A stretch of DNA of 59,328 nucleotides, filler included, from Sphacelaria rigidula (lineage: Eukaryota): assembly GCA_964200075.2 (NCBI GenBank). It is 8 parts of 8 records of this genome, joined end to end, with 100 filler letters (N's around TTAATTAATTAA, not from the genome) between each part and the next. Parts side by side here need not be neighbours in the genome. Positions count along the whole stretch, not along the records: positions 1 to 7,329 come from CAXNAA020015415.1; 7 more parts are not named here. The stretch is one strand, 5' to 3'. The notes under the pieces are model-generated. The model did no database searches. It saw nothing but the letters and a program-made list of their open reading frames with translations, and was not told the DNA's origin. The first letter of the stretch is position 1. Every line of letters starts with the position of its first letter. Below, piece by piece: positions 1 to 59,328 of the stretch. A program made the translations under genes and the position numbers.

Positions 1-727
1 CCCCCCCCCCCCCCCCCCCCAAAGGGATCCCTCGTCCCCGCTTAAAAACCAACCCCCCCCCCCCAAGAACCCCCCCCCCCCCCCCCCCCCCGCGCCCCTC
101 AACTGTCGCTTCGACAGGCTAGCTTTGCGAGATCCACCAGTATACCGGATCGGATTTGCAGGCGCGATGCCAGCGTAGGGACTGCATCCACTTCATTGAC
201 GTCGGGGGTACGTTGAGACGAATATGTTTTCTGCCGTTACCGGACCCTTCGGTTTCTGGTTTTCTATCCCGTCAACCTCACTTTGTCTACCGTTTCCTCG
301 GGGAACGTCCGTAGTTTTTCGAGCGATCGACCCATCTCTCGTTCAGCGAGTTTCTTGCTGTTAATTCTCGACGATTGAGTGAATATTTGGTGAGGAACAC
401 GCGCCCCGTACAAGCAGTGTGTTGTCTCATCACTGTCGGCGGTCACGTTTGCTGTCATTGTCGATGTCCATCACCTGTCAAGCGCTTGCCTCAAATATTG
501 ACCATTACGAACATTTAGCTCACCAGGTCCAGGCTTTGATTTCGCCGCATGCCTCCCAAAGTATGTGTTGGTATTTGAATTGATCGTAAAGATACCGCCC
601 ATGCCCCCCTCTCCCTCGATTCTCTAGAAAGAGATCGAAAGAGAGACGGTAAGGAAGGGCGGAGGAAGGAGTAAATGATTGACGGGTAAAGTTCCAGGTA
701 GTACTGGTATTCGAGGTTCGCAGCGAT

Positions 728-3700
728 ATGACAAGAAGAGGGGTTCAAATGAAATGCAAAGGGGTTGGACTGTACTGTTTCGCAAGAGGAAACGTAGAAG
801 GGGAGGGAGAACACTTTCGAGTCACACTAAAACAGAGCGTGAGCAAGGAGTGGGAAAGGATAGAAACAAGTTCGGTGTCGGCATGGTTTAGAAAAGTAGG
901 ATGGAAAGTATGCATAGCTGATGAAACAACAAACCTAGGACGTAGTCCACGGGTAAACGGACGGGGAGAGAGGCAGGGACAGGTAGGTGCCCGGAAGGGG
1001 AAGGGGAGGGGACATAGCGGCCCAAAGCAAATAGAATAACCAACCCGGAAACGGGAAGAACAGTCAAGCAAGGGAAAGTAGAAGTGGTGCACACGGAAAG
1101 GGGACCGGAGACAACGGGAGCGAAGATAATTATTCGGAGTGGAAGTTGGAAATAGGATCATGGAACGTGTGTGGATTCGTGACAGGCAAGCGCAAAAGAA
1201 TGCATGTAGCCCAACATGAAGTAAGATTCCGAAAGTCATGGGAGAAGAGGGGGTGGAAATAGGATGCAAAGTTGGAGAGTACGCATGGATAGGGAAAAGG
1301 CGGAATGGACAGAAGCCCGAGAGCAGGGGAGCGGGAGGAGTAGGATTCTTGGTCAAGGAATAGCTGCGTGACAGTATACGAGAGATGAGCGACACGAAAT
1401 TCGACGAGAGCATAGAGATAAGGGTACACGACCAGGAGAGCGGGGAACGAAGGACCGCTTCGTAGTGAACATCTACATGCCGCGGAATCGAAGAATGGGG
1501 TAAACGGTATACAACGGAGGTTTGGAGAAATAGCAGCAGGTGTACGAAAGTATGAAAGGCAAGGAAAGGTGATGTTTGCGAGAGATTTTAATGCAAGGGC
1601 AGGAGGAGCAGGTCACCCGGATGATATTATTGGGCAATACCGGGAATATTGGAAGAAAGCTAATGGGGTGAAAATGCCCAAGCTCCTTGGGCATAGCGGG
1701 AGGACGACGCTGAACAACGCGCACAAAAACCAGAAGCGCAATGAACATGGACTAGAAACCGCAAAGGCGAGATAGAACGCTCCGTTCTAACCTATATAGT
1801 GGTAGAGTATGGACATAGTGAAGAAATGGAAGTATATGTATGCCCGGAGGACGTGGGAACCGCAGATCACTGCGTTCGAATGCCGACAGACAGAGCTGAA
1901 AGAAAAAGGCGGGGTAGCAAGTTGTTCCAATGGAGAATCGATCAACTACATATGGAGAAAAATACCAAGAGTTCCAAAACGAGATGGCCAAACATGCCGT
2001 GGAATTTTCCGAACTGTTGGAATGCGTAGGTACAGTTGATACCGGGATGGAAAGAAATCAAGCAGGAGCGAACCTTGTAGAAGGATGGGAACGGGTGGTG
2101 AAGAGTGCAGCGAGTAAAGTCATAGGGAGGAAACTGATCGTATGCAACAGAGCGATCAAATGGAGGGATGGGGAAGTAAAAGAGGCTATCAGAGTAAGGA
2201 GAGAGGCCCACGCGAGATGGATGTCGAGCAAAAGTCCGGTAGGATGGAAGTATACTAGAGCTTGAAAGGAAGTAAAGAAGATGGTACAGCAGAAAAGAAA
2301 AGTTTGGAAAGGTATAGTGACTTAAATGGACGGAGATTTCGACGGCGGGTGAAACAAATGTGGGCAGGGATGAAAGGGATGAGAAAAAACCAGGCAGGAA
2401 AGATGAACGAGGAGATAATTACACTCTGGGCACAGAACGGCAAAATGGTCAGTAGTTCGAAGGGAAAGAGAAGAGTATTAGTCGAGCACTACCGTAAACT
2501 TAAAACTAAGAACATCAAAACCCAACACGGAGTTCGACATCGCATTCAAAAAAGAAATCAACGCGTGGGCAGAGGCAAATGCAGAGACGTCAAAACGGGC
2601 GGATAGAGACTCGAAATAATTGCAGAGATTTTACTAGAGATGAAGTGAAGGAGTAGTCGTCAACCCTTTCAAAAAGGGAGGCATGGATGAAGTAGGAAGT
2701 TAAGTGGGGATAACGCTACTTACTGACCACGGTAGGGAAAACTTTCTGTAAGATTCTGAATAATAGAGTAGGAACGATGCTAGAGACGGCAGAAAATATT
2801 AGCGAGGGACAAGCAGGAGATAGACCAAACCGTAGTTGCGTAGACCATGTGTACACGTTGGGTCAGATTATTCAGGGTAGAAAAGACACCGGGCTGACAA
2901 CGTACTGTTTCGTTTTGGACGTGCAAAAGGCTTATGACACAGTATGGAAAAATGGGCTGTGGAAAACGTTGAGGGAAACTGGGATCAGGGGAAACATGTG
3001 GAGAATGGTGAAGAAGATGACAGAGGGTGCTTAAAGTGCCATGATACCAGACGGGGATATATAGAAACATTTTGATATCTTGAGAGGGTTTGCACAAGGA
3101 TGTACGTCCATCACCCACTTTGTTTAAGGTATTTATCGATGACTTGATACGAGTAATAGAAGCAGCAAATCCAGGAGTCAACGTGGGTGAAGATGTGATA
3201 TCAGGTTTGATGTTTGCACATGATTTCGTGGGGATTTTAGAAACAGCAAAATGATTATAACACAATATGGAGAAATGGATTGTGGAAACCGTTGTGGGAA
3301 GCTGGGATGAGAGGAAAGACGCGGAGAATGGCGAAGAAGATGACAATGTGGCAAAAGTGCCATGATGCTAAACGGGGACATATCGAAATACTTGAATTTT
3401 TTTAAAGAAGTTGCACAAGGTTGTACGTTATCACCCCCCTTTGTTAAAGGTATTTATCTATGACCTGATAATAGCAATAGGTACAGCAAAGCAAGAGGTT
3501 CGGGTCGGTGAAGATGTGGTATCAGGATTGATGATCGCACATGATTTTGTGGGGATTTCAGGACCACCAGAAGGATTACACAGATATACAAGGCGCTAGA
3601 ATACACTAGGAACTGTATAGTGACGGCGAATGTTAACAAATGCGTGGTACTCGTCTGTAACGAAGATCAGAAATATCCGGGAAAGTTCAAGTGGAAGTGG

Positions 3701-5019
3701 GGAGAAGAGAAACTGCCGATCGTAGACCAACATAAACACCTTGGCGTAGAGATCTCAATGCACTCTTCTAGGGATGCACACATAAACAAAGTAATGGAAA
3801 AGGGTAAGACACAGATAGTCAAGATGGACGTGGTGTTCAGAGACGCCCACCTAGACACTAGGATTGAGAGACGTATCCTGATGACTGTGATCGTACCAAA
3901 GCTGGAATATGCAGGAGAAGTTTGAGGGGGGAACGTGAAGTTGGTGGAGAGATTGAAACAGTACAGGTGGCAGCAGCCAAGAGAGTAGTTGGATGCTCGA
4001 AAACGACGAGTAATACAGCATTGAGAGCAGAGTTGGGAATGTACTCACTTCAAAATAACAGACATGAAAAAAATGCGTGGAGATATACCTCGAAGAACAC
4101 GCAGAGAAAGAGGTTGCCAGCTATAGTTGATGAGAGCGTCTTATATGGCAACCAATGCGTATTTGCACAAAGATGAGGATTTCAGCCGGTGTACGTTCGG
4201 TTTTCTCCCGTGAAATGATGTTTCGGACCCCAGTTCGTTGGGCAATGTTTTGCGCGCAGTCCTGAGGAAACCAGACCAATTTTCTGATCCTTTGGACGCT
4301 GACTTGTGGTTTATCACCTTTTGTACAAACACGGATTGGTTGTCATACAAATCGGTCCAAGGCTGTATGGAAGAAAATTACGAAAGGGCAGGCTGGAACA
4401 AGGTAGGAAAGAGAAGTCGAGCAAGTATGGAAGGAGATAGGAGGAAACCAAGACGATATACTGTTCACATATGAGGGACTAAGAAGCGCTTAGACGTAAA
4501 GTGGACGAGAAGAAACACCTGGAGATATACGAGTGGTTGAGAGAGGGGATAGGGATGAAAGCATATTTGCATGGCCCGATCGACGCGGCGGAATATTTCA
4601 AACTGCGATTTCGGGTGGGGGGCCTGGACCTGCCAGGAAGAATAAAGATATACACCAGTAGTCGAGAGGGGGATAAAATAGATGCACAGAATCGCCCCTG
4701 TGGCAAAGCAGTAGAGAGCAGACCTGGTAAAGTTGCAGAATGTGCAATATACAAGGAAGAATGGGACGCGCTAGAGCTGGACGTGCGGAACGTGACCAAA
4801 GTTGACATGAAATCGCTTGATGCATTGGACAGTGAGGAGAAAACGATGGCTATACTAGGAGATAGCTGGTGGCCACACAAGAACGCGAAACAGGGCGGGA
4901 TAGGATATGTAAAAAGGTTTCTGTGTCATGAACGGAAGAGACGTAATGAGAGCACCAAAATGTTGGAGGTGTCTCTGTTAGGAGGAGGAAGGGTACTCTG
5001 CCTCGAAAGGAATGCGTGA
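728..5019 (+). pseudogene. Disrupted LINE polyprotein: N-terminal domain, AP endonuclease, reverse transcriptase, C-terminal Zn-knuckle-like region
   Basis: Collinear ORF fragments 728-1039, 1569-1775, 1930-2265, 2262-2606, 2777-3034, 3411-3599, 3620-3925 and 4501-5019 with recognisable APE/RT motifs, separated by stops and frameshifts. Confidence 0.88.
2932..3578 (+). repeat. Internal tandem duplication (~323 bp) of the RT core in LINE copy 1
   Basis: TTATGACACAGTATGG at 2932 recurs as TTATAACACAATATGG at 3255. Both units cover the AQGC..SP and (F/I)AHD motifs. Confidence 0.85.
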
Positions 5020-5101
5020 TCAATGGCCAAACGACAAAGAAAAGCGAAAAATGAGTACGCCCCCCTCTCCTCACGGGCGCGCCCTATCCCCCACCCCCCA
5101 T

Positions 5102-7329
5102 CTATTGCTCGTATTCGGAGTCTGTAGCGACATGACGAGAGTGGAGTTTGAAAAGAAATGCGATGGAGTTGGATTATACTGTTTGGCAATGGGAGAAGTA
5201 GAAAGGGAGGGAGAACACTTCCGAGTCACACTAAAGCAGAGAGCGAGCAAGGAGTGGGAAAGGATAGAAACAAGTAAGGTATCGGTATGGGTTGGAAGGG
5301 TAGGATGGAGAGTATGCAGTGCTAACGGGATAATAGACCTAGGACGTGGTGGACGGGCAAACGGAGGGAAAGAGGGGCAGGAACAGGTAAATGCCCGGAA
5401 GGGGAAGGAAAGGGGACACGGCGCACCGAAACATATGGACGAAGTCCAAACCGGTAAGGGGCAAAACAATCACGCAAGGGAAAATAGGAGTAAGAGACAC
5501 GGGAAAAGGATACACAACAAGATAACATATACTGATTCGGAAAGGAAGTCAACGGGATCATGGAACGTGTGTGGATACGCCACGGACAAGCGCAAACGAG
5601 AAGAGATAGCGCAACAAGTGAGTAAACACGACCTAGATATAGTAGGAATCCAAGAGTCATAGGAGAAAGAGGGGGTAAAAATAGGACGCAAAGTTGAAGA
5701 GTACGCATGGATGGGGAAAAAGCGGAAGGGACAAAAAGGACAAGAGCAGGGGAGCGGGGGGAGTAGGGTTTTTGGCCAAGGAATATCTGTGTGACAGTAC
5801 AGAAGTGATCGATGACACGAAATCCGACGAGAGCATATGGATAAGGGTACCAGGACCGGGGAACGAAGGACTTCTTTGTAGGGATTATCTATATGCCCCC
5901 AGAATCGTAGAGTAGGGTGGACGGTATTCAGGGTAGGTTTGGAGAGATAGCAGCAGATGTAAGTATAAAGGGCAAGGAGGGGTCATGTTAGTGGGAGATT
6001 TGAATGCAAGGGTAGGAAGAGCAGGCGAACCGGATGATATCATTGGGCAATACGGGGAAGGTAAGAAAAACACGAATGGGGTAGAGATGCTCAAGTTCCT
6101 TGAGCATAACGAGATGAAGACGCTGAGCGATGGAGTACCAAAGCTAGAGGCGCAATGGACATGGACGAGGAAATGCAAAGGCGAGATGGAACGCTCCGTT
6201 CTTGACTATATAGTGGTAAAGCGTGGAAATAGCACAGAAATGGAAGTACGTTTGTGCGCGTAGGACGTGGGAACCACAGATCACTGCCTAATATGCACAT
6301 GAAGCGAACAGACGAGAGCTGAAAGCAATAGGCGGGGTAGGAAGTTGTACAAATGGAGAATCGATAAACCAGATATGGAAGAGAAACGGCAAGAGTTCCA
6401 AGAAGAGATGGCCGAAAATGCAGTTAAATTTTCGGACCTGTTGGAACGCATTGGTACAGTTGATACCGAAATGGAAACAAATCGGGCAGGAGCGAAGGTT
6501 GTAGAAGGATGGGAGCAGCTGGTGAAGAACACAGCGAGTAAAGTCAAAAGGAGGAAACTGATAGTATGCAACATAGCAGTAAACTGGTGGGATGAGAAAG
6601 TGAAAGAGGTTATCAGAGTAAGGAGAGGGGCCCACGCGAGATGGATGTCGAGCAAACGTACGGGAGGATGGGAGGAGTATAATTAAGCTCGGAAGGAAGT
6701 AAAAAAGATGGTACAGCAAAAAAAGAAGGAAGTATGGGGAGGTGTAGTGAGAAAAACAAATTGAGATTTCGACGGCGGGATAAAACAAATGTGGGGAGGG
6801 ATAAAAGGGATTATGGGTAACCAGGCAGGAAAGATGGACAACGGGATAGCTACACTCCGGGCACAGAACGTTGAAATGGTCAACAGTTGTAAGGGGAAGA
6901 GAGAAGTGCTAGTCGAGCACTACCGTAAACTAGGAACACCAGAAACAAGCACGGATTTCGATAAGGAATCGAAAAAAAATCAACGTGTGATGAGAGGTGA
7001 ATGCAGACACGTCGAAACGGGCGGATAGAGGCTCGACAGAATTGCAGAGAGAGTTTACGAGAGATGTAGTACAGGAGTGCATAACTAGACCCAAGAACAG
7101 AAAGGCGGCAGACGGAAAAGTGAATCAAATTCTCAAGTACGGGGGAGAAGGAATGATTACCATGATGGTCATGCTGTACAACTGGATCTGGGCAAACGAG
7201 TACACACCCAAGAGGTGGAGAGAAGGAGTAGTCGTCAATTTTTTCAAGAATGGAGACAAGGCAGAACCAGGAAACTATAGAGAGAAAGCGCGACTGAGCA
7301 CGGGAGGGAAAACGGTCTGACATTGTGAA
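5102..7329 (+). mobile_element. Second copy of the same LINE family, cut off by the contig end
   Basis: Collinear with 700-2750. APE motifs GSWNVCG, DIVGIQES, GGVGFL, LVGDLNAR and SVLDYI, plus RT N-terminal WREGVVV..FK.GDKAEPGNYR. Multiple stops. Confidence 0.92.
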
Positions 7330-7429
7330 NNNNNNNNNNNNNNNNNNNNNNNNNNNNNNNNNNNNNNNNNNNNTTAATTAATTAANNNNNNNNNNNNNNN
7401 NNNNNNNNNNNNNNNNNNNNNNNNNNNNN
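7330..7429. other. Artificial contig linker N44-TTAATTAATTAA-N44
   Basis: 100-bp linker with stop codons in all six frames, identical at seven positions. Confidence 0.99.
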
Positions 7430-7991
7430 CCCACGCCGTACCGACAAGACCGGTCATGGCCTTCGTCGGAGGACGGGGAACGGAGGAGGGTTGACTATTT
7501 TGGTTTAATTATCATATAACGACCCGTACCCGTGTGCCTCAGACGTTACAATGACAGCCTTCCCCTGCTCGCCGCTGCCTTTCACTATCTTCTTCCCATT
7601 TTCAGCCGCGGGGTCGCGAGGTGAGGTCAGTTTTGCGTCCATTCCGCTCGATATCTTCAGCTGCTACAGAAGCAATACAGGCGTCATGGACCACATCTGC
7701 ATGTCATCAAGCTGGCCTGGCATGCGCCTCAGAGAAGCGGTACTTGTACACCACACGCCACAACTGTTGTTAGTTGAATTGCTTACATTCTGGCGAGGTC
7801 ATATTTTATGTCATTATCCATACTATCTCATCTAACCCTCTCTTTTGTCCTGGAGCCCCATTGTAGATATAGAGTTACTAGAGGTGAAGTCCCGTGTTGC
7901 ATATCTCTGCACCCTCACCATCCAATGGCGAAAAGGAAATATTCCGAAAGATCAACCGGACGGTGTCGGTGATAGCCAAGCTTCTAAACCA

Positions 7992-8704
7992 CGATCTGGA
8001 CTAGCTGACGGTGATTTTTTTTAACAAAGAGTGGAGATGTCATTGGTAGTTCGAAGAGTTAGGCGCTGAAATGTTGACACGACATTTTTACCATCAACCC
8101 GCGCAACCCTATTGAGGGTGCAGAGGGAACCCCCCCCCCCAGGAAATAAGAGCGAGTTGAAGTTTCAGCCTAACAGCGAAAATGCTATAATTTCCTTCAA
8201 AATTGATGAAAACAACGACAACACTCGAGATATACGGGCACTCGCGTCAACGCCATTCTGGTGAAGTTTCGACCAAAAATACCTCAAATTGGGCGCGGCA
8301 TCGCACTTTTCGTGTCACACGGCCGCGCCCCTCTAATTCAAGGGATGCAGGAGACTCCAATTATGCGGGTCGTGAGTTCGAATCTCGGCAGATTCTCTTC
8401 GTTTTTTCGTTCGTCGTTAACCCTTAGACAGCGAGAGTAGGCCATTTGCTGAATCGGCATCAATTTCACTTGAAAAAAGTATGCATGATCCAGATAGACA
8501 ACCCTCGCGGTCTAAGGTTTACGGTAATATATCATGCAGTACATTTTTTATTTTTTTCATATTTTTTCTTCATTCAGGGGCCGTGCCGTGTGTCACCAGG
8601 TTGGTCTGCACTTCATAGTGATACGCTCAAGTCGTGCTGATTTGGAAAACTGTAGAAGTTGTAGTGTGGAAAGCGAATGCGGGATACACTGCTGGCCCAG
8701 CTCG
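7992..8704 (+). mobile_element. MITE family with TIR CGAGCTGGGCCAGC and internal tRNA-like cassette, copy A
   Basis: Left end CGATCTGGACTAGCTGAC (degenerate), right end GCTGGCCCAGCTCG, flanked CA/CA. Internal GACTCCA...GAGTTCGAATC. Homologous to 11683-12247 and 32526-33119. Confidence 0.75.
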
Positions 8705-9251
8705 CACGAGTAGACAAGCATACGTCTGAAATCCCAGAGAATATGCCCCGAGAACTCGAATAAAGATGAAACGCGTGTAAAAACACGTGAAACGTACAAG
8801 CTTGTTCACATTAAAAATCCAAAATTTAGTCTCCGGCGATTCCTCGCGCGTTTTCCCGAGTTAGACCACGAAATTTTGCAGACTTGTTTCCGAAGGCATT
8901 AACTAAAACTTGAAGCATGGGCTTGTTTGATTTTTGGTTTTGAGGTCGAGATAGCCGGGATCCGCCCCCCCCTCCCGGTCAAGTTGTTCGACCGCAATCA
9001 TGGATAAATAGCCAACACAAAGAAAACAAAACCGCCTATTCTTCGAGAGTTAGGGAATGCCTTCGAGAACATGTATGCAAAACGTCATGTTCTAACTCGC
9101 CGAAACGGCGTGAGGAAATTCGAAAACGTTCGCTAAAGTATAAAAATGTCTGCGTGCCCCTCGTATTATTACTTGATGAAAGTATAGAATCGCCCTTTTT
9201 GAGGGTTGTTTTCACGGTACAAGACTCAGCCGATTCAGTTTTTCGAGTTGA

Positions 9252-9734
9252 GGCCGGATGTTATGGCAGACAGATTTTTGGCCAACGGATTGTTTACTTT
9301 AGGGACGTTTGACCCACCTTTTGACCACCAAACAGGAAAAACCGCCAACACACGTCTCGGACGCTTTGCATCGCCCCACAGAAAGGACCCTAGCCTACTT
9401 TTTCAGATTCGCTTGGCTCCGAAGTTTTGAGATTGGCCGCTGAACAAAAATTCGTTCGCAAAAATCTGTGCTTGCCGATCCACAGATTATTGAGCAAACT
9501 GGTGGGGGTCGGCAAGCACAGATTTTGACGCACGAATTTTTGTTCCGCGGCTAATCTTGAATCCTCGGAGCCAAGCGAATCTGAAAAGTGGGCTAGGCTC
9601 CTCTCTGTGGGGTGATGCAAAGTGTCCGAGACGTGTGTGGCCGATTTTCTCTGTTAAGGGGTCAAAAGGTGGGTCAAAAGTCTCATAAGTCAACAATCCG
9701 TGGGCCAACAATCTGTTTGCCATAACATCCGGCC
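9252..9734. mobile_element. Fold-back PIF/Harbinger-like MITE
   Basis: Ends GGCCGGATGTTATGG...CCATAACATCCGGCC with a 3-bp TSD TGA/TGA. The two ~230-bp arms are inverted copies of each other. Same TIR as 48694-49516. Confidence 0.85.
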
Positions 9735-11682
9735 TGAGTAACGTAAATTGGTACACATGTTTCTTTGCATACCACCTAACCCTCAGATGTCGAACTTCTG
9801 GGGTTGAGGCATTCTGTACCGGTCTCCGGGGGTCTTTATGCTGGGACCCCCGGAAGCCGGTAGAGAACGGAGAAGCTTCGAAATCTTGCCAAGAGTACAA
9901 TTTTTCAATTTGGAGCATCAATATTACGGAACTGAAAGTTTGAGGATGGTATGAGCTTTTCTACAACAGGTACAAGGGAAATCGTCACGAGGCTCCGTGG
10001 GTCTTTCGTACGGATCATGAGTGGAAATTAGACGACGCCGACGTTCCTAATCACCGAAACATTACGGTTCCGGGCAAAATTTGACCCCGTTGGAACCGTT
10101 TTCAAATCTGTTACCCCCGTTAGATTCCCAAGCTGATGGCGGTTACTACGATTCGAAGCATGTGGAGATTCGGTGAAAATTGGGCTTGAAATTCGTGTTT
10201 TCAATTTCGGAACAATTTGAAAGGTACTGATCAATCGAGACATATCCCTGTCCATAGCGCCACCGCTATAGCTTTGGACAATAATCCGGCTATGTCACTC
10301 TTTTCGTCTGTTCATTGCGGTCAGTATGATACCATGTATGCGACTATTGGGTGCGTATTGCGGAAGGCATTTGCTGATGGCAGAATTTTGGACCTTTTGC
10401 GTGAATCAGCCTGTATCGTGAAGCAGTTTTGTGCAGATTGGACCCCAGACTTGCACGCAGGTCCAAAAATACGGCGGGTGTGAAACTTGTCGTTACTCCA
10501 AGGTTTGTGTAGTGCTCCAGACAAGACGCAACAAGGCAACACAACACGTACACATCCAGCCCCGAAAAAACACGCACAGACACCCACCACTCGCGCATTG
10601 GTTTCACTGCTAGCCCTTGCTAATCTACACATGGCACTCTTTGTTTGACGGAAATCTGTTCTGCATGGGACGAATGGCGGCCGCGTAAGTTTCACAAACA
10701 ACCGAAAACGTGTCGTTGCTGACCGTTTCGTACGCGTGTGCTGCGCGCGCATCTCACACAAATCATTATCTCCCAATGAACTCTGAACAGATTTTAGCAA
10801 GCAGTGTTTCGCCCAGTTTGCGACTACCTCCAAAACGCGACTTGGCGAAGTAAAATAAGTTGACAGGGCAAAATAATGACAACTGCGGTGATGCACAGCT
10901 GTACTATAGTACTTATCCTAAACCACCCCTCCGTCGAAGTCCTGTTCAGTTCCGTCAAGTACAACACACGAACGATCGACGGGTGACCGGAAAAAAAGCC
11001 GACGAAATATGCACAAGCCCAAAAGCCATTTTCCCATATGGCCGACCTACACGCGATCGCAGATAAGTCGCGCTGCACGAATGGCAGCCAGCTGAAGCTC
11101 AAGAGGCAGGTAGTAATTGCTAATGTCCATCGTTTAACATCAAAGTTGCACCGATTACGTGTCGGGATCGTACGTAAATTGCAAAAGACGGACCTTACCC
11201 TACGTCAACATTTGTATCCGCGGCAAGAGTGTGCGCAGCCGCGACGTCGAGGGCTGACAGAGATACGTCTTACCTGCACAGAGCAATTTGATTCGTCTCT
11301 GCAGTTGCTGCGTGTATTGAAATATTAACATCTCGGCGGGGGGTGTTGGGACACATGAGATGCTGTGGAAAAGCGTATCAGATACTCCGGAGTACAAAGA
11401 AAGCCGATATCCAAAATAAGCCGGCGGTAATTGCGCCGCGTTTAAGTGTGTTCGTAGTCGTAGATATATTCTCCCACACTCTTTCGTGGAAACAACAGCG
11501 TTGTCCGTCAGCGGAGAAGATAGTTCAAATATGTGCATGCCGTGATAGCTGCGGTGGCGCGTGAGGTCACTGCCCAAAAGATAGCGTGCAAACACACGCA
11601 CACTGTCGTCAGCGAGGCCGTGACCCCTCCGTGTCCAAGGTCAGTTCTCATGGCAAACAAGCAACGCCAAAAACATATTGTA

Positions 11683-12247
11683 CGAGCTGGGCCAGCTGAC
11701 AGTGATTTGCGAATGTATTCGGGCCGGACAGAAATTTGACACAATATTTGTATCATCACTATGCATAACCTTCCCGGGGATGCCAAGAAAAAATACGTAC
11801 ACTTGGAGCGATTTGACGTTTCTTCAAAAACTAGAAGAATATTATTACTCCGTGAAAAAAACAAAATACGTGGGCATCGCTACTGTAGTTGTGTGTCCTT
11901 CAGGGGAGGAGATCCTGTTGTAATGGCGGCCACAACTTCCAGAAATTTGGCGCAGCATCCAACTTTTCGTGCGGCACGGCTGCGCTCTTTTAATCCAAGT
12001 GATGCAGTTGACTCCAACTATGGAGGTCACGAGTTCGAATCCCGACGTATTACTTTTTTTTGTTTCGTCGGTTAGGTGATACATTATGCAGCACATTTTT
12101 TTCATTTTATTTTCATTCAGCGGCGGTCCCGTGCGTTACAACGTCGGTCTGCAGGTCACACCGATATGCTCAAGTCGAGCTGATTTGGTAAACTTGACAA
12201 GTTGTGGTGTGACATGCAAATGCGGGATTTACTGCTGGCCCAGCCCA
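11683..12247 (+). mobile_element. MITE family CGAGCTGGGCCAGC, copy B
   Basis: TA-CGAGCTGGGCCAGC...GCTGGCCCAGCCCA-TA, with internal GACTCCA and GAGTTCGAATCCC at about 12010-12043. Confidence 0.8.
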
Positions 12248-14758
12248 TAGCACTATTTTTCTGTTCATAACCTAATCCCTGCGTTATTTTGCGTCCGAAC
12301 GGGAGTTAGGGAGGTATTGACAGTTTCTAATGAGTTTCTATTTCCAAATTATTAGGAGGAAAAACTCGAGAATACTTTTTTTTTCTGGTGATGGAAGTTT
12401 TCTTGTTTTTACACATACACTCTTCTGCCAGAGTGGTCAAGTCCGGTGAAACAAGCTGTGTCATGTCTGCATTTTCCGGTTGTCGCAGATCTGTTTCGAC
12501 TGGACCAGCATTATTGTCCAAGAACAGTCGACACGAGTAGATAAATGTTATTAATTTCTACACCTGACCACCACTTTTTTCTAAACTCGACTGATGTTCA
12601 TATTTCTTGGACGAACATACAACTTTGGCAAAACAGACAAAATACGAGCACCTGAATACGTTCATGTGACGTCGCAGATTTTGCGACGATGAACGCAAGG
12701 CAAACCAAGGAGGTAACATCCGCCCAACCATCGTTTACCCTCAAGACGAAGCAGAAGGACAAAAAAACAGTCGTTCAACATGTTGTTGTGTTTGCCATAA
12801 TTAGTGGTTTGAATGACACGCTGCGAAAATCGACTTGATGTGTGATGCGCAAGACCGGTGGTGACACGACCCTCCGGTTCGGTGCAGATGGTGCAGTATC
12901 AAGGATATCGGCGAGAGTGTGGCGAAGAACACCACCCGATGTTTTTCGTCCGACCGATCAACTCAATAGTGATGCGGATGATTCCCGGCAGCTGTCTCCT
13001 TGCACGAACGCCGTAGTGTCGAGGCGCGAGCGTTGGCAATGCTGCACGGTGAATCGAAATGTTGACTGGCATACGACGGTGTCGTTCAGATTAGTCGTCT
13101 TGCGTTTAATCACTCATTTGATTGGCATTACTATGTAGCCTCATGCACCATAGGCGATTCGCTGACGGGCGTAGCCAGATCACCCCCAGTACACTTTCGC
13201 ACCCCACGGTGCACCGCACATGCACGAACCATCATCTTCATGTACATGAGACACGGCTCTTGACTACAGCGTGGAGAAAAACAACCTTGACTTGTACAGA
13301 GACGTTTGCGCAATCTATCTACATGTACAGAAAGAACGGTCCCACTATTCTCCACAGACTGAGATCAGAACGCGAAATTGTCTTCATTGTCGTCGCCCGC
13401 TTCCGATGCCGAGTCCTCTCTCTCTCGGACGCGCTGCACTCTGAATCCGAATCTCCGATTCAGATCCCGGCTGCAGAGTTCGACTTGTGTCTGACGGGTT
13501 ATCCCTTTTGGGACTGGGCTTCCGGAATGACCAATGAGGCTGGTTAGGAATGACGCGTCTGGCGTCTGCACGAAACTGATAGTGGCGTGTGATAATCTGC
13601 GTATGTAACCGCAGGGTTATGGCGAAGACCGAAAGTGTCATCCAATCTATTTTCAGGTGCAGGGTGCGCATTAGGTGGTGTACATGTGATGTAGCAAGCA
13701 GTATCGGTCGCGGTAGAGAGCTTCCAACAGGATACGGCGACCGGCGGGCCACTCACCACTTGTGGCTTTGGATAGTATTTTTGTCTCCATCACCTTGCCA
13801 CACAGCCCTTTGTGGTCGGGGTGGGCTGCCATTCCCCTCTTCGTTACATGCGGCAAATTCTCTTCGAAGGGTATATCAGCTTTGCGGCGCGCATACATAC
13901 AGATTAGTACAGTACAAGTACAGTGCAGTACGCTCCCCGACTGCAGAAGCAGCTGCCGTTGCGTACTCCCTTGCACGTTCTGGGCAATTCTCAGCTACCG
14001 AGATCAATTGCCTATATACCGCTTCTTCATCCCTGCCTACTACATACATGCTAACTGTACACTGCAGGTCATGGGAATAGGGATAAGCAGAATTCATTAC
14101 GGTAGCTCCTTTTGTCTTTCCACGGCCCACCTGGATTTTGTGCCTCGTGAAAATGACCACATTATAGCATGCATATTCCTTCCCGTTTTTTTCCGGTCCA
14201 CCTTGTGTTGAAATAAATTACTACGTTTCAGTATATAATTGGGACCCAAAAAATACTCCGGAAAAACTCGGGAACGCTATACTGAGTTCAAGTAATACCA
14301 TAAAAACAAGCTGCGACCACCCTGCACTTAGAAACCTGGGGAAGCTCATCTGGGCCAGGGATAAGGCCCCCACACAATCTTTGCAGTGGCATCACACTCG
14401 CTACCAATTCCCGCGCTAGTCGTTCGGGTCTGGTCGGTAAATTTCGCCTCGCCGTGGTTGGGCAGGTCGGTCCCTGACATATTGTTTTATTATTCCACTA
14501 ACACAGGGTAAACCCTGTGTTAGTGGGAGTCCGGTGTTAGAAAAGTGTCGCGATGAACCCTTTGACGTGATCGCTAGAGTTGGCGCAATGGCACTTAAGC
14601 CAAGCAAGCAGACAAGCTGCTTTGGAGTGTAGACAGAAGGTGGTGTTCAAGGTGCCTCTTGCGGGCAAGACAGTCCACACAACCCACCGTGTTGAACGGT
14701 CAACCGAGGAGAGTGGTTCATGCATCACAACTGCTATCCCACATCATATCCTCACATC

Positions 14759-14858
14759 NNNNNNNNNNNNNNNNNNNNNNNNNNNNNNNNNNNNNNNNNN
14801 NNTTAATTAATTAANNNNNNNNNNNNNNNNNNNNNNNNNNNNNNNNNNNNNNNNNNNN
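14759..14858. other. Artificial contig linker
   Basis: N44-TTAATTAATTAA-N44. Confidence 0.99.
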
Positions 14859-15736
14859 CCTCCCGAAACCGTGCACTTTTTGGGGGGGGGCTATCGTAGA
14901 AAGTGTCGTATCAATTTGGGAGAGAATCTAAATTGAATATCGAGCGTGTAGAGGTGCTATCCACCGGAACCGGAGCTAAGTCCCATGTTACACGTGCATC
15001 GGGCCAGAACCCACAAATAACAGTTGGGCAGTGAAAAACAGTGCGGCGTCATACGCAGCCGAATAGTACGCACTATTGTTTTTTGTGGTCCTGCACAGCA
15101 CTACTCCGTACAGTGTAGGGCACACCGGATAGCAGCTGCTGCCGTTATGTGCAGTTGTAGGCTTAATATTTGTGTGAGGGGAGCGTTGAATAACGCCGTA
15201 AAGTTGCATCTTGAACAACAAGGAACAGGCGCTCGTGAGGGATTCTCATACTCTCCCAGTAATCCGCAGGCTTACTCCTCAGAAGCATTTGTGGTAAGAT
15301 AGAGAGTAATCTTCGTGTGCTTACTCTAGTACCTCGTTCTTTGCCATTGCGGCCACGAACATACGATTCGCAATCCTTCACCCCGATGCTGGAACGCTGG
15401 CTTCTGACCTCTTTCTTCACTTTATTGACTGTAATCTATGTTGTTCAAAAATAAGCTCTGTATATCCTCACCCCGCTTGGTATGGAAGTGAGCAGATGGC
15501 AGCGGCAACTACTGCTGTGTGTCCAGGTGCCCCTTGGAGCAGGATGCGTTTGGTGTTTGTTTGACGAAGTTATCCCCGAAAAACCGATATCGATAAGGGT
15601 TTTAGACTGAAAAAATCTAGCGAACAAGCTATCGCAAGGATCCGATCGCAAGAATCACGACGCAAGAACGGAGTCGCAAAAAACCTCTAAGTCGAATTTT
15701 CACCCGCAGCAGAACCAACTTCACTTTGTGAAATTG

Positions 15737-15950
15737 GAATATCTACGCCAAGGTATGCATACTGGTCCACGATCGGCGGTTCCTCTTCTCCCCACTTCGA
15801 TTTGAACCCTACCGGATTTTTCTTATCTTCGTTACAGACGAGTACCGCGCATTTGTCCACGTTTGCTGTCACTCTTCATCTTCTCGTGTATTCAAGCGCT
15901 TTGTCTATTTGCTTCTGCGGCCCTTCTGATGTTTCTGGAGTCCCCACAAA
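15737..15950 (-). mobile_element. Internal RT fragment of the same LINE family
   Basis: FVGTPETSEGPQKQIDKALEYTRR*RVTANVDKCAVLVCNEDKKNP...WGEEEPPIVDQYAYLGV matches 3546-3755. Confidence 0.88.
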
Positions 15951-15970
15951 GGCAGTCGGAGGGGGGGGGG

Positions 15971-16034
15971 CGTACTCATTTGTTGCTTGCCTTAGTCGTT
16001 TGACCATTGACCTCGCATCCCTTTCGAGACGGAG
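15971..16034 (-). mobile_element. 64-bp 5'-truncated LINE 3' end with a 24-bp target-site duplication
   Basis: Matches the 3' end of copy 1 (...AAATGAGTACG). Flanked by the exact direct repeat CAAAGGCAGTCGGA-G10 at 15947-15970 and 16035-16058. Confidence 0.9.
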
Positions 16035-16115
16035 CAAAGGCAGTCGGAGGGGGGGGGGAAGTGATATTTCACACCCAGTTGACCAGACGGCACCCACTTG
16101 TGTCCCTCCCAAGTA

Positions 16116-17283
16116 CCATTCTGTTCGGAAATATAGTTCACTTTGGGACTCCGGACCGCATATCTCCTGCTGTAGACCGAATGTTTCGAAACAGTATTTT
16201 TGCACCGCATAACTTGTTTAGGCGGGAACCGCCAAAAACGCACTCTTCAAAAGTCAGACCACAACCCCCTGTCAGCGAGCGCCAAGTCGCACCAAAACGA
16301 GCTCGCTCGCGGAAATCCCCTGTTGGAGCACTTATCTGCGGACCTACCAACATGTCCGAATCCGAAGGCGCTGCCAATGTACCAAAGCGCAAGAATTTGA
16401 CCATCCGGAGAAACGCGGCATGATTGCTGAGCTGCTCAAGGGCAGCACCAACGGGGTTCTGCAACATGCTGACATCAAGAGGGTGGCGACCATTTCCAAG
16501 CAGCATCCACGCACGGTGAGCAAGTATTGGCAGCAATACATGCCAGAAGGAGGCCGGTGTAGAAGATCCTGACCTCCACACCAAACGTAAAGGCAACAGC
16601 GGCCGGAACGACGTCACCGCTCTGAGGGAGGAGCTGCAACAGATACCCCTCAAGAATCGCACAACGCTACGATCAATTGCGGCCGCTTTGGATCTTGCGC
16701 CGACAACCCTGCACGATAACCTCACGAAGTTAGGCCTACGCGCATGCTCGAGATTCCTGAAGCCACTTCTTCGTAACGAGGGAAAGGCTGCCAGGCTGGA
16801 GTGGGCTTTGAGATGGCTCCGGACCTCCCCTAGCGGTGCACGCCGGTTCCGCAACTTCTTCGACTTCGTTCACTTGGACGAGAAGTGGTACCCCAGGGAT
16901 GATGCACCAGCATCCCCGGTTAATCCCGCCCCATTTTTCTTTTTCTCCGCCTGAAAGCACGGTCGATGATGGATTCCGGAAGGACTTGGTCATCAAACAA
17001 CGCGATCACTTTCCCAACACTACCGAAGGCGAACTATGGTACCGTATCGCGTCTATGGCTGAAACCTCGGGGTTGCTGAACCAGCGTCCCCGCCCCCCCC
17101 TAGCCCACCCCCTAGCCCCCCAAACCTCTTTTGTTTTTTATTGCCTTTGAGCAGAAATTGACCGTGGCACATATTAGAGCGCAATAGAACTAGAACGCTA
17201 ACAGATCCTCTGTACCCCGATAGTCCAAAAGTGAACTATATTGCCGGATTTCCAAAAGTGAACACTATTTACGAACAGAGTGG
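16116..17283 (+). mobile_element. Internally deleted Tc1/mariner element (plant-type DD39D/Stowaway-like)
   Basis: TA-flanked imperfect TIRs of about 33 bp (CCATTCTGTTCGGAAATATAGTTCACTTTGGGA versus CCACTCTGTTCGTAAATAGTGTTCACTTTTGGA) enclosing a transposase fragment. Confidence 0.88.
16352..16890 (+). pseudogene. Truncated, frameshifted mariner transposase (HTH region up to the first catalytic Asp)
   Basis: KRKGNSGR...RTTLRSIAAALDLAPTTLH...KPLLRNEGKAARLEWAL...FDFVHLDEKWY follows the DD39D mariner pattern and stops after DEKWY. Confidence 0.88.
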
Positions 17284-19859
17284 TAGGGCTGAACGTCGCA
17301 GTGCTGTTGCACTTTTTTGTATTTAGCACACATGACAGTCGATATGTGGCTGGTAGTTGTATTTGTCTGTCGTGGGCCATTCGTCGAGGAGTACAGCGGG
17401 AGATGACGAAGGGACTGCGGGGTCTACGCGTGCTTTAATGTGTTCGATTGATCACCTTGTTGGGCCGATTGATGGCTCTGTTAAGAGCTTGTGCTTGTTG
17501 ATGGCGTGAGGAATGACCTCTTCTTGATGTCACCGTGGCGTGTCCTTCGTTATCGTGGTGGCCTTTTGTTCTGACTACCCGACACGCATGACCTGCCTCG
17601 TTCTGTGCTACCTTTCTATCTGTGACTACTAGTCCCGTCGTGTCATGTGTTCTGACGGCTTCCGATACTCACAGAATGGGGCAGGACGCGGCGGGGTGGT
17701 GTGACCATGTGATTCTTGACTAGATTTCCTTGTAGGCGTATGAGTATGCGAGAATCGACTTGTGCTGGGGTGTATTGGGGGGGTGGCAGCAATTGTAGGG
17801 AGCATTTGATGCTTACTATTGATACATCTTCCAGTTTCTTCGTTTACTTCCTGCGGTGTCTCGCCCCATTCGCTTAGAAGACGTCGAGCATCCTGCTCGA
17901 GCGAAACTCGCAAGTATGTGCTCGACAGCGGTTGGTAACGATATTCAACACGCACGCGCTCACAGAGCATAACGAGTTTCACGCAGACATGCAAGCGCAT
18001 GAGGAGTGTGTGAGATCCTATAGCACACATTCGAATCTCTATATTTCGCTCGATCAAATACCCCCCCCGCATTTCCTGGGTTCTCCACAGACCTAAATGG
18101 ATGGAATCTGAACATTCCCGCCTTCTCCACTCTCCGTCCTTCCTGGGACGCGAGATCAATTTCCTCGAACACGAGTAAAGTGATGCTACGGTACGGGTGC
18201 AATTTTTAGTTCAGACGTTTTTGGGGACTGCACACTAAGGCCCTAATGTTTGGAATCGAGAAGCTCCTGAAGTGCAAAGCGTCAATATATATATATATAT
18301 TGTTTATTCATCTGTTGCACCCTGAACCCCTGCCCTTCCTCGGGACGAGTCCGTGGTCTCAAGGAAGGGATCGGCCCATCTCTTGCATGTTGATCTCGCT
18401 GGTCATGACCACCACCCCCACACCGCATTGACTCTCGTCGAACAAACCCAGTCAAGTGCGTTTTGCCTACTCATGTACTCACGCTTTCGATGATGGAAAA
18501 TTAGATACTAGGGAGAATACACCTAATTAGTCGGGACCCGAACCCATGATCTCTCTACCCTAGTGATGACAGTCGGACGTTTTTCCATTCACACAACCGG
18601 GGCGCGGCGGCTACAAATGGTGCACACCGCTACCATAGAAGGCACTTACTACGGTAGCCCCCCCAAACCAGCCCAATACTATAACGCAGATAATGCTCAT
18701 ACAGCCCCTGATCTTTCGTTTCAGGCTGCATGAAGCGCCTCATATGGGCGACATGGGTGAAAACGAACCCGAGCGTGGGATTATCCAGCTGCTCGTTGTG
18801 CTCGGCTTTCTTCATTTCGATCCACGTGTAAAATTTTCATCCTCAAACCAGTCACCTTTTTCGGGTGGGCTATCGTCGAAAATGTCAGGATAACTCGATA
18901 GAAAACAGGAGTCGCTCTTTTTTTTTTCGAATAATGAAGGGCATAGCCGATGAAAAGGAAAGACACGAGCATCGTAGATATCGTCCTCACAGGTGCCCGA
19001 ACTACCACTAGTGCGGGGGTCATTTTCCCCCTTTTTTCGCTTCTGAGGTTGAGTGAACACCTTGCGATGATGCGCCCTGCGCATGGGGGAAACAATACAA
19101 ACATGCGGTTGAATAGTGCTTTTCCCTTCCGTCTGTGAAAATAACGTTGACGTTGAGAAACGCTTCATGTCTCGTAGCTACTTTTGTGCATACTTCAACC
19201 GTTGGAGGTGCCATGTTAGTCACTATATAATATCGTAGTGTGTAAATACCACTCGTTTGGACATACTGCTACTACTACTGCTGCTGCTGCTACTACTACA
19301 AAACGCCGGTGACAACTAAGCACTCTACACACGGGACATCAGACACCTAACGTAAGAGTGTAACTCTCTCGTGCGATCCCGTGTGCTAGACTGCAGGGCG
19401 CCGCTTCCTCTCGCGAGTAATAGTACACCGATGAGATGGCAATCACGCCGCCCCCACAAGCTCATCACTTACCATGACCACAATTATAGGATCAGCAGGT
19501 TCAGTGTGGTGTACCTCCTGTACCTACCAGTGGTCCGGGCAAGTTTGGCGAGGCGTGAGATAGTGTTGCCACTTTGGTTACAGGTTATCGCTACCGTGCG
19601 CTCGTGTGCATACATGTGTACAGTATGAGCGTGGTCGGCATCCGAGGTCATCGGGACAGAGCGGGCGAGGAGCAAAAGCAAATATTCGAACCTCGCAAAG
19701 CCCACCAGACGTTTCGGCTTTGGTTGAAGCTTCTTGATCGATTTCTCAAACAAAATTGATAATTGATTGCTCTGCTTCGCAATCGCGCTTCCAATTTTCT
19801 TTTTCCTTTTCCTTTGTTAGGCTTCTTGTTGTACTTGTTATATATCGAAAAATATATAA

Positions 19860-19968
19860 CTTGTTGAAACGCGTTTTTTTTTATCTTTTTCCGTCATTTT
19901 TGCCCCGAGAAGAGGGCTCAGCGGATGTTGACACCTCAAACCGTTCCAGAGCACCTTTTCGTTTTCCG
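19860..19968 (+). repeat. Fragment of the PIF-like MITE family seen at 51270-51592 and 49528-49998
   Basis: Shared TTGTTGAAA...CCGTC.TTTT...GAAGAGGGCT..GCGGATGTT.ACACCT...CCGTTCCAGAGCACCTT. Confidence 0.6.
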
Positions 19969-19986
19969 TAGGTCACAATGTAGTGG

Positions 19987-20174
19987 GTGAGAGGACCGCG
20001 TGCTTAGAGGACCGCACCGTAGCTCGAAACACGTCAGTATCGACGTTTTCCAAAACCATCGGGCCAATCCCTGCAGGTACCACGACCCTGACCCCAACAC
20101 TAACCCTAACCCCAACCCCAACCGTAGGGATGTTCAACTTCCGACGCGGTCCTCCAAGCACGTGGTCCTCACAC
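19987..20174. mobile_element. Small MITE with 29-bp TIRs and an internal degenerate (CCCTAA)n-like tract
   Basis: GTGAGAGGACCGCGTGCTTAGAGGACCGC versus the reverse complement of GCGGTCCTCCAAGCACGTGGTCCTCACAC (3 mismatches). Hexamer tract at 20084-20123. Confidence 0.7.
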
Positions 20175-22187
20175 GCATTTCAACAGTTTCCGTTCTTGGC
20201 CAAGAATTAGACAGTACAGTTATGGGTAGGAATTGCAGATTTTCGTTACTATATTCATGGAAAGTGCAAGCTGAACGCTACATGCGTCAGATGTGGCCGG
20301 TAGTCCAACGGGTCATACAGTATCAACGGAAAATACAAGCGTCACCTACAAATGACGATTTGGCTCACAAGAAATGAACTATATTTCTAGTACATTTATT
20401 CAAGTCTGGGAGTGGTCGGTGTTGGGGTGATTTTGTTCCTCCGGAAAGCTCGCTCCACATCAATAGATGGACAATCTTGTTGCACTAGCGAGTGTCCTGC
20501 TTTTGTCTGTACCAGTCGGGAAGCACACGCCCCCGAGCTGCCACCCCACGTTTACCGTCACTGCGAAGAGAACAAGACAAGAGCACGAACAGCAGCTGTT
20601 GTGGTCGCTACACACAAACGTAACTGCAGTGGAAGGCGTGGCTGACATGGTGCTAGGACGAGAAAGAACGGAAAGTTGAAGATCATGAGCAGCAGCGTCA
20701 CGCATCCGAAATTATGAGAACTATGCTGATGATGTTGACGCTCGAGAGGTTCACGCTGTGCGGATTGGCTACGCGCTGCATTTCCTACACACAGCTATGA
20801 CTGCGGGATTGGAGAGTGAATTTCTGATAGGCCCCATGGTGTCATGAAGACGCATACTAGCCTGTTGTCATGCCGCTTCAGACCCGTTGTCGAAGGCTGG
20901 CTTTCGGTAATATTGGGAATCCCGGTAAACAAGACTGCAGGTCTGTTCAGAGTTGGTCGGGTACGGATATGAGCTTGTATATTGGTAAAGGATGGCGAGA
21001 TAAATCAGCTGGAACCGATATAGCTCGCCCATCCTCCACACTATCAACTGCTTCTCTATTGCCCTCCAGCAAAAGAAGTCTAACTATCGGTGAGATGCAT
21101 TGGATTGGTTTGGATTGATTGAGTGGACACTGGAGATAGAATCAAGATAATCAAGAGAGAAGTGAAGGACCTATTCGCGTGAAACCTCGTCTGATATTGG
21201 ATACTGAGCAGGTCACACGGTATCTACAAGTTGTAGCAGCCTGACGGTTGTGCACTTGCCTGCCAAGCTTGTGCCTTGGGTTGCAAGCTGTGTCCTTGCA
21301 ATATACTGCCGCTTGCTCTTCATTACATTGACGTTTGACTAAGGAGCTTCTTCCTTGGCTATTGCGTTTCTTTCTTGTACCGATTTGTATCCCTGGCTGC
21401 CAGCTGTGTACTCCAACCTTTTGATCATTTGCCCCTTTTCCCTTCAGGACAGTTATCGTCAAAGCTACCGCCCAGGTAGTCAGTAGCTCTACAAGCTTCT
21501 GCCCCGCGTGTCTCTCGGTAAAGTGTATTCGTACCCTGCTACTTGCAATTGCTGTAGCGCTCAACGGCACATCTTGTGTGGCCAACGTGGGGTCAACGCG
21601 CACTGCTTGCTATTCTTGCCGTGCTGTCAATTTGACTTCACCTGCACAAGGTCCATCCAACGGTATCAGTTCCGCCTGCACGACAGTGAACTTTTTCGTG
21701 ATTCACCAGCCCGGCACGACCACCGCACCAAGCCATCGTTGGCTCGTGTATTTGGTCTTGTGGCCCCCTTTCCTTCTGCAGAACAAGCCTTCTACTACAG
21801 GTTTGTACAGAACACAATAATCGATTACACTTACGCTCCAGGATCTGCCTCGATACGACGGAAATAGGTATGGAGATTAGATCATGACGTGCAACGGAGA
21901 TACGAATAAGAGATCATTCTGTTATTTAAGGCATACCCTATGTAGTGGTTGCAGTGCATATCTGCTGGGGCGGCACACGCCTTTTCGCGTGCCGAAAATC
22001 TGGGATTATAGCATGTCATTTTGTATGAGCGTTTTCCCCAGGAATTAGTACCCCATGTGACGCTAGCAGGTCTGCAACCCACCATTTTCCAGCTGATCAC
22101 TCGCTCCATCGCTGAGGAAATTGAATTTGATCACCTCCTCCGGGCGAGTGCAATGCACCTTATCCCCACCATGCACCATATCCTCGT

Positions 22188-22287
22188 NNNNNNNNNNNNN
22201 NNNNNNNNNNNNNNNNNNNNNNNNNNNNNNNTTAATTAATTAANNNNNNNNNNNNNNNNNNNNNNNNNNNNNNNNNNNNNNNNNNNN
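22188..22287. other. Artificial contig linker
   Basis: N44-TTAATTAATTAA-N44. Confidence 0.99.
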
Positions 22288-22585
22288 GGGTGAGCTGCAT
22301 CCTGCTAAGATTGTTCGGCCGGAAGCCTGCTGATTATCTTGCATTTGGAGGGGGTGAGACAGGTGTAACGCCAGCAGGTTGCTAGTACTGCAGCAAGCCG
22401 TGCTTGTGCAGTTACAGCACGAAACAAACTGGAAGTCAGACCCGTATTTAGTCATGGATACCGTGGTGGCTTGAGCTCAGGCATGGCGGCGGGTCGAAGT
22501 ATTCGGAAAATCATCCACTTCGTCGCCGCAGTCTTCGAGCTCGCGTAACCGCGGATCAAAATCCGCAGGCAGTGCCGCCGCCAAT

Positions 22586-23110
22586 ATTACTTGCTATCAG
22601 TGTTGCCAGGTAGGTCACATCGCACGGAAGTACCCAATGCCTTCTGAGGAGGAGTCTGGGCAGACGAGTGCCGCGCGCCCTCGCAATCACAAAGGAGGGA
22701 AAGGTAATCGGGGTGGTGGCGGAGGCGGATCATCCAGCGGTGGAGGTGCACGGTCGACTTCCCAACAGCAGCAGCAGGGGCAGCGGCGTCAGCAGGGGTT
22801 CGGTTGTGGGTCCGGCTAAGCCGCAGGGGCTGGTGCTCCACAACGGGCGGTGCAGGTGGGATCGACACTAGAGTGCCGTCTTCCGTTGGATGTAGCAGCC
22901 ACTGCAGCATGGCATCGTCCTCCCACGCCACTCCAAGGCTTTTCCACACTTGATTCGATACTGCCAGTTCGCTCCGACCAGGCAACCTTACTGTCGAGTC
23001 GTCACCAAGCGCGCTTGGTCTGACAGCACGAAAGAGGTTCAAAGTTGCCGAATCTCCTTGGCTGGTGAGGTGGTCGGTGTCAACAGCTCCGAGTTTTGGG
23101 GGACTGTTAG
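22586..23110 (+). pseudogene. LTR-retrotransposon gag (Zn knuckle) to protease-like relic
   Basis: ITCYQCCQVGHIARKYP at 22586-22636 is a degenerate CX2CX4HX4C knuckle. It is followed by a G/Q-rich linker and a weak FDTASS protease-like motif. Confidence 0.5.
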
Positions 23111-23725
23111 GCACGAACCGGACTCACGGCGCCTCCGGCAAAGGCCCAAATCTCGATCGCCCTTCGAAAGAAAACGTGCTCTTGTTTTTCCTGAAGAACT
23201 CGTTGCCGTATTAAATCCATATGGTAATCCATGGACCACCCGGACCCATACCTTTATTAACTTACCCTTTGTGCGAAAAAGAATAGGAATTACCGCTGAC
23301 CCTAGAATTTTCATCTGAGGTATCTTGCTGTTACTAGGGTTAGTGGACCTCAAAATTCCTGCTCCCTGCCGTTGCAACTCATTTGCTATATTACCCCACG
23401 TTACCAACAACCTTCACGACTGTTTCGATGCATAGCTCCCCCCCCCCGCCCCGGTGCCCAGGGACACCGTTGCTGGTGAGCGGTGGCTACTCTTGCTGTG
23501 GTGCCAAACTTCAGCTTGTACCCACAGCTGCTGTGCATCGTTCCTACTCGCTTCGGCTAAAATGGCGTTCGCGCTTCACCAGTGTAACGATAGCGAACAA
23601 AAGAATAAAGGGGAAGGAGAACGAAGGGAGCAGCAATATCACCGGACAAAACAGGTTCACGCGTGTGCATTTGGCCAGGGTATCACGTGTCGGGGACAGC
23701 CAGGTATAAATTCATGGACTCCCAA

Positions 23726-24020
23726 GGGAATTCCGGCTCCATGTCAACCTGTTCGAACACACATGGGAAAACCCTGGCCCCCTGTCAACCTGTTCGGAAA
23801 TAAATGGGAAATCCCGGCTCCCTGTCAACCTGTTCGAAAACACATGAGAAATCCTGGATCCCTGTCAACCTGTTCACACACGTATGGGAAACTCCTGGCC
23901 CCCTGTCAACCTGTTCGAAAACACATGGGAAATCCTGACTCCCTGTCAACCTGTTCGAAAACACATGGGAAGTCCTGCTCCCCTGTCAACCGTTCGAAAA
24001 CACGTGGGAAGTCCTGTGAC
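23726..24020. repeat. Minisatellite, ~7 copies of a 40-41-bp unit
   Basis: TGTCAACC core at 23742, 23783, 23823, 23863, 23904, 23944 and 23984. Approximate consensus CCTGGCCCCCTGTCAACCTGTTCGAAAACACATGGGAAAT. Confidence 0.95.
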
Positions 24021-24299
24021 CCACCGCTGCGGATAATATTAATCAAATAATAAGTAATGGTATGTTCAACAGTGCAGCTGGAAACACCCACCCACGTCTT
24101 CACAGTCGAAATGTAAGCTAGAAGTACACGGTTGGGTCTGATCTCTTAGAATCGAAACAACTTCACATAACTCTCCATTTGTTTTACGCATGCATTGCTC
24201 GCATATACTCTTTGAAGATATCTACAAAGGGCGCAACCGATTAAACAGGGGGAACCACGTAGAGGTTACATCCATTTTCCATGACAATAAAGCATTTCG

Positions 24300-27200
24300 G
24301 GCATGAACGATTTGCCCCCCCTGACCAGAGGGTGGGGTAAATGCCTCACGTTTTATTCACTCAAGCCTCGCCATTTCCGTTCACGGCTAATCGGCTTACA
24401 TGGTATCGTGCCTTGTAGCATGTATGCACGACCAGTTTGACATTACGGTCACACAAGCAGTTTTGTGAATTTGCGAAGTATAGAGTAAAAATGACATTCT
24501 TTCACCGTTGCATCCGTGGTCATGCATCAGATTCCCTAGCAAGTGGTTCGCGTTCCTGAAAGTATATGCTGTACTCGGTACTAGTTGTAGCCGACAACAT
24601 CTCGATAGCTCCTGTGTATCTCTTCCATAGGCAAACCGTTAACTCCCATGATATCGCGTTCAGTCGTTTCACTCAGGTAACACTGCCATCGCAACCTCAT
24701 GTGTCCCCACAGTATATAGACTCGAATAAACAGTACACGGCAGAGGTTCTTCCGCATGCATAGTCCGACATTTGATATTCGATGGTGATTCGGAATAGCT
24801 TTGTTCCTACAGTGAAAGCACATTACTCATGCACTGTTGGACTGAGAACAAAGTCAAGGATTTCATCGAGAAGATGGTGCAGGCCGTAAACAGTCAGTAC
24901 CGTCATCCTCTACATCCATATTGTAACAGCAATCATAAATCGATCAGACGGTAGCATGTAGAAGAACCGAGCGTCGGTATCCAAAAGTATCGTCTCAGTA
25001 CGACTCATGTGCAGGGTGAATCATGAAGCAAGAAAGATGACTCCGTCAAGCAATCGGCTTTCGGTGTAAAATACAACAGTTGTTGGACGACCACCTGTTT
25101 GCACATTCACACCAAGGCCAACAAACACCCGGTCAGGACGTGAATGCAGCAATACAGTGTTGTGTGCCCAACGGGTACGGCGGTTGCAAGCAGCAGTTCA
25201 GACATCTTGTACAGCCATCCTGTAACAGCATCGCAATGAATAAAACGGTTGCATGTCGTAAATACCCAGGGTGATATCGCAACTCAATTTGCGGAGACAC
25301 AAGCGATTTTTCATCTAGCGGGTTTTGCCGAAGTGGAGTTTGCATAAACCAAGCACCACTATGCAAGAATCGAAGCATTTGGCGACAGCGGCGTCAGATG
25401 TGAATGAGTCCAACGTTACTCCGTCCAGCGGCAACGCCTAGAGCTTAAACTTGAAGCAGTGGGGTTGAAATGATGTATTAATCCAACCTAGTTTGCATGC
25501 CCCATCCCGTTTCTGCATGTGACTGTAACACGCGGATATTCGCGCCTCCAGTGAAAGTACGTCACTCGCAGCTAAAGTGCCCGAATGCATGAAAAAGATC
25601 GCGCCCCGGCAACGTTTGGACACCTAAAGCACTCTCCCATGCGTCTGTGATTTTCGAGAGTGATAGACGAAGCATCCAAGCAATAATGTATGTCGCTTAC
25701 AACAGCCATCCTTTATAGCATCATCACTACCAATCGCAACGGTTGTTTTACGACGGAGCTGCAGGGGTATCATTGCGCAGGCTCGGGAGAAACAACTTCA
25801 AACTTCAACTCCAGCTGGCGTCGGTAAGCGGGGCGTGTGAAACGGGCATAGTGGTTTCAATTCATTTTGAGTTGCAGTGCAAATTCACGTGTGGCGAATA
25901 CAGTAAACAGCAAGCTTGATGTGTGAGGCAGCATAGCGTCGCTCCTTTCAGCTGCATTGTACAGCAGAAAACATACAGCAGCTGTTGCATGGAAATATTT
26001 AGCAAAGCAGTGTGGAGAGGCATGCAATCCTAGTATCCACCGTGACTCTACTCAATCAGGTCTACACGACAATATTTGACCTGTCACGGCTCTAAAGCAA
26101 ACATGGCGTTGTCTCATCACACGGCGAAATCAGAGCCTACAGTACAACTGAGCAGCTGCGTTACACAGCGAACTCGGGCGTACAGCAGTTATGGCATCCA
26201 AGAATACAGCAAAGCGGTGTAGAGAATCATTTCATCTTGGCGTCAACCGTGATGTGGTGTATTGAGCAAGCACCAAGTTGTCTTATGTCACACTTCCTTG
26301 CAGGTTCAACTTTCACATTTCGTTCCTGTACCCACTCCGTGAAAGCAGATTTATTTCAAGGCGTAAGGAAGATAGATCATCACATCTAAAAACCCTCCGC
26401 ATTTATATGACAATGTGCATGGGGTATCAGCCTGGTTCGTGCTCTGTGCAAGCGTTGTGCAACGCTATTTCAGATGATGCGAGATGCACACAACAGATGG
26501 CCTACCTTTATACCCCCAGTTCAACGGCATCAGACAGACCGTAGTGCATGAAAACAGTCTAGCTAGCTGGATTTCAGCTGTATGATCAGTGATCAGCAAG
26601 CTAAAAGTCCAGCGATTGACCGAGGACCAGTTCGTTCATTCGTCATTCTCAGACAGCAAAAATCGTGATCACATGCGGGGTTCTTGTTTGAGGCGAACAA
26701 CGAATCTTCATATATGGGGATCGAAGCATCACGGTGGCGTATGCGTTGTTGAAGGAGCGCATTTCGGGAAATCGCAAGAGGAGTGATCAATATGTCACGG
26801 ATGACAGCAGTCGACACAATAGCCCCGGTTGTAGAAGCGCCATGATACAAACAGAATAGTGTTGGCCACAAACAGAATTGTTTTGAAACCGACGGCCCAT
26901 CATCGTACTGTCCTCATCCACCACGCCACGCCGCGATCCGTAACAGCAGTCGACATTCTCGAGCGGAAAGTCGAAGATTTCTGAACCTTCTCGAACTTAC
27001 AATTCACACCTACCTTCTTCGCCGCTCCACACAGCCCTGGGGTCCTACGAGTATAAACACCTGCTGCACGCAGCTCCAGCAAGTCTCCAGTCTGGATCAA
27101 TCACGGGCCAGCCGCCTTTGCAGCTACCTCAGCTTGAAACCTCCTCACGCGTCCGTGAAGCTATATGCCCGAAGCTCTCACAAGCTGTCCAGACACCTAC

Positions 27201-27300
27201 CTGCTGAAAAAAATTCAGCAGTCTCCTAACGATAGCACTCCTAGCACTAATATCGATATTGTGACGCCAGCAGGTTGCAAGTACTGCAGCGTCTAAATAC
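24300..27300 (-). mobile_element. Possible very old Copia-like polyprotein relic
   Basis: Weak, roughly collinear minus-strand motifs: gag-like LQYLQPAGVTIS near 27260-27290 (same nucleotide motif at 22368-22394), AVYCI near 25900 and FLHS near 25360. No intact ORF and no LTRs found. Confidence 0.3.
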
Positions 27301-28656
27301 TGTTGAGGGACTCCCCAGTTCGACTGGCCTCAAGGTCTCAATTGTCAGCCTTCATAACGGCTTATCATTCCCGGAGTGCCTTCCAGGCCGCTCCATAAAC
27401 TACATCAGGGTAACATCCCTGTGTCCATGTCATCATCCATATCATCACTACTGATCCCAAGTCATCATTCAATCATCACCGCATACTCAACGTGACGGCG
27501 TGATTTCGCCACACAGCGAAGAAAAAACTCTTGCGACGAGCACTGCTTCATCCGAGTTGCCACTCGAGTACGAACGGCCGAGTGGGTGCATATAAACATC
27601 TCCACAGCAACAGTGGTGCTTGAATGAACTTCGCCCGTTGAGTCGGCCCATGAGACGCACCTAGACGATGACATGAAGAAGGCATTGTTGGGGGGGGGAA
27701 AGAAAAAAGTCGGCTCCGGAAATAACGCCTAGATGAAATTCTTCCCGTGATCCGACGTGTTACACGCAGTAACCCCGACCACAGAGCCCGAAGTTGTCCC
27801 GAAGACATGTGAGTTTATAGCGCTTAGATCACATTCGCCCTGTGAGTCTCAGGAAAGGGTCCAGTCACCCGGTTGCCGGCAGCAGAAGGGAGAGTGAAAA
27901 TATGAAGGAGAAAAAAAGCGAAATATTACGTTTTAACCCTTCAGCAACCGCATGTAACCGTACAGTAGTAAATTTCGATGGAGAGGGAGAGAAGAAGCTT
28001 GTCCACAAGTCGGGCAGATCATGATCCGTCTGAAAATTACTTATTTTCAGTATACTGATCCGGATCATGATCCGGATCATTTGGCTCGCCTTTTCCACCT
28101 TTGCTCCTTATGGCGGCGGACGGTGAGCTCGCCGAATAGTGCGGAGGTTGCGCTTTGGCTTTTCTGACTCCGCGGTCACGTATCTTGTGTTTTTGGACCA
28201 ACGGACTCGAGTCTCCTTTGATTGGCTGTTTCCGACAGATCATGATCTGTCCGACGTGTAAACTTGTCCGCGACTGCTTCATCAGCATTCTCCACAAAGT
28301 GATCGAGCTCGCGACTGTGTACCACCTCAAGTTGAGTCCAGTACTCGTCCCTGTCCTGGACCCTACCACTGCGCACTTCAACCTTTTCAAGTCTGCCTAA
28401 ACGTCAATCTTGACCCCGCGGTATTCAAAGGGAAGTGCTCATCCAGTGCACGCCATGCCACATACGGTGACCTTGACTTGAAAAGAATGTGTCTTCCAAC
28501 CCCGTCCTTCACAGTATTCATCAGTAAAAATCTTTCCCGTTGACCAGGAGGAAAACTACAGGGTGCCGAAAATTGGGACCTTTTGAACCGAAAAAAAGGC
28601 ATGAAGGAAAAAAAAAGAAAAAAAGACAGTGTTGTTTTTTCGGAAAAAATAAAAAA

Positions 28657-28728
28657 CGGTGTTCAATGAGGGAATCGAACCCAGCACCTGCTTTTTCATA
28701 GTCTAGAGCGTTTTATTTGACACAAGGG
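28657..28728 (-). other. tRNA-derived relic (B box, no intact cloverleaf)
   Basis: Minus strand reads ...CTAGACTATGAAAAAGCAGGTGCTGGGTTCGATTCCC...CACCG followed by T-runs. The acceptor and D stems do not pair. Confidence 0.45.
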
Positions 28729-28796
28729 TGCAAATCGGACTTATATTTTTTTCAGACAGAGGAAGTACAGATTATGTGCACGGTGAGTTCTCGTAA

Positions 28797-29037
28797 CCCT
28801 TCCGGATCTCGCGAAAAACAGCAAAAATTCCCATATGCGAGCTTTCGTCATCGGGAAAGCGTCACTTCGAGTTCGGTGAACAAATCTGTCACATTGGTAT
28901 ACTCGAATCTTTAGAGTGGTGCACTGTTTTTGTTAGCTGCATCATCAATACTTTGCACAAAAACAAACATATCTTGCCCCGAGAAGAGAAAACGTCAATT
29001 GTAAATCGTCATTTTTCCATCAGCGGTTCCAAAAGGG
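28797..29037. mobile_element. piggyBac-like MITE, copy 1
   Basis: Ends CCCTTCCGGA...CGGTTCCAAAAGGG with degenerate TTAA-like flanks (GTAA/TTAT). Alignable over ~240 bp with 35583-35827. Confidence 0.55.
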
Positions 29038-29616
29038 TTATTCATGTCGTCCGGACATGCACCCAATCTTGGCAACTCTGGCTCGTCGAGTGGGTCAACA
29101 CATAGCGGGGGATTTTCAAACAAACCTCCACCCAAATAATAGAAACGTGTATGCTGCTCTATTTCACGCGTGATGGACACCTAGGCATGACCCTACTTAC
29201 TCTCGAAAGGACAAATATATATATATATATTATGTAGGTCAATGACCCAGAAAAGGTATACCTTCTCGTTTTTTTGCCGAAGAAAGGTACGAAAAATGGC
29301 CAGAAACGCGAAAACAGCCCAACACGTGATATATACGATCGCACCTATTGCAACAAGCAATAGATTCTATGCTGTAAGCAGGACATGTATTCACCCTGGC
29401 CGTTTGGGATTGCCGTGCACGTGTTTCGTTTGTGTTTTCGTTGGGGGCATGTGTGCTGTAGCGCTGAACGCTATTAGTGTTCTGTTCCTCTTCGTATATG
29501 CGTGAACGGCGGTACTGTATCCGTTGCTTGAAGCAACCATCGATGATGCGACGACCGCCCGTTGGTGACGGAAGAGCCTAGCTTGACCGTAACGCCAGCC
29601 CCGAAACCGGAACAGT

Positions 29617-29716
29617 NNNNNNNNNNNNNNNNNNNNNNNNNNNNNNNNNNNNNNNNNNNNTTAATTAATTAANNNNNNNNNNNNNNNNNNNNNNNNNNNN
29701 NNNNNNNNNNNNNNNN
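29617..29716. other. Artificial contig linker
   Basis: N44-TTAATTAATTAA-N44. Confidence 0.99.
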
Positions 29717-30125
29717 TTGGATTGTTCAATTTCCATCCTGTCGTGTATGTCGGTCCGGAACGTGTTCTAGTGGCGGTCCCCGGTATATGTACGGTGGCAG
29801 TCTGTACATTTGTCTAGGTTTTAGTGGCTTCTTTTACAGCGCCGTTGCCACTCGACGCTAACCCAAGAGTCTAGAGGTGACTGTGGGGAGGGGGGTTTCT
29901 TCAAGGGGCGCGGGGGGGGGGGTATCGTATATAGTGTCAGCTATTGTGCAACTCTGTGAGACTGTGTAGTGAGACAGTTAGCCTGTCTAGTTTATCTAGA
30001 CAGTGCCACACGCCACCAGCCACTCCAAAAACCAACACTATGAACTACTTCTGTTATTACTGGATGAAGAGAACCAAGTTCAGAGACGAACATAGCAGCA
30101 GGAGGTGCAGCAGATGTGTACATCG

Positions 30126-30353
30126 ACTAGACTCTACCCTTTCGTTGCAGACTTCCTTGTAACCCGCCAGTCGATGTACACATCTATTGACATCTCCACT
30201 CGGGCGAAGAGCATAGCGGCACACCACGCATGTCCTACTAGACTCCACCCTTTTGTTGCAGACTTCCTTAAAACCCGCTGGTCGATGTACAGATAGATCT
30301 ATTGACATCTCTACTCGGGCGAAGAGCACAGCGGCACACCACGCATATCCTAC
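30126..30353. repeat. Tandem duplication, unit ~111-115 bp
   Basis: ACTAGACTC.ACCCTTT.GTTGCAGACTTCCTT...GGCACACCACGCAT.TCCTAC starts at 30126 and again at 30237. Confidence 0.9.
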
Positions 30354-30641
30354 GACGTACGTGGTGGCGATCCGTGAAATGCGCACGCACACAGCCTCGT
30401 CTGTGTGCGCAGCACCACGCCAGCGACGAACACGTGCCGAGCATGGAACACCTTTTCTCTCCCCCCAAAACCTCAACACCTCCCGACCACACGCACCCGA
30501 CACACGCATTAACCGAAGGATTGTCCCCACGAGTCTGGGATTTGCTGGGTCAGTCAGGCGCGGGTCAGTCAGGCGCATACGCCAACGCCAGGTTACAGCA
30601 GTGGCAGAGAGGTTGTGTTTCGTCGCATCGCAGGTTGACTT

Positions 30642-30945
30642 TGTTCAGGAAGCGAACAGTTTACCCATCGAACCAGTGAGCGCTCACTGGTTCGATGGGT
30701 TAAGTGTTCGCTTCCTGAACAAAAGATATGTTGCGTGGTCCGTCCCGGCATGACCAATTGTGGAAGGGATGAGTTTGACATGGGAAACAATGAGGCTTGC
30801 GAGGGGCATGAGGCCCCGGAGATCACTGATGTGTCATGCCGGGACGGACCACGCAACATATCTCTTGTTCAGGAAGCGAACAGTGAACCCATTGGACCAG
30901 TGGGCGCCCACTGGTTCAATGGGTTCACTGTTCGCTTCCTGAACA
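30642..30945. repeat. 304-bp inverted-repeat element capped by two spacerless 80-bp palindromes
   Basis: Palindromes TGTTCAGG...CCTGAACA at 30642-30721 and 30866-30945. Perfect 31-bp inverted repeat at 30724-30754 and 30833-30863 around a 78-bp core. Confidence 0.92.
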
Positions 30946-32320
30946 CTCTACGGGGCGTGCGACGCTTGCCCCGAAGCATTTCCGTGCCGACGATTCTCTT
31001 CGACCGTTTACAGGCCTGATACCTGCATGTGTGCCCACGGAGCAGCCCACCATGCCTGTGAAACCCCATCATCGATCACTGGAACCGAAACCGTCGAAGC
31101 GCCCAGTAATAGTCATAGTCATAGACCGTTTCTAGTTATTCCAAGTGGGGCATGACTCTCGTTTTCTTCGAGGGGAAACATTGACTCACGCGCGCGTCGA
31201 GAAGAGAGCAGCAGCGATAATGATGAAAACACTAGCGCGCGTCCTTCTGGCCAAAGGAATACACGATATCGTGACGTGCGAAGCACTACTGTGGCAACGT
31301 GTTGGTTGCGCTTTTGAACAGCGCAAACCGATTCCTCCGTTCGTTAGGGCCAGAACGCATTCGCGATCTCCTTAGGCTCAGGCGTACCGCGGGCAGCCTG
31401 AGCGGGACCCCACCCCCCTCTCGTGTCACCTTGTTGACCTCCCTTAACATACCGCACTCTCTTCTGCCACGCAAGCCGTCGATAATTAGTACCACCACGC
31501 CCCAGCTAATAAGGCCAACCGGCGAAACTCCCACGCGCAAATGCGAGGAACCAAATAAAGGATCCGTTCGTGTCAAGCTGGCGGTAGGAGGACGGACTCT
31601 ATGCAAGCACTCCCAGCAAGGGCGGGAGGGGCGGTGGGGGTCTGATGGGGGCACGGAGGCAGATAAGAGCGCTCGTGCTGGGACAAGAGTGCTGGAAATC
31701 CTGCAAACGACAACCTGGGTCAACTTGCATGCGGTTGGTGGGGGTTGGAACGATGGAGTGTTCGAGGTACGCGAGTTGAATGGATATGGGGCGCGTTGGA
31801 GCGTTGATGGTACCGCGTTCAGGGGTTTTCTGGAGCCGCACATGGAGGACAGACACGCGAAGGGCTGGAAGCATTAAACTGACTGCTGATGATGTAGAGC
31901 ACGGTTGCGAGGAAGCAGAGGAGTGTGCTCGCGCCTCGCGCCTTCCCGCGATTTTGCTTCTTCTTTGTTCGAAAACAGGGGATATTGCTGCCACAGCGCT
32001 ACTCATTTGGTTTGCTTGCAACTCGGTAGGTGTTGCTGAACATTTTCGGTGGGTGGAATACCGCCGCGCCTTGGTGGTCAACCTGCATGGTACATCATCG
32101 GCCAGTTCGGACTGTTCAGTGGTTCCGAACCCCGACAGCAACGGTTAATGTTTTATTGGTTTTCCTTGTGGAAAAAGCGTGCGGGCATCATTTTCAACAA
32201 AATCCAGCCTAAGTCAACGTGCTGCAGGAGTGCTGATTCAATACTGAATAGTCAACTGCCAGGCAGGTACCGAGGCAGGGGGGGTTGATCTCTTCAAGCC
32301 AAGACCTCGTCCCGAGAAAG

Positions 32321-32525
32321 GGAGAGGGGAGGGGGGGGGCGTACTCATTTGTTGCTTGCCTTGGTCGTTTGATCATTGACCACGCATCTCTTTCGAGACG
32401 GAGCACCGTTCCCACTCCTAATACAGACATCTCCAACATTGCGGTGCTCGGTATGTCTCTTCCATGCATTACACAAGACCCTTTCACATAGTGTATCCCC
32501 GTCTTGTTTCGCCGTCTATCTCCTA
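32321..32525 (-). mobile_element. 5'-truncated LINE 3' end abutting a C-rich run
   Basis: Reverse complement aligns with 4856-5065 and ends ...AAATGAGTACG-CCCCCCCCCTCCCC. Its 5' side is interrupted at TA by MITE copy C. Confidence 0.88.
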
Positions 32526-33119
32526 CGAGCTGAGCCAGCAGTAACTCCCACATGCGTTTTCCACACCACGACTTGTCGAGTTTCCCAAATCAGCGCGACT
32601 TGAGCACATCGCTATGAACTGGAGACCAAGCTGATAACACACGGCACCGCCGCTGAATGAAGAAAACAAATGTACTGCATAATGTGTGACCTTGACGACG
32701 GACGCAAAATAAAGAGAATATGTGGGGATTCGAACTCATGATCTCCATAACTGGAGTCTCTTGTATTACTTGATCTAAAGGGGTGCGGCCGTTTCACACG
32801 AAAAGTGCGACGCAAAGCCCAATTTGAGGTATTTTTGGCCGAAACTTCGAAACTTCACCAGGATGTCGTTGACCCGAGTGCCCGTACGTGTTGGAGCGTT
32901 CTCGTCATTTCTGTCGTTTTGTCAAGGAAGCTAGAGTACTTATCCTGTTTTTGTTGAAAGTTCAACTCACTCTAACTTCCTGTTTTTTTCATTTTCGCTT
33001 TGCACCCCCAATAATATAGGGTCGCCCGGGTTGATGACAAAAGTTCGTAAACTCTTTGAATTACCGTGACATCTATCTCCACGCTTTGCTCAAAGCTCAT
33101 TGTCAGCTGGCCCAGCTTG
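32526..33119 (-). mobile_element. MITE family CGAGCTGGGCCAGC, copy C
   Basis: TA-CGAGCTGAGCCAGC...GCTGGCCCAGCTTG-TA. Reverse-complement homologue of 7992-8704, with the B-box-like motif at about 32725-32737. Confidence 0.85.
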
Positions 33120-34239
33120 TAGTACTGTACTGCTGTAGTGTTGGTGCGAACTTGTGAGTGGCCGCACGATGGTGGGGTGCGCTTATCTGTGAGTTTGAAA
33201 GAGAGGTAAGAGCTGAACCGGCCAAGAATTCCAACTGCTGGCGGTTATAAACAGTGCAGGGGCTGATATTTTCGACACGAAATATATTTTCATCGTCATG
33301 ACTGTGTGGAAAGCAGCGGGCGCGAACCAAAAAAAACAGAGACTTGACAGAGAGGGCGATTTGCGATTTCCGAAAAAAAGAAAAACCCTGACTACTTCCG
33401 TCAAAAACTGAGAATTTCCAACTAGCGTGCAGGAGGTCTTCGTGAAATTTGGGGTGAACTGGGAAGGACATTCCAATATTCGTGATACTCATGTACCTCA
33501 TTGCCGAGTAGAGTTTACCGCTGGACAAGGGTTTGTTGAGCCGATCTGGTGTTAGCGTGGACACCGAAACCCGGATCTTTAATGAGGGCTGTACTCCCAG
33601 CGTGCTCCTAGCGTGCGCAGAACGCGTTTTCTAGGGCTGTGAACTGGCAGCTCTATAGTCAGTTGAGTTTAACCTTTGGACCGCGAGGGTAGTCCATCGG
33701 TATGAAGAAAACCGCACCCTACAGAACATAACCTTGGTATTTTCAGCACCGTCGCGACATGATTTAGCACAACCCTACAACAGTATGTGTCTGCGTGATG
33801 CCATGGTATTCCCCCCCCAGACATATCACGAACAAAATGCCGATCGATACAGGGCATGCAGTTGGTGTCAGACTTCATGAAGTGCCTCATATAAGCGACA
33901 TTGATTGGCAGAAACGACTTGAGACGCGGTAGCTCCCAGCTGCTCCGTGCACTCGACTTTCGTAATTATTATGATTCGCATGCAGATTTTGCCTCCTCAA
34001 ATCAGCTATTTTTCTGGGCGGGGGGGGGGAGGCACCGCCGTATCACTAGTTTGTGACCTCAATGTGATGACTACTCCGCACATGGGTGTTTGTTTGTGAA
34101 AGCTACGCACAAATAAACGATCAGCCGAAGCCATGTGGTAGAGACCGGCCGTCTGTTCGCCCTTCACTTCACTTTTTTATTTCTTCCCTTTTCCAACGTG
34201 TTGGTCAATTATGTCGTTCGGTTCTACCTTTTCTGTTTC

Positions 34240-34350
34240 TTTTTTCTTCACCGAGTGTCCCAGTTTTGTTTTGTCTCGGGTACGTCCATCACGGGACCAC
34301 GGCTGGATCCCTGGGGGCTCAGTTAAAGTGCGACACAATCAATTAAATCC
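34240..34350 (+). mobile_element. 3' end of a second retroposon family with a CAAT-type tail
   Basis: GACCACGGCTGGATCCCTGGGGGCTCAGTTAAAGTGCGACACAATCAAT, homologous to the reverse complement of 43575-43695 and more distantly to 58957-59030. Confidence 0.6.
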
Positions 34351-34474
34351 ATTATTAGTATTCCGGCGGACCCAGGGTATCGGCACGCGAAAGTACCCGA
34401 CGTCATACCCTACCCTACCCTACCCTAACCACGTCAGCAAGGGGTTCTGAAAAAAAAAGCCGACAATAATTTTT

Positions 34475-34890
34475 CGATAGTGTTTGGTCAGAATTGTGAT
34501 AAATTGTACCCCCCGAAGGCACCTTGGAGGAAACTTGAGGCCCCCCCGTAGCATTAATGAACCCGCACTATACTCCAAGGTGCCTTCGGGGGGTGCCATT
34601 TCCGAGCAATGTTACGACAGGGATTGCACTTTTTGTTTATCGATCTCTTTTTTTGGAGGAGTCCAAAAATATGGGGCTTACTCTGCAACCGAAATCTCCG
34701 GGGACCGGACATGGAGATGCACGCAGGGGCCTTTTCGTGAATCGGCATCATTTTCAGTATTGCTTTGTTAAGGAAAGGTTATGCCGATTCTTAAAATGAC
34801 CCGCTCAACACCCCGAGAAACATTTTCGCTAAAATAGTTCAACCCCTATCTTACTATCACTCTTCCCACAATTCTGACCGAACACCATCG
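34475..34890. mobile_element. MITE-like element with 24-bp TIRs
   Basis: CGATAGTGTTTGGTCAGAATTGTG versus the reverse complement of CACAATTCTGACCGAACACCATCG (2 mismatches). Internal hairpin CCCCCCGAAGGCACCTTGGAG...CTCCAAGGTGCCTTCGGGGGG. Confidence 0.7.
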
Positions 34891-35582
34891 CAACGAAAAA
34901 GGTAAACCTTATAAGGCGCCTCTTTGTGGTGTACCGTTTACCATAATTCCGGCTACCGTCGAAAGTGTTTCGTGTCCACTGTTTTTTCGAATATTTTTTC
35001 GTTCATGTCCAAGTTTTGTGCATTCGGTTATCGTCCGCCATTACCACGAGTCGGAACTCTTGGCCAGCCAAGGTGGAGTGCAATTTAGAGGGCGGCACGT
35101 GGCCGCCATACTTCAGCGAGTGGGGACGCACGCATCAACCCATTTACCGGAATCACACGCAAAGCAAGACCGTCCGCCGTCTGGAGTCGAGCTACAGTAG
35201 GGGTGCACAATTATTTTCTAGGCCGGCGTACCGGAGTTGGACATGGACTCTCGCGCACTCGCACTAGTACAGTCAAGACGAAGTTGGGTCTGAACGTCAC
35301 GCAAACCCCTCGCAAGCAAACATTCCACATCATTGTGTAAAATGTCGTTGTTTTGTTTCACAACGGGAAAATACCTCGGAGAAGTGGTGGCCAAGATAGT
35401 GCACCCCTACCCTAACACGACGCTCCGCCCGGCGACTGCACACAGCAGACATACTGGGCGTACTGTCTTGTGTTCACTGTTGTTGTGCTTCGCGGTTCCA
35501 CGCTTAATATTCAGCCATACTTACTCTACAACTGATACCGCTCTATCCAACGGCAGATGGTCCTATGGCTGTCTGGCCTTGA

Positions 35583-35827
35583 TCCTTTCGGAACCGTTTC
35601 TGGAAAAAAGACGATTTACACACTCCCATACGCGAGCTTTCGTCACAGGAGAAACGTCAGTTCGAGTTCGGTGCACGAATCTGTCACATCAGTGTACTTG
35701 AGCTGAGAGTGGTGCACCTTTTCGGTAGGCTGCATTATCAACACTTGCAGAAGAAAAACCATACAGTATTTTGCCCAAGAAAACGTTCACTGTAAATCGT
35801 CACTTTTCCATCAACGGTTCAAAAGGG
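35583..35827. mobile_element. piggyBac-like MITE, copy 2
   Basis: TCCTTTCGGAACCG...CGGTTCAAAAGGG flanked by TTGA/TTCA. Homologous to 28797-29037. Confidence 0.55.
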
Positions 35828-36938
35828 TTCAGGTAACATGCCGATCGGACAAAAGCTCCTCGGAGGCTGGAAGCAAGCACCAGAGCACAAACACGTCCAA
35901 AAGATACACACAAGATATACAGATATAGTCAAGAAATATCTACGCTAGGGAGTTCGAGATCAGATGGTACTTTTTACAACCTCTGAACCGCCAGGGTGGG
36001 TCATCTACTGAATCGGCACTATTTCCTCTCGAAAACTGAGTGGAGGTCTCAGACGACCTACTCTTGCGGTTGAAGAAGTTGACATCCGGGAAATGTTCTT
36101 CTTTTCTTCTTTACATTTTCGACCTGAACGATAGATCTTTTAGTCAAAACCAAACGCGCCCCGAAAAAATATCGAAGCTTGCGCTCCTGAGAATCACTTT
36201 CTCGGTATAATTTGCCAACGCGACAAAATCGCGCAGCTTATCCCAATTTCGATGAACTCAGAAAGTTGGTCCCGCGGGATTCGATTGCCAACCGTCAACA
36301 ATTTAGAACTGCGTCGGATAACGTCGCTTGACGCTGTTGGTTGACACATTAAACCCATCTTAATCTTGCGCACGAGCAAGACTTTGAACTTTCTGCGGGG
36401 CGCGTTGGTCACGACGTCTGCCGTCTAGGTCAAAACCGTAGCAAGCTAAGAAATTTTTCCCCGACTTGCCAACAAATGAAAGCATAATCTTCACCGACAC
36501 CCCGCCATGCACATTTACATGTCTGCATACGGTGAGGTTGTACATGCGGTAAGCTACTGCACTGCCGACTACAACGACAACACAGCCCATCTTTGCACCA
36601 GCGAATATTTCTGTACTGTACCCACCGCACAACATGCTGAAAAATTGGCGCGAGACAGCTACCGTACTCGAGCGAGGTACAGTAGTACTGTGCAGCATAG
36701 CACGGTAGAAGGCACAGTACACGATGCAGCAAGCTGCTGTATCTGCTAAACTAAGAAAGACGTGCGAGCTGCACCAACGTGGACCAAAAACCGTACCTAG
36801 TCTACCTCATGTCATGAAAAACGCCACGACAATCACTTACAACACGCACACCCTCCAAGATCCCGCGAATAGCACGAAAACCTGCGAAAGCTGCGGCATT
36901 CGAATGCTTGACCGAAATGGTGGTCTATCGAACAATAA

Positions 36939-36949
36939 TGTGTGTGTGT

Positions 36950-36980
<31 letters not shown>

Positions 36981-36988
36981 GGGGGGGG
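36939..36988. repeat. (TG)n microsatellite running into poly-G
   Basis: Directly visible. Confidence 0.95.
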
Positions 36989-37044
36989 TGGGAGGTTTTG
37001 CTTTTGTCCGGCGCGGGGCACCGGCGTTGTTATGTCGATCCACC

Positions 37045-37144
37045 NNNNNNNNNNNNNNNNNNNNNNNNNNNNNNNNNNNNNNNNNNNNTTAATTAATTAA
37101 NNNNNNNNNNNNNNNNNNNNNNNNNNNNNNNNNNNNNNNNNNNN
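37045..37144. other. Artificial contig linker
   Basis: N44-TTAATTAATTAA-N44. Confidence 0.99.
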
Positions 37145-38102
37145 CTATGGCATGCATGATCATGAGTACACCCCCCCCTCCCCCCTTCCAGTAGATGACC
37201 TCAAATGACGCATGGCACTTACTGGGGGGTTATTAACACCTGTTTTTTTCCGACAAGATGTCATTTTCCATGAACATGTAGAAGTTAAAAGTTAGGCATC
37301 TGTATAGGAATTAGTGCTACAAGAAAATATCCTCACCGGTTTTGAGACATAAGTCACGTGCCTGTTCATGTGTATGTCTTTGCTGAGCTGTTTTCGTGAG
37401 GGTGCATCCTTCCATGCATTGCAAGTGGCGCACGCTGGTAAGTAAACCCCACTGCTGCGATGTATGCAAACAATATACATCTCCAATTTATACCTTCGCA
37501 GTTATCCTGGTACTTTCGGGGCAGGGTCGGAACACCTCGAGCGTGTTGCGATTTCTTTTCTTCACGATTTCACATGGTTTCAACTGTACGTTCTTTTCAA
37601 CTGTCTCTGTACTGCTGATGCAGCTGCGGCTGCTGATACTCTACCGTACATGCGATGTTTGTCATCAACCGTGGCTGACTACCACGGCATGAAATAGTCA
37701 GTGTGTCACCGCTCTCCATTGAACAGTCTACTGCACGCTGCTGGCGTCTCTGCTTAGTGTTTCACAACAACACCAAAGACAGAGTGAAGCGATGTTAACA
37801 GCACAAGAGGGGGTGCTAGGCAGGGGGCAAAGACTACGAGCAGAGCAAAACGCACGTCCCATGCGCATAGGTTTCTATAGTTGTCTGGTCTTCACCCCAA
37901 TGGTCAAATACGGCTTCGCTGCGAGGTAGGTCATCTGTAGGCTGTCATCTGTAGGGGAACAACGTTGCCATTCTGACCGTGCACAACCGTGAAAGTGGTC
38001 AATCTCCTCTCCCGCATTGGTCCTGGCTTAGAATTTTCCGTTGGAAACTTCAAAAACACACATGGTTGACGTTGAGCTTTCCGGTTGTTTTATCAACAGT
38101 CA

Positions 38103-38292
38103 AGCCGTGTCTTATCAAATTGTTTTCGACTCGAAAACGCACGGTGGAATCGAATTTGCTCTCACCTGGTACGTCAACGGCATCCATGTTCTCAACCATC
38201 TGAGAAAACAAAAAGCGTGAGCGAATCAGAAACGAGGGAATTCGATTCGACCGCACGTTTTCGACACGAAATTTTTTTGATAAGACACGGCC
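38103..38292. repeat. Imperfect inverted repeat (old fold-back MITE)
   Basis: GCCGTGTCTTATCAAA...CGAAAACG..CGGT.GAATCGAATT paired with AATTCGATTCGACCGCACGTTTTCG...TTTGATAAGACACGGC. Confidence 0.7.
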
Positions 38293-38812
38293 GTAGCAAC
38301 CCTTCCCTCCGCCTTGTGGAAAGCCCTGGATGCCTCGAGACTGTCGGCGGGCGAAACTGTTCCGAGGCGAAGCTCGCAGTCTGAGGGCTAAGGCAATGTT
38401 TTCGACCAACTGAGAGATTCAACGAACTAATCGCATCCCCACATAAAGATGGTTGGTGTCAGTGTAATGACGTGCGCGGTTCAATCTACAGCAACAAGCG
38501 GCAAAACCCACGCTAAAATTCACACTTTCCCTGAAGCACCGCTTCAACGACCCCACAGTAGAGTAGTCCAGTACAGAGGACAGCAGGAGGCGCTCACTCC
38601 AAGGTACCCAATACCTAGTCAGTTAAAGGTGCTCAGGGCAGAGTACGATACTCCAGGTGCTCCGGATTTCCCAGAGAATATTCAGTACTCGGTATAGTAC
38701 TCCAGGGTACATGGGGTATTGTATCAACTGCCGAATGTACTCAGTAAGTACTACAGTATGCTTGGAATATCGTCTGTCGAACACGCTCAACACGGGATTT
38801 TTTAATTGAGAA

Positions 38813-39742
38813 CGAGCTGGGCCGGCCGTGAAACGTGGAATCCGTGGGCATACCACAGCTTCTTCAGTTCCTCCAATCAGCCCGATTTAAGCATACCGAA
38901 GTAAACTGCAGATCTAGCTGGTAACATACGACTCCGCCGCTGCTCGATTGGGGCAGTTTTGTTGATCGGGTTATTGTACCGAATTGAGTACCGGGTACGT
39001 CTCATACCGTGGGGTGATGCAGTAGCGTGTTCTGAGTTCCCTCGTCTTTTACAAGACGCGGCGGAATTACTTGTGACGACTTTAACACGCAGCCAAGAGT
39101 GCGCTGGGAATGCTGCGAGATGGCATCAAGCTCGTCAGCAGCTCCATCATTGGAGGGGACCTCCGAGCCGATTGTCACATATACCGAGCACAGGCACAAG
39201 TAACCAACTCGGACAGGGCTGCAACGCTTTTCCTCGATCCAACCCCCAAGGTTGATCGTTCGTTCTCACTAGTGGAAAAAGGAACATGTACCAGATTATG
39301 GGGGATGAGAATGGTCGTATGGGGATTTGAACTCGTGACATGCGTAAGTGGAGGCTCCTCCATCAGTTAGTTGGACCACCGAGGTGCAGCGGTATCACAA
39401 AAAATTTCCACTCGCGGATCAATTTTACGAGTTTTTAACCGAAACTTTACTCGGAATTTCTGTGCGAGAGTAAAATATTAACATATGTAGGGATACGACC
39501 GTCTTTTTGTAATTTTCATGGAGTTATGACACTTTCTAGTTTTTGTTGACATTTCGAATAGCCCCAACTTTCAATGTAAATATATATATATATATCTATA
39601 TATTTCTTCGTATCCCGAACTGTTATATGTCTTGATGAAAATGTCGTGTCCAACCCATAGCCCCTAATTCCTGAAATTCAGCCGCGCGTCACCTCTACTG
39701 TCTACTGTCGGCAAATAAAAGTATCTTGGCCGGCCCAGTTCA
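38813..39742 (-). mobile_element. Related longer MITE (TIR CGAGCTGGGCCGGCC), copy D
   Basis: CGAGCTGGGCCGGCC...GGCCGGCCCAGTTCA-TA. The first ~230 bp align with 51593-51810. tRNA-like cassette on the minus strand at about 39320-39385. Confidence 0.72.
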
Positions 39743-39853
39743 TATGGACCTTTTATCGAGGATGAGGGCGTGTCTTGGCACTTTTTTTTTCGATCGAAAA
39801 AATGGGGCGGTGGAATTGTTTCGAGTAAAATTTTCTCATCTTGATGCGATTGC

Positions 39854-40380
39854 GTCCAGATGAATTTCCAAGCTTTCAATAAAAAAGACAGTACAATTCG
39901 TGAGTCGGCACTTGGTCACTCGTGTACAGTACAGACAGTCTATAATCTCTGCACTGCTTGCAAGCAGTGTCTTCAGTACGTGTGTGCGTGTTTCGCACAG
40001 GAGGGTATGGAGGAGAAGCGGGCAACGTGCAGTGCAGACAGCCCAGGACTTCAAGTTCTCTCTGCTTACATCCGGTAGTACGAAGAAGCGTTTCACTGTC
40101 TTGTCAAGAAAAAAAGTGGCGGTGCAATTGATTTGAGCGAAAATCACACATTTTTGTCGAGTTGGGTCCAATCGAATGTTCAAGCTTTCGATCGGAAAAA
40201 GACGGTGAAATTCGTGAAACGGTACATGGTCACTCGTGTACAGTACAGACAGTCTGTACTGTCTGCACTGCTTGCAGTGTGTCCCGAGTGCGTGTGTTCG
40301 TGTTTCGTGCAGTAAGATTTTCAAGAGAAGCGGGCAACGTGCAGTGCAGACAGCCCAACACTATCAATCCTCTCTGTTTA
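39854..40380. repeat. Diverged direct duplication (period ~310 bp)
   Basis: GGTCACTCGTGTACAGTACAGACAGTCT and GAAGCGGGCAACGTGCAGTGCAGACAGCCCA each occur twice, in the same order. Confidence 0.85.
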
Positions 40381-41074
40381 CAGGGCGACGTGAAAAGGAC
40401 TTCAGCAACGTGCAGCTGTGTACTGCCTGCACTACCCATGACCGTGTACGCAACTCGGTTGCCCAGCGTACCACGCAGTTCCGTCGCTGATCCTACCGTG
40501 GAAGAACATGCGCAAGTTTTCGCCAACATAGATAAACAAAGCAGAACCAACTACTGCAGCGTATCTATCCCTGTGTTCAACTCGTACTCGACGCTGCAGG
40601 GTTGGGATAGTAGCTCAAAATGAGTTGGATGGAGTTAGCATGGTTCTGTGAACGGATGTTATCTAGCGTGGTGTTCTATGAGATAGGAGTCAAGTGCCGC
40701 TTCGTGCCTGTCGACCGCATGTTTTCGATCGAAAAAGCTTAGCTTCATTGTTTTGTATAATAGTTTTTCTCCGCGCGCCACTGATTACAAATTGGAGTTG
40801 AAGCCTTCCAAGAACAGAAATACAGTGGACTTACCAGATCGAGACAAAAAAAAATCGACCGCACTTCAGACTACATAATGATGAGTTTATTCAAATCGAT
40901 CTAAGCACGCAAATCAGGGGGGATCTGGGTATATACCACTTGTGAACACAAGACGTACCTGGTCCTACAACTTCTGGCTTTTGCATAATAAGTTGGGACC
41001 AGCTGCTGCACCGTGGGGAGTGCATCGCGTCCGGTATTACCGTGTTTACCCTCGGTATTTACCGGGGTATCCCA

Positions 41075-41365
41075 TACCGTGGTATACGTGGGTATCGTAG
41101 GTATGAGTTTTGAAAATATCCGATTGAGCGGGTACCGTAGGTATTGAAATCTTGACATACCGTGGTATCGTAGGTATCGTAGGTACGACATTGGAAAATA
41201 CCCGATTGAGCGGGTACGGTAGGTATTGAAATCACGAAATACCGTGGTATCGTGGGTATCGTGGGTATGAGTTTTGAAAATACCCAATCGAGCGGGTACG
41301 GTAGGTATTGGAATCACGAAATATCGTGCTATCGTGGGTATCGTAGGTATTAAATTTGAAAATAC
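41075..41365. repeat. ~82-bp tandem repeat (about 3.5 units) built of GGTATCGT motifs
   Basis: Units TACCGTGGTATCGT.GGTATCGT.GGTA...GAAAATACCCGATTGAGCGGGTACGGTAGGTATTG.AATC. Probably the internal region of a DNA transposon. Confidence 0.85.
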
Positions 41366-41507
41366 CTTATTGGACCGGTATCGGTAGGGTATGAGATGTC
41401 TCAAATACCGGTACCGGGTACCTACCTCACCTACGGTGCCTGTGCACATCGGCAAAAAAAAAAGCGACAGCACGTTTTTGATCGAAGAAAAAAGTGCGAA
41501 GACACGC

Positions 41508-41822
41508 CCTGAACCTCGGGAAGAGCCTTCATAAGCATCGAAATACTTTCTAAATAAGAACGCAAATTCACTCTGCGGCCGTGATGTGTGGCCCCGTTCA
41601 TCCCCAAAAGAATCTATCCGCAATTTGTAAAATCCCGCATTTATACTGGACAATTCCGACCTCCGCTCGTTTCGTACAAAAAAACTGTTCTTAGATGTCA
41701 GAATCCTCTGTTATCATGGGATTTTACAATTGGCGGGTGGCTCTATTTCGAAGGATAAGCGAGGCCACACATCACGGCCAGATAGAGAATATTTCGATGC
41801 TTACTGAGGTTCTCAAGGTTCA
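41508..41822. repeat. Degenerate fold-back element
   Basis: Three nested inverted pairs: TAAGCATCGAAATA/TATTTCGATGCTTA, GGCCGTGATGTGTGGCC/GGCCACACATCACGGCC and TTGTAAAATCCC/GGGATTTTACAA. Confidence 0.7.
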
Positions 41823-43010
41823 TCCTCAATAAAAAAAAGTCCTCGGCTATTAAAATCAAGTGTTACCCGAGTGTCCCAGAGTGCGGAGAACTAATTGCCT
41901 GCGGAACATATGGAGTACTTCAGAGTACCTCGAGAATCGCGCCGAAAATGAGTATTGCAGCGAGTGCCTGGAGTGTCTCTCGGATGCTGAAAATACTGGG
42001 TGTTCTGGAGTACTAGTAATAGGAGACTCGTCACCTCAACTTACTCGAACTCGAACTCGTACTCATACTCTACCCGAGTATCTGAGGTTACCCTAGGTTG
42101 GATTGGACAAAAAATATCGGTGCGTCTCAAACGCGGTTGTCGTAGACGTGCAATAAATTTACGTGCGAACTGATTCGACAAAACCCATTTCTTTGTCTCG
42201 ATAACACACGCTCTGAACGATGGGGCGTTCAAATGATGAGATAGGGACGCGCGATTGCAGCAAAATAAGTTGCCAAGCACGAGATCTCGCGCAAGCGTCA
42301 CGAACAACCTGCGGCGTTTCCACAGGTCAATTTTTCGGGCTCTGACAACAGTGCTGTAGTTCCTGCTTCGTGTTTGACAAAGAAGGCAACAAATGTCTAT
42401 TTTGAAGAGCATGGGGGAGCGGACTCGCAAATCGCAACGCTAGAGTGTCGCCTAGCATCTTCAGGAGCTTTCTTCGCCAACGTCTAGCGTGTAAGCCGTC
42501 ACGGAAACATCACTGTTCATCACGCATGTGCACACCGTGGTACTGTTGTGTAACGTGTACAGAATCGCGTGCCAGCTTCACTTCAGCACAAATATGTCAT
42601 CCGATTGTGCTCGAAATCAAATTTCTCACCGGAACTTGCGATATTTTCTCTCGACAGCACGTGTTGATTGCACTGGCTGTATGAGGTACAATTTTTATCC
42701 GGAGTATCGATCGTGACATTCTGTGCACGGAGACGGGCACAGCTGCGTACTTACAGCCATGCTCTGGTCTCAGCCCCATGCGTCGAAATGCACCTGGCTC
42801 GGGTTACCGGCTGTACAGTATCTACGAGTATTCGACTATATCAGAACGTCTTCGCCCACAGGCCAAACAGAGCGCAGCCAGTGTTTGACGCGAAAAATCA
42901 GCTACACCTTCCGTGTCACGTGTTGCCCGACGTGACGCCCTCAAGCAACAACACGCAACGAATGATCCTCTCGATCGACACACGGAACACACACAACCGG
43001 CCGCACCCAC

Positions 43011-43361
43011 CTCACAGTTGACATATCGCCCAAAGTACGCCGTGATGCTGTACATCAACGAGGTCAAGAAAATCATGGACAACTCGTGCAGCTCCCTGCC
43101 TCCGGACGTCGCATACTCCATCACAATCCCGTACACAATGAAGCTGCACATGATCCCCACAAAACACGCCCCCAGCCAGAACCACCCTGCGTTGGGCGTC
43201 TCGTAGCCATCTTCTCCCCCGCTACTCCCTCCATGTCCTCCTTTACTACCGTGACCGCCAGAGCTTGAGCCATGCCCGCCGCCATGGTCGGCGGAGGAAA
43301 CGCCGACGCTGCCGAGCTCGATCGCCATCGGCGGCGGGTTGGATCTAGTGGTGACGGGCAT
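43011..43361 (-). CDS. First coding exon of a nucleotide-sugar/PAPS transporter (SLC35B/UAA family-like)
   Basis: ATG at 43361. A G/H/S-rich N-terminus is followed by two TM helices (WLGACFVGIMCSFIVYGIVMEY...IFLTSLMYSITAYFGR) and a phase-0 donor GAG|GTGGGT at 43011/43010. Downstream exons were not found in this contig. Confidence 0.78.
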
Positions 43362-43574
43362 TTCTTTCGGTATCCTCGTCCGTTGGCTGAAGGAGGAGTT
43401 GGCTGAGCGCTACTGCGCTGCTGCCTAGCCGACGGCAAGGCCAGGGTGTTCTTCGGGTGTGCTGTGGTCAGTCACGTGATGGAGGGTTGAGCTAGAAATC
43501 TGTCATGATCCAGTTTGTTCCATTTCATATTTCGTTCGCGTTCGTTTCGTTGCTTGTCTGGGAGCTTCACAAGT

Positions 43575-43695
43575 GGATTGATCCATTGATTGTCGCAGTT
43601 TAACTGACGCCCCAGGGATCCCAGCCGTGGTCGCATGATAAACGTGTAGTACCCAAGACACAACAAAACTGAAACACTCGCTGAAAAAAAACAGT
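43575..43695 (-). mobile_element. 3' end of the CAAT-tailed retroposon family
   Basis: Reverse complement aligns with 34240-34350. Confidence 0.6.
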
Positions 43696-44472
43696 GGAAC
43701 ATGTACAAAGTTGTGGGGGATGAAGCCTCTGTAACAGCAATGACGGGCGAAGGTTCCACTTGGAGGAACTATAGAAGTCAGCATCAGAAGTTTTCAGAAT
43801 TCGTTGTTGTCCTTTTTCATGAGTTTTTCTGGAGTACCATTCTCCACTACTACTTGAAAGTGCTAGCGCCGGTAGATTTAGGGAGAAAGTGTAGGCCGCG
43901 CTCAAACTGCAGTGCTCACGTTGGCGTTTTTGGGGCGTACGGACTTGATACCCCGCTTATCAGGAGGGTGTTATTCACCGTTTTTAGTCCAATACAAGCA
44001 GTTTTTCCGCTCTTCAGCGACGAAACGGTAAATATCCAGATGAATTCATATAAATATAAAACTCTTCACAATGACGATCGAGATCGTGTTTCCCTCCTAT
44101 ACTGCACAGACCTCAGTCTAGCATTTTCTGCGGATGACCTATTTTCGGGGGGTTTTCGCATAACATTTTCCATGAGCTCTCGAAAGTGCTAGTGTCGATA
44201 GTTTTGGCAAAATAAGCAAACCATGCACAAATCATGATCGCCCAAGTTTGTGTTGTGGGGGCGATACCGGGTAAAGACCCCGTTTATCAGGAGGGTACTA
44301 TTGACCGTAAATGGTCCAAGAAACATAATTTTCGCCCGCTTTAGCGCAGTGACTAGGTGGAATTCCAAAAAAACAATACTTTTTGCGTCTTCATATATAT
44401 AATCCGGATCGAGTCGGTCCACCGAAAACACCGAGAAGCTAGAACCTGGGGTCGTATTTTCGCAGGACCCCC

Positions 44473-44572
44473 NNNNNNNNNNNNNNNNNNNNNNNNNNNN
44501 NNNNNNNNNNNNNNNNTTAATTAATTAANNNNNNNNNNNNNNNNNNNNNNNNNNNNNNNNNNNNNNNNNNNN
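44473..44572. other. Artificial contig linker
   Basis: N44-TTAATTAATTAA-N44. Confidence 0.99.
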
Positions 44573-45369
44573 CAGTAGTCTAGTTGGTTGTCTCTTAAAC
44601 CGTCACAGTGCATTATTATTTAATGCCTCTGCTCGAAATATATTGATTTTAGTATGTATTATTATGCATGCCATATCTCGAGATGGATAGCGATTGAGAT
44701 TAAGGTGGGGGTATCGATTGTTTCCCCGTGCTCCAGTGAATATCTACTCCAAAACTCGCCATCATCCGCTCGATATATCGTTCGGGGTTTCATGTAGTAG
44801 TGGCCTTTGTTAGTGTAGGCCCTGTGTCCTACGAGTACGGTATACAGGAGCTTCTAGACATTGACGTTTAATCAACAAGAAAAAAATGGCCTAGGTTTTG
44901 AGCAGATGTGTATCTTCTCCTCGATTAGATGATTAATGCGATATGCGAATCACGGCTTAGTTCGTCTGTGTCGATGAGATATTGCTTTGAGAGCTCAAAC
45001 CCGTGTCTAGGCTTGGCCAACTCGTAGCGACCAACGGGTTGTTATGACAACGGGTCTTCGTGTGGCCGCCTAAAACAAATATATATATTCTGCTGACGAA
45101 ATAAATCGTGTAAAAAAAAACATATAGAAAAAACTCAGCGAGCCCCTAGTAGTGTCTATTTTTCGTCTCAAGGCGCCGCCGAAGTTTCAGCTTACACTAG
45201 GAGCCGCACTTGCGGCGACTGTGTTGGGATCTGGATCGATACGATCCTCCACATTCCTCAGCTTAATTTCTCTTCTACCCTGCATCACCGTGTCGCGGAG
45301 GCAAAAATATACGAAAAGCTCCGTGGCTTGTTGACTGTACATCTTCGTGGCATCTCTTCAGGACAGGCG

Positions 45370-45387
45370 ATGAATCAACAACAAAAC

Positions 45388-45468
<81 letters not shown>

Positions 45469-46050
45469 CAGCAGGAACAGAAAAATCATCAGCATAATCT
45501 ACAAGTGCAATCTTCTGCACCGCAGCAGGGCACAACTATGTCAGCTTCCGCAACAGCTGTGCCCGCGCCTACCGGCACGTCCGCCGCCGCACCAGCGACA
45601 TCCGCGGCGCAACTCAATACCACAACCCCTCTCTCAAGCGCCGCACCAGGGACATCAGCAGCGCCAGCATCAGCGCAGCTACAACAAAGTCCTAACACAC
45701 TTCCCACTCCTTACGGGATGCTATGCTGGCCTTCACTCCCTGGTGTACAACAGCAGACGACCGGTGGTGCCCCGGGCCTGCAGCACCAGCAGGCTGTTGG
45801 CGTCGCGCCTCCCAACATCCAGCAAGGCGGATTGGTCGTGGGGAGGGGCATCCTGTCTGGCATGCAGGGTAGTGGAGGAATTCCCTTGGGCTTGCTTCCG
45901 CCGCCGCCGCCAGGCGCCGTGGCGGCAGCGGCGGCGGCAGCGGCGGCGGCGGGAGTAGGAGGGGGAGGGGGAGCGGCTGGCATGGCGGTAGATGAGAGTG
46001 CCAAGGCAAGGCGTAAGCGAGCTAAGAATGAAGGGCCTGTGTATCAAAAG
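45370..46050 (+). CDS. Probable first coding exon of a Q/A/P/G-rich protein, possibly a nuclear regulator
   Basis: ATG at 45370 opens 227 codons with a poly-Q (CAG) tract, poly-A and poly-G stretches and a basic NLS-like KARRKRAK, ending at a phase-0 donor AAG|GTGGGC. No recognisable folded domain. Confidence 0.7.
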
Positions 46051-47956
46051 GTGGGCATTACCTGTGCGAGCGTGTGTTCGAGGGTGTTTCCAGTGCCAGT
46101 TTTTTGCTGTGCAAAGTACGGCACATCGGTGTCGGCTTTGGTATACGAGGAGATATTGTACTATGGGAGAGCTGGTTAGTTGCAAAGGCTTGTTCGAAGT
46201 CTGGATTCGTGTCCCACAACAGTACGTGCTGATCGCCATGAGGTGATATGCGAACCTTGTCAAAGCCCAGGCGTCGACGGGCGTCGCAGGCAGTTGGTGG
46301 AGGTTTATGAGCTTCTCCGTCGGCCGAATCTTTGTGTTCACACGAAAAAAACAACTGAGGGAGGTTTGTAATTTTCGCAAACCACACATCCCCTCTTTTT
46401 GTGTTTTTTTGCGCTGTCGTGATTTTCATGCCCCTTGGATTTTCGTCTATTTCTCTTCAACGTAATCAATCTCCTGGGCGCAAATGAGTCGATCTTCCGC
46501 TCGACACCCCGTGCAGCAAATGTCGCAACCTGCTGCTGCAGCCCTCGTTCTGGCGCTCCTAGATATGTTCTCCCTCGTCGCGACGCGGCGTGGTTATGTT
46601 TTGAGGTTTCGCCGCATAAATCGTTTTGGGGTGTTGAAATCCCGCCGCTTTCCACACCCCCCACCAAGGTGTGCCCACACTGTACTCGTGTGCCCCCAAT
46701 CTGTCTTCCTCTGTGTATGTGTGCTCCAGAATGACTACCTCAACAGGGCACGATATGAACCAACTCATACCCTGCCCTGTCTGTACTGTACGTATCACCT
46801 CTCAAGTAAGATGTAAATAAAAAGCCACTCCACCTTTCTCGCTAAAGCTTGATTGAGGACTCGCTCATCCTGCCTTTCGTCTAGTTGTATGTCGCATGTC
46901 GATCGCGTCTCGTTCTCACCATGCCTCTTGTACACGAGCTCCGAAACACACATTATCGTGTAAATCACCACCGGGTGATCGGATGCTAGATGTTACAGAA
47001 AATATCCCACCATTTTGGTGGCAGCGAAGTCACCGGGGTCTGCCGGAGCATTTTTATGTTAAGTGGTTTGCGGCAAGGCTTACACAACCAACAACGTCTA
47101 GTTGAATGAGTTGGGTGATCTGTTGAAGAACGATATGTTTCCTTATGCTGCGTACGTATTGCCTGATTAGTGTCTGGGCCTTGGGAACGGCGTTTAGCTG
47201 GTTGAGAGTACCGTCTGTAATATACGCTTGGGTATCGCGCATGCGCATATCAGTGCCTCTCGATCCATCACTAAACGCATCTGGTATTGCTCGCATTTCA
47301 GTAGCTCGATTCTCCATGTCGGGTGTCATCCCACCGAAGATGTAAACCCAATAGTAGAATACGGACAGCACTGTGCAGCTAGTAATATGTGCAGCAAGGT
47401 ATCCCACTGACTGCAGCCAGAGCGAGTCTCGAGCAGCGGTACTGTATTTGATCTCGCGTGTATGCAGAGAGTTTCATCGAATTTGTAAAATATCGCCTGT
47501 GTTGGTTTGGTCACGGAGTATCGTACTGTCTGTAGTGTAACAAGCCTCTCACAGTCAGTACAGAACATAAAACATGCCCTTTCTTTCCATCGTTACATTC
47601 GTGAATGCATTACTACTGCTCGGTACTTCAAAATATTTGGAGCAGTACAGGAAAGAGTGGGCGTCTGAAGTTGCCCCCCTCGAGGCAGATATAACAATTC
47701 GAGCATACCGGCTGTGCATGAAGGATGGCGAGAAGATGGAGTCTTTCTAGTAGTTGATTGAGGGACTTTTTCAAATTCCGAAGGGTTGCACCCTGCAGTA
47801 CAGACAACGTAGTCAGGAGTAATGGGCCATGTCTGACGAAGATGCGATAATGAAAGTTCAGGAGAGAACAAGAATCTCGGCTCGTTCTCGACTCTCCAGC
47901 CTGCAACTGACTCTCTCTTTCGTCGAAGCCTGTCGTAGCAGCTAGACACGGTCAGT

Positions 47957-48325
47957 TCAAGTAACTTGTTCACCAACCAAATTTAGCTGTACGATCAAGT
48001 AACCTTTCTCAGATTGTCTAATATCAAGTAACTTGGTTCAACTATATTCAGATCAAGTAACTTGCCTCAGATGGGAAACTCTCAGGTGACGTGGTTCACT
48101 CACACTTGGTTCAAGTGACTCGCCTCAGCTACTCTAGAATTAAGTAACTTGTTTCACCTACACTTTGGGGAAGTACCTCGCCTCCTCAGCTAGTCCATCA
48201 AGGGATGTCGTTCACCTGTACTCAGTTCAAGTAATTTGCCTTCCAAATCGAACATCAAGTAACTTGTCTAAGCAACTCTAGAATCAAGTGAAGTGGCTCG
48301 CTCACCCATACTCAGTTCAGCGTAC
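47957..48325. repeat. Diverged 29-bp-period array with core TCAAGTAACTTG
   Basis: Core starts at 47995, 48024, 48053, 48082, 48111, 48140, 48169, 48198, 48227, 48255 and 48284, with outliers at 47957 and 48317. Confidence 0.85.
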
Positions 48326-48693
48326 TTTCACGGTTTGACAGGCGACTCGGTTGAATTTATGACGAAAATTGTTCCGATAATAATTTCCCGGATTTCCGTC
48401 TCTTACAAGAGATTCAACACCAGAAAATAAGCAAATGTCATTCGAGTCGTATAGGTCGGTTCAGGTTGAAGGGATTTGAATCCCAGCAAATCCTCACGCT
48501 GTTGTATGAAGTTAGGGCGTGTCGTCGCACATTATTTTTCGATCGAAAATGTGCCGTGGAAAAGAAAACCTTAGATCTGATGGGTCGTGATGTCAATTAT
48601 TACCGTATTTATGTTAACGATGGTTGAAATCACGACCGACCGCATCGGATTTTTTATCCGCCGCACTTTTTCGATTGAAAAATGATGTTATAA

Positions 48694-49516
48694 GGCCGGA
48701 TGTTATGGGAACAGATCTTCGGCCCCGGATTTTCAAAGTTCGTGTGACACCCATGTTATGGGTACAGAAATATCGAAATTTTGGGTGAAAAAATCCTTGG
48801 CCAAGATTCGGGGCTCGAGTCTCACGGAGTTTTGGGCAAATTGGCGGGGGTCTGCAAGCACTGATTTTTGCCCATGGATTTTTGCGTTTTGGCCGGCAGA
48901 CCGTCGTAATGGGGTCACGCCGCGTTCTTCTTCGATGTGCCGGCGTGCTGGCTTCGCCTTTGTGAGTGATCCTGTCGACAACAACCAACAACACACAAAG
49001 TAAACCACACACCGCAACCGACACGCTATGAAGCCCGCTTTGCGCGTACGAGACAAAAAACGACACGCCTTGTTCGTCGGTCTCCTGGCAAAACCATTGC
49101 AGAGACGTTGAGAGAGTAGACATGTGATGCGCACTGTCGCTGTCTGGCGGGTAGTTGTGTGCGATCCTTCGATGAAGGATTCAATTTTAGCAAGAAAGAG
49201 GGGGGCATGGTCGCTTACTTATGTGCTCGAAAGAACCGGCACTGGTGTTAGTGGGGTGGTGATGACCTCTCTGCGGTAGTGACGCTACATTACGACAGCA
49301 CGCCACAGCACACGAGACATCTACGGGACTGTGAGCTATTGAAACACGCTAAACATAAAACTCGAAACCATGGTGGATGTATACAAATCAGAACGGTATG
49401 GTATGAAAATCTGTGTGCTGCCATAATATCGTTCCCGAAACCAAATTTGCCGCGGATATGTTTCACCAGGATTCCAAAATCTGGGGGCCGAAGATCTGTT
49501 GCCACAACATCCGGCC
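48694..49516. mobile_element. PIF/Harbinger-like non-autonomous element
   Basis: TAA-GGCCGGATGTTATGGGAACAGATCTTCGGCCCCC...GGGGGCCGAAGATCTGTTGCCACAACATCCGGCC-TAA. Confidence 0.88.
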
Positions 49517-49527
49517 TAAGCTCCTAA

Positions 49528-49998
49528 GGCCGCCTCTCATGGGAGGCGTTCAAAATTCTTGCTGAAAACTGTCCTTTTGGCCCTCCTCCGTCGTTTTACG
49601 CCTGAAAAGAGGGCTAGGCGAATGCTAATGCCTTGGGATGACTTGCTCTACTCATCGAGGCCGTTCCAGCGCAACTTTGCATTTCCCGCTGGCCGCACTT
49701 TCATTTTTGGCCAAATACGAATTTTCAACAAAAAACGGTCAAGCGATCAAAAAACGGGGGGAATTTTCATCGTCTGACCGTTTTTTGCCGAAAATCCGTG
49801 TCTGGCCTCATTTGGCCAAAAATAAAAGTGCGGCCAGCGCGTAATGCAAAGGTGTCCTAGAACGGTCTCAACGAGTAGAGCAAGTCGTTCCAAGGCGTCA
49901 ACATCCGCCTAGGCCTATTTTCGGGCGTAAATCGACGGAGAAGGGCCCAAAAGACAGTTTTCGACAGGAATTTTGAACGGCTCCCATTAGAGTTGGCC
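49528..49998. mobile_element. Fold-back PIF/Harbinger-like MITE
   Basis: TAA-GGCC...GGCC-TAA with inverted arms of about 210 bp. Confidence 0.85.
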
Positions 49999-50001
49999 TA
50001 A

Positions 50002-50884
50002 GACCCATTTTTATGGCAACGAATCTCGATATTTTTGGGATCCCAATTTCGAAAAAATCGGGGGGCCTTAAATTCGTGGACTCAAAATCGGGGGGGGGCG
50101 TTTTATCGTACAGACAGTACAGCATCACAGATTTGTGAAACGGTTCTGTATACAGACGTTCATTTTCTGCATGAGTGTGGTACTGCGTACTCGTGCATGA
50201 AGCCGGAGAGCAGGCAGGCGGTAAACAATTTCTTCGGGTGCAGTGTCGTACCTTGATACCCTAAGGTGATATACAGTGCAGGACACTTCATCAGTACAGG
50301 ACATGATAATGCCGTGTAGTTGTACATGATGGCACAGCCGGTATTGCGAGAACAGAGAACAAACAGTGCGCGAGCAGAGTTCAGTAGTGCAGTGCCGTAC
50401 ATCACCCCTCAAGTACAGCGGCAACAAGCTAGGAGAGAACAGTAGCGTTCGGTAGTGGTAGGTATGGCAGCGCAGCGCAGCATAAAATATTGCTATCCCC
50501 GCAGGGTACGGCGTCAGCACTTATTATCGGCTTGTCAAACCCCGTGCGAAGTTGCTTCAGCAGCTGTGGCGGGCAGTAGGCACGCCCTGTCCTGACACGA
50601 AACTGCTTTCTGCTGCCGTTGCAAAAATATCAAACACCTCGTGCTCTACCTATTGTACGTCAATGAACGTACGTCACCATCCTCAAAATCGGGGGGAGTC
50701 ACGATCTCGGAGCGATTTCCCCCGATTTAAAAAAAAAATCGGGGGAAACCTTTCCGAGATCGTGACCCCCCGATTTTTTCGCTCCCGATTTGGTCCAAAT
50801 CCGTGTCCATACAGTGCGTTCCCCATTTTTTTTTCTCTCTGATCCTGAAAACATCGAGACTCTTGCTTGCCATAAAAGTGGGTC
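50002..50884. mobile_element. PIF/Harbinger-like element with ~40-bp TIRs
   Basis: GACCCATTTTTATGGCAA..GA.TCTCGAT.TTTT..GGATC at both ends, inverted. Flanks are TAA and TAC. Confidence 0.75.
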
Positions 50885-50893
50885 TACGACATA

Positions 50894-51246
50894 GCCTCTT
50901 AGATCCTGAAACTTCGCATTCGGGTGCTCTGAGACAAGGGCTGTGTGAATATGGGGTCTTTCGACTTGTTTTTTTTCGCCAGGTATCCGGGATCCCAGAC
51001 TGTCTGGTGCTCTGAGATATTTACAAGGGCTGTATGAACGGGGTCTTTCGATTTTTTTTTCACCAGATATTCGGGGTCCGAGATGTCTGGGACCCCCGAT
51101 ATCTGGCGAAAAAAACACCTCCAAAGGTCATACTATATACGTCTGGGACCCCGGATACCTGGTGAAAAAAACAAGTCGAAAGACCCCATTCACAGCCCTT
51201 GTAAATATCTCAGAGCACCCGCATGCGAAATTTCAGGGTCCAAGGC
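50894..51246. mobile_element. Fold-back MITE with an internal duplication
   Basis: TA-GCCT..TAGATCCTGAAACTTCGCATTCGGGTGCTCTGAGA...TCTCAGAGCACCCGCATGCGAAATTTCAGGGTCCAAGGC-TA. Confidence 0.72.
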
Positions 51247-51269
51247 TACTTTAAATGTATCTAAAAATG

Positions 51270-51592
51270 AAACTTGTTGAAAGTGCGTTTTTGGCCCTTG
51301 TCCGTCGTTTTCCTCCCGAAAAGAGGGCTAGGCGGATGTTTACACCTTGGAATGACTTGCTCTACTCGCTGAGGCCGTTTCAGAGCACCTTCGCGTTTTC
51401 CGTTCACCACGGTTTCGTTTTTGACCAGACTTGCATTTTCAATAAGAAACCGTCAATCAACGGAAATAATGTCAGTTTTCCCCCTGATTTTTGATTACTT
51501 GACCGTTTGTTATTAGAAATGCATGTTTAGCCAAAAACAGAACTGTTACCTACGAGAAACGCAAAGGTGCTATGAAACGGTCTCGGCGAGTA
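51270..51592. mobile_element. Copy of the 49528-49998 family, interrupted at TA by MITE copy E
   Basis: Aligns with 49555-49877 and stops at ...CGGTCTCGGCGAGTA. Confidence 0.75.
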
Positions 51593-51900
51593 CGAGCTGG
51601 GCCAGCGTAAAAGCTGCTAAAACTTGCTCACACCACAGCTTCCCCAGTTTCCCGAATGAACCCGATGTAAGAATATCACTGTGAACTGCTGACCCACCTG
51701 ATGACAAAGAACTGCACCACTGTTCGATTGGCGTCGTATTGCCGATGACGTTATTGTACTGCATAGAGTACAGGGTGGGTCTGATATCGTTGAGCGATAG
51801 CGTGTCGGAGTGCGTTTTTTTTTTTTTAATTTGGTGGGTTCACGTCATCAATCACTCCGCACTTTGGATTAGTAGGGTGCATCATCTTTTCGGAAAATTT
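51593..51900 (-). mobile_element. MITE family CGAGCTGGGCCAGC, copy E (cut by contig end)
   Basis: TA-CGAGCTGGGCCAGC end, aligns with 38813-39040. Confidence 0.75.
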
Positions 51901-52000
51901 NNNNNNNNNNNNNNNNNNNNNNNNNNNNNNNNNNNNNNNNNNNNTTAATTAATTAANNNNNNNNNNNNNNNNNNNNNNNNNNNNNNNNNNNNNNNNNNNN
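51901..52000. other. Artificial contig linker
   Basis: N44-TTAATTAATTAA-N44. Confidence 0.99.
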
Positions 52001-52060
52001 GAGTGAAAAAGGGATAGGGATAGGTAGAGAGGAGAAGAGAAAAAGAAATTATGGGAGATA

Positions 52061-52062
<2 letters not shown>

Positions 52063-52110
<48 letters not shown>
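52063..52110. repeat. (GA)n microsatellite
   Basis: Directly visible. Confidence 0.97.
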
Positions 52111-52117
<7 letters not shown>

Positions 52118-52140
52118 CTCGCCTGAAATATTACCCGTGC

Positions 52141-52405
52141 TCATGCACGGTGTGCGTAACGATGACTGGTGGCGGATACGCGGAAAGCCAAAAAATAATG
52201 GCGGTTCTCGTCCAAGGATAGTTTGTAAAGGAAGGCTTCATCTTTTTCCTCGCCGACGAAGCCCATTTCTTGGTGGACAAGGTGATCAACGTACAGGAGG
52301 CGGTCGGTGGTGAGTACGAGGTCCATGTGCGGATCACGGTCCAACTCGTCCCTGTCGACGAGGTATTGCTTTGAGAGCTTGGACCCGTTTCCAGGCTGGA
52401 CCAGT
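52141..52405 (-). CDS. Possible exon of an unknown protein (PH-like strand motif)
   Basis: A CAG acceptor at 52408-52406 precedes the open frame LVQPGNGSKLSKQYLVDRDELDRDPHMDLVLTTDRLLYVDHLVHQEMGF... with coding-like codon usage. The 3' boundary is uncertain. Confidence 0.4.
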
Positions 52406-55400
52406 CTGTATCCAGCAAATAATCATGATTTTTGGTGCGAGGATTCCTTCGGGCAAGGGGGTACCACCGATATTATCACCGTCATCATATTGATCTATCG
52501 AGAGATTCGGCGTTTTCAATATTTCGCACTATGTTCAGAATATTGCACTAAATGCACCAACAGTGGCTGCGAGAGTTGCGCTATGAAATTTGGTATGAAT
52601 TATCGTAGGACAAATATAGTATATTCTGAAGGTCAAGTTTTTTTTTTTTTCTAGAAGTTGAGGACGTTTTGGGGAAAAGTATATGTCGTTTTTTACCCCT
52701 CAACTCGTGAGTGAAAAATCAACTCAACGTGCAGAACATTGTCTATTCACGTTTTCCCGGCGATTCCTCGAACCAAAGTTCAATGCGCAACTTTCGTAAC
52801 AGGTGGAAAATCCACTTTCAAGCTGGTTGCTTCGATATTGGCGCGGCTTGTATGCTGCTACTGCAGTGAGGGCAGTCGGGTGCCCGTACTAGTAATTCAT
52901 TGAAACAAGCAAGTTATAGTCAACTGTCAATTGTCGAAACACCGTCGGATCGTGAATCCATCAACCGATCTACGAGCTAGATAACTGCTGCTGCTTCGTG
53001 CTCATTTTTTGCGCCGATCTATCCTATAGAAATCTTTGATTCATCGTCCTGTATACTGATGACGGACGGGGCGTTTTTCCATCTGTTTTGGTTCCTCACT
53101 CAGCTTTGTGCCCTTCCCGGTCTCGTGACGTCGGGTCGTATTCGGTCTACCTCGCAACAATGCAACAAACAAATAACGGGGCGTGTCCAGAACATGCGGA
53201 GGTGACTATTTCGCCTGCCTCTGACCTCCGCCATTCCACCTTCAGGGGAGGTGAAATCTCCCCGAAGGTACCTTTGGTGGGTGCCACCTCGTAACTTTGC
53301 TGACAACTTCGACCTCCAGTCGTCCCCACGCGATTAGTTTGATAAGTTTGTTCCCATTGTTCAGGATCCCCCGTTCTATCTTGGCCAACGTTTGAACCTC
53401 TTGAATCGGCTGTGATTTGTCCACCTTTGTCACTGACGGCCGTTGAGATACCAAAAACAGAAGGTTCTGTCCTCAAGCACAGATATACTCGAGTCAGTAT
53501 ATGTCAAGTCGAGGAAACGTGTAGAGCACGCACAAGCACGAAAGAATAATCGTCAACGAACAGTATGTCATCATGAAGCCGACATTTCGGGAGACGCCGT
53601 GCACTGCACTGCAGTACCGTGCGTTAACGCTAAGGTTGATCATCTGCGTAATGCACATGACCTAACACCGCGGTCACCAATGGGTGAAAAGCGTTGCCAC
53701 CCCCCAGGCACCGACATAGCCGTTCATCCGCGAAAGTTGTCGCCTCGAATGTAAGTTTTTACACCGAAACACAGATCGTAAATAACAGGTTCATTAGTTG
53801 CTGTGAATGGGGCTCACTGAAAAACATACACGCAAGAACGACACACAGCACCCGCAACCGGGAAACAGTCCAAGTTGCCGACCATCAGTTGTATGGTCAG
53901 GCATGCAAAACCCGCCAAAGTCCACGACAACAAACGGACGGAAAGTTGTAAAATATCCGAGAAAGCGACCGAATAATTACCACTCAACCAAGCATTATGT
54001 ATATGCTGTATAGGTGGCGCCAGCGACCACAGATACTCGACCCTTTGCTTCACCCTGTCCTGCCGTGAGTCTACTATAATACTACAGTAGCTCTCGATCA
54101 CAAATTGCCCTACTGCTACAATGATCCCTTTCCCTCTGTGGGTGACAGATGAGATTATTCAAAATCAGTATACCTGTACGAAGCAGTTTGACTCTCGATT
54201 ACCATTCACCCACGCCAACCTTAGATATATTATGGGACAGGAAAAAACTGACACACATACGAGTAGTTTCAAGTCCATCAATGTCCAATCATATTTGACA
54301 GGAAACCACTTACACATAAACGAGTAGTTTCACTTCCATCAGTGTCCTGTCCGGGCAATGTCTTCAGAAGAGAACAGCCAAAACCTCACGAAAAATACAA
54401 CAATCAAAATCTCACGAAGCACACGAAAAAACAGGGAAACGTGCCAGCACTATAAAACGCTCACCAGGCCAAGACGAATAAGCTACTCTCGGTACTCAAC
54501 ATCCACAAATTCATCCATACATCCATACATGCCAGTTACCCTTGCACAGCAAGGGCTGCTGCTCTCACCCCAACCACTGCCCTTCCAGCACTTAGATTCT
54601 GTGAGCGAAAACAGACGGAATTAAAGCAGGAACTCGTTTTCTTCATTGCGGCTCATTTATCCGCGCAGAATTCTCGAGCTCACCATACCATCAAAAGGTT
54701 TATCTCCGCGTATGCTCCAGCACAGAGCAAATCGAACGCGGATCTACTCCCCTCTCCCTTCCTCCCCCTGATTGTCTCCGGCGGGAACACGTTGACATAA
54801 CACTCAGGACAACAAGTGTACATACTTCGTTTCAGCAGGAAATCTCGAAATCCCTCTATTTTGCACCATCCTCGTCATCACTCCCCAAGAGGCTTGCATA
54901 CTCTATTCGGAGACCGTAAATCATCGTGTGCGTTCATTGCATTGAATCTACTGTATGTTGTAAACTTTCTTGGGTGTGTGTCAACGTGCCGCTGTCGCCC
55001 TGGCCGCGCCCCCTCCCCGCAGTACCCCCGGGCATGTGCAAGAGCCAACAATACTGACCGGGTTGCTGTCGAGCGGCGAAGGCAAACTGGGGTTCAAACG
55101 CACTACAGAGTCTACCCTAAATATAGACAAGATAAACATCATATAGCGAATTGAAATAAAAAAAGTCGAGTAGCAATGGATAGGCATCAACAGTCAGATA
55201 AAAAGGAAACTTTACAGACACCTAGAACACCTACCTACATCCGACCATCATCTCTACACAGGAAAATCGCTGCCATGCCCATCTCTCTCTCTGTTCCTAT
55301 ATCCATCGACTCCTACTCGGCACACAAGTTCAGCACCAACAGGGATGATATCGCATCATGCTGGCCATCTCGTAAAAGTGGGGAAGGATGGGGACGGGGG

Positions 55401-58005
55401 GCAGGAGTTACGCAAAAAAAGTGGCGACTGATGAAACGGGTGACTCTTGTGGACGCCTCCCCACAACGGCAAAAAAAAGACAGCCTCCGCATGTGAGTTG
55501 CTAAATCATGTGCATGAGAATGTACTGAAGCACACAACAAAAAACCCAGAGACAAGGCGGCGGCTACTGCAGCAGATTAACCGAGGTTTAGCGGTTTGAG
55601 GTCTTGGCCACTACAGACAGACCACCGGGACGTATTCCCCAGCCTCAGAATTTTACACACAGCAATAACGTATCGGCAAGGACGCTAGAACGACGCCCCG
55701 TGAAACTCTTTGGGGGGGGGGGGGGCTGCAGAAAAACAAATGCGAGCATATTATCTTCCACTACTAAATTGCGATACGGTACAGCTAAAGTGGGATAAGA
55801 TCGTCCCTCATCCCCACCCAGTCATCGAAACGCGCTGCTCTACGCATTAGTATAGACCGAAAGAACCGGGCACAGACATTTTCATGTCATGATGCACCTC
55901 TGCGCACAAAGGCACAGTAACCCCCCCCCCCCTCATGCCCTTCCCTTTCAAAGCATTTTGTCAGCCGACATGAGATCTTCTCTCACTCAGGGGAGGCCCG
56001 TGTTATGAGCAGCAATGTTTACCTGGACCAAAACCAACTTGTATCAGGGCTGGGTGACTACGGGGACCTCGATCCACCCTCCTCACATTACAAGGCATGG
56101 TCGTGTCACCCGAAACTTTCCTCTCGAACTCCCGCCCAACAAAAGCAATGGCACACATGAGGTCAAGAGGCACATCTACAGTGACTTGCGCAACCCAGCA
56201 CCCCTGGCACCACTTCATACTGTGGATAGCACCGCCTACCCTACCCTAAAGGTGACAACGCGTGACACCCGCACGCTAAATACCACCCACGTGTGGTGTG
56301 TGTTAGACAACCTTTAATTGAAGGCACCATATCGGTACCTACAGTACTGTACCGCAATACGTGGTATACCATCCCCGCATGATGGGTGTTCGAGTCCCAG
56401 AAACTCTTAGCGGTCAGGTGTTACTACTGTCACCTGCGGCAGACGATATGAGCGAAGGGGCGGGTCTTATGTATGTGCGTACTTCAGGTGTGCCCTAAAC
56501 AGCAGTCTCCTTCCCCACCCTCACCTACTGTCAAGAGACGAGTAGCAAAAAGCTGTACACCGCAAATACGGGAAGAAAAGCCCACATGTATACGTATACT
56601 ACACGACAGAACATGTCATCATCCTTTGATGAGGAAAGAAACAGCAGCGAGAAGTTCGTGGACACTCAAATACGGGAATGCAACGCTGCAGTATACAGTC
56701 AAGTATGCTTGTATTTATGAGTGTACATCATGAAAATATATCACTCACATCCCGCCTTTAGTGTGTGGAAAAATACGACACGATAGAAAACCACAGTCAA
56801 CCGTCACCCCACACATGAAAAAACCCAAGCGCCAACCATTATTCCACCATGATATTAGCGGAGGTTGAGAGGCTGGCGGCCAGTAAAAACGTTAAATTTT
56901 TAGAAACAAGCGGCAAACATCCGTTCGACCTAAAAAAACACACACAGGTATTCTGTCATCTCAAGATCAACATATCCAACGCAGGTATTTCATGTACGCA
57001 TCTCCACGTATATCGGAAAGTCACCACGGCGCGACCACCGACAGCACGCGGGACCAGCCGCCAATTTCTGCCTCGGAACTCCAAGACAGACATCACGGAG
57101 CAACTGATCGATTGTCGACTGAATGCGCAATACCGTTACGACTGCTGCGTCGTGCAAACGTATGGCGCTCACAGTTGCGCGCAAACCGTACTCATCAGTC
57201 CTCTGCGCTACCTATAGCCCCGAATACGGTCCGCTCTCCAACCTCTACCCCGCACCCAGATTAAAAGAAAAAAAGATACACGCCAACCACAACAGCAAGA
57301 GCGCGATGGCAACTTAGCCTAATTCTAAGGCCAAGAATCAGCAAAGCAAAGAACCATGTTCATCATGGTCTTGGGACCCAAAACAAATCCAAGGTCTGTC
57401 ACGACCTACCGCTGAACGTTTTCCAATCGCTGCGGATATGGCGCGCGAGCACCTAGCGCACAGTAGCCTGCGCACTTCGGCAAGGAATCACAACAGTACA
57501 CGAATGAACCCCATACGACGTCAACAGCACTGAAAATATGGCACAAGAGCCTTCAGCACTCACATACAGGGGACACAGTTACTCGACAACGACAGCGATA
57601 CCCATGAGGCGAAGTGGAGCATAAAATAATCATGTAGTCATCAGCATCACTCTTCTTCCTCACAGGTGGCAGAAACTCCACAGTACGTCCCTCCACGGAC
57701 CTCACACGCATGTTCACACAAACACACAAACTTTTCACAAAACCGGATAGCTTTGTGCGGGGAGACAACCGAACACGAAACATGTAATACGGGAGCAGCT
57801 GTCAGAAAATTCGACAAATGAAAACACCGACGCATTTGGACACCCTACTTGAGCCCTTAGCATCAAGACCCTCCCCCTACTCAAAGGAAGTAATAATCAC
57901 ACAAGCACCGCCCCCTCCGCGGTACAAAATAACTCACTTTTGATCGAAAACAATCACCCCTGGAAATTCCTTCCAACCTCAGGCCCGCCCCCCATGGCCG
58001 CCACA

Positions 58006-58360
58006 CTAGCGCCCTCTATCGCCCTCTATCGCCCCCTCCTCCCCTTCGGTCAAGGCAGTCAACGTGCCGCCATATTTCTGCACCCAGCCGGCATTGCCAC
58101 CAGTCCCGAGGTTCGCCATAATCCTCATATCCGCTCCGTCTTCTGCCTCATCACGGCGAGAGGGTAGCTCTTGAGTGCCCTCTAATTCCTCGCTCGATTC
58201 GCGGTCATCCTCCACATCTTCGTCCCAACCCCCGACCCATGCTGCTGCGGCCTGCTTGAGGTTCCCAACTGATACGGACGGGTTGGGGATATGCCTTCGC
58301 ACCCCCTTGCGGCCGTCAGTGTACCGCGTCGTCACCTGATGTCCGAATCGCACTACCCAC
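58006..58360 (-). CDS. Terminal exon of a DUSP-domain-containing protein (acidic low-complexity tail)
   Basis: ACACAG|G acceptor at 58361/58360. The phase matches the upstream exon (CG+G = Arg) and the frame is open to TAG at 58006. Confidence 0.68.
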
Positions 58361-58772
58361 CTGTGTGGAGCGCGGGGGTGTAGGGGTGTAGGGGTGGGGG
58401 GGGGGGGGGTACGGGGAAGAATCGATGATGTCAACTACCATCAAGATCAAGACAAGAATCACCCGACGCAACTTCGACAACAAACAAATGACTCTCTTCC
58501 GCTGTTCTCGTATAGATGTCTTGCCATATTCCATGATGGGATGTGCCGGGTTATAAAACAAACATTCTCGACATCATATCGGGGGTTGACATACTACGTA
58601 TCCAGGCAATAGTACTTCATCTACTGGTATGACGCTAAAAATAGCTGAAAATTCGTCACACGGGGGTGTTGTCCAGGGGGATGACATCTAGCGTACAAAT
58701 GGTATACACCGCATTCTACCGTAGACACATGTGGAGGAAACGTCTTACTCTCGCACAGACACGCGAACGCAC

Positions 58773-58925
58773 CGGTTGAGGTCTTCGACGGGCGGGCCAT
58801 CGACATAGATCGCTGGGCCACCTCCGTACAGACGCATCAACTGCTCCCAGCACTCCGGCCCCACCCTCCTGTAGTCGCCGGCCTGTTTGCCCAGTGCCAG
58901 CGTCAGTCCCTCGTATGGCTTGTGC
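58773..58925 (-). CDS. Internal exon encoding the C-terminal part of a DUSP domain (domain found in ubiquitin-specific proteases)
   Basis: TGCAG acceptor and GTGCG donor bound 153 nt translating HKPYEGLTLALGKQAGDYRRVGPECWEQLMRLYGGGPAIYVDGPPVEDLN, which carries the DY..V...W..L...YGGGP.I signature. Confidence 0.8.
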
Positions 58926-58955
58926 CTGCATCCAGCAAAACAAAAACGGTCTCAT

Positions 58956-58956
<1 letters not shown>

Positions 58957-58986
<30 letters not shown>

Positions 58987-59030
58987 CTAATTATCCCACA
59001 TAAGCTGAATGCAACAATCCAGCCCGTGCT
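58957..59030 (-). repeat. (CAAT)n tract with a retroposon-like 3' end, intronic
   Basis: Minus strand CACGGGCTGGAT...CAGCTTATGTGGGA...(CAAT)n resembles 34296-34345. Confidence 0.55.
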
Positions 59031-59234
59031 CAGGAGCGGCAAAAAAATCATCAACGATGCCTGGCGAAAAAGAGATTCGACGTCCGTTTTACAAGTGTCC
59101 ACAACAGCGTAGACTGAGATTTGTTTTTGTTGCTGGTTACTGCATTGTATATTCTGCGCGAGGAGTCCCCGAAACTACACAAGAAAAAAACAAATGATCA
59201 CCCGCCACATTTCTCAACACCACCACCACTAGCT

Positions 59235-59328
59235 GGGGGGAAGGGGGGGGGGGGGGCTCCTCATTTGTGTCTTTTCTTAGTCGTTGGACCATTCACCCCC
59301 CATCCTTTTCGGGCGGAACCACCGTCCC
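59235..59328 (-). mobile_element. LINE 3' end abutting a C-run (noisy contig end)
   Basis: G-run followed by CTCCTCATTTGT..CTT..CTTAGTCGTT.GACCATT.ACC...CATCC.TTTCG aligns with 15961-16034. Confidence 0.75.

Follow-up and report, generated by a model that had tools for sequence, protein, structure and literature searches.

The question raised by this locus is why a LINE family should stop at runs of C where LINE-1 carries poly(A), and whether these runs belong to the element or to the DNA that receives it. The window, i.e., the whole stretch of 59,328 nt that was analysed, is composed of eight pieces of about 7.3 kb, and the N44-TTAATTAATTAA-N44 linkers between them are artificial.

Pieces 1 to 4: 1-7329, 7430-14758, 14859-22187, 22288-29616
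Pieces 5 to 8: 29717-37044, 37145-44472, 44573-51900, 52001-59328

A UAA-transporter exon at 43023-43361 has its best matches in Laminaria digitata (88%), Ectocarpus sp. 6 (88%) and Undaria (70%; 91% of query). Judging from this gene the host is a brown alga, and at 70-88% identity one that is different or divergent from Laminaria, Undaria and Ectocarpus. Rfam at gathering thresholds gave 0 families over the entire window, and a tRNA scan of the window gave 0 genes.

The element and its copies

The sequence-only reading had taken the copies for a LINE, and both an endonuclease and a reverse transcriptase (RT) are found. Pfam RVT_1 matches positions 2714-3034 above its cut-off (E 4e-9). This RT piece is matched by 61 of 89 candidate proteins at E <= 0.001, the top matches being ENA proteins at 83-74% identity; an Ectocarpus sp. 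CCAP 1310/34 protein matches at 77%. The intact relatives P0002 (1360 aa) and P0006 (1328 aa) have Exo_endo_phos, Exo_endo_phos_2 and RVT_1 in one ORF, in P0002 in the order Exo_endo_phos/Exo_endo_phos_2 (residues 170-414), then RVT_1 (740-989). Pfam E values are 1e-30 to 3e-40 for RVT_1 in P0002, P0006 and P0023. Copies c1 and copy 2 align to the endonuclease and RT residues of P0002 (tblastn), while the window's own decayed ORFs give a sub-threshold endonuclease match (E 0.002). By sequence comparison, the copies are thus those of an old, decayed LINE (a non-LTR retrotransposon with an AP-type endonuclease). They are listed here with their target-site duplications (TSDs) and neighbours.

603..614, +: 5' TSD of c1, GCCCCCCTCTCC; identical 12-mer at 5059-5070, the following bases differ
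615..5059, +: copy c1, P0002 residues 9-1360, the whole ORF span, with many frameshifts and stops
674-1000, +: N-terminal domain of c1, approximate (P0002 alignment)
1157-1874, +: endonuclease of c1, approximate (P0002 alignment)
2687-3755, +: reverse transcriptase of c1, approximate (P0002 alignment, Pfam RVT_1)
4134..4357, no strand: MITE-like insertion within c1, foreign to the LINE; 38-nt inverted repeats, 79% complementary
4696-4761, +: CCHC remnant of c1, approximate
5052-5054, +: stop codon TGA of c1 (C-terminal translation)
5055-5059, +: 3' UTR of c1, GTACG
5059..5070, +: 3' TSD of c1, with a C6 run at its start
5084..5097, +: C-rich 5' flank of copy 2, CCCCCACCCCCCA, where its 5' TSD is expected; the 3' end of copy 2 lies beyond the piece
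5098..7329, +: copy 2, 5' part, P0002 residues 17-758 (tblastn), running off the piece; 77.5% over 2007 nt to c1 (blastn)
15733..15950, -: fragment F, internal RT, 5'-truncated, P0002 residues 919-990; 78.4% over 218 nt (blastn), 72% (tblastn)
15947..15970, -: 3' TSD copy of c2, C10 TCCGACTGCCTTTG; perfect 24-mer, again at 16035-16058
15971..16034, -: copy c2, 64 bp, heavily 5'-truncated (last 18 codons, stop, GTACG)
16035..16058, -: 5' TSD copy of c2, perfect 24-mer
32340..32517, -: copy c3, 178-bp 3' fragment; 77.2% over 180 nt (blastn), P0002 residues 1305-1360 (tblastn)
37145..37170, +: probable fifth 3' end, 26 nt, cut by the start of piece 6, end ATGAGTACA; C8-T-C6 from 37171
59257..59328, -: copy c4, 3' fragment running off the window, end AAATGAGGAG; C14 run next, at 59243-59256

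The copies differ in size by 5' truncation (4445, 178 and 64 bp), and the two TSDs measure 12 and 24 bp. The decay of c1 is seen in its tblastn alignment to P0002, which falls into 15 segments across all three frames and is split by the MITE-like insertion between residues 1119 and 1117. Copy 2 lies head-to-tail with c1, 27 nt past the TSD of c1 and behind another C-run, with homology to c1 from 5098. Fragment F begins 20 nt past a C10 run, and the run that precedes it is the one occupied by c2. The earlier account is extended here in that the copy at 15971 extends over just 64 bp (15971-16034) and is flanked by a 24-bp TSD of its own. No TSD was recognisable for c3, which adjoins another repeat at its 5' edge.

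The element has one ORF, in which a small N-terminal domain is followed by the AP-type endonuclease, the reverse transcriptase and a CCHC motif. The solved structures (PDB) nearest to the intact relatives are LINE-1 ORF2p (RT E 7e-21) and R2. The endonuclease domain is full in these relatives (Pfam E 3e-12 to 8e-15). A phmmer search of PDB with the endonuclease part of P0002 gave no LINE endonuclease at E <= 1; the match to an exonuclease III structure is weak (E 0.06), with alignment at the N, E, D-x-N and D-H residues. The ORFs of P0002 and P0006 open with the N-terminal domain, and the same domain is found about 60 nt from the 5' end of c1. Its AlphaFold model (pLDDT 69) has the order beta-alpha-beta-beta-alpha-beta. 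PDB gives at least 500 matches at E <= 10; no match among them reaches E <= 0.001, and the best matches listed are RRM or ferredoxin-like folds (E 0.19-1). The ORF list of the window holds no second ORF family and no separate gag-like ORF1, with a longer 5' region possible in full-length elements. The organisation of LINE-1 (poly(A), ORF1 plus ORF2) is not found here; the ORF is single and an A-run is present at 0 of 5 ends.

The 3' end of the element is abrupt. P0002, P0006 and P0001 end in ...GQMTKASNK, and the translations of c1, c2 and c3 share this C-terminus (QTTKASNK in the window copies vs QMTKASNK in the relatives), followed by TGA and GTACG. The distance from the stop codon to the end of the element is 5 nt in all three. 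Effectively, the element is without 3' UTR, poly(A) signal or tail. A very short 3' UTR and a simple-sequence end in place of poly(A) are hallmarks of RTE elements, and the window LINE has a single endonuclease-RT ORF, a 5-nt 3' UTR and poly(A) at 0 of 5 ends. Its putative placement in RTE-X is by analogy and follows the class that curators gave to Ectocarpus families of this anatomy.

Junctions with C-runs

The four 3' ends first noticed, on four contigs, do lie directly at C-runs, on pieces 1, 3, 5 and 8: c1 at 5059 (+) joins C6, c2 at 15971 (-) C10, c3 at 32340 (-) C9 (32331-32339) and c4 at 59257 (-) C14. A fifth end, on piece 6, joins C8. The terminal motif ...AAATGAGTACG is found at the 3' ends, as variants in two of the five. 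An nhmmer profile built from the last ~78 nt recovers these four 3' ends in the window (E 1e-23 to 8e-19), all 4/4 adjoining a C-run, and no further copies (next E 1.2), hence no RTEX-N type partner there either. Aligned to c2 with one gap, the end on piece 6 agrees in 19 of 26 positions (score 11, null 2.6 +/- 1.5), and it ranks fifth of 57 sequences upstream of a run, behind the four known copies. In 5/5 cases the 3' end passes into a C-run and a T follows the run. As had been claimed for the first four, neither poly(A) nor a short tandem tail is present, at any of the five ends.

In the window, C/G runs of at least 6 nt begin at 4.9e-4 of oriented positions, and four C-run junctions out of four would arise by chance with a probability of ~6e-14, the junctions being treated as independent. 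Past the C-run the flanks of the five copies differ; what they have in common is the run, the subsequent T and pyrimidine richness. The window copies do not share one gene or repeat unit as target, as would elements with strict site specificity of the R1/R2/Tx1 type. When the 400-nt stretches upstream of all C/G runs of at least 7 nt were compared with one another, no second family ending at runs emerged. Endings in 'tacgata' at 14882, 29912 and 50090 are shared among themselves and were rejected, as they give no extended alignment. Folding the last 72-100 nt as a consensus RNA gives a weak structure (-5.3 kcal/mol), with a compensatory change in 1 of 15 pairs among 4 sequences, one of which (15971-16048) took in 14 nt of the 5' TSD of c2.

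Long homopolymers in the window are mostly of C or G. Runs of at least 10 nt number 6 for C and 8 for G vs 2 for A and 3 for T, with 0.03-0.08 expected. The suggestion that this family accounts for the many G/C homopolymers fares poorly; of 23 C/G runs of at least 8 nt, 4 touch the family (5 with piece 6). Certain long G/C runs would be by-products of these LINE insertions.

Insertion at the run

Both perfect TSDs, of 12 bp (c1) and 24 bp (c2), open with the C-run, in agreement with the expectation that TSDs lead with such runs (2/2). The run has the same length on the 5' and 3' sides (6=6, 10=10), although assembly homopolymer lengths are error-prone and these equalities are weak as numbers. 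Since the TSDs open with an equal-length run on both sides, the run is target DNA and not an RNA-templated tail; it lies within the duplicated target. The sample comprises five 3' ends, and both ends are preserved in two copies (c1 and c2). That c1 is bracketed by GCCCCCCTCTCC at 603-614 and 5059-5070 holds as first described, with the qualification that the G at 5059, the first base of the repeat, also closes the element consensus, which leaves a one-base ambiguity in where the nick falls. By the TSD geometry of these two copies, the nick that primes synthesis falls on the opposite strand, immediately 3' of the G-run.

We consider it rather probable, taking the account as a whole, that an RTE-X-type LINE inserts by target-primed reverse transcription (TPRT) at C-runs, duplicating the run, and is primed through read-through oligo-C. 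Short C-runs followed by pyrimidine-rich sequence would serve as targets. On the strand opposite the element the nick would come immediately 3' of the G-run (5'-Gn^N), made by an endonuclease that may itself favour G-runs, and reverse transcription would start exactly at ...GUACG. With the second-strand cut 11-24 bp further along, the C-run would form the first part of the TSD and flank the insert on both sides. Transcription may continue past the 5-nt UTR into the C-run that flanks the donor copy, and the oligo-C gained in this way would pair with an oligo-G primer at the new insertion site and fix the start point. Such pairing is plausible. The sense strand of the element is C-poor (15% C, with 1-3 internal tracts of at least C4), so that downstream oligo-C would be nearly the sole partner for an oligo-G primer. 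Beyond this read-through of the donor's flank, no oligo-C on the RNA would be required. As every insertion leaves a pair of C-runs behind, copies would tend to accumulate head-to-tail.

Alternatively, the functional RNA could itself end in oligo-C, templated or added, and the 3' run would be copied from it. The run at all five 3' ends fits with this, the curators' entry '(C)n 3'' for RTEX-1_Ec32 can be read as a tail (PMC12477816), and simple-repeat tails are described as normal for RTE-clade elements in PMC6007223. Nevertheless, a tail would lengthen the 3' side only, whereas in 2/2 cases a run of equal length is also found 5' of the element within a perfect TSD, and RTEX-2 is annotated '(C)n termini/TSD' (PMC12477816). 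A tail of the element's own is therefore unlikely, but it is compatible with TPRT at duplicated C-runs, since oligo-C from a short read-through would not be visible in the inserted copy.

It is still less likely that copies are captured independently of the endonuclease, at G/C runs or G-rich structures that break or stall replication and offer free 3' ends to the RT. Several C-tracts are present in the flanks (multi-tract at c1, c3 and c4) and targets are reused (c2 at the run of fragment F, copy 2 behind c1), as this would predict, whereas the clean 12- and 24-bp TSDs and exact 3' ends are as in endonuclease-dependent insertion, and the intact relatives keep their full endonuclease domain. 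Hardly credible is chance or an artefact of sequencing or assembly, or a junction internal to a longer element, the outcome named beforehand as refuting: piece 1 does begin with C20, C12 and C22 and homopolymers are error-prone in assemblies, but the junction runs lie inside pieces with unique flanks and TSDs, the chance value given above is minute, the ORF of the relatives stops 5 nt short of the junction, and curators of Ectocarpus repeats noted this feature independently.

Comparison with known systems

L1 combines an AP-type endonuclease with an RT and inserts by TPRT, and its TSD opens with a homopolymer complementary to the primer end. The nick geometry of LINE-1 (TTTT/A) and of the window LINE (Gn/N) matches. 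The window LINE differs in having no poly(A), no separate ORF1 and a 5-nt 3' UTR, and in belonging to another clade. Of the proposal that the family is a G/C counterpart of L1, the nick 3' of a G-run stands (n=2 TSDs), while an RNA-encoded C tail is not supported, the run being duplicated in 2/2; the likeness to L1 is one of geometry only. If insertion proceeds as favoured here, the rule that primer end equals template end in TPRT is not bound to A/T, and a LINE lineage can use C/G homopolymers with a near-zero 3' UTR. A further extension is possible but doubtful: brown-algal RTE-X would be a true G:C counterpart of L1, with an endonuclease evolved for the 3' edges of G-runs and a template set by the donor's duplicated target on read-through RNA, each insertion copying its landing pad and making two new ones, which would drive head-to-tail arrays and the G/C homopolymer excess.

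A literature search for LINE targets at C- or G-runs outside Ectocarpus gave nothing relevant; poly-C/poly-G tracts in the L1 3' UTR and a ciliate Tc/mariner TIR were set aside as unrelated. For R1Bm, the I factor and R2Ol, read-through target sequence has been proposed to act in priming (cited in PMC6007223). The same pairing of the transcript's downstream flank with the nicked target is what we infer for the window LINE. These elements have one defined gene or repeat as target, whereas the window LINE seemingly takes any short C-run followed by pyrimidines.

RTE-clade LINEs and their SINEs with microsatellite tails, as described by Nishiyama and Ohshima 2018 (PMC6007223), resemble the window LINE in their very short 3' region and simple-sequence end. 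In these elements, according to the same paper, the TSD agrees with the 3' repeat at its first base, for which a role in base pairing or in guiding cleavage is proposed. Their ends there are (CAA)n, (GTT)n or T-runs with a 1-2 nt overlap, whereas the window LINE has a C homopolymer of 6-14 nt wholly inside the TSD. The 'T-stretch ten bases upstream' signature given there is not evident in the five window copies.

As to whether the habit is already described, it is, briefly, in the curated TE table of Ectocarpus (PMC12477816, supplementary file 1); the paper's main text is silent on it. The table gives RTEX-1 as 'single EN-RT ORF; (C)n 3'', RTEX-2 as '(C)n termini/TSD', the TSD as 'C-rich', and RTEX-N1 as 'can be present in tandem'. 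Compared by catalogue description, RTEX-1_Ec32, RTEX-2_Ec32 and the non-autonomous RTEX-N1/N2_Ec32 that partner them are like the window LINE in single ORF, (C)n end and C-rich TSD, and the window copies have the C-run at 5/5 3' ends and run-first TSDs in 2/2. Consensus lengths of RTEX are 5.5-5.9 kb vs 4.4 kb for c1. The Ectocarpus CCAP 1310/34 protein (77% to the window RT) closely resembles P0006 by eye, and the C-terminus of P0006 is that of the window copies.

The window LINE thus joins the Ectocarpus-type families already recorded, and the C-run habit itself is real and previously on record. Because the basic observation was available, the gain is modest. As the link to C-runs is now seen outside, or divergent from, the curated Ectocarpus strain, it suggests a trait stably kept in the lineage and not a peculiarity of a single genome. 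Annotation of brown-algal repeats should expect LINE ends without poly(A), TSDs with C-runs, and tandem clusters.

3' junctions of the element

Relatives of the first copy (c1) within the window were searched by blastn and tblastx with c1 as the query. The copies and fragments are as follows.

Copies and fragments of the LINE
615-5059, plus strand: c1, the query copy
5098-7329, plus strand: copy 2, a second 5' part, 77.5% identical to c1 over 2007 nt; leaves its piece at the edge
15733-15950, minus strand: fragment F, an internal reverse-transcriptase (RT) piece, 78.4% identical to c1 over 218 nt
15972-16034, minus strand: short 3' fragment matching c1 (blastn/tblastx), in c2
32341-32517, minus strand: the same, in c3
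59260-59317, minus strand: the same, in c4
37145-37170, plus strand: fifth 3' end, opening piece 6; 19/26 identical to c2 with one gap, then C8-T-C6
5010-5051: G-C/R-V-V-N/D/Y-G motif, C-terminal coding end of c1

In the window, a profile built on the last ~78 nt recovers four 3' ends and no others (E 1e-23 to 8e-19; best remaining hit, E 1.2). They stop at AAATGAGTACG, or at the variant AAATGAGGAG in c4, and are followed in c1 to c4 by C6, C10, C9, and C14, respectively. The fifth end ranks fifth, below the four known ends, among the 57 26-mers upstream of C/G runs of at least 6 nt; it scores 11 vs. 6 for the next (random 26-mers, 2.6 +/- 1.5). A C-run thus adjoins all five ends, and neither poly(A) nor a tandem tail is found at any of the five in the window, in agreement with the sequence-only reading of the first four, whose "four contigs" are pieces 1, 3, 5, and 8. 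Because C/G runs of at least 6 nt begin at 4.9e-4 of oriented positions in the window, the chance of a run at 4/4 junctions is ~6e-14, junctions being treated as independent. The association is real and far beyond chance. T comes directly after the run in 5/5 copies, and the bases beyond it, judged by eye, are mostly pyrimidines.

P0001, P0002, and P0006, database relatives, have a common C-terminus, ...GQMTKASNK. c2 and c3 encode ...GQTTKASNK, and c1 a decayed version. In c1, c2, and c3 this C-terminus is followed by TGA and then by just five bases, GTACG, so the element truly ends at the junction and has a 3' UTR of 5 nt. A junction internal to a longer consensus is ruled out by the same features, since the ORF end of the relatives is matched 5 nt before it.

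Most of P0002, P0006, P0007, P0021, P0023, P0027, and P0036, distant relatives among them (RT pieces 55-60% identical), have the G-C/R-V-V-N/D/Y-G motif ~10-13 residues upstream of the stop; P0021 extends ~30 residues beyond the motif. Because the 3' end is coding, an RNA signal recognised by the reverse transcriptase could lie behind the motif just as well as a constraint on the protein. Folding the last 72-100 nt as a consensus RNA gives a weak structure (-5.3 kcal/mol), in which 1/15 pairs has a compensatory change among four sequences.

C-runs as insertion targets

Both ends are preserved in two copies, c1 and c2. The 12-mer GCCCCCCTCTCC is present at 603-614 and again at 5059-5070, bracketing c1 as had been described, and the target-site duplication (TSD) is a perfect 12 bp, (G)CCCCCCTCTCC. 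c2, with a length of just 64 bp (15971-16034), has a perfect 24-bp TSD, C10-TCCGACTGCCTTTG. In both copies the C-run is the start of the TSD and has equal lengths on the two sides (6/6 and 10/10). Therefore, the run was present in the target before insertion.

By the standard geometry of target-primed reverse transcription, the nick on the strand opposite the element fell where the complement of the run meets the upstream flank, 5'-Gn^N, leaving a primer with an oligo-G 3' end. In c1 the nick can be placed only to within one base, as the G at 5059 ends the element and also begins the repeat. The family had been proposed as a G/C counterpart of L1. This idea holds for the geometry, in that the TSD starts with the run and the primer would be oligo-G, but the C-run is duplicated target rather than a demonstrated RNA tail.

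It had also been proposed that the family helps explain the many G/C homopolymers of the window. Runs of at least 10 nt number 6 for C and 8 for G vs. 2 for A and 3 for T (14 G/C vs. 5 A/T), whereas base composition would give 0.03-0.08; overall G+C is 44-55%. Every insertion duplicates a run, but just 4 of the 23 C/G runs of at least 8 nt, or 5 with piece 6, are at junctions or TSDs of the family, and a recognisable element is absent beside most C/G runs of the window. The family exploits C/G runs and adds to them, but it is a weak candidate for their source. Piece 1 opens with C20, C12, and C22 clustered in its first 91 nt (1-91), and in the last part of piece 5 a 25-nt run of G passes directly into a (TG)n microsatellite (36940-36988).

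Copies of the family also occur close together. Fragment F starts 20 nt after the C10 run used by c2; on the simplest reading, this run is fragment F's own 5' duplication, targeted again by c2. Copy 2 starts 27 nt after the c1 TSD, immediately behind CCCCCACCCCCCA. Both pieces with two copies have them head-to-tail in the same orientation, as expected if every insertion leaves two new targets.

c1 itself contains its RT region in tandem (2923-3257 and 3246-3578, 335 bp, halves 78.6% identical), and the divergence between the halves is about that between c1 and copy 2. Since a single TSD brackets all of c1, two templates may have been joined in it (e.g., by template switch), or the source element may already have carried an old duplication. 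A MITE-like insertion lies within c1 at 4134-4357, with 38-nt imperfect inverted repeats (79% complementary); further copies of it are not found in the window. One end of an unrelated dispersed repeat adjoins the 5' edge of c3, which may explain why c3 has no recognisable TSD.

Copies of the dispersed repeat (73-82% identical)
32501-32760
12010-12250
8351-8715
38849-38942

Encoded protein and host genome

The copies in the window are decayed. The ORFs of c1 are short, and its alignment with one intact relative is broken into 15 segments across all three frames; one window ORF still passes Pfam RVT_1 (E 4e-9). A database search with the RT piece finds 61 proteins at E <= 0.001 out of 89 candidates. 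The top matches are unnamed ENA proteins (83-74% identity) and a protein of Ectocarpus sp. CCAP 1310/34 (77%). The intact relatives are P0002 (1360 aa) and P0006 (1328 aa). In both, Exo_endo_phos and Exo_endo_phos_2 cover residues ~170-414 and RVT_1 covers ~740-989, with a CPCG...H....C motif close to residue 1243; among solved structures, LINE-1 ORF2p (E 7e-21) and R2 proteins come nearest to them.

The LINE ORF opens with a conserved N-terminal domain of ~90 aa (window 674-1000 and 5108-5377; P0002 residues 1-100), for which there is no Pfam match. Its model has the order beta-alpha-beta-beta-alpha-beta (pLDDT 69). It has a weak RRM/ferredoxin-like likeness in the PDB (best E 0.19), with no PDB match at E <= 0.001. 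The domain may serve as an RNA-binding module joined to the endonuclease-RT protein.

The eight pieces that make up the 59,328 bases are equal-sized (~7.3 kb) and are joined by linkers of the form N44-TTAATTAATTAA-N44. The window is composite, and neighbours across linkers carry no meaning.

Linkers and host exon
7330-7429, 14759-14858, 22188-22287, 29617-29716, 37045-37144, 44473-44572, 51901-52000: linkers at the joints between pieces
43023-43361, minus strand: first exon of a UAA-family nucleotide-sugar transporter, with a Gly/Ser/His-rich N-terminus

The best matches of the UAA exon are from Laminaria digitata (88%), Ectocarpus sp. 6 (88%), and Undaria (70% over 91% of the query), and it is identical to none. 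The named proteins nearest to it are brown-algal; judged by these matches, the host belongs to the brown algae. At 45097-46179, plus strand, an open frame of 360 aa, possibly part of a host gene, contains long runs of glutamine and of alanine (CAG/CAA repeats).

Proposed priming and known RTE-X families

A LINE without a tail, whose TSDs open with a C-run (c1 and c2), is the directly established part of the mechanism. Because the UTR is only 5 nt and there is no poly(A) signal, a transcript with the full 3' end would have to run on into the flank. On such a transcript the flank would always open with oligo-C, which could anneal to the oligo-G primer of a new target, and this pairing would fix the cDNA start exactly at ...GUACG. 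The run of the product would then be the target's own, so under the pairing model the two sides should have runs of equal length, as is observed. Mispairing within the RNA is probably rare, since the sense strand is C-poor (15% C; 1-3 internal runs of C4 or longer). Either the endonuclease itself may prefer G-runs or pairing may select among nicks. For the RTE clade, both ideas have been proposed, and the first base of the TSD is reported to match the 3' microsatellite (PMC6007223).

In the 2025 Ectocarpus mobilome, seven RTE-X families are the most abundant LINEs of that genome (PMC12477816). The supplementary annotation table (file 1) describes RTEX-1_Ec32 as "single EN-RT ORF; (C)n 3'" with a "C-rich" TSD, and RTEX-2_Ec32 as having "(C)n termini/TSD". 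The non-autonomous RTEX-N1/N2 share the 3' end (60-100 bp), have a "C-rich" TSD, and "can be present in tandem". The RTE families of Ectocarpus end in (CAA)n and the CRE family in (CA)n (PMC12477816). The terms "C-rich", "homopolymer", and "insertion preference" do not occur in the main text of that paper, and RTE-X does not appear in its supplement 4 (figures). A literature search for C- or G-run LINE targets outside Ectocarpus returned nothing relevant. The C-run feature is thus already on record for Ectocarpus RTE-X families, as table entries without analysis. Compared by these table descriptions, the family in the window agrees with the Ectocarpus RTEX families in anatomy point for point. 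It is a further, probably RTE-X, member of this recorded kind, in another brown alga, with a mechanism that is testable.
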